Positions 1 through 64,000 of a stretch of DNA of 64,000 bases are shown here, in pieces; the first letter of the stretch is position 1; every line of letters starts with the position of its first letter. The notes below the pieces were generated by a model, which saw only the letters and a list, made by a program, of their open reading frames with translations, searched no databases and had not been told where the DNA came from. The DNA is from Octopus sinensis. Taxonomy: Eukaryota. The stretch is taken from assembly GCF_006345805.1 (NCBI RefSeq), contig NC_042997.1:153202001-153266000 (forward strand), written 5' to 3'. Made by a program: the position numbers and the translations under genes.

Positions 1-86
1 TGGGGTTGATATTTTTCGACTAAAACCCTTTAAGGCGGTGCTCCAGCATGGTCGCATTCAGATGACTGAAACAATAACAGAATAAC
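1..86 (+). mobile_element. 3' end of SINE family S1 (tail GGCGGTGCTCCAGCATGG...TGACTGAAACAA)
   Basis: The tail motif at 34-72 recurs on the minus strand at ~2500, ~17400 and ~35665. Confidence 0.75.
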
Positions 87-1139
87 TGTGTGTATGTGTG
101 TGTGCGTGCGTGTGTGTTTAGGATGTTGTAGGAGGATTAATTACTTTGATTAAATAATGATGGGACGTACCAGTGTGCACGGTGATAGTAACGCTTTGGC
201 TAAACTGGATCCTGAGGTGGGTCGTTGAGATCTGCCTGGGACACGCGTAATTTCGGATGTTGACGAGAATCTTTAGCAGTGTGTAGTTGAATTATTGGAT
301 TATATCAGAACAATAATAGAATATTTCAACTAGATATTTATAATTTTATTCCGTATCGTCAGAAACAGCGTATACTAAGGCAAAATAGTGACTATGGCAT
401 TAATATGATATTCTGAAATTCTTTAAATCTTAAAGTATAAAAATAAAATACTGTCTACATTTACGTTTCAATGAACGTACATATATGCAAGTGGATATAT
501 AAATTATAGATAACATTAAAATGGCGTTTCAGAACTCTAAAACTATTTTCAAAGAACATACATATTATTTTCTTTCTTTTTCTCAGCAACTATTTGTTTG
601 TTTGTTCGGTTGTCATGGTTTTCACCAATAGTTATTTGTTTGGTCTATATTCTTTTCGCTTGATTTCTATCACTAAGTGATTTTCTTCCATAGGTTGAAA
701 ATTGCACCTAAGACGATAAAGGAATATAAATGTTCATAAAAAATAAATCAGAGCAAGAAAAAAAAATAAATACAATTACAAAATAGTAACATTGGAAATA
801 TACACAGATCAATATTATTGAAAAACAGAATTATGTTATTTTCTTTTGAAAGTTAGCTTATCTCAGAAAACATTTTAAACTGATTATTAATGTCTATTTC
901 CTCTTCTTTCAAACAAGACTTAGTAACGTATCGCTTGTATTGTAATGGAAACAAGTATATGACTCGCAATTATATGCACACGTACACAAAGACACAAATG
1001 CTGCTCGCTTTTGTGTGTTTCTGTGTCTTTAAATATTTTACAGATCTCTCTCTCTCTCTCTCTTTCTCACCCTTCCTTTTGTCTTTCTCTCTGTCACTTA
1101 CACACACACAAACATACACTTTGTCTTTCTACATATGTA

Positions 1140-1187
<48 letters not shown>

Positions 1188-1744
1188 TGAAGCTATCTTA
1201 GAGATTTCTATGGAAAATGGAATTAATGGAATCAGCAGGGTTGTGATTATTTTTGAGAGACTACTAGTGTATGCTGTATTTCCGTCTCTGCCCAACGTTA
1301 GGAGGTGTGGAGTTGGAATAAAACTGATGAATGTCATCGATTTAAAGATTATGCATCCTCAGAGAATGTTCTGGATAAATATAAATCATCTCTTGTGGAT
1401 CCTGGTGGCATTACCAATTCTTGGATATCGTTTATGACGCACTAAAACAACTCTGTAATAGTGACAATGCAATGAACACCAACACGAACTTGCACCTGGT
1501 GCTTTTTGATAAGGATAGGTAGAAAGAATAATGCGGGAGTGCAAAAAAGGAAAGGTAACACCCGAACTTCTGCAAGGTGCTAAGGACTTGATATAGGTGG
1601 ATTTGAAGAAAGTATATTGAAACCATATTGTAATAAATGATACTGCGACTCAACTTCATAGTATGGTCTGATTTCAAAGAAAAATATTCTCCTGCTTGTC
1701 ACACAGACAATGCCTTGGAACGGTAATAATTCTCTTTAATTTTG

Positions 1745-1915
1745 ACACAAGGCTAACATATCGACCCCAGTGCTCGGCTGGTATTTATTTTATTGAGCTC
1801 AAAAATATGAGAGGCAAAGTATACGCGGAGGTATTTGAAGTCAGAGCGTGAAAGGCGAAAGGGAAGGCTAAGCATTTTATCTTGCATAAATGACAGATTA
1901 CCGCCTTTTGGAAAG
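1745..1915 (-). mobile_element. Degraded tRNA-derived SINE family S2
   Basis: Contains ATCGACCCCAGTG...GGTATTTATTTTATTGA...AGGCAAAGT, matching the copies at 4270-4487 and 15854-16075. Confidence 0.6.
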
Positions 1916-2496
1916 CAATAAATGAGCGCATGAAAAGAAGGGTCCGAGATATGGGTTTCAGGAATAATATGTTCCACAGTGTTCGACTAGAGGAAGATGC
2001 CATGGGTTTGCACTAGAATCAATGTTTCTTACCTGGCTTGTTTTAAAATTTAGGAAAGTAATGACAGAGGGAAGCAGAAAATACTTCAGCATGAATATGT
2101 CACAGAGGTGTGAGAGGAAAAGCTGAGAACCAAGAACAAGTCTCTAGTGTAGTGAGTAGTAAAATAAAATAAAATAGCTGCTGCGAGGTTGAAGTGGATA
2201 TAACTATACACAGCTTGGTGTAGTTGTTGTATAGGTTACGAGTGCACAAGGGTCTTACTGTGGGGACCCAAATAAACTAAAAATTCCCTGGTAGTATCGA
2301 TGCTAATTGATACCGGTGGGAAAAAGACATTGCAGGAAAGTAACGGAATTCTCCTAATGCCCAGTTGATATATGATAAAAGTTGCAAATGTTTAAGCATT
2401 GACTGCCGAATCATCATTAGATATTCACATATTGTCGATATTATCTTCTTTTATCCATTCATCAAGTATGGATACTATATCATCTGTCATTATAAC

Positions 2497-3350
2497 CTTT
2501 ACTTTTCTTTTACTTGTGTCAGTCAGTGAACTGCAGCTACGCTGGGGCACTCTTGAAGGGTTAAGTCAAACAATTCGATTCCAGTGCATATCTCTTCAAA
2601 CCTGGTACTTGATCTGTCGGTATTTTGCCTGTCGAAACGGTAGTTTATAATGACAAGTAATGGCGAGGCAGCAAGCACCAACACAAAGACATACGTAAAC
2701 GCACACACACACGCAGAGCCGAATTAAGATCCATAGAAGTCCTAAGCACTTACAAGGTTTTGGTGCCCTCAAGTATCTGTAACTGGTTCAAAATGTAACC
2801 AAAATAATTTAAAATGTAAACAAAAATATACCATAAAATAAATTTATATTTTTCAAAATGAAACAAAACTAACAGTAAGATGGAAAATATTTATTTCTAT
2901 ATGCTTCCATTTTATTTATATTTGAAAGTTTTCTCCTTCGTTTTTTAATTTAATCGCAAAACCTTTGATGATATTGTTTTACGTAAAACGTCTGCTTCTA
3001 TACATAGTAGAGATAAGGCATTACGAATATCATTTTAACAAGTTTAAAGTAATTTTTTTCGTGCCATAAACCATTTTCATCTCTGTGTTTCCCCCATCCC
3101 TTGATGCCCTAAGCACGTGCTCATTTTGCTTAATGCATAATGCTTAATCCAGCACTGCACATATGTGTGTCTGTGTGTTTATGCGTGTGTGTGTGTGTGT
3201 GTGTGTACAACGGGCCTCCGTACAGTTTCCTTTTACCAAATTCATCTCCCAAAATTCAATCAGAAGTCATTGGTTAGCCTGCGGCTATAGTAGGAGACAC
3301 TTCCTTAAGATGTTGCACCGGGGAACGGAACCCAAAACCACGCGTTTCCC
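2497..3350 (-). mobile_element. SINE S1 copy interrupted by a MITE in its central CA repeat
   Basis: The tail at 2497-2560 and the head half at 3200-3350 (ACAACGGGC...GGCTATAGTAGGAGACACTT...GAACCC) are collinear with the uninterrupted copy at 35652-36010. Confidence 0.7.
2714..3157. mobile_element. hAT-like MITE (~444 bp)
   Basis: Imperfect 15-bp TIRs CAGAGCCGAATTAAG / CTTAATCCAGCACTG. The flanks CACACACG and CACATATG are a 6/8 match to an 8-bp TSD. Confidence 0.6.
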
Positions 3351-4020
3351 ACACAATTGTGTTTTTTTTATTTTTTTACATAAACTTGAAAGAAATGCTC
3401 ATCTCTAAAACGGCGAAAAGCAATCAATTTTTATATCAGGATGCATTAAAATATTCTCACCTTTATATCATACTTACATCTAGTTATATAGATCTTTCTT
3501 GTTCTGGATTATATAGTGTTTGTGTTATGATTATCCTGATATATTTGTATTTTTCATATTTCCTGATAACAAAGAATATTGTGGTAAACGACAGCTAACA
3601 CTGTCTGATTTTTGCGCTTACAAATGTGAAACACATAAATATAAACATTAAAATTTATTATATGTGCTTACGATAATTTAGATACAAATTAGTTTTACAT
3701 TTATAGAGATTATCAGATGACTGTTTATAATTTTCTCTTTTTTCCTTTTTCTATATATGTACATGGTGTGTGTGTACATACATCTATACGTGTGCATGTG
3801 TGTTTGCGTGTATACACACACACCTAGGTGGGAAGAGCAAAAGATATGAATGTCTAAAACAGCAATTTGATCATCTCTTTGTTATGTAAGACATTATTTA
3901 TACGCAAATTTTGCTAAATGTACATTTAAGACGAGATAAACGTGTGAACGTGTATACTGATGTATTATATAAAAGCAGCAAAATCACTCTCCGAGTCGTT
4001 TACTGCTTGTATTGTCATAA

Positions 4021-4023
<3 letters not shown>

Positions 4024-4073
<50 letters not shown>

Positions 4074-4153
4074 AGTGAAATCGGTCAAGTGAATAAACAC
4101 CTTTTAAAATTGCATTTTCAAACCTTCTTTCATATATATATATATATATATAT

Positions 4154-4248
<95 letters not shown>

Positions 4249-4250
4249 TA
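4024..4250. repeat. (TA)n and (TAGA)n microsatellites
   Basis: Read directly from the sequence. Confidence 0.95.
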
Positions 4251-4269
4251 TAAATTCAATAGGGTATTT

Positions 4270-4487
4270 AAATACCTATTTCTTTACTAACCACAAGGGG
4301 TTAAACACAGAGAGGACAAACAAAGACAAATAAACGGATTAAGTCGATTATATCGGCTCCAGTGCATAATTGGTACTTATTTAATCGACCCCGAAAGGAT
4401 GAAAGGCAAAGTCGACCTCGGCGGAATTTGAGCTCAAAATATTACGGCAGACGAAATACCGCTAGGCATTTCGCCCGGCGTGCTAAG
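4270..4487 (-). mobile_element. tRNA-derived SINE S2
   Basis: The reverse complement contains a B-box-like GAGCTCAAATTCC, then GCCGAGGTCGACTTTGCCTTTCATCCTTTCGGGGTCGAT and the same tail as 27277-27510. Confidence 0.85.
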
Positions 4488-5414
4488 TATAACAGGAACA
4501 GGTTTACTTTAAGTGGAATACAGAAGTAAGGGATGAGTATATTTCAGGATCAATTGATTTTGCTTTCTGGATAAAAAAAATCATATTTTAAGCGCATCAG
4601 CTGAAAATTAACACTTAAACATCTATTTCTGAAATATTCATTTCATTAAGCCATGTGCGTTCTTTACTTTTGAATTGGTGGTTTTGGAGCAATGGCTCTA
4701 TTTATAGCAAGTGGTATTTAGGTGGTATTTAAATACTCTATCGCTAGCCACCTTATAATTATCATCATTATTATTATTAATAACGGTAATAATACTTATT
4801 TAATTTAAATTTATACTGGCTCACGATAAGTTCGTTTTGAATGTCGCGGGGACATTCAAAATTCCTTAGTAAAACTTAAAGCTAAGGGAGGTAACACTTG
4901 TAATTCTCACGTTGCTTTACCTACAAGTAATCTTAACCCAAAGGCTTTCAAATCAGATCCCAATGCTGGATGTTCAAGAACAAAATAAAGGGCAAATTTT
5001 TAATCCTGGGATCATACTGATTCTAAAAAGCTATAATATGTCTATGTAGAGCAACTGTAGACTTAGATACAGGGGTCCCAGACGGACAGACATAATTTCG
5101 CTTTTATTAATGTGTGTATGCATGTGTGTGTGTGTGTTTGTGTGTGTGTATGTGAGTGTGTGTATGAAAGAGTCCAGAGCTCCCGTCTCGGTTACGAGCT
5201 TGGAGCCCTGATAACCCGTTACAGCACTTACCCAGCGTACCTATTTGCTTAGATCACCAGTGAACCAAGTCCTTATATAATGTATACTCGGCAATCGTTT
5301 TAATTTCAACACGCTGGTCTAAGATCAAATCACTTTCTTGGCAAGTAAACCTCTGTAATGTATGTGTGTATGTGTGTGTGTGTTTGCGTGTGTGTTTGTG
5401 TGTGTGTGTGTGTA

Positions 5415-5446
<32 letters not shown>

Positions 5447-5723
5447 TGTGTGTGCATTAAACACGTATATTTATATCTTTCCTCATATATCAGCGAATGT
5501 AAACAAGAGATAAACAAAGAATGCTCTTGAAACAAGTTACACATGCACCCTTGAAAATTTCACTGTCTAAAATGCAGTGATTGTTCCGTTGGAACCATGT
5601 AAACTACGACACTATTGTTCAGAAACTGTGATATAAAATCTATGAAATAAATACACGCTTTTGTCCAGTGTAATTAACTCATACTTTCTACCATGTTGTT
5701 TACTTTGTATCTTTATATATATA

Positions 5724-6103
5724 CTAGCAGTATCGCCCGGCGTTGCTCAGGTTTGTAAGGGAAATAACTATAAAGCATTTTTAGAGAGTTATAGCCAAAA
5801 AATAGCAAAAAAATGGAAAAAAATGATGGTAAATTTTTTTTGTTAAAAAAGGTGGAGTTGCGTCCCCTAGACAGTTTGCGGTTTGTGTTTCTGATTCTCG
5901 ACCCCATGTCGAATTTATCGATTTTTTTCAGAACTGGGGGAACTTTTCAAACTTTTCGCTGCGTTAGTTTTGAATTATGACATTGGGCTATGTGTGTGTC
6001 AAGTTTCATCAGAATCGGTTGAAAGCCGTGGTCAGGGTGAGGGTACAAGCAAACAGACACACAGAAACACGCACAGACAAACTGCCGTTTATATAGAGAG
6101 AGA
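5724..6103 (-). mobile_element. Non-autonomous Helitron (380 bp)
   Basis: On the minus strand it starts with TC and ends CCTGAGCAACGCCGGGCGATACTGCTAG (hairpin plus CTAG). It is inserted between A and T. Confidence 0.85.
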
Positions 6104-6249
6104 TATCAGAGAGTTTGCTTTCGTTTTCCTCTATATTTACTCGTTAAACTAATCAGTTTAACGGCATCTTTACTTTTCTTCTTTCTCTTATTCTTTCTAA
6201 CCTTTTTTATGGGACTTATTTTATTTTGTAATAACAATCTATTTACTTG

Positions 6250-6470
6250 AAGCCTCTTCCTTCCTGTGTGAAAGATAGATAAATCCGATCTACATCACCT
6301 TTAGGGCGATGGGCTTGTAATCCAATCTGTAGTTTTTTTCTAGATATTTCAATTAGGTTCTTCCAATTTATTATGTTGAACCTGTTGTTTATGAATGCGG
6401 CAGCTGGTGTATTTATGTATATTGTATTCCTAGCCTTTAGGTTAGTTGTTCATATACGTCTAACAATTTC
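6250..6470 (-). pseudogene. R4/Dong-like non-LTR RT C-terminal remnant
   Basis: The minus strand translates in one frame as LKARNTIYINTPAAAFINNRFNIINWKN...HRPKGDVDRIYLSFTQEGRGFK, resembling the HPKSDVDRLYLPRxxGGRG motif of R4/Dong-type RTs. Confidence 0.6.
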
Positions 6471-6631
6471 CTCTTTCATATCTGTCTGTTCTATTCTCTT
6501 TCAGAGTTACTTCTCTGACATGACTCTTGGGAAGATGGTTAAGCCATTCTGGACACTATTTTTATGCTACAAATTCTTAATTTGATTTTCAGTTTTCACT
6601 TTTTATTTCAAATTCGGATTAGATTTTTATG

Positions 6632-6715
<84 letters not shown>

Positions 6716-8329
6716 GGGAATAGCGATACTGGAATAGATTTTAAATCGATACCTGCTTTTCCCGCTATGTTTCTGAAACGGCTGTAGGATGTCTACGTTA
6801 ATTTTCACATTTAGATTTTAATTTGGACTACTTCTTTCGAACTTTCCATATACTTTCCATATAAGCTCTTGTCAGCTTTAATATTAGCGCCTCTGATGTG
6901 ACAAACCTATCCTGTATGTACAATTTTATATGATTAAATATCGCTAAATATGTACTGTTTCAATGCGTATATTTGCCTCTCATAGCGAAATATTTATTTT
7001 ACATATATATTTTTATGAAGCATTTAATGTATTGATATTTCACTTTTCATAGATGGACTGATAACCCAGAATTTTGTCTCAAATCCCAAATCTTCTGTAA
7101 TATCCTAGCAGCCCAACTAACTTTGAGCAATAAATAGTTGTGCTATATACGGAGTATAATTCTCCCTATTCATTATATATATATATAAAACTCACACACA
7201 TAAAACTGAGTAAAACAAAGACATCCTATAATATCCTCTATGTGTGTGTGTGTGTGTGTGTGGTGAGAGAGAAAGACTTTTGTTACTGTTATGGTGGTTC
7301 TATTATAATTTTCAGGTTAAATCTCATAGTATATTCATTTTTAATTAATTAGCCTCTTCACAGAGCATCTTTGGCGTATTTGCCTAATTCCTTAACCTAA
7401 TTTTTACATTCCGGTTGAATTTATCTACAGTTTTTAGTAGCTTGCCCCTAGCAGGATGCTGCTGTTATATTTTTAAATCAGTTATCAAGATGAGAAATAT
7501 TTAAATCTCTTCTTGGTATTTGATATCAACGGTGTTTTATTCATGATGTTTAGGAGTATAGTAAGAGTTAGACAAACGAAAAGTGGAAATTTGCATTTTC
7601 CCTTAAAACTTGCTTTTATTCAGACAGAGTTTATCGTCTTATAAACCCACTGTTATCATGTGTTTCCATTCGGCAGAATAATACTTATATGCTATTTGTA
7701 TTGGTGTTAGTCTGGATTTATGTTGTTTCTCCTTTTCACTGTGTGATATATTCCAAAACGCTTTTCAGTAATCTTTCATGATGTGCTTTATTTCTTTCCT
7801 GGTTATATTGAATAATTATTCGGTCCATAATAGTTTTCTTTACAACAATTGCTCTCCTTCTAGTAAGACGTTATTAATTGCGTGATAAAGCGTCACCTAC
7901 TGGAAATAATATTATCAGAAATCTGTGCTTATTAATGGAAAACCACTATACAAATGCTATTGGTCTGAATATTTTTAAATTGTTATTCCTTTTTGTAACC
8001 TGTTGCGTGTTGATTGTTAGTGCATTTAGTAATTCATTAAATGCTGATCCAACTAGAGATTTATGTATAGTAACCATAATTGTAGACGCTGCTACTTTTC
8101 TATGAATTCTCAATTCATACTAAATGCATTCGTGATGTTTTGAGACATTTTTAGGAGAGGCAGCTATAAATGTACTGGATTATTGTAATTTAGGCTAATA
8201 ACTGCAATTTAAGCTAATAAGCTAACTAACCAACTATTGTTATTCCAGACTGAAGGAGACGGCTATAACACCACTTTGAACACAATCTGCTGCAAAACAC
8301 TGCTTGTCACCGCTGACTAATTTGCAAAA

Positions 8330-9420
8330 TGCAGTCAGGACCTGTATTTAGTTTAGAAACTCGCAATGCAATGATCTTTTGTGTTAAACTAGTAAAAATG
8401 CTACAGAAACGTATGAAATGCTCCAGACTGCTTATTAATTAACTTGTGTGAGCCGAACATCTGTTTTTTGCTACAAGATGATCAAGACGTTCAAGGATGG
8501 TAGAGAAGATATGTAAGACGATGAAGGGTGTGGAGGAAGAAGGAGGTCAGAACATAACAGCTTGTTGAGAAAATTCTCGGTTTTCTGAATCTAAATTGTC
8601 ATGTATCTATAAATAAACAGATGGAAGCTAGTGTGGCAAATATTGACAGAATTAGTCATGAATATATGAACATGTGCAAAATTTGTGCAGTGTTTGTTCC
8701 CAAAGTGTTCAGTGATAAAAGAAGGAAAGACGCATTGGTGACAGTAGGAACATGATTGAGCTCATTATCTCCAATCCAAGAGTGCATGGGTCACTAGATA
8801 CTTGAGACAAAATCTGGATCTACTGCCATGATCCAGAGATCAAGAGACAGATGGGAGCACCCTGGATCCCCAGATTCAAGAATGTCAGGCAAAGCAACTC
8901 CACCAAGAAGCTCATGACGGAAAGGGTATCATCAACATCCACTGGTTTTCTCTGGTTAGACGATCAACAAAGTGTACCTTGGGTAGGTTTGAAAGATCTC
9001 AAGAAGAAATTTCGTTGCATATATTCAGAGCTCTTTCACTCGGTCTCTTGCACCTGCAGTAGAACTATGGACCAGTCCATGATTCCGTCCTGGTTAGCAA
9101 TTACTTGACAAAGATAGGCATCAAAACTGTCCCCCATCTCTTTACTGTCCATGCCTTGCTCCCTGTTAAGTTTCGTTGTTCTCCAAGCTGAGGGAAATTA
9201 AGTTTTGAGGCTATTAAGTAGATGATGGAGGCTGTAAAATGTGTGCTGGGCACCTTCACGTTGAAGGACTTCCGTGCGGCCTTCACGAAATGGATAGAGA
9301 TCTATAAAAAGTGCACTGAAGACAGAATCCTACTTTGAAGGAGATTAGAGTTTTGTACTTCTTTGAAATTAATAAATGTCTCTCCTAAAAGAATCTCAAT
9401 ACTTCTGGAGTTTATTGCCT
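8330..9420 (+). mobile_element. Decayed mariner transposon (transposase pseudogene)
   Basis: Motifs are recognisable across frameshifts: FCVKL..NATETYEMLQTA, FKDGRED, DET..WIYCHDPEIKRQ, PRFKNVRQSNSTKKLM, HDSVLVSNYLTKIGIKTVPH and a terminal YFEGD*. Confidence 0.85.
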
Positions 9421-9777
9421 TGCTTGTCACCGTATATTGCACTGCTTTTCTTTTTTTTTTTTATTTTCTTCTCTCTTTCGTTTTCAATCTATTACACGCC
9501 TAAATTGTGTTGATTGATTTTATACAATATTTCTTTTCAATGCGTCTCGATTCTCGCAATAATAAACGCCTACAATTTCCAGAGAAAATTATCAGGCATC
9601 GCATGATTTTTACGAAAATGATTCTTTTAAACGTCATTCTTCATTTTTGTAACATATAACCTTAAAATTTAATTCCTTTTTCATTTCCTTTTTTGGTCTT
9701 TTTTTTTTGTCATATTAGAACTATCCAGTTCTATTTCTATTTCGGTTATGAAAAGACGTTTTTGTTTCACTATAAAG

Positions 9778-9893
<116 letters not shown>

Positions 9894-11061
9894 ATTTATG
9901 TTTGAGCAGAAGTATAATCAGAGAAAAGTTAAGCTTTATAAACAGACACATGAACAGTTATAGAAGAAAAACTGGTAGAATAAACATGAATAAAAGACAC
10001 CATCACATATCGTATACAAGCCTTTGTTTTGCATTAGTATACATATTTCATAATACATATACTACATATATAAGATAACATAAATCCACTATGTTTTGGA
10101 CAAATTGCTTTAAAAGAAATGACAATTTCTAATTGGTCCGGAAGTATTGATTGTGTCCAAATTAATAAAAAAAAATAATAAAATAACGATGCAGAACTTT
10201 ATAAAGATGAACAAAACAATGAAGAAATATGCAACTAGAACCTAAAACTACAGATTTTGTTACATTTATGTTATTTGCTGAGAAAATTTTGTACTTTAAA
10301 ACATATTATTCTTTGCAATTAGTATAAAGGAATTACTTTTTTAATTAGTCATGTTTTCCAATATGCATTTCAGTTCTTGACAGGTGTTCAATGTTCTTGG
10401 GTTTTTTTCCTACTGGCAGTGAAAAAGACATGTTTCAAAAAATTTTAATTTACCTCTGTGACCAGTTTAATATCAGAAGAGAATCTTCGAACGGGCTCTC
10501 CGATAATTCGCTATTGAAAGTATCCAGTCGCTACCAGGAATTTTTATTTGCAAATCCCCAAATAATGTAGATACTATATCGATATAGTGACATCAATTTC
10601 TTCGAAAAATAGCCAAATAAGCATACTTATAGATAAATAGATAGATAGATATATAGATAGATAGATAGATAGACACATATATACACTCCCACTCACACAT
10701 ATATATATACATACGTACATACATACATATGCACACATGAACATGCACACATACATGTGGGCCTATGATGGGGGGTTGAGACAGTGTGTATATCTTCACG
10801 ACTACTTTCATAAAATCATGCTACATGCTTCCTGATCATACCAGCTCGCAATTTCGCAGTTGACGGCTATGGTTACATGTTTAGGCATGTTGTGTGTATA
10901 TATATATATATATTTCAATGCGTACAAATAACACGAAAAACTAAATAAATAGTTACCAGGGTTACAACACTTCACATAAGTACCAAGGATGTAACCGCCT
11001 ACTTATAATTGTAGAAAGTCCAGGGCTATGTAAAATGTTTTTGTGTAACGTAGAAAAATAA

Positions 11062-12006
11062 ATAAATGAAGTTAAACGCAGGTGTTATTCAAATCTTTAC
11101 TCTTCTGACATGTGCTTAGAAGAAAACATTGGTATTATTCCAGAAGGAATAAAATAATGTAAAACAATGCGATCTTCTCGTCAGGGAAAAAAAAAGAAAC
11201 CAGTCACATCAATAACATTTTAACATATGTGATAACTGCATGTTTGATGAAGGGAATGCTGGCAAATAATGTTTAAAAAAAAACATTAATAGATATAACA
11301 TCAAAGGAAATTTATAGAAAGAGAAGGAGGAGGAAAAAGAAATTAGCAGAAAACTTATAGTGGAGAAATATAAAGCGATTGGTGAATAGGATTGAAGCTT
11401 AAAGGCGCGGAAAAAGATATATTTAGCGGAAATGAAATGTAAAAAGAGAGTTAAGGGTCTAGTTCTATAGATTGGTAGACATTACTTATAGGAACTAAAA
11501 GTATGTTATTCCCAATGCTTGCAACGATAAACGCGTTTTTAAACCTGTTTACAAGAGGATTCTCTGAGAACAGGATGAAATACAGTTCATCGTTAACGAG
11601 CGAACAAAAACGTTTATCTTTATCATCGGGAATGTAAATAGATGGAATATTCGATTCTGAATCAAATTGCTTACTATGTTCCTTAAGAGACCAAATTATT
11701 TTACTAAGTCCAGTATTGTTGCGTTTATTGATATGTCTAAATGTAGAAAAAATTGTCTTTGACGTTATGTCTATTAAAGGTTTTTATTTTTAAATTACTT
11801 GCCAGCGTTCCCCTCATCGTATATGAAGTCATTATATTCTGTTAAAATGTCTTATTGATATGTTTGGTTTCTTTTTTTTCCTGATGAGAAGATCGCATTA
11901 TTTTACATCATTTTATTCCTTCTGGAATAATACCAATGTTTTTTTCTTCGAAACATATGTCGGAAGTATAAAGATTTAAATAACACCTGCGTTTAACTCC
12001 ATTTAT
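11062..12006. mobile_element. Foldback / long-TIR non-coding element (~945 bp, ~255-bp arms)
   Basis: 11062-11315 is the reverse complement of ~11750-12006, e.g. ATAAATGAAGTTAAACGCAGGTGTTATT vs AATAACACCTGCGTTTAACTCCATTTAT. Confidence 0.75.
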
Positions 12007-12019
12007 ATATATATATATA

Positions 12020-12205
12020 TCACGTGATCATGTAACAGATCAGGCTATCCGATGTTATCACACATCGCTGGCTACAATGCGCTTCATTACCCCCAGATCA
12101 TGAGACGAGCAACGTCAAATGAAGTGTTTTTCTCAACAACACAACATGCCGCCCAGTCGGGGAATGAAAGCCATGATCTAGCGATCGCGAGTGCGACAGC
12201 CTGAC

Positions 12206-12210
<5 letters not shown>
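12020..12210 (-). mobile_element. tRNA-derived SINE family S3, internally deleted
   Basis: The minus strand begins TAGTGGTCAGGCTGTCGCACTC...TTTCATTCCCCGACTGGGCGGC, a tRNA-like head with A-box- and B-box-like motifs. Confidence 0.6.
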
Positions 12211-12252
<42 letters not shown>

Positions 12253-13629
12253 CATACTCTACAGATTCAGTGAATAAGAAAAATAGTAGTGAACTTGATA
12301 TTATTAAACATCGATCATCATAAACACTTCGTCAAGTTATAAATAAACAAATATACCGAAAAAATAATAGCTAAATATATAACAAGGCCACACCAGAAAA
12401 TCTTTCCACAGAAGTAAACTCGAAAATCTCTGGACAAACCACCCATACCAACTGCGCGTTTCGAGAAGAAAATGAAATAACTCTCTCTTCAGTCATGCCT
12501 ACACTAAAAGAGTCAGTAATAATATTATTAATGTCACTACTTCTATTCTTTCTCATGGTTCTTTATCATTGTGTAGCCCAACGTATGTTTGTATTGCACA
12601 TAGTTACTTTGTTAAATTTTATTAGTATGTGCCTTAATCTAAGAACATGTGTCGAAACGAGAGCGATTTCGTGGTATTTAGTTGGCTCTAAGAGTTTTCT
12701 ACTAATTGCATACACTTTTGTTCTATCCGTGTGTTGTAGGTTTTTTGTAACATATACATGGTCTTTGATGAGTCGCCCGTTAAAGGCGTCAATGCTGAAT
12801 CTGTACTTGTGTCTCTGTGATGTAGCATGTTATTTTGTGCTTCCTGTATTCTATTGAATTGCTTTCATTGATTTGTGAGAGCTTATTTTTCCTGTTTGTC
12901 ATCAGTTTTTTTTATATATATATTTTCCTAAAACTATTCTATGCATCAATTTTTCGACATATCTTTCGGTGATATCTTTATTGTTTATTTTTATCTCCGT
13001 ATATTCGTTAATGTATTTCAGCTTAGTCTTATACCATTTTCACTCCACACAATCTATAAATCTCTTCCTTTTTTTTTTTTTAGTGTTAGTGGCTGTGTTG
13101 GTATCATAGAGTCTTATGATATAAGAGTAATGCTACGAGACCGTTTTTTTTTGTCATCTTTTTGATTGCTTTCTTTTTCTGCTGGGGTTTTTTTATTGTA
13201 TTTTGATATATGATAGTTTATCCTTTTCTTTGGGTTTAAGGTTTTGAAAGGACATCGCTTTTGGTGTTAGAATTTACACATATTTTGGAACGTAATCGCA
13301 TTAAACCCATACAACGGCTTTCAGGATAAATGCTGACTTGTAGATATTACTGACATTACTCTGCTATATACTATATTAGAGGAGATACTTGATGAATTGT
13401 TATATACATCAGATTTCCTTATTGTGTTGATACATTTTTCTTTGTTTCATCTTTACTTATTCGGATTGGATGTATGTGGCTATATGTGATATATACGATA
13501 TATTCTGAAAACAATATAATCAGGCATATCATAAAATAAGTATTCCATATGCACTTACAATTTTGCTAAGTTCTTCATTTTGTTCTTGAAACAGTTATGT
13601 TAATTTTTTTTTCTTTTGTTCTTACAGAG

Positions 13630-14960
13630 CACTATGTTTTATCATCGCCATTATTATTAATTGTAAAATGACATGACTCGTTAGATCGTTTTGAGTTCAA
13701 ACCCCGCCGAGGTATAGCCTGGAAGCAATTGTTGGCGACTAACGAACTTTCCCAATGGTAAACATCTTTTTGGTCTTGGTGTCCAGTCTCTTGATGCCAT
13801 TCATTTCTCCCGCTGATGACATGGAACCTGTAGGTTACTATGAGTATTGCTAGAGTTTTAATAGCATTAAATCTATTAGCTGCATTCAACTCACTTTTTA
13901 GTTCCATACACAGTTTTCTGTAGTACTCTTGCCAAATTTCCTTTTTCATGGCTGAGAGTTGTATGCTCGTCCTTCTTTCACTCCTAGGTATTTCTATTTA
14001 CACTCCTTTCTTGGAGTGTCTTAAGCATGATTATCCCTTTTGTACTCTTTTTCGTGTCACCCAAAATTTCGATGAATGTAGGCAAAGACATCTGCTGATT
14101 GTAAAATTAGCAAAAGCATTAAGATCGTCACTACAGAACACGTGATTCGGGTCGCTATTCAGTGAGTTGTACCCGACACGTAGGTAATGTAATGTTCAAC
14201 GGTTGGTTGCAAAGCAGAAGTGTAGTGATGATAGTGAGTTCCATTGGAACGTACTGCACATTATGCTGACCGGTCTGGTTGTCATCGATCCCAGTACTTG
14301 GTAAATATTTAGAGAAGTCTTCAAGTTTACATCATGCTTGTGATAATGAATTTTGATATCTAATGAGTATGAAAAGCATTCTTGTAATCGATTCCTGTTA
14401 TTGACAAGTTCTATTCTCTTTCAATTCTTAACACTCGGCTTTAATGAGGAGTAGCTAGTCTTGTATTTATAGTTTCTTATCTTACACCCATCTGTTTTTC
14501 TTTAGAACGCAATAAAGCTTATATGTAGGTAGGTGATGGCATGTCATTTGTCAGGTTCTGCATTTATGTTTGGGAAGGATTACACGTTTTTTTTAGGAGC
14601 AATTACATGGTTGTGTTTGGGAGCAATTACATTTTATATGTGAGCCATCCGGGGAATTTCACTAGATTCATGATGAATTTATTGTTGATCTATGAGCGGT
14701 TATCATGAATGATGGACAGCTTCTTGACCAAAAGTTGCAATTCCATCTTTTCCTGTGCCTCCTTATTTTCAGTCAGCAGTGGTCTTGGTCGTGTTTATAT
14801 TGGTCTTCTTGCTGGATCCATGTAGATCTGTTGTTCAATTCTATCTGTTGGTCTTCTCTCAGATCTCAAATCAAAATTTCTTGATAGTCATTGGTTCATT
14901 GCTCAGTATCTTCTTATCTAACTTCCGGTAAAATTTCTTGGTATACTCATTAAAAATCTT
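13630..14960 (-). pseudogene. R4/Dong-like non-LTR retrotransposon RT remnant
   Basis: Translated fragments FYRKLDK, KFPGWLT, PITYL, EKQMGVR, NLSITGIDYKNAF and KEIWQEYYRKLCMELKSELNAANRFNAIKTLAI occur in the order expected for an R4/Dong RT. Confidence 0.7.
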
Positions 14961-15499
14961 GTTTCACCTTGTGGGTGTGTGTGTGTGAGTATGTGTGTGT
15001 GTGTGTGTGAGTGTGTGTGTGTGTGTATGTGCCTCCTTCTCTACGATATTCGAATTGCGTCGTCCTGTGCGGTTTCATACAGCCCAATGAGACGATGTAT
15101 GACACATCATATCAACTTCAGTTCAAATTCGCCGTATATGCCTTTTATGCTTCCGAGGTTGATAAAACGAAGAGCCAGTCAATTACTGCGATCAATATAA
15201 AATCCTTCTCCCAAGTTTTCGGCTTTAGTCTGTACTAAACATGATTATTTGCTGAAGGGTAAGTCAAAGTATTTTTGTCCGTTCCCAGCAATTGATATAT
15301 TTTTTCTTGAAATTGCTTATTTAAAGAATTTTCTGCTTTGTATCAGAACTGACCAAAGATGCGATGCACTAAAAGCCTTATTCTTCTGGCCCCTATTTAG
15401 AATAAATTTCGCTTTACAATTTTTGAAATATACTCTTTTGAAAGAAGCAATGCATTATTATGACTAATATTAATTTTATTATTAGTGCAAATGAAAGCA

Positions 15500-15612
15500 G
15501 CAAGCTGGCAGAATCATTTGCACGCGAGACAAAATGCTTGGTGCTGGGGTCGATGCAATCGACTACCTCCCTTCCCCATAATTTTAGGCCCTGTGCCTAA
15601 AAGGGATTAATA
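15500..15612 (+). mobile_element. SINE S2, internally deleted copy
   Basis: The head GCAAGCTGGCAGAATC...AAATGCTT joins directly to CTGGGGTCGATGCAATCGAC and the tail. Confidence 0.65.
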
Positions 15613-15853
15613 GTCCAAACCGAATGACAGAATCCATAAAATTGACCTTGGCCTTGGCGCGATTATTAAAATATGTACTTATAAAGTAATCTATCTTTTC
15701 TTTCTATTTTATTTTCTCTTGCAAAGTCTGTCTCGGTGAAAATGGAAGTTAGAACATAAGAAGACAAGGCATTTTGTCTTCTATTTTAGGTTTATATTTT
15801 ACCCCATTTGCAATTAGTAATACTTCTTTCTTTATTATTACTAATAAGTCCAA

Positions 15854-16075
15854 GGCGGCGAGCTGGCAGAATCGTTAGCGCGCTGGACGAAATGCTTAGC
15901 AATATTTCGCCCGTCGCTACATTCCGAGTTCAAATTCCGTCGAGATCGACTTTACCTTTCATCCTTTTCAGGTCGATAAAATAAATACCAGTTGAACACT
16001 GGGGTCGATGTAATCAGCACATCCCCTCCACCAGAATGGCTGCCCTTGGAGAAAAATTTGAAACTGTTATTACTG
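15854..16075 (+). mobile_element. tRNA-derived SINE S2, near full length
   Basis: Has a GGCGGCGAGCTGGCAGAATCG A-box region, a GAGTTCAAATTCC B-box, the core and an A/T-rich tail. Confidence 0.9.
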
Positions 16076-16980
16076 ACAGGTCCCAACACTTCATAGAATA
16101 TCGTTTATTATAAAGCGCATTTACAAAGCGTGTTTGAATATCCAACTGTAGTTATATAAAAACATGGGAAAGGGCTAGTAATTATTTCTAACACAGCAAC
16201 AAGACCTCAAATTTATGGGGCTGGAGATAACCGATTAAACTGACTCCGTTACTTATCCCTCACTTTTTTTCAGCGACGTCTTATTTTATCAGAGGCTCCA
16301 TAAATTCTACTACTAAACCGAGCTTTGATGACGCTATAATATTATCATTACTATTCTTTCACACAACATATATAAATCCTCAATTTTCATGTTACATAGG
16401 TCTTTCTTGAGAAATCAAAAGTCCACTGGAAAATATTTCGCGACGGTAGTAGATTAATTTGACTGGTAAATGCATTTTCAAGTGTTAAAATGTTCATTCA
16501 CACAACTGGGATATAGGACATCTAAAACTTGTAAGAGAAAACTACACAAGACAGGTTTGTAATGGAAAATAATGGAAAAGTAATCCTTGGTGATACTCTC
16601 TACATTTGATTTATATTGTCTTACGTAGATAGCGTTTATTCCGTCTCTTTGAATGAGGGAAATGGAGAATTTCAGTGTGGGCCATAAATTCGTTAGAAAC
16701 GTAATGTAAGAAGTACAATCTTTTCTTTTACACTCTCCTTCTTACATCCGCCCTCCCTCTCTCTCTAAGTCTTCGGTTTCCCTCTAGCATTCTTTCTCTC
16801 ACTCTATTTCCTATCTCTCCCATACTTTCTCTCTCTCTCACGTTCTCTCCCCGCCACACCCATACACATAAGCATATACACATTTTCTAAAGATTAACAT
16901 ATAGAAAATATATCTACTTTAATAAATGTATAAATGCGGACACTCAAACAAGTGCGTTAACATAACTGGCCAATGGAGAC

Positions 16981-17049
<69 letters not shown>

Positions 17050-17247
17050 TAATGAGAGTAATCAACGTAGCAAATTGCAGTAATATCATAAATCATTTGA
17101 GAGCTAGAATTGTATCTCTAAAAGCCTACACGCCTACACCCGGCCATTGATATCAGCAACATCGTCACTGCAGCTAGCTTTAAGCTTAATCTGCTTAAGT
17201 ACCGCCCATTGATACGCGCACGCGCGTGTGTATGTTTATACATATAC

Positions 17248-17382
<135 letters not shown>

Positions 17383-17386
17383 CTTT

Positions 17387-17589
17387 TTGCCTTTTACTTG
17401 TTTCAGTTACTAGACTGTGACCATGCTGGTGCACCTCCATGAAGCATCTTTTGGTCGAATGAACTGAATTCAGTACTAATTTTTAAAAAAGTTTTGCATT
17501 TATTTTATCGAATAATTAAGGGTTTTAAAGGGGCGTAAGACACCAGCTTCACTTGTCAAATGGTACTGAGGAACAAACACAGACACCAA

Positions 17590-17660
<71 letters not shown>
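17387..17660 (-). mobile_element. SINE S1 tail and middle; the head piece resumes at 18912-18948
   Basis: Contains TTTACTTGTTTCAGT...CATGCTGGTGCACC and GGGGCGTAAGACACCAGC...ACAAACACAGACAC, collinear with 35652-36010. Confidence 0.65.
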
Positions 17661-17676
<16 letters not shown>

Positions 17677-17700
17677 GATGGATGGATGGATGGATAGATG

Positions 17701-17754
<54 letters not shown>

Positions 17755-17871
17755 TAGATAGACAGACAGACAGACAGATATGTATATGTGGTGATTATCT
17801 ACTCTTTATGTAGAGTTTGACCACCTCCTGTACCTAAACCTTAGCACCATCATGGTATCTGAAGTGGCTCT

Positions 17872-18560
17872 TTAAACCAATGTTCTTAAAAGACACCCAC
17901 ATAGATGATTGCATATCCAATTTGGACCACCAAGAGCTGCAGATAAGGTCTGATGTTTGTGGATCTTAAAATGTCTTTTGCGGCCTCCGTTGGATTTGCA
18001 AACCTTCTGGCATACATTACATTCAAAGGTGTCCACAGACATGTAGGCAGAATACTTGGTGGAGGTTCGTTTTCCTTGGGTTTGCAAATGAGATTTGAGC
18101 CCAGCAAAAGAAAGGTATGGTCTGTCGCAAACTGTACACACGAAAAGGTCATTGTCATTCGCCTTCTCGGTCGTAACATTCTTCCTCAGATCTCTTTTGA
18201 GTCTTGCGTTATCCTGGCCTCTTCAAATGCTTTCACCCCACCCCACACTTTTGATCGCCATCCAACTCGATCCGAAGCAAGGGTTTCTATGTCTTCTGGA
18301 TCCATTCCAAGTAGTTTCATAATAGACCTTATGCTGTCCTTAAACCTTTTTTTTAGGTTAAGCCGATAGCGTTTCTCCTCTGCAAGCTCACCATAAGATA
18401 GCTGTTTCGGCACGAGTTCATCTGCCATTCAAACAATATGGCCACACCATCTCATTTGGTTCCTCAAAATCATAGCTTTAATGGAGATGGTGCCTGCAGA
18501 TGCAAGGGCCTCTATGCTTGGAGTAAAAGAACCCCATTTAATGTTTAAAATATTGATAAA
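17872..18560 (-). pseudogene. 3' end of an RTE-clade (BovB-like) LINE ORF with two C2H2 fingers
   Basis: RWCGHIV..DELVPKQLSYGEL...KKRFKDSIR...IETLASDRVGWRSKV is followed by CTVCDRPYLSFAGLKSH and CNVCQKVCKSNGGRKRHFKIH. Confidence 0.8.
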
Positions 18561-18665
18561 GGCATTTTCGGTGGAATTGTTCTAACAATTTAAAATACCT
18601 TTCATAGCAAGTTCATGTTTCACAAAAATACAACAGAGATACAGTAATATAATATATAATACATA

Positions 18666-18896
18666 CAGTGTGGTCCAAAATTATGTTTACAGTTATCACG
18701 TAGGCACTTTAAATTTCTTTTAAAACATTTTATTACATTTAAATTTCTATCTTACAAACTGAAAAGAGAGCTTGAGAAAATTGCCTAAATTAACACAGTA
18801 TAATGGTTCATTTTTTTAAATAATTAAATCTAAACTGTTAATATTTGAATGCGAAAGAGATAGTTGAATAACTGTAAACCTATTTTTGGGCCACTG
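18666..18896. mobile_element. Tc1/mariner-type MITE (231 bp)
   Basis: TIRs CAGTGTGGTCCAAAATTATGTTTACAGTTA / TAACTGTAAACCTATTTTTGGGCCACTG, with TA on the left flank. Confidence 0.8.
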
Positions 18897-18987
18897 ATCC
18901 GCACATAATACCTTGGTCGGCCCGAGGCAATGATAAAAGACACTTGCCTATATATATATATCGTTTTTAGAAAACATAATTCAGCTA

Positions 18988-19027
<40 letters not shown>

Positions 19028-19454
19028 GTGTGTGAAACGATGTCTACTTACATACGCTTATACATACATATTATGTGTGTATATATATAAATACATATAT
19101 CTGCACACGCTCACATGTTTGCAGGAATGGATGCCATTTCATTTATAGATATTGTTCGTAAAAGTATCTTGGATATCATATATATTTTGACAGTGCCTTT
19201 GATAGCGTGTACCTGTAATCTTTTGATTAGGCGTGTTCTTTCCTGTTCTGCGAAATCCACCGCCCAAGGATTAGTACTGTGGCAGGTAGACACGCAACCA
19301 AGTGCTTCAATATCTATTAGTAGATAAATTTAACCAAATTCCAGATGGTATGACTTCAGATTTCTCTTGAGTTTGGCATAGATGTTTTCTTTTTCATTCA
19401 CATTAGTCTTTGTATACATACATATGTAAAATTTTATTCTATAGTTTTGAGATG

Positions 19455-20012
19455 AGGAAATATGTGCATTATTTACAATAGACGGATAGGTGTCCTCAAC
19501 TAGTTTTTGGTTACCACATTTTTCGGCTGATGTTCTCTCCAGCCTTCATCAAGTTTTCTTGTGGAATTTCGAAAACCCTTTATTTTACTAATTGGGTACT
19601 CTGTTCTCATTCATAACTTATTCTTTTCCTTTTTTTTTGTTGATGAAGTTACTTTTTATTGGTATTATTTCCAAAGACCCTGCTTAGCATTGGACTCAGA
19701 ATCCGAGGGTTAGTAGCCTGCGCACTAATTAAAATAATAGACAAAGAACACCAGATCTAGCGCAGATATGAATGTAATATGGGAATCGGTATTAAGAAAA
19801 GATACAATATTAGGTTTATAAGCTAAAAAATTCACTCTATAAATGCCTACGGCCTTGTAGAGCAGTGGAGAAGAGTACCCCATTAGTCAAATAAAGGATT
19901 GAGTCCGAAATTCCACCAGAAGGCTGGAGAGTACATCAACCGAAATGTTGTGGTAACAAGAAACAAGGTGAGGACACCGATCCGCCCATTGTAAATAATG
20001 TATATATTTATA
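19455..20012. repeat. Two inverted ~95-bp copies of a short hammerhead-like repeat
   Basis: 19455-19555 (minus) matches 19915-20012 (plus): GAAGGCTGGAGAG..CATCAGCCGAAA..GTGGTAAC..GAGGACACC..TTGTAAATAATG. Confidence 0.7.
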
Positions 20013-20106
20013 CTTGTCTTTCTATATCAACAAAAAATATGAAATCAGTTCTTTGATAAGAAATTGTTTAGTTTTATTCCTTCCTGGAACAAAGCTACAC
20101 AGTATG

Positions 20107-20289
20107 TTATCTTGGCCTAATTCTCTTCCTAATCAGCTGTGCTATGACTCTTTCAGTAACTTTTATAGCCTGCTCCATCAACTTGATGCTTCTGTAGTTT
20201 CCAGCCTTTCGATCATCTCTGCCCTTGCTGCTGGTGACCAGCGGGTAACCTACTACACCAAAGAGTCTAATCATTTCAGCGATCATCAC
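20107..20289 (-). pseudogene. RTE-type RT fragment
   Basis: Translates as KG...GNYRSIKLMEQAIKVTERVI, the RT domain 1-2 motif of RTE elements. Confidence 0.7.
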
Positions 20290-20379
20290 TGCTGAACCAA
20301 CAAATTGAATAGCTAATCCTTCTACTGTGCCTGTTTGGGTCTCTTTGTTGTGTCTATTTTATATATATATAAAAGAAAA

Positions 20380-20990
20380 CAAGGCAAGGTAGAAGATGCT
20401 AAAACAATCTTATCATAAAGAACATTTCAGTAACAGATTCAGATTCAGTTTTTGCGACTTTTTTCAATTTAGAGTAAGGCATGAAAAACAATTAAATTGT
20501 GGAAAAATTAAATTCCAATCACTACTATTACAACCACAACAAGTCACTTTTAGGTCACTTGACTATTTAAGAGGATTCCACTAACATATATTGTCATGCC
20601 AACCCCGTATTTTTATTATTCTTTCTCTTTTTTTCTACTCTCTTCTTCTTCTTTTCTTCTTCTTCTTCTTCTTCTTGCTGCTTAAGCAATCAAAACCAAG
20701 AACTCATATCAAATATTATTTTAGAACTGCTACTACCTGCTACGAAGCCTTCACAAGAGTAAAAAAAAAGACAGACAGAAACAAAGAAAACGTCCCTTAC
20801 ATTTGAAAACTATGGAAATATAATTTTTAAAACATTTCATTTAATTTTTCCACAATTTGTTTTCCATACTTTACACTAAGTTGAAAAGGTCACAAAGACT
20901 GAAACCGGTGCAAAAATGTTCTTCGTGATAAAATTATTTTAGCATTTTTTACCTTGTCTTATTTTACTTATACATATCAACTTGTGTGTT
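20380..20990 (+). mobile_element. Old 3' remnant of the Neptune-like Penelope family, with a hammerhead
   Basis: TTGAAAAGGTCACAAAGACTGAAACCGGTG..AAATGTTC..TAAAATTATTTTAGCATTTTT matches the 3' end at 54150-54240. It is preceded by a (CTT)n tract and a degenerate GIY-YIG C-terminus. Confidence 0.65.
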
Positions 20991-21033
20991 CCTTTTCAAC
21001 CTTCTACACACACACACATTCATATTTATATAT

Positions 21034-21081
<48 letters not shown>

Positions 21082-21089
21082 CACCATAT

Positions 21090-21275
21090 TTACGTTCTAA
21101 GATCAAATTCCACCGAAAGCAACTTTGTCTTTCAGCCCTTCAGGCTCGATAAAACATGTACCAGCTGAGTACTGCGGTCGATGTAATTAGATAGCAACTT
21201 ACTCCAAAATTTCAGGCTTTGTATCTACAGCAGGAAAGATTATTATTATTATTAGTAGTAGTAGTAGTAGTAGTA

Positions 21276-21314
<39 letters not shown>

Positions 21315-21330
21315 AGTAGTAGTAGTAGTA
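21090..21330 (+). mobile_element. SINE S2 3' fragment with (TTA)/(GTA)n tail
   Basis: GATCAAATTCCACCGA..CTTTGTCTTTCA..TCGATAAAA..TACCAG..GGTCGATGTAAT, followed by the tail. Confidence 0.65.
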
Positions 21331-21981
21331 GTTGGCTCTTATGAAACCGACTTCAAATATGGGAAAGTTTTCTGTATGTAGATGCAATTATAGCCAATTC
21401 TTGGCTGTTCGTCTAACACTTAAATTGGGGGGACGTCATGCAGGCCACACATTTTTACTTTTCATCGAATACTCTTCCGGAAATAATTGCAACTCATCGT
21501 ATATTAAGAAGTTCTTGACAAAGAGGTTCTTTTGAAGAAGAGGTCCTTAACAAAGGTCATCTTTTGACAAGAAATCAACAACACATTTGACCACTCCTAA
21601 AAATATTCCATTCTTTTATTCCTGATAGACTAATCTCTTCTCACTACCATTTTCAACTATTCTTTATCTTCATACCTTCCACCTTTTTCTTTTTCTTTTT
21701 TCTCCTTTTCTTCTTTCTTCACACGTGCTGTTGTATTTACTTTCTGTATCCTTTTAATATCTTTATATTATTTTTATATTAGTTTTTTATACTCTTTTTC
21801 TGTCTTTTATTATCTATTTTTATTTTTTATTTGTACACTTGTAAGAAAGAATTCTTTTATATAAATAACCTTCTAAACTACAGAATTTCAGTTTGAAGAC
21901 GGCTATCGAAAATCAAAATTATCCCCACAAAAGTCTTACAGGGTAAAATTCAATTTAGAAATACTAAATCAAATTTCACAA

Positions 21982-22045
<64 letters not shown>

Positions 22046-22119
22046 TGGAAAAAAAACACCTTTTATCAATTCAAAATGAACAATTAAGTTACACCATCTA
22101 GAAAATTTTCTAATTTATA

Positions 22120-22122
22120 TAT

Positions 22123-22156
<34 letters not shown>

Positions 22157-23030
22157 GATAGATAGATAGATATTATAAAATCTTTTCTGTCTGTGTGTGT
22201 GTCTTCTATGGATCTCGGGCATCGTCCATCCGATTGCACTCAAATTTGATATGTAGATACAGACGGCATCAGGGCGTGTATGTCTTGAAAGAATTACAAA
22301 AATCGATTCCAGCTGAGAATGTGATCGATAAAGCTGTGGGAACGTGGATGTGTACGGGCTAGTACATCAGCTGTTGCAATCGATACTGCGCGTACGCGAG
22401 AAAAATGCACGTGCAGTTTGCGCAAAAAAGACTTCAGGCTTGAAATAATGCCACAAAATGCAGTATATTAAGAGACCAAAAAAGTAAGATGCAAAAGAGA
22501 TGTTTTCTTCAAACTTGGCATGAAGGAAGGAAAGACTATTTGGTCTCTGAAGAAGTTTTTTTGTTTTAACTTGATTATTTTCATGAAAATCAAACACTGA
22601 TTGCTTTTTATTCAGAGCAGATATGATTCAGCACCGTCCATTGGATGGGGGCGTTTTGCTCGTATATATATGTGTACATATATAGAGAGAGATAGATAGA
22701 TAGATAGATAGATAAAGAGATAGATAGATAAAGAGATAGATAGATAAAGAGATAGATAGATATGTATGTACTTATGTATGCGTGTATCTATTTTCATTTA
22801 TTGTGTTCTACATATCTTTGCTCTACCAAACCTACATATGTATATATACACACATACATATGTTCACACACGCACAAATATATAGATAGACAGATAAATA
22901 GATAAATATAACATTACCAAAGAATCCTTAATCATACAGCCAAAGGTTTTGCAATTCAAAAAATACTTGATGCGTGTGAAGGCAAAATTTGGAATATATA
23001 ATACAATATACTGTAGATACAATATAATAT

Positions 23031-23064
<34 letters not shown>

Positions 23065-23940
23065 GATAGATAGATAGATATTATAAAATCTTTTCTGTCT
23101 GTGTGTGTGTCTTCTATGGATCTCGGGCATCGTCCATCCGATTGCACTCAAATTTGATATGTAGATACAGACGGCATCAGGGCGTGTATGTCTTGAAAGA
23201 ATTACAAAAATCGATTCCAGCTGAGAATGTGATCGATAAAGCTGTGGGAACGTGGATGTGTACGGGCTAGTACATCAGCTGTTGCAATCGATACTGCGCG
23301 TACGCGAGAAAAATGCACGTGCAGTTTGCGCAAAAAAGACTTCAGGCTTGAAATAATGCCACAAAATGCAGTATATTTAAGAGACCAAAAAAGTAAGATG
23401 CAAAAGAGATGTTTTCTTCAAACTTGGCATGAAGGAAGGAAAGACTATTTGGTCTCTGAAGAAGTTTTTTTTGTTTTAACTTGATTATTTTCATGAAAAT
23501 CAAACACTGATTGCTTTTTATTCAGAGCAGATATGATTCAGCACCGTCCATTGGATGGGGGCGTTTTGCTCGTATATATATGTGTACATATATAGAGAGA
23601 GATAGATAGATAGATAGATAGATAAAGAGATAGATAGATAAAGAGATAGATAGATAAAGAGATAGATAGATATGTATGTACTTATGTATGCGTGTATCTA
23701 TTTTCATTTATTGTGTTCTACATATCTTTGCTCTACCAAACCTACATATGTATATATACACACATACATATGTTCACACACGCACAAATATATAGATAGA
23801 CAGATAAATAGATAAATATAACATTACCAAAGAATCCTTAATCATACAGCCAAAGGTTTTGCAATTCAAAAAATACTTGATGCGTGTGAAGGCAAAATTT
23901 GGAATATATAATACAATATACTGTAGATACAATATAATAT
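22120..23940 (+). repeat. Near-perfect tandem duplication, unit ~908-910 bp
   Basis: 22173 onward is repeated at 23081 onward. The only differences I saw are two single-T indels, and the junction lies in a TA/TAGA array. Confidence 0.95.
22173..22362 (+). mobile_element. Short Helitron-like element (duplicated at 23081-23270)
   Basis: Starts TTATAAAATC..TCTGTCTGTGTG like other Helitron 5' ends and ends TACGGGCTAG before a T. The 3' hairpin is degenerate. Confidence 0.5.
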
Positions 23941-24142
23941 AATATAATATAATACACTATATAATAACATAATGTAATATAATTTATCTAATATTACATA
24001 GTTATTTCTTCATGTACATAGAGGATTTGTTGGTGGGTATATATGCGTTATATAAGGATGTATACACATATAGTTATACACACTCGCACTCACGCACGCA
24101 CACACACACACATATGATAGACGGAAGATTGAGTATACGCGA

Positions 24143-24183
<41 letters not shown>

Positions 24184-25024
24184 CATAGAGGATTTACACG
24201 TTCATTGAGTTTATAGTTAACAATGATATTTTAGGCTACTGATATCAACTTACATATAATGATTATCGTTACGTCTTGTGAATGCTCCTTAAAACCCATT
24301 TTCATTTTATATCTGCCTGATATACAATCATTCTCAAAGTACTATAAACATTGTAACATAAACACGTATGTTCTAAGGATGCAGTGGTTTCAACCGAATA
24401 TATTTAATGACCTTCAGGTTATGTGGAATCTGTGTAGCATCCATTTTTAATAACTTGCTTTTCACTTCGGTTTTAACATTTTGAGTTTTCATTTTTACTG
24501 CACTTTCTTTGCGCGCGCGCGTGTGTGTGTGTTTGAGTTTGCGAAGCTCAAACGTTATTGCATTTGTAGATTCTGAATAACTCCAACACTGTGATGGTTC
24601 ATTCATCTTAATAATGAAAATGTTTTGTTTTGGAATGGAACTGTGTGCTATAGAACTATGTGCCCCCATACAAACACACGCACACACAGTTTTTTTTTTT
24701 TCAATTAATTATTTTTTTCAACGGGGTGTTATTCTCTACTTTAAACTCCTTCTTCGCTGACATCCAGTAACGAAATACGAAATCACGAGTTTCCAACTGA
24801 TAATCTGTAGCCTTAACCACATTATCGTTGGAATTCCTTGATAGAAATTTGGGATATTGTCTCCTGTGATAATGACCAATTGCAGCTCATTAGACATTAC
24901 GTCATTGTATTGGATTTGAACTCAGAACGCACAATGGCAAAACAAATTTACACACACACACACAAATTTCCCCATAAACTCAAACACAAACAAACACGCA
25001 ATTATACATGTATACTTACATATA

Positions 25025-25148
25025 CGAGGGGTGTATGAAAAGTCTTGAGCCACAAAAAAAAAAAACATAGTACAGGACTTTTGAGGAAGATACAAGACTT
25101 CAAGGCTCAAAGGTCTTGAAGGTTCAAATCTTTTCATACATCCCACTT
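25025..25148. mobile_element. Tiny mariner-type MITE (~124 bp)
   Basis: TA|CGAGGGGTGTATGAAAAGT on the left and TCTTTTCATACATCCCACT|TA on the right. Confidence 0.65.
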
Positions 25149-26922
25149 ATATGTATTATACACACACAAACAGCGCGCGCATGGTTTCTGTATAGTCTCC
25201 TTGAATCAAATTTCAGCCAAAAGGAATTGGTGAATCACAAGCAATTGTAGAAGGTATGCTTCCACAGCGCTACATATTGGGGTGGATCTTTTAAATAAGT
25301 GATATCACACCCACATCTGTTCAAGATGCAATCGTATATTTCAATGATCAGACACCACAGTTGCAATATAAAATGCCGATATTCAGAGCGCTATACGGCA
25401 AGAACTTGGCATTATTATAGTATTCCTTAACATCTGTCAGGATTGATTTCATACATTTCCTTTAAGTTTGCATTCCAAGAACGTCTGTCTTTATTAGGAA
25501 ATTCCGATGTTGTTACAAGTTTTCTTGTTTTCATATCACTGAAACATATTAGTTCAACACATGCTGGTATACGAACACGTCTCAATACATTGATTTACTC
25601 GTAGACATTGTATTCTCGAAGAGCTGCAGCTGTCATATTTCTTTTAGCTTACCTAAGTACCATTGGATTATATTACAAAATAATTATTATTTCAAAACCA
25701 AGATTCCATTTGTCTGAATGTTTTCTGCTTAAGTTATATTTTTTCTCATTTGTCTTTGTCAAATTCAATCCCTGTATCATAAAAAAATACCATCAGAAGC
25801 TTTTAGCTATGTTTATTATAATAAAATAAGTTTAAAAAACAAATATTCGAATTCTGATGATGAAATAACAGTGCGATGAAAATAGTTAAAAGAAATAAAT
25901 GTAACTGAAAATGGAAAGAAATTCTGATTAAGATTTTCTATGAAATATTCTGAAAATAAATTTGTTTTTGTTTTTGTTTTTGGGGCTTTGGTGAAGAAGG
26001 AGGTTCTGTCAGCCATGATCTTATGAAATCGTATTACGTATATTTTTAGACATCTGTGGTCTCTATATAAATTACTTAAAATGTACATAGCTACTTACGT
26101 TATTAAATTTCGCCGCCATATTTCAAATTCTATGCAAAGCTTCTAGTGTTTCGGAAATTGTACCGAAGAAAACAGAATATACATTCTCGGCAGTAATGTT
26201 CCGTATTTCTTATAAATCATTCAAAGTATAAAGAAGACTATTATCTCTCTATTTGAGGAAAAGTGAGGTTGATAGCTATTTCTCTTGATATCTATCCACT
26301 GTCCCCGGTTATCATATGTTATTTGGGGGCTCCAAAGAACTCCTTGGACAAGTATTTTCCACTATAGTCTCTTCTTGACCAGTAGGATATTAGTGGAGTT
26401 TGTAAATACACATACTCACTCGCACGCACACACATACACACACATATACATTTATACATATACGCACATATATGTATACGCATATATAGATACATACATA
26501 TATACACATGTTTCTGCCCATATACATTTACTTCAGAAGTGCATATCTATACACTCAAACACGCATATGCATATATTGAGTAAATAAATAGATTCTATAT
26601 AAAGTCATCCAAGCTCGGGCCCTAGAAAGGTACGCCCTCTGCAAAAGTCAATCTCACAACTTCATTATATGTGAGCTGGTTCTCATGTTGAACAATTATC
26701 TCGAAAAAATATTAGAGACAAACTCCTTAATAATAAAATGTCAACAGGATAGATTCTTTTAAAAAATGCCAGACAAACCAACAACGCCTGGATACATCTC
26801 AGTAAACAAGAAATCTCTGCTTGAATAGCCAAAAACATGGCTTAAAAGACTACCCCACTTGGTGCAACTAAGAAATATTCTAGATCAATACTGTCCAAAA
26901 TAACACATTTATATAAATGTAA

Positions 26923-28426
26923 TATATAAAAGTAGTTTTAGAGACAGAACCACCTTCAACTCAATCAACACTGAAAGATTTTATATCCGAACACTCCATA
27001 AAATGTTAAATATTAAATCTTATACTAACCATATCTATTCTGAATCCCGTATTTTCCGTCTATAAGACTAAACGTGTTTCATGAAAGTACGTTGGTATTG
27101 ATTAGATACGAGGTATCTAGTTTCAACACTTAATATATATTGCCTAACACATGCAAGCTGGAAGCTTTTTTTTTTTTCTTTTCTGTCATTCACCTTTTAA
27201 TGTCCATCTTCCATGTCGAACTGGAGTGGATTGTTTGAGAGATCTGAGGATTGCATTATGTTCCCGTGTTTGTTTTGGTGAGCTGGCAGACTTGTTAGCA
27301 TGCCGGGTGAAATGCTTAGTGGTATTTCGTCTGCCGTTATGTTCTGAGTTCAAACTCCGCCGAGGTCGACTTTGCTTTTCATCCTTTCGGTGTCGATTGA
27401 ATAAGTACCAGTTACGCATTGGGGTCGGTATAATCGACTTAATCCGTATGTCTATCCTTGTTTGTCCTCTCTGAGTTTATCCCCTTGTGGATAGTAAAGA
27501 AATAGGCATTTCGTCTGCCGTTATGTTCTGAGTTCAAACTCTGCCGAGGTCGACTTTGCCTTTCATTCTTTTGGGGTCGATAAAGAAAGTACCAGTTATG
27601 CACTGGGGTCGATGTAATCGACTTTAACTCTTTGTCTGTCCTATGTTTAGCCCCCTGTGGGCAATAAAGAAATAAATGTTTGCTTTGGTATGATTTGTAC
27701 ACATTGATACCCTCTCTAACAGCAACCATTTTACAAAGAACAGTGTTTTTTCTTCCTGGTGTTGGCACTAGTGAATTCACCAATAAATTTTAATTAAGAC
27801 ACTTTTTTAACAAAAACAAGAAGGGAGGGGTGAATTGTGGTATAGTGATTTTTGTCTTAAACATAGATTCACTCGCCTTCAAATAAAAAGTATGTCTGCC
27901 CCTTTTGCTTTTCTTTAAATAATATTTCCACTACAGGTGAAAATATTGTTACAATCTTTCTTGGCAATCCACAAAAACAATTGAACGTTTGTACTTGTCA
28001 CCAGGGACTTGTCAAAGCTCTGCGAAATACCACTAGGCATTTCACCCAGCATGCTAACAAGTCTGCCAGCTCACCAAAGCAAACACTGGAACATAATGCA
28101 ATCCCCAGATCTCTCAAACAATCCACTCCAAGTCGGCATGGAAGATGGACATAAAAAGGTGAATGAATGACAGAAAAGAAAATGCTTCCAGCTTGCATGT
28201 GTTAGACAATATATATTAAATGTTGAAACTAAATACCTCATATCTAATCAATACCGACGTACTTTCACGAAACACGTTTAGTCTTATAGATGGGAAATAC
28301 GGGATTCAGAATAGACATATTTAGTATAAGATTTAATATTTAACATTTTATAGAGTGGTCGGATATAAAATCTTTCAGTGTTGATTGAGTTGAAGGTGGT
28401 TCTGTCGCTAAAACTACTTTTATATA
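26923..28426. repeat. Inverted duplication, ~405-bp arms (26923-27329 / 28023-28426)
   Basis: The arms align as reverse complements at roughly 90% by eye, covering non-SINE flanking sequence plus the SINE head. Confidence 0.9.
27277..27680 (+). mobile_element. SINE S2 tandem dimer
   Basis: A full copy at 27277-27510 is followed by a second copy starting at the internal ATTTCGTCTGCCGTTATGTTCTGAGTTCAAACT. Confidence 0.85.
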
Positions 28427-28537
28427 TACGAATTAAACATTGAGAGACGTTCATTTTAGCATTTTAGTACATCTAATTTGAATGTTTTGTTCCTGTATAC
28501 TCGGAAGTAATATTCCCTAATAATTATAATAATTGCA

Positions 28538-28580
<43 letters not shown>

Positions 28581-31500
28581 GCATACATGCACACACGCAT
28601 ACAGACATACGTACGTACGCACACACCCGTTTATGTATGAGTGTGTGTTTGTGTGTGCATATATATATTTATACATTATCTGCTAGATAGATAGATAGAT
28701 GATAGATTTTATCATATAATATGTGTATATATGTTCACAGGAGTTTGATGCGCACGAAATGTTTCAATAATAGCAAGAAAGTTCGTATATATGAAACATT
28801 CAGTTCTATAGTGTCTCATACTGAAATTCGTGCAACCGTGAACAATACTCTTTCATACCGCTTCACAGCAACTTGTGAAGGGTATCTTCTTTCATATGCT
28901 TCTAATAATGAGAATGTAGGAAAGCTTTAAACTTCATTACTATTACTATAATTATGACTTCCGTAGTTTTGTTCGAGTATATATTGCACTACCAGGTGCT
29001 GCATTATCTTTTGGTGATATAGAATTGTGGTTGTATGAAACATGCATTGTTTTGTAGCAGGAATTGGTTTGATCGTGTCTAAGATTGCTTCAGCCGTTTC
29101 TTGTGTACGCTGTGAATTTTGTGTAGAGTAGTGATAATGAAACACGTTCTGTATGGTTTGCGTGAGCTGTGTTGTATTATTTGGGTGGCAATTGTACAGA
29201 ATATGTATTGCGTGAGTTGTTATCGATAAATGGAATGTATTCTAAAATGTGGTGCTTGGCTATGTTTTGTGTTATTTTTGTTTCATGTGAATTATAAACG
29301 CTATGTGTTTGCGTAGGTTTTCCATATTATTATGAGCTGGCGGTAAAGATCATGTGCTGTGTGGGTTTTTCCATATTACTATGAGGTGATTGTCTAGGAT
29401 TATGTAATGTGTAGGTTGAGTTATATCGATAGATGGCAATTGTGTAGGAGGTAGTGGTAATTGTATGTGAGTGCCGATTACCAAAAAAGTATGTGTTTCT
29501 GCTATTTTATTGGCGGATAATTGTATACACTATGTTTAGTAAGGTTACGAATTGAGAAGATTTTATTTAAAATTAGGGAGTGTAAAAAACGAAACATCCA
29601 TGAACAGCTTTATATATTTGCATGTTTATATCTCCTTTTCTGGTGCACTTTCTTATGTTACTCTTTGTAAAAGCAACGATCTTAAAAGCTGAATTTTAAT
29701 TCAGAGAGCATCTAACATATTCAGAACAACGATTGTGTGAATATTTTCCGTTGTTCTTGTCTCAATTCCGATGTAAAAGTTTTTGTATTGGGGTTTTTTG
29801 TTATAAACAATACCTTCCAAATAAAGGGAATTTAAAGTATCGAAAGAAAGAAAACATGCATAATTAAAACAACTCCAGTTACTTCTTATACTATATTAGC
29901 AGCTGTTATACTCAATATATCAAGTATAATTTGTTTGCTAGACTGACTGTAAATATATTTGCATTTAGTTTTAACCTTTTAGAAAGAAAAATATTAGAAA
30001 ACGAAATCACAAAGAAATACAAAAATAGCAAAGAATTTATAGTCGACTTCTGCAAACAGCTGTCCATAAACCTTTATTGCCTTCAAATGTGGTAATATAA
30101 TATTGATCCCTTCAAGTCTAAAGGAATGTAAATCTTCTATGAGGAAATAAGCTGATTATTAAATACATGTCTGTTTTGGGGAGATTTTTGTTAATGTCTC
30201 ATCACAAAACGAGCATCTCTTGCAGACGTTTTTCATGTTTCTATTAGAAAGGCCTTAGGAATGCGAGAGTTATGAAGTATTAGAATGATAACTAATGTTC
30301 TGATAGTTGAAAGAATTGCTACAGAGATGTAATTATACGAATTCGTCATGTGTTGTGAAAATGCAATGGCTTATTTCGAGTTTTAAAAGTGCTCAGTAGC
30401 ACTTTAGTGTTCCCGTATGTGATCGACAGTGTTCGATAGGAAATAATCAAAAGGTAAAGAAGATATTTTTTTCCCTTCACAGAATAATATTTCATACCAA
30501 CAAAACTGTGTTATCGATAGCTTTCTATGAAACATGTGAGCGAAGCAAATGCTACAATATAATACAGATTCTGTTGGATTCGACTTAGTAACACCACGAT
30601 TAAAAACTGGGGATTTTCACATCGTTTTCTACTAAATGCAAATATAGATTACTGGAAAACTAGTAGTAGATTTTGTGGTTCATAGGCTATCAACGGTTCG
30701 GTGATGACGATAACAGAGATATCTAGTATTCAGCCATTGCTTGAGTAAAATTTATTGTAGCGAGTGTGTGTAGTAGGGTATTAAATGATATGCCGTTCCC
30801 ATCCAAGCAAAGCTAATGGTGATAAACACACGTTCTATCCAGTTAATGATTTATTTATGAACAAATTAACTTTATCTAAGACTAACCTGGACATCTTTCC
30901 AATAGTTTTTTTTTCCTTTTTCCTTTTAACATTGCCTTGCAATATCTTGTATTCTAGTTGTGGCTGTTTTCCCTTTAAATACTGTCACATGTAGTCTCAT
31001 ACCTTTATCAACGTAGAAAATCTACGATCATACTGTATCCATCCATCAGCTTCTATTCTTTTTTATGTTGGAGACTATATTATCCGATATGTTCATCCAT
31101 AATTTTAGAGACTGAGAAACATTAACGTTGGAAGCCGTTTGAAACGGGTCACGTAGAGCTTCCTCCGTTGGCTAAAGTTTCATATTCGTTATTACGTGTT
31201 AGATTTCTCTGCCAATTAAATCTTTATTGCAGTTTCTAAAAAAAGCAATAAGGGACCTCGATTTTATATCCGTATACATATTTTATAATGTGTGTTAACT
31301 ACAGGAAAGTAAAATGGCGTTAACTGAAGTATAAGTGTGCCCATTTATAGTCCGGTTGTGTGTTTCTTACATAACGAGATTTTCTCTCCCGATACAATTT
31401 CTGCAGCTCAGATCTTTCCAAGCTTGAGTGTACATGACTGTGTTAAATATAATAATGCAAATCTATATTTCAATCAGCACCGTTTTGGGACCTCAAATTG

Positions 31501-34500
31501 ATTCCAGATTGACAAAAAATTACGCTCATTTGCAAATAAATTATTTACGGCTTAAATACAAGATCAACAGTTTTTAGCGACTATGAAAGACAGATTCGGT
31601 ATCCATAGCTGATGAAGCATAACGATGCAGAAACACATGGCTTACTATCCGGTTATGTCATTCATATCCCAATGGTGTATTTTCACACATATTGTCTGTA
31701 AGGAGAATTTCGCCCCAGCGACAGTTCCTGAAGTGAAAGCTTTCCTACTTTTAAGTGTAGACAAGTATGTTAAATATAATTATACACACCTATATACATA
31801 TATACTTATATATTAGTGTGTGCGTATGTATGAATGGGCGCGTGTATGTATCTATATATAATTAATATTAGAGACACTTTTACTTTCAGCTTAGTTTGAC
31901 GGATACTTAGAAATAAACTTTGATACGAATTTTCAAATATTTTCCACAAACCTTAACCACTCATATCAACGGCTCCCGTGAAAATATCAAATATCATTTG
32001 TTGCTAACACTGCACGGGCTCTAATATTTTAGGGAAAGGGAAAGGAAACATATGAGTACTTATATAGTCCTTATCAGTGAATTTAACAATATTGGTGAAT
32101 TTACATCACCGAAAAACTAACATGTAAATTCGATTATCCAGTACCTCACCACTGCTCTCATCTCATTCGGAAGTATATTTATTACACAGACGGTGATAGC
32201 TGCATTTTGTGATAGTTACATAGTCACTTATGCCAGAAAGGATTTTAAAATATACATTAGTTTTTCAGCTTGTAACATCATTCTTTCAATATTTGATGTT
32301 TTAAAGGGAAAGCAACAGGAAAAGCTATTCCTGATTTAAAGAAACTTGATGAGCGTTTTCTGAAAACGGAAAGTTTTAAGGAAAGTGAGCTGTAAAGTGG
32401 ATTACTTTCCTAATTGTAGCTAGGGGAATTTTATTCTTGTCACTAAGGGTTTTAGAGAAGAAAAAAGACTTTTTATTGGATTTTCCAATTAAAATAAAAT
32501 CTATTCGTAATTGAAGCGAAGATACATGTTCAATCACAAGTTTACATTCACGATAGATCGAATGACAGGAAGTGTGTGTGTGTGCGCGCCCGCTGTGCAT
32601 ACAATGACTCCGGATACAGCTATTAGTGTTGGGATTGTTCCCTACACTAATAGCAGAGTGTAAGAAACTGCTGTATAGTGTGTGACTCTTGATGTAATGC
32701 ATATACAGCAAGGCAGGTATCGGTGAAGAGATACTATTCCTTGTTCAACGTTGACCATATCGTTAAGTGACAACCTATCTCTAAGTTCTGATATGTTCTG
32801 GGCTGTGTGAATTTTGTAGAGTACTGTTTCTGTAACAGGCTATATACATATCCTACGATGTAGAATGTTGATGTTAAATTTGTTTTTAAAAAATTAGCTT
32901 CATCAGTTGAATTTATACCGGATCATTTCTCTTTTTCTTTTTTATGCTGAGTAAGTTTAGCTGAGTCTCCAAGTTTCTGTACGGCGCTTTCTTTCTTTTC
33001 TCAGAAATGTAATAGATTCGAAGTCGCATCGATATCCAGGTGATATTGAACGGAACTGCTGCTGTTCTTTCTATCAAAGTTTCGCATTTTAAACAGTATA
33101 TACTCAATAGAAGAATGTGTTCATTTTATGGATATTAATGACTATTATTTTGAACTTTGTATTTCATAATTATGAACCCTCTACCCATGCAATTCTTTTC
33201 TCTGTTCTGTTTTTGTTCAAGTTAAAAATCATTAATACTCTATATTACCCCATGATTATTGATTCATTACTTATTGATTTCTTTTTAGGTAAGTACGAAA
33301 TTTGATGCTTCAGTTACTTTCCTCATACGGGTCAGGTAAGCCACTTTGGATTGTTTGAAAAATATTAGTATTTTATTGTATCTTCCTGTTTCTTATGTTT
33401 AGCTAATCACAGAAGTTACAATTTGATGGATAAATTCGTTCGCTCTTAGTCCGTTGTTCTTGTTCAAATATATTCAATTGCATTTAAAGGAAAAACATTT
33501 GGTATTTCAGATTTGTAGATCAGAATGAAATTTGAAACTAATGTTTTAATGCGTGTAAGCCAGAGTAAAGTGCGTGAATATGCATATATTATGAGTGGAA
33601 TTGATGATACAAAAACAAACATATCTATTTGTTTCTTCATCACATAAGTGTAATAAAAATATCTTGCCTTTCAGTTATTAAATAATCTATTAATGCCACG
33701 TGAAAATACCATGCTATTAAGCGGAATATATTGGAAAATCCTTGCTTTATATTTCTTCTATTTCCTCTTTATTTGCCGACTTAATGGTTTTCAGTCCTTT
33801 ACACAAAATTTATTTCTCTGTTTAAATTTGAGAGCTCGATTTCAAGGGTTATAGAAAAACAGCAGCATTTTAGATTATATTATGCCACATACAGTGAAAA
33901 TGAAGCTGTACATTTGGTAACCATGACACATTTTCTTTGTATTTGTTTAGTTTACGATGGAATTAAATACTTGCCGGCTACAAACAAATTTTGTAGTGAT
34001 GTTTATTAATAGTTAAATTTGACAAAAACATAGTATTAAAGGAACGTTGTCGGCTCTTTAGAAAAGAAAATTGGCATTGTGAAATGTATTCTTTTATTTA
34101 ATATTCAATAATTCTCCAACATAATCAATATTCTGATTTTCATGTATTTATTTGGTATTTTTCATGCCATTTCAATCTAATCTCCATTCTATTTTAAATA
34201 AATAAGAAAAACTAAATGAGAGAAGAGTTGAGAAATTGGCTTTTTAATCCATTCCTCTTCTCGCTCACGCCCTCCAGTATTACTCTCCCCTTTATCTCCT
34301 TTTTTTATTTCTCCACTGAACACTTCTTTCTTTTTTCTTTCTCTGCTGCATGCATCGTTTCTGTTTGGTCTTTCTCTGCTGGAATGATAAAAAATTTCCT
34401 TGATAAACATTTTGAGAAAATCTCCAAAGCAATACTTTCATAGAATAACGATGTGATATTTTATGTCACTTTTGTATATGTGAAAGTTCTCATCTTGGAT

Positions 34501-35651
34501 TACTCACAAACATAATCTTTTGAATAGAGCAAAAAGAAAACATTTCAGACTTTGTTGAATAGAGTAGAAATAGTTTAGACCGAATTGCTTTCGTTAATAT
34601 TTAACTTTCCTCCTATGCAAATCGATGAAATACATATCCGTGAATCAAAAACAACTTCTCTTCTGTAGTTATATGTGAGAAATTAGGAACTAAACTCTGA
34701 ACGTTCAACAATTGTTTTAGATATAGACTGTTAAATATATTAAGGATTCTTCGGCAATCTATCCGAAACAATGTTTTAAAGTTTTAACCTTGTTCCCAGA
34801 TTAATCTAAAGCATTGTTCGCTCGGACTTAGTGGCCTTATAGCTTTCTCTCTATTGTCAGAATTACAGTTTCCGTTTCATCGATTTGCCCGAACAATGTT
34901 CATTAGGACAATTCAGCAACATCAACAGTAATAACAATAAAAGCTACAGCAACAATGACAACAACAACAATTTCAAATTGACTATACCACAGATATTGAA
35001 TTTACAAATAGCTTTCTGTATTATTTCTTCTTTTCCTACCACATCCTTCTTTCGCATATGCTTCTGAAATTACAAAATAAGACTAGTGAAAGAAGAAATA
35101 TTGAAACTTTCAATATCAGCAAATGAAAACTGACCATCATTTCAATAACTATATCAATTTCAAAAATTAGGCTAATAATCTTAATTTGGTGTTTTCTGAT
35201 AACGAATCTCTGGAACTGCAGAATAATAGCTGAACATATTTCCTTTTCGTTTAATATCAGACTAAGATACAATCATTATGATGAATAAGGCAAATGGATC
35301 AATAACATGAAGCATATTGTATATCATATTATTATTTAGGGGATAATAAAAACATGATATGCACGTCTGTGCTTGTCTGAGTTCTGGATTTTTTTTATAG
35401 ATTTATGCATTGTTCATATGCACATACATAAATGCATATACATGTAAATACATATGTATATACATATTTGAATTCTGGAAATACTTGCACCAGACAGATA
35501 TACACACTTACAATGTAACTACACAGGTACACATATATATTTAATATCCATTTATATATTTCTAAAGACTAATTTTTGGGTGGTATGGCATTATCTATGA
35601 TCTTTGCGGTACAGAATAGCTTGTTTCATATATCTTTTATATTTCATCTTT

Positions 35652-36010
35652 TATCTTTTGCATGTTTCAGTCATTTAACGGCGGACATGCTGGAGCACCC
35701 CTTTGATGAATTTTATTCGAACGGATTGACCTAGTACTTAAGATTTTTAAGTCTGGTAATACTCTTTCGGGCACTTTTTGCCGAACCACTGTTATGAGGA
35801 CGTAAGCACAAGAACACCGATTACTGAGCAATGGTGGAGGGCAAACACAAACACAAAGATACACACACATATAAATATTATATATATATACACGACGGGC
35901 TTCATTCAGTTTTCGTCAACAAAATTCACTCACGGCCCGTGACTAAAGAAGAAGAAACCTCACTGAGGTGCCACGCAGTGGGACCTAACCCGGAATCATG
36001 TGGTTGAATC
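35652..36010 (-). mobile_element. SINE S1, near-complete copy
   Basis: Tail TTTCAGTCATTT..CATGCTGGAGCACC, a middle segment, a CA/TA repeat and the head ACGACGGGCTTC...GGTGCCACGCAGTGGGAC. Confidence 0.8.
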
Positions 36011-36904
36011 ATTCTCGAGGTTGTATGGCCCACATGTATATGATGACGTGTTTCACTTGTTTACCTATACGGGTATAGGCATGGTTGTGCCGTTAATGAT
36101 TTAGTTTAGTTACGACTACAGTTGCCATTCAATACCGCCTCATGGCACATTGACCAAGTCTCCTTTACCATTGTTTCGAATGCAATTAAGCATTGTAATA
36201 AACGAAAGCTGTAAGGAAGCTCACGAATAGGACCGTTCCTGTTTGGAGAAAGTATACTGAATCCACAACCCCTTTTAACACATTGTCTTTGATTAACTAT
36301 AGAATAGTTTCCTCAATGATAGGTATTGAAGCTAGCTTCCACTAACTCTTCCACCAGGCACCTGATTCCTCAGAACTGCCATGGGTATCATCTCAATTCT
36401 TCATACTAAGCCATCATTTCAGATTTTAAAAAAACAATTTAAACACGTTATTTCGGATTTGATGCAACAGCTTGCTTGTAAACTGATTTTGTTGAAAATC
36501 ACTGGGTATGAAAGACCGCTGACTTTAGAACGGGTCATACTGTAGCGTATTTCGGTGGTTGGATAAAATTTTTGATTGGACGTTATGATGAGGGTTGACG
36601 TTTTAAAGGACATGCAGGGATTGTAAGAAAAGGCTATGATGCAAGGTGTCATTTTCTTTTGTTGAAGAAAACAACTATATTTTTGCATTTGGCTACCCAT
36701 GTGTGTAAAAATTAAAAAAAAGTCCGGACGAGTTTCATGAAATTTGAAGTGAGTATTGGAAAGCAAGATCAGTAGGAAAGGAGGGGATTTATTAGTAATA
36801 GTACTGAAATCTTAGTGGAGACGTTCGTTGCAAGAGGCCCAGTAGAACCGATTGAAACTTAGTAAGAGCTTTTTTTCTCTTTTCATAAGAGCTTTTTTTC
36901 TCTT

Positions 36905-37336
36905 TTAGTTTCAGGCCGATAGCTGCGGTCATGCTAGAACACCACCATTTGCTTTGCTACACTTTCACTAAACCTCCTCTTATATGTAACATTTGGTAAA
37001 TGAGGGAGTTTGACGTAGCTGCCCTCATCCATGTTTCTAGCCTTGAGGTAGGTTCATCTTGAACTCTCGACAGAAGGAGATCCATTTTTGTTTTGAAAAC
37101 GCCTACATCCATGCCATGCAGGTCCCTTAGGCTTCGTGAAAGGATACTGAAGAACAGTGGTCCCTTGAAGCCCAAGCTGTTTCAGTGCATTTTGTCTGCT
37201 TTTCGTTGGACTTCGTCTGTTGGTAGCGCAGGGCTTGGAATTTTCCTGCATTACACTGCACGTCCTTTTTCTCTGCCCGTGTAAATATATATTTACACAC
37301 ACACACACACACAGACACACAGACATATATATATAT

Positions 37337-37387
<51 letters not shown>

Positions 37388-38260
37388 TGTATATGGTATC
37401 CAACTCCTGTTGCAGATACGCAAAGTCTCCCGTTTTCTGTAACCTCTGACAGACTTTTGCGTCGTCTGCAAAGCTAGCAAGGGTGACTATTTTGAGCTGC
37501 TTAGGGCATGTTTGAGAGGGTCACTATGAACAGCAGCGACACTAAGACTGTGCCCTGTAAAACAACACTTTTATTTGTGTTTCCTTCAAGGTGGCCCCGT
37601 TAGCCACCACTACCTGACTTCTACCTTTTAGAAAGTCATGTAGCCATTCTCCAAGTTTTCCAACTACGCCAAGATTATGCAGTTTGTAACATATTATATC
37701 ATAGTCGATTTTGTCAAAGGCTTTTGCAAAGTCGAGGTACATCCCTTTCATATTTGAGTTGTTGAGAAGCTTCTTTAGCATCCAATCGTAATGCTGCAAG
37801 AGCTGAGTCAGGGAGTTTCTACCCTTCGAAAACCGTGCTGGATATCAGTCAGCAAGTCATTCTTTTCAAGGAATGCAATCAATTTCCTTCGGACTATTTG
37901 TTCCATGACTTTGCTGATGTGTGAGGTCAGAGAGATAGGCCTGTAGATTTTACATCTTCTCTACTCCCTCCTTTATGAATGAGTCATATCATTCCCCTCT
38001 TCAGTTTGTCCGAAAGCTTACCGTTTGTAAGGGAACTGTGAAAAAGAAGTTGCAGTGGTTTTGCATGGGCTCGTTTGCATGACTTAAGAAGGATTGCTGA
38101 GAATCTCTCGGGACCAGCAGTTGTGCTTACGTCTAGATCATCTATTGCCAGTATTACATCCTCTTCTTTAATATTGATGTACTCAATTTTTTTCTGCCTC
38201 GATTTCAGCTTCTGTAGTGGCAAAGAATTCTGTAGGTTTGCTTTGTGCACCGTTTTGTAG
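36905..38260 (-). mobile_element. Degraded, internally deleted CR1/L2-group LINE
   Basis: Fragments [50 protein letters not shown] and LGFKGP..DEPTS are homologous to 59148-61234. A CA/TA array lies inside at 37295-37385. Confidence 0.85.
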
Positions 38261-38691
38261 TGGGGTTGTACTTACAACGATTACTAATCGGTGTAATTGA
38301 AACATGTGTTGGACTTAGAAGGCAGTATATAATATATATATATTGATATAAATGAGTAACAGCAGGGATACAGTTGTCAATCCATTAGGGCCGTTTCTAA
38401 AGAATTCTTCAATTAATTAAGGAAAATATTAGATCATTGTAAAGAAATCGTTTTAGTCAGATGAATTCATGTTATGTCCTGTTATTTGTATTTGTGTAAC
38501 ATTCTCCGTTTTTTCCGTCCTTGTTTTCGTATACATTCGCTGCTTTCTTACAAGAAATCTAATTTTCTAAGCCTAGTTTTTCCTTCGAGCTGGCCAGAGT
38601 ATAACCAGCCGAAATTCCAAAGATAATCTGGAACTCGACTGAGGAAAGAAAATTCAAAATGACCCGCTCTTGTTTTCTTTGTATCGTCTAT

Positions 38692-38786
<95 letters not shown>

Positions 38787-38814
38787 CATATATATGTATG
38801 TGTATATATATATG

Positions 38815-39030
38815 TGACCTCGTGAGTACCGCTGGCGATTTTTTTACTCTGTCTTCCCTTCTCGGGATCTTTCATTCTACTATGTTTCCGACGAAGAGCT
38901 CCGCTCGAAACGTTAAATTATCCTTCTTCCCTTCTTTTCTGAGCGTCCAATAATACTTTATTTGTTCCACGTCCTCGTGTTGTTGTGTTTTTTGGGGGGG
39001 TTTTTTGTGTTTTCTTGTTTGGATTAACTT
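38815..39030 (+). repeat. Short interspersed repeat carrying a minimal hammerhead-like motif at 38885-38918
   Basis: TTT-CCGACGA-A-GAGC-TCC-GCTC-GAAA-CGT-T-AAA, next to a (TAGA)n array. Confidence 0.55.
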
Positions 39031-39239
39031 GTCATGCTTGAAGGATCTGCATAAAAGATATTTTAAAGATGTGAGCTAAGTATTAAAAAAATGTACTTAT
39101 GTCTTGGAATACGATTTAGCTATGTAGAGCTAAAATTAGATAGGTTTATAGAAACTCGGCTGATCTTATACATATAGATAGCCAACCTAGAGAATTAAGT
39201 AAACAAACGTATATTTGTCTTTGTGTGTGTGTGTATGGA

Positions 39240-39462
<223 letters not shown>

Positions 39463-40269
39463 CGCACACTCACGCACAAATACATCTATTTCCATAATTT
39501 TTATAAATACACAGGAATATATTTATACATATATATATACTTGTATGTATATATACATACATATACATCTATATATATATATACTTATACGTATACATAC
39601 ATACATATATGAATCTATGCGTTTCCATAGGAATACAATCAAATGATTTCCAGGAAACCTAATTTTAGCACTAAGTAGCTAAATCATATCCTATGGTACA
39701 AATACACGAACTTTTTTGTACTTCTTTCCTTCAGTTTCTTTCTGTTATAAATTCCCATACTTTTCCTGCAACCCCTCCCCCACCCATTTATTTACACTTC
39801 CCCCTGAACCCTCTCAGCTAACTTTAAATAGTTTTTTTATTTAAACGTTTCAGAGACGCACTCATTTACACAGGCACATATGTACAAACACACATACATT
39901 CAAGACCTTTCTTTGTACCTCAACACACAGCCACACACACATATACACTGAAGCACAAAAATGGATACATAACCCCACACACGCAGAAACATTTTAGCTT
40001 ACATGTCTCACACACGTATTTACCTTATTTGATCCTAAAGCAAGTACTATCAAGATAACGTCTTTAGAACCTGAGAGAGAACAATCTACTCTATCTTGCC
40101 CCTTTTTTTTCCAAACCATCCCAACAATACCTTTTTAAAAGCTGACCTCACAACGCAAGAATACTCTCAAAGTAAAAAATAAACTAACTATACATTTAGT
40201 CAGAATCCCCTTACACTGGAACTTATAAGTTACTGTCTTTTTCTTATTTTATGGTGGCTAGTTCAAATA

Positions 40270-41060
40270 TACAAACGATTAAATTCTTTTATTACTGTTC
40301 AGTTTGTTAATTGACCCGTTTTCAATGGTCAATTTATTTCAGCAGTTGGCTATGTCCTGTTGAACAGCTGTTTTGGTTTAGGACTATCTTGCGGTGTTCT
40401 TTCTATTACTACATCATTTTAGAATAATTATCCCGCCAACGATTACAACAAATTTCCAATATGAATCGTTTGTGTTCTCGATTAAATTCGTTTTTCCTCT
40501 TGAGCAAACACATTTTTATGATGATGTATTATTTTTCCTAGACGCATAGCGAGTGGTTTCCAGAACATTTTCTATAGAAGTGACGAAATCTATAATTCTC
40601 TAACTTATGTTTATATTCGCTTATGTTCCAAATATGTTGCAAAGACGTTAAAGTCCATCTATATATGCTGACGTACAAATACATAAATTGTGCATATCTA
40701 TATTTGATTGTTCTGACTATTACCGAATATAGTTTTCATCAGTACATACCACTCGATAGCGTAATTTTTTCAGTTAATTTTTTTCGTATTCTCGCGATGT
40801 AACAGTTACATCTGTGTTTAGAGTGAGGATTATGGGTTTGTAGCTTAGTTATTCACATTCTTAATAGTATTCATTTGGTCCCATGTTGGGAAATTTTGTA
40901 TAATACGAATTGAAGAGCCTGTTGTATCAATAATCTGCTACGATATATATTTACTCAACACCTCTGTAACTACATTAAACTGAAGGAGTGTTCAACCAAA
41001 TAGTTTTTCCTCTTGGATTTTTGGCTGTTTGTTCAACATTGGGTGTGTTAATGTTTCTTT
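40270..41060 (-). pseudogene. Highly decayed Penelope-like 3' region (linker plus GIY-YIG)
   Basis: The fragments RGKTIWLNTP (IWFNPP-like), NVVT..QIID, MNTIKN, RCNC, ENYI and TGH..IDH..LYI occur in the expected order, with many stops. Confidence 0.45.
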
Positions 41061-41310
41061 AAACCTGTTTTCCTTTAGAGCTTCATTGAATAATCAAATA
41101 TATTTTTATTACATCGAACAGCACTATTCAATAATGATGTAATTCAAGAATTCTACCCAACGATCTTTAACATGTCTAACATAATAAAATTAGATATTTT
41201 CGCTGCATTTTAACCATATATATATATATATGTGTGTGTGTGTCAGGATAAGAATTAGTGCAACAAATAAATCAAATACTAAATTGCGTTTGGTTTTGCC
41301 CATTCTGCCA

Positions 41311-42101
41311 TCTATATATATAGAGCTGAAGTTGTCTCTGTGTGTGTGGCAGGTTTGGTAGCCTTCAACTAACACTATCTCCTCCGAGACCTTGCGGTGC
41401 AAGTTAACCAAGACTGATGGCATGATAGATGAAGGCTTCCTCTTCATTCCGTAGGAGAAAAATATCAAATCAGACCATGTTAAGACCAAACATTTTTTAC
41501 ATCAAAAACGTGCTTTTTTTCTATGAAAATCCCCATTTTTTACGATATTTTGACTTCTGTGTTGCCATTTTTTGGTTTATTTCAACCGGAAAAACGTTCA
41601 CTTAAAAAGAATAACAAGCTACATAGTGCAAAGTTTTTACATTTCAAAAATTCCAATTCTAAAGGATCGAAAAGAATTTTTTTGTGATGTCATTGGTTTT
41701 GAGCGAACGACGGATCAGCTGATCCTATGCAGAGGAGTAATGTTCGCTGCGTGAATGCACTAATTTTCAAGGTCGTCAACTGCTACAGCATTGAGTACAA
41801 TTCAGCAATTTCAATCGATTTTTTGTGAGAATGAGAAAAACAAATTGCATTTGCAGTGTCTTTGTATGTTGCAACACATTATAGCTGCTGTGAGCGTTAT
41901 ACTTTGTAAGGTTTTTCCTAATTTTTTTTAAATACCAACTTGACTACGGCTGTCTAAAAATTATCTTTGGTACTATACAAGAACTGTTTACCTGTTTAAC
42001 TGTTTTAACTATGTCAAAACTTTGTTAACGCATCATCAAAGTCTGCTGTTTTAAGCGCAACTAAAAAAACAAACCCGAGCAACGCCGGGCTATACTGCTA
42101 G
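41311..42101 (+). mobile_element. Non-autonomous Helitron (791 bp)
   Basis: Starts A|TCTATATATATAGAGCTGAAG and ends CCCGAGCAACGCCGGGCTATACTGCTAG|T. It shares its 3' terminus with 5724-6103. Confidence 0.9.
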
Positions 42102-43084
42102 TCTGTTATATAATGACTTCTAATATAGATTACAGACCAGAGATGCATATGGCATAACGTAGTCAATTTAATCTGCAACATTAGATTAAATTTATAAACA
42201 TTGGAAGGTTGAAGAACGAAACTAATTTTCGACAAGATTTAAATTCTCAATGTCTAGGGGACTTAAGTGAATCATACAGCATATTTTGTCCAGCACTCTA
42301 CCGACTCTTCCATCCAGCACCTTTCTGAATAGCGTAAAGAATGACATAATCGTATTAACGAATTTTATAGAATTGTGGAATTCTAACCACCAATCACGAA
42401 AATATCTAGCATAAAATTGGCTTTTTAGTTCAATTTGTCATATTTTATACGAGAAAAGAAGACAGCCACGTCCCCGAGTAAATTAATTGTTTAGTAAAAT
42501 TAGAAATATATTGTGTTTCGCTTTTCTTACAATATTTTAAAATTAAAGATTGGCGACGTTAATTTTCAGCTATAAACAAAGTAATAAATTATTCGAAGCT
42601 AACCATCAGATATCTGAAATTTATAGTTTTTATTTTTTGAGAACAAATATAACTTTTATGCATTGCATAGATTTAACATTTAACGTTATTAATTTCGAAA
42701 CGAGCTTTTTCTGTTACTTAATGTTGTCCATTAACTTCTCATAATGAATCTCAATGAAAAACAGAAATTCCAAGGCAAAAAACATTCTTGTAAATTATAA
42801 ATATTTAATTTAGTTCTGAAAGCAAAGTGGAAAAAATCAAATGACAGTCTGAAAATAACAATACATTTTTGTAATTTGATACAAAGTTATGAAGATGAAT
42901 ACAACGTGCGTGCGACAAATGTGAATATGGTTTAGTCATAGAAATTAAACCTAACTTCAAAAGAACACTTCATTATATAATGTACATTAATTCATAACGA
43001 ATAAAACATATTCTCTTAAGTATGCACTTGTTTTTGTACCAACACGCACTCATACACATACACAAAACCGGTTATATGCGTACA

Positions 43085-43830
<746 letters not shown>

Positions 43831-44787
43831 CAGAACCCTGAAAATATTGCGCATCTGCAACATGAGCTGGACACAATATACAGGTGGGCTGAGGACAACA
43901 ACATGCAGTTTAATGCAGGTAAGTTCCAGGCCCTGCGCTACTGGCACACAAAGGTAAATGACGTGAAGACTGGATACACTGGCCCAGGAAGAATTGCAAT
44001 CCCTGAGTCAAAATCAGTGCGTGACCTGGGCATTGACATGAGCAATGATGCATCTTTCCAAATGCATATTGCTAATCTGGTGATAAAATGCAGACGGCTA
44101 GCTGGATGGATTCTCCGAACTTTCAGAACAAGAGAGAAGGAGACACTGATGGTCCTATGGAAAACATTTGTCCTCAGCCGCTTGGACTACTGCTCCCAAC
44201 TTTGGTCACCACACAATATAAAACAAACAGCAGAACTCGAAGCAACTCAGAGAAGCTACACAAAGAAAATCGTCTCAATGCAAAATGTCAGCTACTGGGA
44301 AAGACTGAAGGTATTAACCTCTTCTCCCTGGAGCGGAGGCGGGAGAGATATGCAGTAATATACATCTGGAAAATCCTGGAGGGTCTTATCCCAAACTTTG
44401 GCATTCAAAGTTACTCCAACCGCAGAACGGGGCGCCGCTGCGTGGTGCCAAGGATTCCAACATCACCATCAAAATACAGGTCCAGATACTGCAACAGCTT
44501 GGGTTTCAGAGGACCACAGCTTTTCAACATCCTCCTAAATGCCTGAGAGACTTACATGGTGTGGATGTGGGTTTCTTTAAAACTAAACTGGATCTCTTCT
44601 TGTTGGAAGTCCCAGATGAACCTACCTCACGACAGGAGACGCGGATGCGGGCAGCAGCATCGAACTCCCTTGTTGATCAAGTGCCACGTATCAGAGGTGG
44701 ATTCACAAACTAGTGTGGCTCATTCAGCGGTGGTGCCCCAGCATGGCCGCGGCCTTCGGGCTAAAACATTTTTAAGGATTTAAGGAT
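43831..44787 (+). mobile_element. 5'-truncated CR1/L2-group LINE, family B copy 1, (TTAAGGAT)n tail
   Basis: Encodes the RT end and thumb: [56 protein letters not shown] arrays flank both sides. Confidence 0.9.
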
Positions 44788-44960
44788 GTATATATATGTA
44801 TGTATGTATATATATATATATGTATATATATATATGTATATATGTATATATATGTATATATGTATATATATATATTATATATATATATGTATATATATAT
44901 ATGTATATATATATGTGTATATGTATATATATATATGTATTATATATATATGTGTATATG

Positions 44961-44992
<32 letters not shown>

Positions 44993-45178
44993 TGTGTGTA
45001 TATGTATATGTATATATATATGTGTATAGTATATATATATGTATTATATATATATGTGTATATGTATATATATATATTATATATATATATATGTATGTAG
45101 TATATATATATGTATATATATATATATATATGTGTGTATATGTATATATATATATATATATGTATATGTATATATATA
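44788..45178. repeat. TA-rich array
   Basis: Read directly from the sequence. Confidence 0.95.
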
Positions 45179-45268
45179 CTTTGATACTTTGATATTTTGA
45201 TAGGTTTCGGCCATTATTGGCCCAGGCCATGTCTAACTTAATAGCACCACCTGGTGAAGTCTTTCAAG

Positions 45269-48215
45269 TCAGAATTTGGGCACTATGGCCCACTCAAGTA
45301 GAGAGTTATTGTTTACAGAGACATATCCGGGTGTAGGGGGTTTATCCGGGATTTCTTGAAGGAATCTGTCCAAAGACTTCTTGAACCCTATAGGGTCAGT
45401 TTCTGTTTTAATGTGTTTTGGTGTAATGTTAAAGAGAGCGGGGCCAATTGAGGTGAAATAATTGTGCCGTATTGTTGTTATGAGATGAGAGTGCGATTTT
45501 TGTTTTGGGCGGATGGCACGGGGCCCAAGCCTTGGATGTACCTTCAAGGTGATGCCAACATCATTTGGGCAATGCTGATGGAATATTTTCCACATCATGC
45601 AGATGATGTAGCGCTCACGACGACGTTGGAGAGAATAGAGTTTTAGCTTTTCTAGTCGACCCCAATAGTCGAGGCCTGTCATGCCATCTATCCTTTTTGT
45701 GATTGCCCTTTGAGGTGCTTCAACTTTTATGATACCTTGTATTGTGTGGGGAGACCACAGTGGACAACAGTATTCAAGGTGGGGTCGGGCAAAAGTGGAG
45801 AAGAGAAGGATAATGGTGTGGATATCTCTCGACTGGAAAGTTCTGAGAATCCAGGAACACATTCTGCGAGCCATGTCAACTTTGGTGTTTATATGAGTGG
45901 CCCAGCTTATGTTGTTGTCCACAATTACTCCCAAATCTCTGATGTTGTTGGACGCCGCGAGAGTTTCACCTGAAGGAAGGGAGTATGGGAGTTTCAGGGC
46001 ATCCTCTTTTCCAAAGTGGATTAGCTCAAATTTATCCTCGTTCAGCAGCATATTGTTTTTTTCTGCCCATTGGATAACAGCCAGTAGATCTGACTGAAGG
46101 CATGTCCGGTCACTCGCCTCATTTATGACCTTCTGTAGCTTGGAGTCATCTGCAAAGATTTTTATGTTGCTGTGCTTGATGATGTCATTAATGTCATTAA
46201 TGTAAATGATGAAAAGAAGTGGGCCCAGCACAGTACCTTGCGGAACGCCACTACTGACTTTGGATGGGCTTGATTTTACCCCTTCAACTACAACATGTTG
46301 AGATCTGTCTGTCAGGAAACACTTGATCCATTTCAGTAACTTTCCAGAGACACCAATGTTGGATAGTTTTTTCAATAGGATCTTGTGATCGACCCTGTCG
46401 AAGGCCTTACTGAAATCAAGGTAGATGACATCGGTGTTGGAGCACTCTCCCAAAGCTCTCAAAAATGTCCTCAAAGTGATGCAGGAGCTGCGTTAGGCAG
46501 TCCCTTCCATTACGGAAACCATGTTGGTTGGAGATCAGCCGTCTGTTGCTTTCCAGAAATTGGGTTATTCGAGATCTCACCACCCTCTCAAATACCTTGA
46601 TGATATGAGAGGTGAGTGAGATCGGACGGTAATTCACTGCAAGGGACTTGTTTCCCTTTTTGAAAACTGGGACAACAGACTGGGACAGAAGGTTTTTTGG
46701 AATATAGCCAGCATCCAGTGAGTTTCTCCACAGATTAGCAAGGGAGATGCAAGTTGGTGTCGACACACCTTCAGGACACAAGCAGGGAACCTATCGGGGC
46801 CTACTGCTGAATTGTGTTTTATTTCGTTTATCGCCGCTAAGACATCAGGGGCACTAAACGTTATGTCCGATATAGTGTGTTGGGGGTTGACATCACTGAT
46901 ACAGCCCAGATCGGCCATATCAGGATTGCTGAAAACAGAGCAGTATTGTTTCTGCAGTATCTCGGCCATGGATTTGGCATTATCTTGGAGAGTGCCAGTT
47001 TCGTCAATTAGAGGGCCTACAGTGGAGACAGTGACCCTGCGTTTCCTCGCAAATGAAAAGAACATTTTGGGGTTGAGTTTGATTTTTCAATGGCCCACTT
47101 CTCCTCAGCTGATCTTTGGTTATTGATGAGGGTCTTCATGCATTGTTGGAGGTTATATTTTTTGATTCAAGCAGTGCGATAGCCGTCGAATGTGTGTGTT
47201 GCTGTTGGCAGTACTTTAGTTTGTTAATTTTTTTGTTTGTTCTTTTTATTTTTCTGATAATGTTTTTCTGTTTTGGGGGATTCTGCACTTTTTGTTCACA
47301 GGTCTTGGTGGGGAGTGTTTTGCACATATGTCTGTGACGGTGTCTACAAAGATCTGCCAATGTTTTATGGTTGGTGGAGATGTGTGTATGTGTAAAGGAC
47401 CAGTCAACATGTGATAGCTCGTTCCTGATTGCATCCCAGTTGGCATTATGGAGATCCATGTTGTCAAATGGGTGGGCTGGAGGAAGGTCACTAGGATTAG
47501 CTTTCGGCTGGTGGAATTTCATGTTACAGGGAACCATGTCATGGTCTGAAAGAAGGGTTTTTTCCTGTAACGTTATGTATAGTGTTAGTGTGGTTACTAA
47601 ACACTAGGTCCAAAATGTTCTGATGTCTTGTTGGTGCAAGGACAAGTTGGGACAAGAAAAACTCATTCGTAAAGTCGAAAAGTGACTCTGCTGCTTCTTT
47701 GTCAGCGGTTGAGGCGGGAGTGCTTGGTTTCAAACAGTTTGTAGTCCAGTCAACACAGGGTAGATTGAAGTCTCCCATCATGAGTATGTTGCTAGAATGG
47801 CACTGTTGAATAAAGCACTTAATGCTGTTGAGGCATTCTTTAAAGCACAGTATAGGTGTTTGGGGGCGGCCTATAGAGCCCAATTACTGTCAGGTCATTG
47901 GCTTTGTTGTGCACGGTGACTGATTCACAGTAGCCGTTGGAGAATATACTATTTCCATCTGCCGTAAATGAATCATGCAGGAAAATGGCAGTTCCACCCT
48001 TCCTCCTGCCGATACGATCCGCGCGGATGGTTGTGAAATTCTTCACTCTCACTTCGGCTTCCAAGTGGGAGTTGTCAAGGTGGGTCTCAGTGAGAATGAA
48101 GAAAGGGATGTGGTGTGAATGGTTACCAACCCAGTCTCCAATGAATTGGACCTTCCATTTTTGTGCATTGATGGAAGGGCTGACACCTTGTGCATTGAGT
48201 AGGAATGTGGAGGTT
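45269..48215 (-). CDS. LINE ORF2: APE endonuclease plus reverse transcriptase, split by several frameshifts
   Basis: APE motifs LNAQG, LTETH, GLYRPP, MGDFNLP, PTRHQNILDLVF and SDH. RT motifs [33 protein letters not shown] and FADD, plus the thumb YSLQRRRERY. The last 401 aa are uninterrupted. Confidence 0.9.
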
Positions 48216-48349
48216 AGTGTAGTGGCTGGTTTTGACTGTTGCAGGGGGCTTGGATTTTTTGTGTGTGTTAGTGGCAGCAATGTGGGGAATTGGTGCACTG
48301 GGGTAATAGCATAGGATGGTGTTGAGTGATGGCTAGAATGTTTTTGTGT

Positions 48350-49496
48350 ATCTCTTTTGCCATGTTCAACATGGCTAAAAAAGAATTTTCCTGCTTAGGG
48401 AGCAGTTTTTGGCTGGAGGTGTGGTTGCACTGTTGGATAGGGTTGTAGTTTCCCCTTTTGTTGTTGTTGTTTTTGTGTCTTCCTGAAAAGACTGGACCAG
48501 CATTACTGCAGCATGGTGTGTTTCTATTTTTATTTTAATTCAGGTTTGTGTGTTGGCTTGAAGCCCCGTTTCTGTTTGTGCGTCGGGTTCCTGGAAGATG
48601 AGTGAAGGGACAGTCACTCAGTAGACATGTTCTCTCACGTTGGGAATACCGGCAGATTTTGGGACTCCGAGTTGTGTGTGTTTTGAATTTCGATTTACTA
48701 TTTGGTGGTGTTGATGTTATTGTGGGATGCGTGCTTTGGCCTTGGCCGGTAGTGCGTCTAGTGCCGTGTAGATGCGTGAAGATGCAGTCACTATTTGTGC
48801 AGAGTCTCTGGCGCAGTGAATAGCGGCATATTTGGGGATTTCTTGTTTGTGCCGTGGGGGCGCATTCTGCTTCCTATGTTTCTTTAAGTTTTTGTTACTG
48901 CAGTAGTATTGAGGTGGTGATGTGGGGGAAGAGGGCAGTGGTTTCTTATTTGGTTTTCTGTCGGTATTTTTGGTGATAGAAGACGATGGTGGCAGCGGTG
49001 GTGATGATGTTGATGATAATTGTGGTGGTTGCTGTGAGAGCGGTGAAAAGATACTGGCATTTAGTGAATCATCTAGTAAGCTAGAGTTGAGGAGTGGCTG
49101 TTATTGTTCTTGTTGCTGTGGCTGTTGTTGTTGCTGTTGTGCTTGACCGATGTTAGGGTCAGCCATTGTGCTGGGAACCAGGAGTGGCTCATTCTGTTGT
49201 TGTTGTTGTTGTGGCTGCTGATTTTCTAGCTGTTGTTGTTCTTGAACTGTGAAAATATGAAGGAACTTTTCATAATGGCCTTTTGTCAGTTTGAAAGATA
49301 CTTCGATATGTTTCAGTTTGCCACGAATCTGTTTGACGGATCGTGTGTTGACCACTTGTGATATTTTTTCGGCAATCTCATTCAAACACAAAACATTTAG
49401 ATTTTCTGTTTGGGAAAGAGAGAACCATGTGTTTATTAAAACGTCAATTTCGTTATCAGACCAATTTCGTCTGTTGCAGGCCTGCAAGTTAGTCAT
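48350..49496 (-). CDS. LINE ORF1: Myb/SANT-like N-terminus, poly-Q, Ser/Pro-rich linker and CCCH zinc finger (one nonsense codon plus frameshifts; 3' end approximate)
   Basis: N-terminus NWSDNEIDVLINTW..EIAEKISQVVNTRSVKQIRGKLKHIEVSFK. The TAA at 49101-49103 sits in a CAA tract and the frame continues open. CRYSLRQRLCTNSDCIFTH (C-x8-C-x4-C-x3-H) lies at ~48770-48830. Confidence 0.65.
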
Positions 49497-49788
49497 GTTT
49501 GTTTTTTCTTTTGTTTGTTTCCTTTTGATTTTTGAAAATATATATATTCTTTCTTGGGATTAAAGAAGTATATATATATAAATGTTCTCTCTTAAGGGTG
49601 TGAGTTTTTGATTATTTGGTTGTTTGAGGATATTAAAAGAAAACAGGTGTATATAACAATTTGTAGTTAAATGAAAACGTACTTACGGGTTTGTAGGCAA
49701 ACACGTGGTTTATATATGTATATATATGTATATTAGATATGTATGTATGTAGATATAATATATATATGTATATATATATGTATATTAT

Positions 49789-49825
<37 letters not shown>

Positions 49826-51824
49826 GAAAAAACAAGTAAAAATAGAAAATGCTAAAATAATTTTATAGTGAACATTTCAGTACCGGTTTCGGTCATTTTG
49901 AGACCTTTTCAACTGTAACGATTAAATAATTAAATTTAGAAAAATTAGAAGAAAGTTTTTTTAAAAATATATTTCTATAGTAGTGTTCAGATTTAAGTGG
50001 CATTCTGCCTTTCTCTGACTCCCTTGTTTGCACTTGTGTGTTCGAGGTAGTTGTGAGCTCTGGTAGGGTAGTAGAGAGAAGGCTGGTGAGGAAAGGGGGT
50101 GGGAGAATCTGGGAGAGTGCCCTGATGGTCGTATTTTGAATGGTCAGTGGCGGCTGGCAGTCTCAGTTCAATTCAGGAGAATATTTATATTGACAGGCTT
50201 CTTTATGAATTAGCGTAGGTGTTATACTAAAAAACATTAGTGACAAACTTAGGGGTAGGGGTGGAGAAGAAGAAGAAGAAGAAGAAGAAGGAGAAGGAGA
50301 AGGAGAAGATGACGATGATGGTGATGGTGGTGATGATTATGACGACGATGATGATGATAACGATGATGATGAAGAAGAAGAAGAAGAAGAAGGGAGAAGG
50401 AGAAGATGGTGGTGATGATGGTGCGATGATGATGATGCCGATGATGATGATAACGATATGATGAAGAAGAAAAGAAGAAGAAGAAGAAGAAAAAACAGAG
50501 AAGGGAGAATATGAATGTAAATATAGCTATGAAGGGGCTGATTAGTAATGGATCCTATTGAGTGTAGTATTTGTGTGTGTATATATATTTTTTTTTCTTT
50601 TATCTAAAGTTGAGGTATATTAATTGTTTGTCGTAGACCCGTTAAGAAGTGGCTTGTATTTTGTAATAAAGGATTTTCTTTACTTATTCGTTGTCTCGAG
50701 TTGTATCGTCCCTAAATTGGTAAGGGGGAAAATTCTGAAGTTTGGTGTTTTTTTGTTGCGCAAGTATCTATGTGTTGGCTAAAAGCTATTTTTCTGTTTT
50801 GGGAATTTTTATCTGGGATCTGTGCAGGGCCATTCGTTTACGCAAGCCATTTTTTGTTTGGCCTATGTACTGCTCTTGACAACCCGGAGCAGGTTAGTGA
50901 GTATATTAGGTTCTCCGAAGCAAATGTGAAGTTGCTTTTCACTGTAAAACGTTGTCCCTGTTTGAAGGAGAACTCAGAACCCTCGATTAGATAGTCGCAT
51001 ATCCCGCAATTGGTCTTCCACATTTTTTTACTGTCGGCTTCTGTGTTGAAGAGTGAATTCGGGCTTGTGTAAGGAGACTTTTCATGGATCTAGGCTGTCT
51101 TTTGCTTTTTATGATCGTGTGTGTTTGGAGGATTGTGTTCATTCTGTGGTCTTTTTTAGGAGGGGTATGTTGTGGAGGATGGTGTCGAAGGCTTCGTTAT
51201 TGAGAGGGTTGTTGTGGAGATGTATGGTAAGGCTTTTGGTTGTAAGTTTTTCTTTGATTTGGGATGTCTCAGTTCCTTGATGTTAAGTTGAAGGGCACGT
51301 TGAATGCATTTGTCAATAAGTGAAGGTGGATAGTTCCTGGTGGGATTAGGGTATCTTTTAGTTCTTGTAGTCGTGTGTCTCTTGTGTTTGGCGTTAGAGA
51401 CTATAGTGCATATCCTTTTTGCTAGATTGAAGGGATATTCATCCTGGTGTGTCTGGGGTGGCATGAATTGAATGGAAGATATTGCTTAGAGTCTGTAGGC
51501 TTATAGTATATGTCTGTTTCTATTATATTATTAGCTTTCTTAATGAGGATATCGAGGAAGGGGAGTTGTTGTTGGCTATATTCCATCGTGAATTGGATGT
51601 TTACGTCCAGTCCGTTTAAAATTTTCTGGAATTCTATGAGTTTTTCTATATTTTTATGCCAAAGGATGAAACAGTCATCTAGATATCTCTTCCAGTTGTT
51701 TTCTATGTAGATGGAGAAAGGGCTGCCATATCTTTCTAGAACCTTACGATACAGACTGATCTCTAGGTATCCTATGACTAGGTTGGCAAAGGAGGGGGCC
51801 ATTCGTGTACCCATCGCAGTCCCC
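49826..51824 (-). mobile_element. Neptune-like Penelope element, inverted arm
   Basis: Reverse complement of 52229-54244. Encodes GTAMGTRMAPSFANL..WKRYLDDCF..LPFLD through the GIY-YIG and 3' end. Confidence 0.9.
49876..49918 (-). ncRNA. Minimal type I hammerhead ribozyme, U3-A8 variant
   Basis: TTACAG-TTGAAAA-GGTC-TCAAAAT-GACC-GAAA-CCGG-TA-CTG. Helix II is GGTC/GACC, helix III is the palindrome ACCGGT and the cleavage triplet is GUA. Confidence 0.7.
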
Positions 51825-54244
51825 ATAGCTACAGACAAAATAATTAAAGTCCCTAATCCTAATGACCTCAAATTGAGACCCATAATAGCAGGTCCCGCAT
51901 GCGAAACCCACCGCCTCAGTAACTTTTTAGACACCCTGTTAAAACCACTCCTCAAACATGTCAAAAGCTATATAAGGGACGACTTAGATATGCTCAATCA
52001 CCTACCGAATACTATAAACAAAAACACCATACTGGTATCCTTCGATGTAGTCAACCTCTACTCCAATATCCCCCACAACCTAGGACTAGAGGCAATCCAA
52101 TTCTGGCTAGAGAATCACGCCAACGAACTACCACAATCGGATCAAAAAAGAATTTGTGATAGAAGGGTTAAATTCATCCTGGAAAATAACTTCTTCGCCT
52201 TCAATGACAACTTCTACCGACAAAAATCGGGGACTGCGATGGGTACACGAATGGCCCCCCTCCTTTGCCAACCTAGTCATAGGATAACTAGAGATCAGTC
52301 TGTATCGTAAGGTTCTAGAAAGATATGGCAGCCCTTTCTCCATCTACATAGAAAACAACTGGAAGAGATATCTAGATGACTGTTTCATCCTTTGGCATAA
52401 AAAATAGAAAACTCATAGAATTCCAGAAAATTTTAAACGGACTGGACGTAAACATCCAATTCACGATGGAATATAGCCAACAACAACTCCCCTTCCTCGA
52501 TATCCTCATTAAGAAAGCTAATAATATAATAGAAACAGACATATACTAAAGCCTACAGACTCTAAGCAATATCTTCCATTCAATTCATGCCACCCCAGAC
52601 ACACCAGGATGAATATCCCCTTCAATCTAGCAAAAAGGATATGCACTATAGTCTCTAACGCAAACACCAGAGACACACGACTACAAGAACTAAAAGATAC
52701 CCTAATCACCAGGAACTATCCACCTTCACTTATTGACAAATGCATTCAACGTGCCCTTCAACTTAACATCAAGGAACTGAGACATCCCAAATCAAAGAAA
52801 AACTTACAACCAAAAGCCTTACCATACATCTCCACACACAACCCTCTCAATAACGAGCCTTCGACACCATCCTCCACAACATACCCCTCCTAAAAAAAGA
52901 CCACAGAATGAACACAATCCTCCAAACACACACACTATCATAAAAAGCAAAAGACAGCCTAGATCCATGAAAAGTCTCCTTACACAAGCCCGAATTCACT
53001 CTTCAACACAGAAGCCGACAGTAAAAAAATGTGGAAGACCAATTGCGGGATATGCGACTATCTAATCGAGGGTTCTGAGTTCTCCTTCAAACAGGGACAA
53101 CGTTTTACAGTGAAAAGCAACTTCACATTTGCTTCGGAGAACCTAATATACTCACTAACCTGCTCCGGGTGTCAAGAGCAGTACATAGGCCAAACAAAAA
53201 TGGCTTGCGTAAACGAATGGCCCTGCACAGATCCCAGATAAAAATTCCCCAAAACAGAAAAATAGCTTTTAGCCAACACATAGATACTTGCGCCAACAAA
53301 AAAACACAAACTTCAGAATTTTCCCCCTCTACCAATTTAGGGACGATACAACCTCGAGACAACGAATAAGTAAAGAAAATCCTCTTATTACAAAATACAA
53401 GCCACTTCTTAACGGGTCTACGACAAACAATTAAATATACCTCAACTTTAGAATAAAAGAAAAAATATATTACACACACAAATACTACACTCAATAGAAT
53501 CCATTACTAATCAGCCCCTTCATAGCTATATTTACATTCATATTCTCCCTTCTCTGTTTTTCTTCTTCTTCTTCTTCCTCTTCTTCTTCATCATCATCGT
53601 TATCATCATCATCGCATCATCATCATCGCCACCATCATCACCACCATCTTCTCCTTCTCCTCCTTCTTCTTCTTCTTCTTCTTCATCATCATCGTTATCA
53701 TCATCATCGTCGTCATAATCATCACCACCATCACCATCATCGTCATCTTCTCCTTCTCTTCTTCTTCTTCTTCTTCTTTTCTCTTCTTCTTCTTCTCCAC
53801 CCCCTACCCTTAAGTTTTGTCACTAATGTTTTTTAGTATACCACCTACGCTAATTCTATAAAGAAGCCTGTCAATATAAATATTCTCCTGAATTGAACTG
53901 AGACTGCCAGCCGCCACGACCATTCAAAATACGACCATCAGGGCACTCCCAGATTCTCCCACCCCCCTTTCCTCACACCTTCTCTCTCTACTACTACCCT
54001 ACCAAGAGCTCACAACTACCCTCGAACACACAAGTGCAAACAAGGGAGTCAGAGAAAGGCAGAATGCCACTTAAATCTGAACACTACTATAAATATTCTT
54101 TTAAAAAAAACTTTTCTTCTAATTTTTCTAAATTTAATTATTTATCGTTACAGTTGAAAAGGTCTCAAAATGACCGAAACCGTACTGAAATGTTCACTAT
54201 AAATTATTTTAGCATTTTTTATTTTTTTACTTGTTTTTTTTTTC
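51825..54244 (+). mobile_element. 5'-truncated Neptune-like Penelope element (RT plus GIY-YIG)
   Basis: RT motifs KLRPIIAGP, SFDVVNLYSNIPH, GTAMG and YLDD, then the thumb. A C-x4-C-x2-C linker (CGRP[N]CGIC, with a 1-bp frameshift) precedes NLIYSLTCSGCQEQYIGQT (GIY-YIG). The 3'UTR has CTT/CAT repeats. Confidence 0.9.
54148..54190 (+). ncRNA. Hammerhead, second arm copy (one G missing in helix III)
   Basis: TTACAGTTGAAAAGGTCTCAAAATGACCGAAACCGTACTG. Confidence 0.65.
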
Positions 54245-54284
54245 ATATATTCAACTCGTGTGTTCCTTTTCACCCTTATACATA

Positions 54285-54395
54285 TTATACTATAATATAT
54301 ATATATATATAATATATATATATTATATATTTATGTATATATATATATATATATGTATGTATATATATATTATATATGTATATATATAATAATAT

Positions 54396-54427
<32 letters not shown>

Positions 54428-54585
54428 GTATGTATTATGTGTATATATGTATATATATATATATGTATGTATGTATGTGTATATATGATATATATATATA
54501 TATATGTATGTATGTGTATATATGTATGTATATATATATATATTATGTGTATATATGTATGTATGTATATATATAGGTATGTATA

Positions 54586-54617
<32 letters not shown>

Positions 54618-55104
54618 ATATATGTATGTATGTACTATATATATATATATATGTATGTATATATATAGTAACGATATGTATGTAAATATATATATGTATG
54701 CATGTATATATATATTATGTATGTATATATATATAATATGTATGCATATATATATATGTATGTATATGTAATATGTATGTATATATGTATGTATATTGTA
54801 TTATATGTATGTATTAATGTATATATATATGTATGTATGTATATATATATGTATGTATATATATATATATGTGTATATATATATACATATATATATATAT
54901 GTATATATATATATACACATACATATATATATATGTATATATATATACACATACATATATATATACATACATATATATATATATATGTATGTATATATGT
55001 ATAAATATATATATGTATGATGTATATATATATATGTATGTATGTATATATATATGTATGTATATATATATATATGTATATATATATATGTATGTATATA
55101 ATAT
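54285..55104. repeat. TA/TATG array
   Basis: Read directly from the sequence. Confidence 0.95.
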
Positions 55105-55365
55105 AAATCCTTAAAAAAAATGTTTTAGCCCGAAGGCCGCGGCCATGCTGGGCACCACCGCTGAATGAGCCAACTAGTTTGTGAATCCACCTCTGATACG
55201 TGGCACTTGATCAACAAGGGAGTTCGATGCTGCTGCTGCCGCATCCGCGTCTCCTGTCGTGAGGTAGGTTCATCTGGGACTTCCAACAAGAAGAGATCCA
55301 GTTTAGTTTTAAAGAAACCCACATCCACACCATGTAAGTCTCTCAGGCATTTAGGGAGGATGTTG
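55105..55365 (-). mobile_element. LINE family B copy 2, 3'-terminal ~260 bp
   Basis: Matches 44525-44780 and is truncated at CAACATCC. Confidence 0.9.
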
Positions 55366-55458
55366 TATATGTATGTATATATATATAATATATATGTATG
55401 TATATATATATATATATGTATGTATATATATATATGTATGTATATATGTATATATATG

Positions 55459-55507
<49 letters not shown>

Positions 55508-55767
55508 GTATATATATGTATGTATATATATATATGTATATATATGTATGTATATATGTATATATATGTATATGTATGTATATGTATGTATATATATGTA
55601 TATGTATGTATATGTATGTATATATATATATATGTATGTATGTATATGTATGTATATATATATATATATGTATGTATGTATATGTATGTATATATATATA
55701 TGTGTATGTATGTATATGTATGTATATATATATGTATGTATGTATATGTATGTATATATATATATAT
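55366..55767. repeat. TA/TATG array
   Basis: Read directly from the sequence. Confidence 0.95.
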
Positions 55768-57101
55768 AAATCCTTAAATCCTTAAAAATGTTTTAGCCCG
55801 AAGGCCGCGGCCATGCTGGGGCACCACCGCTGAATGAGCCACACTAGTTTGTGAATCCACCTCTGATACGTGGCACTTGATCAACAAGGGAGTTCGATGC
55901 TGCTGCCCGCATCCGCGTCTCCTGTCGTGAGGTAGGTTCATCTGGGACTTCCAACAAGAAGAGATCCAGTTTAGTTTTAAAGAAACCCACATCCACACCA
56001 TGTAAGTCTCTCAGGCATTTAGGGAGGATGTTGAAAAGCTGTGGTCCTCTGAAACCCAAGCTGTTGCAGTATCTGGACCTGTATTTTGATGGTGATGTTG
56101 GGAATCCTTGGCACCACGCAGCGGCGCCCCGTTCTGCGGTTGGAGTAACTTTGAATGCCAAAGTTTGGGATAAGACCCTCCAGGATTTTCGATGTATATT
56201 ACTGCATATCTCTCCCGCCTCCGCTCCAGGGAGAAGAGGTTTAATACCTTCAGTCTTTCCCAGTAGCTGACATTTTGCATTGAGAACGATTTTCTTTGTG
56301 TAGCTTCTCTGAGTTGCTTCGAGTTCTGCTGTTTGTTTTATATTGTGTGGTGACCAAAGTTGGGAGCAGTAGTCCAAGCGGCTGAGGACAAATGTTTTCC
56401 ATAGGACCATCAGTGTCTCCTTCTCTCTTGTTCTGAAAGTTCGGAGAATCCATCCAGCTAGCCGTCTGCATTTTATCACCAGATTAGCAATATGCATTTG
56501 GAAAGATGCATCATTGCTCATGTCAATGCCCAGGTCACGCACTGATTTTGACTCAGGGATTGCAATTCTTCCTGGGCCAGTGTATCCAGTCTTCACGTCA
56601 TTTACCTTTGTGTGCCAGTAGCGCAGGGCCTGGAACTTACCTGCATTAAACTGCATGTTGTTGTCCTCAGCCCCCCTGTATATTGTGTCCAGCTCATGTT
56701 GCAGATGCGCAATATTTTCAGGGTTCTGTATTGCGTGGGAGACCTTTGTGTCATCTGCATAGCTAGCAAGGGTGGTCATCGTAGCAACTGAAGGCATGTC
56801 TGAAAGGGCCACTATGAACATCAGTGGCCCCAAGACAGTGCCCTGTGGGACACCGCTTGTTATTTGCGTTTCCCTGGAGGTGGCTCCATTGCTCACAACT
56901 GCCTTTTTCTGTCTTTTAGGAAGTTGTGCAGCCACTCTCCAAGTTTCCCGCCTATGCCGGACCACGCAGTTTATGACAGATCATACCATGGTCGACTTTA
57001 TCAAAGGCTTTTGCAAAGTCAAGATATATTACATCCCACTTTGAGCCATTTAGTAGCTGTTTCAACACCCAGTCATAGTGCTGCAGGAGCTGTGTTAGGC
57101 A
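55768..57101 (-). mobile_element. LINE family B copy 3, ~1.33 kb, 5'-truncated in the RT
   Basis: Encodes [35 protein letters not shown] and YADD. Near-identical to 43831-44787 over the shared part. Confidence 0.9.
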
Positions 57102-57118
57102 TGTATGTATATATATGT

Positions 57119-57158
<40 letters not shown>

Positions 57159-57233
57159 GTATATATATATATGTATATATATATGTATATATATATATGT
57201 ATGTATATACATGTATATATATATATATGTATG

Positions 57234-57266
<33 letters not shown>

Positions 57267-57565
57267 GTATGTATATTTATATATATCTAGTATATATATA
57301 TATGTATGTATGTATGTATGTATCTATATATATATATGTATGTATGTATGTATATATATATATATGTATGTATGTATAATATATATATATTGTATGTATA
57401 TATATATATGTATATATATATATATGTATGTGTATAATATATAATATGTATATATATATATATGTATGTGTATATATAATATGTATATATATATATATAA
57501 TATGTATGTATTATATATATATATATGTATGTATATATATATATGTATATATATATATGTATGTG

Positions 57566-57598
<33 letters not shown>

Positions 57599-57840
57599 GT
57601 ATTATATATATTATATGGGTTATATAATATATGTATGCATATATATATATGTATGCATATAATATATATATGTATGCATATATATATATATGTATGCATA
57701 TATTATATGTATGTATGCATATATATATATATATATATGCATATATATATATGTATGCATATATATATATGTATGCATTATATATTATATGTATGCATAT
57801 ATATATATATGTGTGCATATATATATATATATATGTGTGC

Positions 57841-57871
<31 letters not shown>

Positions 57872-57879
57872 TATGTATG

Positions 57880-57916
<37 letters not shown>

Positions 57917-57939
57917 GTATGTATATATATATATGTATG

Positions 57940-57970
<31 letters not shown>

Positions 57971-58357
57971 TATATATATGTATGTATGTATATATATATG
58001 TATGTATGTATATATATATGTATGTATGTATATATATATATGTATGTATGTATATATACATGTTATATATATGTATGTATGTAATATATATATAGATATA
58101 TATGTATGTATATATATAATGTATATATATATATATGTATGTATATATATATATGTATGTAATATATATATGTATGTAATATATATATATGTATGTATAT
58201 ATTATATGTATTATATATATATAGTACTATATATATATATATATATATGTATTGTATATATATATAGTATGTATATATACATATCCATATGTATATATAT
58301 ATGTAATATATATATGTATGTATATATATATATATATATTATATATATATATGTATG

Positions 58358-58390
<33 letters not shown>

Positions 58391-58431
58391 GTATGTATAT
58401 ATATATATGTTGTATGTATATATATATATAT

Positions 58432-58463
<32 letters not shown>

Positions 58464-58470
58464 TATTATG

Positions 58471-58501
<31 letters not shown>

Positions 58502-58682
58502 GTATGTATATATATATATATATGTATGTATATATATATATATGTATGTAATATATATATGTATGTATATATATATATGTAGTATATATATATATGTATG
58601 TATAATATGTATATATATATATGTATGTATATATATATTATAGTATGTATATATATATATATATGTATGTATATATATATAG

Positions 58683-58713
<31 letters not shown>

Positions 58714-58760
58714 GGTATGTATATATATATATATATTAATGTAGATATATATATATGTAT

Positions 58761-58801
<41 letters not shown>

Positions 58802-58819
58802 GGTATATTATATATGTAT

Positions 58820-58851
<32 letters not shown>

Positions 58852-58893
58852 TGTAATGTATATATATATATATGTATGTATATTATATATATG

Positions 58894-58925
<32 letters not shown>

Positions 58926-59147
58926 TGTATGTATATATATATATATGTATGTATATATATATATATGTATGTATATATATAATACATATGTATATTATAT
59001 ATATATATGTATGTATATATATATACATATGTATGTATATATATATATATATATGTATGTATATATATATACATATGTATGTATATATATATATATATAT
59101 GTATGTATATATATTATATATATATATATTATATATATTATGTATGT
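57102..59147. repeat. ~2 kb compound TA/TATG/TGCA array
   Basis: Read directly from the sequence. Confidence 0.95.
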
Positions 59148-61234
59148 ACGAAATTTTCAAATCGCCTAAACAAACAGATTGAAAGCAGTGAAAAGTCCCG
59201 CCTAAAATAAAACTGTTGGAAATCGAAAAATGTCTGCAACTCTCCATGAAAAAGAAAGAGCAGACAAAGAAGCCTGGGCTATAGAAAACATAAAATCTAA
59301 CCCCAGAGCTTTCTACAGGTATGCCAAAGAAACAGCTACAGTGCACTGTAGAATAGGGCCACTCCTCGAAAATGATGGCACACTTACAGGAAAACCAATG
59401 AGGGTAAGTGAAATACTGAATGAGCAATTCAAGAGTGTTTTCACTCCACCCCTTGGGCATCTCCAAATCACCAATCCAACTGACTTTTTTACCACTGCAG
59501 ATATAAAATCAGAGGCGGCGACGATAGATTACATCGATATAAAGGAAGACGATGTAACCAAGGCTATAGATGAAATGAAAACAGACTCAGCTACTGGCCC
59601 CGATGGATTCCCGGTAATCCTCCTAAAAGCATGTAAGAGAGTCCTAGCAAGACCACTGCAGTTCCTCTTTCAGAGCTTCCTTGCAGCTGGCAAACTTCCA
59701 GGAAAACTGAAGGAAGGTAAAATATGCCCCATTCATAAAGGAGGTAGCAGAGCGGAAGCCAAGAACTATAGACCTATCTCTCTGACCTCACACATCAGCA
59801 AGGTCATGGAACGAATAGTCAGAAGGAAGCTGATCACCTTCCTTGAAGAGAATGACTTGCTGCCCGACACCCAACATGGTTTCCGACCAGGGAGAAGCTG
59901 TTTAACTCAGCTCCTACAACACTATGACTGGGTGCTGAAAACGGCTGCTCAACCACTCAAATGTGGAAGTGATATATCTCGACTTTGCAAAGGCCTTTGA
60001 TAAAGTCGATCATGGAATGAATGTCACAAACTGCGTGATCTCAACATAGTTGGAAACTGGGAGAATGGCTTCATGACTTTCTGAAGGATAGAAGTCAGGT
60101 GGTAGTAGCCAATGGGGCCACCCCCCTTAACACACAAATAGTGAGCGGTTTTCCGCAGGGCACTGTTCTGGGACCACTACTGTTCATAATGCCCTCTCAG
60201 ACATGCCCTCAGCCACGCAGAGAGCCACGATCACAAGTTATGCAGATGATACAAAAGTTTCACAGGCAATACAGAACCCTGAGGACACTAAACACCTGCA
60301 ATGTGAGCTGGACGAAATATACAAGTGGGCTGAAAAGAATAGCATGCAGTTCAATGCTGGAAAGTTTCAAGCTTTATACTATCAGCATGCAAAACTGAAT
60401 GCAATACCCAATGAATACACTGGACCCGGAGGATGCAATCCCAGAGGCACAATCAGTGCGTGACCTGGGTATTCACATGAGTGATGACGCGACCTTTCAT
60501 GTACATGTTGCTAAACTGACAATGAAATGTAGACGGCTGGCTGGATGGATTCTTAGAACCTTTAGAACAAGAGAACAAGAAACCATGATGGTCCTCTGGA
60601 AGACACTTGTCCTAAGCCACTTTGACTATTGCTCTCAGCTATGGTCACCATCCAGTGTCAAGTTGATCACAGAACTTGAGGCGATCCAACGAAGCTACAC
60701 AAAGAAGATAGCCTCTATGCAAAATGTAAGCTACTGGGAAAGACTCAAGAGATTAAAATTATATTCCTGGAGCGTAGGCGGGAAAGATATGCCATAATAT
60801 ACATCTGGAAGATCCTGGAGGGAAGTGTCCTGAACTTTGGCATCGAGAGTTACGCAAATGCCAGAACTGGCGCGCCACTGCGTGGTGCCTAGGACTCCAA
60901 CCTGCCATCAAGATGTAGGACAAGATTCTGTGATAGCCTGGGCTTCCGAGGCCCACAGCTCTTCAATATCCTCCCGAAGAACCTGAGAGACCTGCATGGG
61001 GTGGATACAGATGTCTTTAAAATGAAGCTGGATCTCTTCCTGTCAGGTGTTCCAGATGAACCAACTTCACGCAGGAGGGGCAGATGAGGGCAGCTGCATC
61101 GACTCTCTCATGCACCAAATAGCAGTTGCTAGAAAGCCTCCATGAAGTGAAACCAAGTAGCAACACCAATGGCGGTGCCCCAGCATGGCCACAGCTCATA
61201 AGCTGAAACTAGAATCAATCAATCAATCAATCAA
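59148..61234 (+). mobile_element. LINE family C, 5'-truncated ~2.1 kb, (AATC)n tail
   Basis: A 256-aa ORF ([31 protein letters not shown]) is followed by frameshifted RT and thumb sequence. The tail is at 61213-61234. Confidence 0.9.
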
Positions 61235-61478
61235 TATATGTATGTATATATATATATGTATGTATGTATATATATATATGTATGTATATATATATATATA
61301 TGTATGTATATATATATATTATATGTATGTATATATATATATATATATGTATTTATATATATATATATATATATGTATGTATATATATATATATGTATGT
61401 ATATATATATATGTATATATGTATGTATATATATATATGTATATATATATATGTATGTATATATATATATATATGTAT

Positions 61479-61506
<28 letters not shown>
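61235..61506. repeat. TA/TATG array
   Basis: Read directly from the sequence. Confidence 0.95.
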
Positions 61507-61509
<3 letters not shown>

Positions 61510-63003
61510 CATGCACTTATCAGCGCATGAACACAAGTACATGACTGACAAAGTTATAATTTAGTTTGAAGTATTTATTTTATGTTTCGTTAATATTGTT
61601 AATCAACAATTAAACGTCATGGCCTTACATTTATTCAGTGGTATCTTCCATGTTAGGCAAAAGAAGATTATAAGCAAGTACATAATAATAGATGTAAATA
61701 TTAATAATATATAAACTGAAACCTAAACTGTACGAAGAAAGTATCTTCCCTACTCTTCCATTACTGGCAAATAATACATAATTTTAAATGAGGTTGACCA
61801 ACTGCAATGGCTAAAATAAGAGAATGCTTAAGAACGAATAAACAATGCGAAAATTGGCAGGTCGGCATATTGGTTTTTTTTCAAAAGACAGTAATTATAT
61901 TTTAAAAAATCAGAAATATATTCAAATATGTGTTACGGACTCAAGGACTTGTCTTGTGTAATCCATCCCCTTGATTTGTAAGGCGTGCGGTGCTTCTGTA
62001 GTTTTTATGGAGCAATATACAATTCAGTATATCCATCTTCAAAAGTAAGTACATATGTGCATAAATTAAAGTGAAAACATTTTAATGAGTGATACTAAAC
62101 GGTCCAAGTATGTGTCCATATATCCTGATCTTCGAATTGACGCCATTCTATGGCAGCGTCTGTTCGAGAATGTTGCCCTGGATCTCTGTATTATAAAATG
62201 TAGTGATTTCGTCTCTAAAACCAGGGTGCAAATCGGCTGAGCTTAGAAAGTTTCAGTCGATTATATCAATTCCTATATTTCTATATTTCACTGATAAATA
62301 TCATATCGATACCGGCGAAATAAAAGCTCAAAACAACCAACCATGAATTTAAACAGAGAGTAAGAATTTATAACTAAATACCACTAAAAATTTAATTTGA
62401 TTTGCAACCGATTCCGAGTGAAAAACAATGTCAACTTTGGTGGGTTAGGAATTTAGGACGTAAAATGACTCAATTAAAACTGTCTGACATTTTATTCATA
62501 GCCCCACTGACTCCAGGAACCACAACTGTCTTAATAACTTCGAAGGAATTGTCACTTAAGAATAGATATTTTGTGAAGGAAACAGTTGATGACGTTGAGC
62601 TCAATACTTGAGTGCTACTTCATATTATCGACTAGAGAAAAATGTAATTCAAAGTAGTCCATAGCAGAACTAGAAATCAGGGCGTAACAGTACGCTGAGC
62701 AGTAATATTCTTCGATGACAATTAGTTGTAATATATTCAAGTGGTAGAGACGAGAACCCAAGTTTTAAATATTACCTAATTTTATAAACGTACGATATAT
62801 TAAATATTAGTCATAATGATGGTGGTCCTACATCTTCCATCATCTGCTCTCAAGAATATTGAGACCGTTGGTGTTTATATTCTCACCTGCGCTTAAAATG
62901 CACGTTCAGTAATAATATCCATTAATAATTTTCAGCATTAGTGTACTACTTTAAAACTCAAGGAGTCGGTATAATCAGCCTTAGTACATGAGTTGTACCA
63001 TCG

Positions 63004-63050
63004 GACAGTCCGATGATGGCTTAGCTGGCCGAAACTTCTAAGTCACTGTC
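63004..63050 (+). ncRNA. Type I hammerhead-like motif (U4C core variant)
   Basis: GACAGT-CCGATGA-T-GGC-TTAGCTG-GCC-GAA-ACTT-CT-AAGT-C-ACTGTC. Helix I is a perfect 6 bp, helix III is ACTT/AAGT and the cleavage triplet is GUC. Confidence 0.65.
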
Positions 63051-63140
63051 AATACTATTCTTGTTTAGAAAAAATAACTATAAATATATATACACACATG
63101 CACACACATATGCATACATACATAATACATACATGCATAT

Positions 63141-63181
<41 letters not shown>

Positions 63182-64000
63182 TATATAATATATATATATA
63201 TATGTATGTATTCTATAATACATGTAATACGTAAAAAAGTGTACTACTGTCGTGGAGACTCTTACAGTAGTAGAAAAGGAATTTTTTTAACTCCTATTTC
63301 TAAATTCGGTATGTGGTGAAGCAATTAGCTGACCCCTAAATATAATTATGTTTATAATTATAGAATACTTGTATAATTTTACCTATGAAGGTTATTTTTA
63401 CGTACTGAGCAACTTGGTAAAATTATTAATTAATTGATTGATTAATTAATCAATTTTACCCTTTTATTATTAATTTGAAATTATATATATATATATATAT
63501 AATATGAGGGAATATTATATGAATATGTGTGTGTGTGTGTGTGTGCGTGTGTGTGTTAAATATGATTGTACTATCATATTTAACACGTGTATAACTTGGA
63601 GGTGGAAAGACCTTACTCTGAGAAATTGTCAAAAGAAAGACTATTTCTCACACATTGCCTCCTCATCAATAGCATCATCAGATCCTTGTACACATGTATT
63701 TCTGCATTGTATTGCTTCATCAGCTCCGAATACCTAATCAGCATTTCACAGATTTAGAATATTGTTCGTATAATTACGAGCAGCAAATAGTACATTTGCT
63801 GACGTGCATAAAATTTGGCAGAGTTGAAATTAATTAACAAGAATCGTATGAAGCAGTGTTGAATAAAATATTTGCGTGCAGAATTATCTTTAGCACGGTC
63901 GTGTACATTCGGTCGTAGGAAGACTTTTCGCTGCGTAAATAGTCTAGAAAAAAAATTCTCTTCATTGATGTTATATTTTACATCACCAAACATTAAGATT

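What the first reader, a model, noticed from the sequence alone, without database searches (positions are those of the whole stretch)
48350..49496. CR1/L2-group LINE with a Myb/SANT-like + poly-Q + CCCH ORF1, a candidate sequence-targeting module
Seen: ORF1 begins with a W-x-D-x-E-I-x-x-L-I-x-x-W...IAEKI...RSVKQIRGKLKHI pattern, then a CAA/CAG poly-Q. A single CAA>TAA stop at 49101-49103 is followed by an open S/P-rich frame, then a CCCH finger (CRYSLRQRLCTNSDCIFTH). Established: this N-terminal pattern is typical of Myb/SANT-like (MADF/trihelix) domains as in Harbinger Myb proteins. Jockey-superclade ORF1s are usually RRM/CCHC, PHD or esterase types, and Myb domains in non-LTR elements are best known from the site-specific R2 and TRAS. 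Inference: this looks like a transcription-factor-like ORF1 on an APE LINE inserted in a TA array, and it may tether integration to microsatellites. I do not recall this architecture being described.
Basis: partly seen in the sequence, partly recalled or inferred. Interest (0 to 1): 0.8.

Follow-up and report, generated by a model that had tools for sequence, protein, structure and literature searches.

The report
LINE with Myb-like plus CCCH ORF1
A dead copy of a jumping gene (an APE-type LINE retrotransposon) sits inside a TA microsatellite, and its first protein has an undescribed domain layout that recurs in related copies from other genomes: a Myb/SANT-like domain, a glutamine-rich linker and two CCCH zinc fingers.

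Summary
The element lies on the minus strand (49710-45179).

**ORF1 layout** (49496-48268, about 409 codons):
- a Myb_DNA-bind_4-like domain
- a poly-Q stretch
- an S/P-rich linker
- two C-x8-C-x4-C-x3-H fingers, each followed by GTRR
- a conserved C-terminal helix

**Damage.** ORF1 carries two stops and one frameshift. ORF2 (APE+RT) carries at least 7 frameshifts.

**Other copies.** The same module order is intact in Argonauta hians (407-aa ORF1 upstream of APE+RT). Two Logan contigs also carry it, in degenerate form.

**Relatives.** Relatives by ORF2 carry a PHD-like Cys/His module where this family has the Myb-like domain, and they keep the CCCH fingers. The N-terminal slot is therefore exchangeable.

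**Insertion sites.** TA-rich arrays flank both ends here and in Argonauta. They also flank the 5' ends of two further copies. A 92-94% identical inverted duplicate in the window lacks the LINE, giving a paralogous empty site.

**Limits.**
- The Myb call rests on sequence profiles only; two AlphaFold/Foldseek tests were inconclusive.
- Whether the Myb-like domain causes TA targeting is untested. Microhomology between the 3' tail and the target is a strong rival.
- I found no published description, but Repbase and Dfam could not be searched.

**Verdict:** a new variant of a known kind.

The parts
49711..49825 (.). TA-rich microsatellite abutting the 5' end of the element (target DNA)
   Evidence: TRF period 2, 59.5 copies. 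It continues into a sequence that is 94% identical to the other palindrome arm.
49497..49710 (-). 5' UTR, with a conserved GTAAGTAC motif at 49686-49679
   Evidence: Sequence. The motif occurs once per element, always in the 5' UTR, in the window, L001 and L006.
49104..49496 (-). Open N-terminal segment of ORF1 (131 codons, ATG at 49496)
   Evidence: the ORF listing and translation.
49275..49472 (-). Core of the Myb/SANT-like domain (Myb_DNA-bind_4-like), residues 9-74
   Evidence: Pfam PF13837 E 9.8e-6, 26.3 bits, cut-off 27. phmmer hits to fish multi-Myb_DNA-bind_4 proteins, E 1.8e-8 to 1e-4. hhalign against fish Myb_DNA-bind_4 repeats: probability 95.4%, E 1.9e-8. The fold test was inconclusive.
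49104..49247 (-). Q-rich (CAA/CAG) low-complexity stretch
   Evidence: Q-runs occupy the same position in P0126, P0123 and L010. In Argonauta a T/N/P-rich stretch takes their place.
49101..49103 (-). In-frame TAA stop, first ORF1 lesion
48855..49100 (-). S/P-rich linker, in the same frame as the N-terminal segment
48855..48873 (-). Zone holding the frameshift that separates the linker frame from the CCCH frame, second ORF1 lesion
   Evidence: The open stretches of the two frames overlap here.
48754..48828 (-). CCCH finger 1, CRYSLRQRLCTNSDCIFTH plus LHGTRR
   Evidence: Weak Pfam zf-CCCH_2 hit, E 9.4e-4. Homologous fingers in L001, L006, L008, L009 and L010.
48580..48654 (-). CCCH finger 2, CRYSQRERTCLLSDCPFTH plus LPGTRR
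   Evidence: blastn finds 78% DNA identity to the L006 finger.
48535..48537 (-). In-frame stop, third ORF1 lesion
48268..48534 (-). ORF1 C-terminal region. It holds a conserved helix, SFLAMLNMAKEIHKNILAI (48384-48328), ends in ...CCH and stops at 48270-48268.
   Evidence: Homologous C-termini in L006 (SFLDMLNLVKEIQRSILSI...CCH*), L001 (SPFLDLLKITQKLHTSL) and L010.
45269..48433 (-). ORF2 (APE then RT), overlapping the end of ORF1 in another frame. The start codon is lost and there are at least 7 frameshifts.
   Evidence: RVT_1 E 9.6e-21. tblastn and tblastx against the Argonauta ORF2 give 47-62% identity split over 8 frame segments. The junction was translated.
45203..45268 (-). 3' UTR with two conserved stem-loops
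   Evidence: Aligned with the Argonauta 3' UTR. 15 predicted pairs, none compensatory. The six loop bases of hairpin 2 all differ while its stem is kept.
45179..45202 (-). 3' tail, TATCAAAA TATCAAAG TATCAAAG
   Evidence: Argonauta has (TATCTAAG)3. Relatives have two or three 8-11-nt units.
44789..45178 (.). TA-rich microsatellite abutting the 3' end. It is also the 3' tail array of another LINE that lies tail-to-tail at 43828-44788 (+).
   Evidence: TRF. Paralogous arm at 56731-55378, 92.6% identical.

Best explanation
**Shown.** Window 45179-49710 (minus strand) is an inactivated copy of an APE-type LINE of the CR1/L2 kind. The ORF1 protein of the family is a four-part nucleic-acid-binding protein:
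- an N-terminal Myb/SANT-like (Myb_DNA-bind_4-type) domain
- a low-complexity linker, Q-rich and S/P-rich here
- one or two C-x8-C-x4-C-x3-H zinc fingers, each followed by G-T-[RK]-R
- a short conserved C-terminal helix

ORF2 (APE+RT) overlaps the end of ORF1 in another frame. The copy landed inside a pre-existing TA-rich microsatellite after a local inverted duplication.

**Inferred.**
- The CCCH fingers do the RNA-binding and packaging job that CCHC knuckles or RRMs do in other ORF1 proteins.
- The low-complexity linker and the C-terminal helix drive multimerisation.
- The N-terminal slot is a chromatin/DNA-tethering module. Sister elements fill it with a PHD-like Cys/His finger and this family fills it with a Myb-like domain. 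It brings the RNP to its target.
- The preference for TA-rich arrays most likely comes from this tether acting together with annealing of the ...GTATCAAAGTA 3' tail to nicked TA-rich DNA. How much each contributes is unknown.
For: **Architecture**
- window layout and coordinates.
- Argonauta hians L001 has an intact 407-aa ORF1 (Myb-like 33% identical, CCCH region 45% identical) directly upstream of, and overlapping, an ORF2 frame that is open over at least 1045 codons and carries APE plus RVT_1.
- Logan contig L006 has Myb, then CCCH, then the C-terminal helix, then ORF2.
- L010 has Myb, a Q-rich stretch, two CCCH fingers and the C-terminal helix.

**Myb call**
- Pfam PF13837 scores 26.3 bits for the window and 31.7 bits (above cut-off) for P0126.
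- Exhaustive phmmer gives E 1.8e-8 to Myb_DNA-bind_4 repeat proteins.
- hhalign gives 95.4%.
- Predicted helices fit three helices plus a fourth.

**CCCH**
- All four ligands and the spacing are kept in the seven fingers that match the motif, from five elements; two further fingers in L010 are degenerate.
- They are the only two regex matches in 64 kb.

**Module swap**
- L008 and L009 are 49-53% identical to the window in the RT. L008's ORF1 has a PHD-like Cys/His cluster (weak Pfam), and L009 carries a similar cluster by eye with no Pfam hit. Both have three CCCH fingers and a C-terminal helix and no Myb.

**TA-array insertion**
- TA arrays lie on both sides in the window.
- The same complex TA/TAAA unit lies on both sides in Argonauta.
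- TA or TATG arrays lie at the 5' edge of L010 and L007.
- Palindrome arm B (56731-55378 and 54370-52229, 92.6-94.5% identical) has no LINE between the same flanks.
Against: **Fold.** The fold is not confirmed. The AF2 models reach pLDDT 66 and 62, and Foldseek finds no PDB match better than E 0.77.

**Profiles.**
- The window domain is 0.7 bit below the Pfam gathering score.
- The Argonauta ORF1 and P0124 give no Pfam Myb hit.
- The best PDB sequence hits of the family profile are GCN4-type coiled coils at E 0.2-1.
- CCCH and PHD Pfam scores are all below their cut-offs.

**Targeting.**
- TA-dense DNA makes up 10% of this window and far more of the Argonauta locus. Other LINEs in the window also end in TA arrays. 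Two to four insertions in arrays are therefore only suggestive.
- L006's 5' flank is not a TA array.
- Relatives show that short microsatellites grow out of the last bases of the 3' tail unit.
- In the L2-type LINE UnaL2, reverse transcription starts in the terminal repeat with template slippage (PMC1636434). That can explain array association without any DNA-binding domain.

There is no biochemical evidence for any binding activity.
Confidence: 0.6

Rival explanations
1. The architecture is real, but the Myb-like domain does not choose the target. TA-array association comes from the catalytic machinery. The APE nicks AT-rich DNA, and the 3' tail (TATCAAAG)n-TA anneals to or slips on TA repeats during target-primed reverse transcription. 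The Myb-like domain does something else, for example general chromatin or nuclear retention, histone binding in the SANT manner, or regulation of the element's own promoter.
For: - Relatives carry 8-11-nt tail units followed by microsatellites built from the last bases of the unit: GTAT, AAGT, AGGT.
- L008, which has a PHD-type ORF1 and no Myb, also ends in a long (GTAT)n array.
- An unrelated LINE family in the window ends in TA arrays in three copies.
- UnaL2 starts reverse transcription in its terminal repeat with template slippage (PMC1636434).
- The same ORF1 slot holds a PHD-like module in sister elements, a domain type known for reading histones and not DNA sequence (PMC4120745).
Against: - Tail slippage cannot create the TA arrays on the 5' side, which are seen in 4 of 5 loci.
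- In Argonauta both flanks carry the same complex unit, so the array was there before the insertion.
- Neither point separates APE or tail-driven choice from Myb-driven choice.
Confidence: 0.3
2. The N-terminal domain is not a Myb/SANT-like DNA binder at all. It is a helical oligomerisation module, comparable in role to the coiled coil of L1 ORF1p, and the Pfam and hhalign matches are borderline false positives.
For: - The window score is below the Pfam cut-off.
- Two of five family members give no Myb hit.
- The AF2 models show long helices at low confidence with no Myb structural match.
- The best PDB sequence hits of the family profile are GCN4 coiled coils, E 0.23-0.96, over the KQIENKLKHI helix.
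Against: - Three independent sequence lines agree and align the W-x-D-x-E...W helix 1, helix 2 and the basic R-S-x-x-Q-I-x-x-K-L-K helix 3 in register. They are Pfam above cut-off for P0126 (31.7 bits), an exhaustive phmmer search whose only non-LINE hits are four fish proteins with repeated matching stretches (the one scanned, P0121, is a six-repeat Myb_DNA-bind_4 protein), and hhalign at 95.4%.
- The GCN4 hits are not significant.
Confidence: 0.08
3. The Myb-like ORF is a separate gene or transposon fragment that merely lies upstream of a 5'-truncated LINE in this copy.
For: - The window copy has a stop and a frameshift between the Myb part and the CCCH part.
- In L007 the Myb ORF is followed by a piggyBac-like sequence and not by CCCH.
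Against: - The same order and spacing occur in an intact single 407-aa ORF in Argonauta, and in L006 and L010.
- TA arrays bracket the whole unit, including the Myb part, in the window and in Argonauta.
- The conceptual window ORF1 of about 409 codons matches the Argonauta length.
Confidence: 0.02

Closest known systems
CR1/L2-group LINEs with PHD-type (Type III) ORF1 (Kapitonov & Jurka 2003; Metcalfe & Casane 2014, PMC4120745)
   Same: - A two-ORF APE+RT LINE.
- A small chromatin-directed domain at the N-terminus of ORF1.
- ORF1 modules exchanged between lineages.
- A 3' stem-loop plus a short tandem-repeat tail and no poly(A).
- The nearest ORF2 relatives found here (L008, L009) carry a PHD-like N-terminal Cys/His cluster in ORF1 (Pfam support weak for L008, none for L009).
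   Different: A Myb/SANT-like domain replaces the PHD. CCCH fingers stand where RRM, CCHC or nothing was reported. Neither Myb nor CCCH appears among the ORF1 domains listed in that survey, which predates cephalopod genomes.
Myb-like domains of the site-specific LINEs R2 (N-terminal ZF+Myb) and TRAS1/SART1 (from my own knowledge; R2 Myb is mentioned in PMC5678591 and PMC6895275, listed)
   Same: A Myb-type helix-turn-helix module carried by a LINE protein and used, in those elements, to bind target DNA at repeated sequences (rDNA, telomeric repeats).
   Different: Those domains sit in the RT-containing protein, not in ORF1. They are c-Myb-type, not Myb_DNA-bind_4/trihelix-type. R2 uses a restriction-like endonuclease, and TRAS/SART belong to the R1 clade. 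No homology to them was detected here.
Myb-like protein of PIF/Harbinger DNA transposons (from my own knowledge)
   Same: A separate ORF encoding a Myb/SANT-like (trihelix-type) DNA-binding protein that works with the element's catalytic protein.
   Different: It is a DNA transposon with a DDE transposase. There are no CCCH fingers and no RNA intermediate. Homology beyond the shared domain superfamily was not tested.
Microsatellite-targeting LINEs such as Waldo, Mino, Kibi, Koshi and Dong (Kojima & Fujiwara; from my own knowledge)
   Same: APE-type LINEs found inside particular microsatellites.
   Different: They belong to other clades (R1, Tx1/L1 group, R4). Their specificity is attributed to the endonuclease and to 3' end-target pairing, and no ORF1 DNA-binding domain is implicated. 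Specificity here rests on only 2-4 loci.
UnaL2/ZfL2 stringent-type L2 LINEs (PMC1636434)
   Same: A conserved 3' stem-loop followed by about three copies of a short terminal repeat, from which reverse transcription starts with slippage.
   Different: The repeat unit here is 8 nt (TATCWAAG) and not 5 nt. UnaL2 and ZfL2-2 have a single ORF.

Membership tests
Myb/SANT-like DNA-binding domain, Pfam PF13837 (Myb_DNA-bind_4) | Profile score at or above the curated gathering cut-off (27 bits) | tested here: inconclusive
   The window scores 26.3 bits, E 9.8e-6, which is 0.7 bit short. Family member P0126 scores 31.7 bits and passes. P0123 scores 15.5 bits. P0124 and the Argonauta ORF1 give no hit.
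Myb/SANT-like DNA-binding domain, Pfam PF13837 (Myb_DNA-bind_4) | Homology to bona fide members by sequence or profile comparison | tested here: met
   Exhaustive phmmer gives E 1.8e-8 to 1e-4 against four fish proteins; the one scanned against Pfam (P0121) has 6 Myb_DNA-bind_4 repeats at 308 bits. hhalign of the family profile against those repeats gives probability 95.4% and E 1.9e-8 over 63 columns.
Myb/SANT-like DNA-binding domain, Pfam PF13837 (Myb_DNA-bind_4) | Three-helix Myb/SANT fold | tested here: inconclusive
   AF2 predicts helices at 14-28, 35-49 and 54-67, plus 72-86, but at pLDDT 66 and 62. Foldseek against the PDB gives no match better than E 0.77.
Myb/SANT-like DNA-binding domain, Pfam PF13837 (Myb_DNA-bind_4) | DNA binding | not testable with these tools
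   Needs EMSA, SELEX or DAP-seq.
CCCH-type zinc finger | C-x7-8-C-x4-5-C-x3-H ligand spacing with all four ligands conserved | tested here: met
   The spacing C-x8-C-x4-C-x3-H holds in both window fingers and in fingers of L001 (2), L006, L008 and L009. They are the only two matches in the six-frame translation of the window.
CCCH-type zinc finger | Pfam profile above the gathering score | tested here: not met
   zf-CCCH_2 scores 20.1 bits against 25.8. L008 scores 15.9 and 14.6 bits on zf-CCCH_4 and zf-CCCH. Short fingers often fail these cut-offs.
APE-type LINE (non-LTR retrotransposon), CR1/L2 group | ORF2 with an N-terminal apurinic-type endonuclease and a reverse transcriptase | tested here: met
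   RVT_1 scores E 9.6e-21 in the window, where APE is weak at E 0.045 on a fragment. In the intact Argonauta orthologue, Exo_endo_phos scores 1.5e-10, Exo_endo_phos_2 8.9e-15 and RVT_1 9.3e-33.
APE-type LINE (non-LTR retrotransposon), CR1/L2 group | 3' end with a conserved stem-loop and a short tandem-repeat tail in place of poly(A) | tested here: met
   (TATCAAAG)3 in the window and (TATCTAAG)3 in Argonauta, with 3' UTR hairpins conserved between them. Relatives have analogous tails.
APE-type LINE (non-LTR retrotransposon), CR1/L2 group | RT phylogeny placing it within CR1, L2 or a neighbouring clade | not tested
   No labelled reference RT set (Repbase/RTclass1) was available. The nearest hits are unnamed or 'hypothetical protein' entries.
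Target-specific (microsatellite-inserting) LINE | Copies flanked on both sides by the same repeat, well above its genomic frequency | tested here: inconclusive
   Both flanks are arrays in 2 of 2 full-length loci, and the 5' flank is an array in 4 of 5 loci. There is a paralogous empty site. However, TA-dense DNA is 10% of the window, and only a handful of copies could be examined.

The most novel reading that the evidence does not exclude
The Myb/SANT-like domain of ORF1p binds TA-rich microsatellite DNA and directs the LINE RNP to it. That would be the first ORF1-borne, exchangeable (PHD <-> Myb) target-selection module in an APE-type LINE. It would mean that LINE insertion preference can be re-programmed by swapping the N-terminal domain of ORF1.
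Probability: 0.2. Interest if true: 0.75.

Novelty: new variant of a known kind. Interest (0 to 1): 0.55.

Why it matters
ORF1 proteins of LINEs are the least understood part of these elements. For the Jockey/CR1/L2 superclade they have been catalogued as RRM/CCHC, transposase-22, PHD or esterase types.

This family has a recognisable DNA-binding-type domain and CCCH (typically RNA-binding) fingers in one ORF1. Its sister elements carry a PHD-like module in the same slot. Together they form a natural swap experiment on what the N-terminal ORF1 domain does.

If that domain contributes to target choice, it would explain how APE LINEs with a relaxed endonuclease acquire regional preferences. It would also link LINE activity to the very TA-microsatellite-rich genome this window comes from.

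If it does not, the family still widens the known repertoire of ORF1 modules, and the intact Argonauta copy is available for testing.

Tried and rejected
1. The search for homologous proteins with the conceptual full ORF1, Q-runs masked: no hit. With the 5-sequence Myb profile it returned only the three Logan proteins already known.
2. JGI metagenome scans found nothing. One used the conserved 3' UTR motif and the other the CCCH peptide patterns. The Myb alignment was too variable to make patterns from.
3. Two AlphaFold2 models (window domain; P0126), each with Foldseek against the PDB, gave low confidence and no informative match. A PDB sequence-profile search gave only non-significant coiled-coil hits.
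4. An exact look-up of the window's 131-aa ORF to identify the source assembly found nothing on record, so the host stays unidentified. The closest named relative of the element is in the octopod Argonauta hians.
5. Cluster look-ups gave no names or accessions.
6. Rfam on 43-57 kb found no family.
7. There is no second copy of the element in the window, so no within-window consensus could be built.
8. Loci L002-L005, which are more distant ORF2 relatives, had no Myb or CCCH upstream and were uninformative about ORF1.
9. I considered and rejected the reading that the Myb ORF is an unrelated upstream gene (see rivals).
10. Clade placement from paper supplements failed. The files hold element names only and no sequences.
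Full report
**Where it is and what the sequence shows.** The feature is on the minus strand. Translating from the ATG at 49496 gives 131 codons: MTNLQACNRRNWSDNEIDVLINTWFSLSQTENLNVLCLNEIAEKISQVVNTRSVKQIRGKLKHIEVSFKLTKGHYEKFLHIF, followed by two CAA/CAG glutamine runs, ending at a TAA at 49103-49101. The same frame stays open through an S/P-rich stretch (49100-48855).

That second frame holds two near-identical fingers, not one. ICRYSLRQRLCTNSDCIFTHLHGTRR is at 48828-48754 and ICRYSQRERTCLLSDCPFTHLPGTRR is at 48654-48580. After them come another stop (48537-48535) and a C-terminal region with the helix SFLAMLNMAKEIHKNILAI, ending ...CCH* at 48270-48268. The conceptual ORF1 is about 409 codons.

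ORF2 follows, overlapping the ORF1 end in another frame. Its start codon is lost and it is broken into eight frame segments relative to an intact relative. RVT_1 scores E 9.6e-21. The 3' UTR ends in TATCAAAA-TATCAAAG-TATCAAAG (45202-45179) and abuts a TA array. TRF places TA-rich arrays at 44789-45178 and 49711-49825, so the element spans 45179-49710. No second copy exists in the window.

**Is the Myb-like call sound?**
- Pfam gives PF13837 (Myb_DNA-bind_4) at E 9.8e-6 and 26.3 bits, 0.7 bit under the curated cut-off.
- An exhaustive phmmer search of 1.84 billion representatives with residues 1-87 returned seven proteins. Four are fish proteins; the one scanned against Pfam (P0121) scores 308 bits on Myb_DNA-bind_4 over six repeats, and all four match the query in 4-5 stretches. 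Three are short Logan ORFs that look like the same LINE domain.
- One of those, P0126, passes the Pfam cut-off at 31.7 bits.
- A profile of five LINE domains against nine fish repeats gives hhalign probability 95.4% and E 1.9e-8. The alignment puts W-S-D-x-E...W (helix 1), helix 2 and the basic R-S-x-x-Q-I-x-x-K-L-K helix 3 in register.
- The fold test failed to decide. Two AlphaFold2 models built on a four-sequence alignment had pLDDT 66 and 62. They predict three helices plus a fourth, but Foldseek found nothing better than E 0.77 in the PDB. A PDB sequence-profile search gave only non-significant GCN4-type hits.

I therefore treat "Myb/SANT-like" as well supported by sequence and unconfirmed by structure.

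**Is the CCCH call sound?** Pfam scores are below cut-off: zf-CCCH_2 gives 20.1 bits, E 9.4e-4. The motif evidence is stronger. A regex for C-x7-8-C-x4-5-C-x3-H over all six frames of the 64-kb window hits only these two sites. Homologous fingers with identical C-x8-C-x4-C-x3-H spacing, a preceding P-x-[IL] and a following G-T-[RK]-R occur in the other elements described below.

**Is it one element or a chance neighbourhood?** The RT fragment finds relatives at 45-63% identity, including a protein of the octopod Argonauta hians.
- *Argonauta locus L001.* It carries the whole arrangement intact. A single 407-aa ORF1 has a Myb-like N-terminus (33% identical to the window), a T/N/P-rich linker, two CCCH fingers (region 45% identical) and the C-terminal helix. 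It is overlapped in another frame by an ORF2 frame that is open over at least 1045 codons and carries Exo_endo_phos and RVT_1. Its 3' UTR aligns with the window's and ends in (TATCTAAG)3.
- *Logan contig L006.* It has the Myb ORF (P0126), one CCCH finger (blastn finds 78% DNA identity to the window's finger 2), the C-terminal helix ending ...CCH*, then a 1093-aa ORF2.
- *Logan contig L010.* It has Myb, a Q-rich stretch, two degenerate fingers and the C-terminal helix.

The Myb-like segment is therefore an integral part of ORF1 in this family. The reading that it is a separate upstream gene is rejected.

**A module swap.** Two closer ORF2 relatives, L008 and L009, are 49-53% identical to the window in the RT. 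L008's ORF1 begins with a PHD-like Cys/His cluster (weak Pfam), and L009 has a similar cluster by eye with no Pfam hit; both continue with a charged linker, three CCCH fingers and a C-terminal helix. The last finger has the same C-x8-C-x4-C-x3-H spacing. They have no Myb-like domain.

The CCCH-plus-helix core is therefore shared, and the N-terminal slot is filled by either a PHD-like or a Myb-like module. This fits the modular, reticulate ORF1 evolution described for CR1, L2 and Jockey elements. That survey lists RRM, CCHC, transposase-22, PHD and esterase, but neither Myb nor CCCH, and it contains no cephalopod elements (PMC4120745).

L006 adds a twist. Its ORF1 is homologous to the window's, but its ORF2 is only about 25-27% identical. 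This is either an ORF1 exchange between distant LINE lineages or a chimeric short-read contig, and I could not decide which.

**Insertion site.**
- In the window the element is bracketed by TA-rich arrays.
- In Argonauta it is bracketed by arrays with the same complex unit, TATATAAATAAA-like, at 4740-5185 and 10311-11410.
- L010 and L007 begin with (TA)n and (TATG/TATA)n immediately 5' of the element. L006 does not.
- The window also holds a large inverted duplication. Arm A is 43828-45178 and 49712-51824. Arm B is 56731-55378 and 54370-52229. The arms are 92.6-94.5% identical. The LINE sits between the two blocks of arm A. In arm B it is absent, and the blocks are joined by about 1 kb of TA array plus a duplicated tail of another LINE.

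This is a paralogous empty site. It shows insertion into a pre-existing TA array after the duplication.

Caveats apply. TA-dense DNA is 10% of the window. Another LINE family in the window also ends in TA arrays in three copies. Relatives show short microsatellites growing from the last bases of their tail units. In UnaL2, reverse transcription starts in the terminal repeat with slippage (PMC1636434). A preference for TA arrays is therefore likely, but its cause is open.

**Mechanism: what I commit to.**
- *Shown:* the domain order, its conservation, the module swap and the insertion into TA arrays.
- *Inferred:* the CCCH fingers bind the element's RNA, the role CCHC or RRM plays elsewhere. 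The low-complexity linker and C-terminal helix promote multimerisation. The N-terminal Myb-like domain tethers the RNP to DNA or chromatin, and together with tail-target annealing it biases integration to TA-rich arrays.
- *Odds:* about 0.85 that the architecture is a true family trait, about 0.6-0.7 that the family prefers TA-type arrays, and about 0.2-0.3 that the Myb-like domain is the determinant.

**Novelty.** Nine full-text searches combining ORF1, LINE or non-LTR with Myb, SANT, CCCH, PHD or cephalopod found no description of such an ORF1. Targeted reading of three papers found none either. Repbase and Dfam could not be searched. I rate it a new variant of a known kind. It is of real interest to people who work on transposable elements, but it is not a new category.

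Noticed in passing
window 43828-51824 and 52229-56731: A large inverted duplication (palindrome) with arms 92.6-94.5% identical. The centre (about 50.0-54.0 kb) holds two inverted copies of a retroelement with RT-like ORFs and a GIY-YIG-like motif (NLIYSLTCSGC..QYIGQT). It is probably Penelope-like, but Pfam gave only a weak RVT_1 hit (E 0.0011). The LINE studied here is present in one arm only.
   Followed up: partly
window 43828-44788 (+), 55770-56965 (-), 59254-61230 (+): Three copies of a different LINE family (RVT_1 E 1.2e-9 for 55847-56965). Each 3' end runs straight into a TA/TATG-rich array, as if the array were its tail. One of these lies tail-to-tail with the element studied.
   Followed up: partly
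window 49686-49679; L001 5336; L006 240: An 8-mer GTAAGTAC, in the context A-rich-C-[CT]-GTAAGTAC, looks like a splice donor. It occurs exactly once per element, always in the 5' UTR, in three otherwise unalignable 5' UTRs. It could be a promoter or initiator element, or a real splice donor.
   Followed up: partly
window 45203-45268; L001 10236-10282: The 3' UTR is strongly conserved between the window and Argonauta and has two predicted hairpins. In the second (GGCC-N6-GGCC) all six loop bases differ (AATAAT against CGGCGC) while the stem is kept. No compensatory pairs can be seen with only two sequences.
   Followed up: partly
L006 (Logan SRR29346471) 1282-4563: An intact 1093-aa APE+RT ORF2 that is only about 25-27% identical to the window and Argonauta ORF2. 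It sits downstream of an ORF1 clearly homologous to the window's. Homology breaks just after the ORF1 stop. This is either ORF1 exchange between distant LINE lineages or a chimeric contig.
   Followed up: partly
L007 (Logan SRR11869391) about 400-1270: A Myb-like ORF1 fragment whose called protein (P0123) was evidently translated with TGA read as W. It is followed by a piggyBac-transposase-like reading frame instead of the CCCH region, so it is a nested insertion or a chimera.
   Followed up: no
L001 7080-7416; window 48268-48433: ORF2 overlaps the end of ORF1 in another frame. In the intact Argonauta copy there is no ATG in the overlap upstream of the APE domain, which suggests unconventional ORF2 translation such as frameshifting, reinitiation or a non-AUG start. 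L006 does have an ATG there.
   Followed up: no
window 50240-50461 and 53609-53800: Mirror-image (AGA)n and (GAT)n trinucleotide arrays that read as K/E/M-rich pseudo-ORFs, one in each palindrome arm.
   Followed up: no
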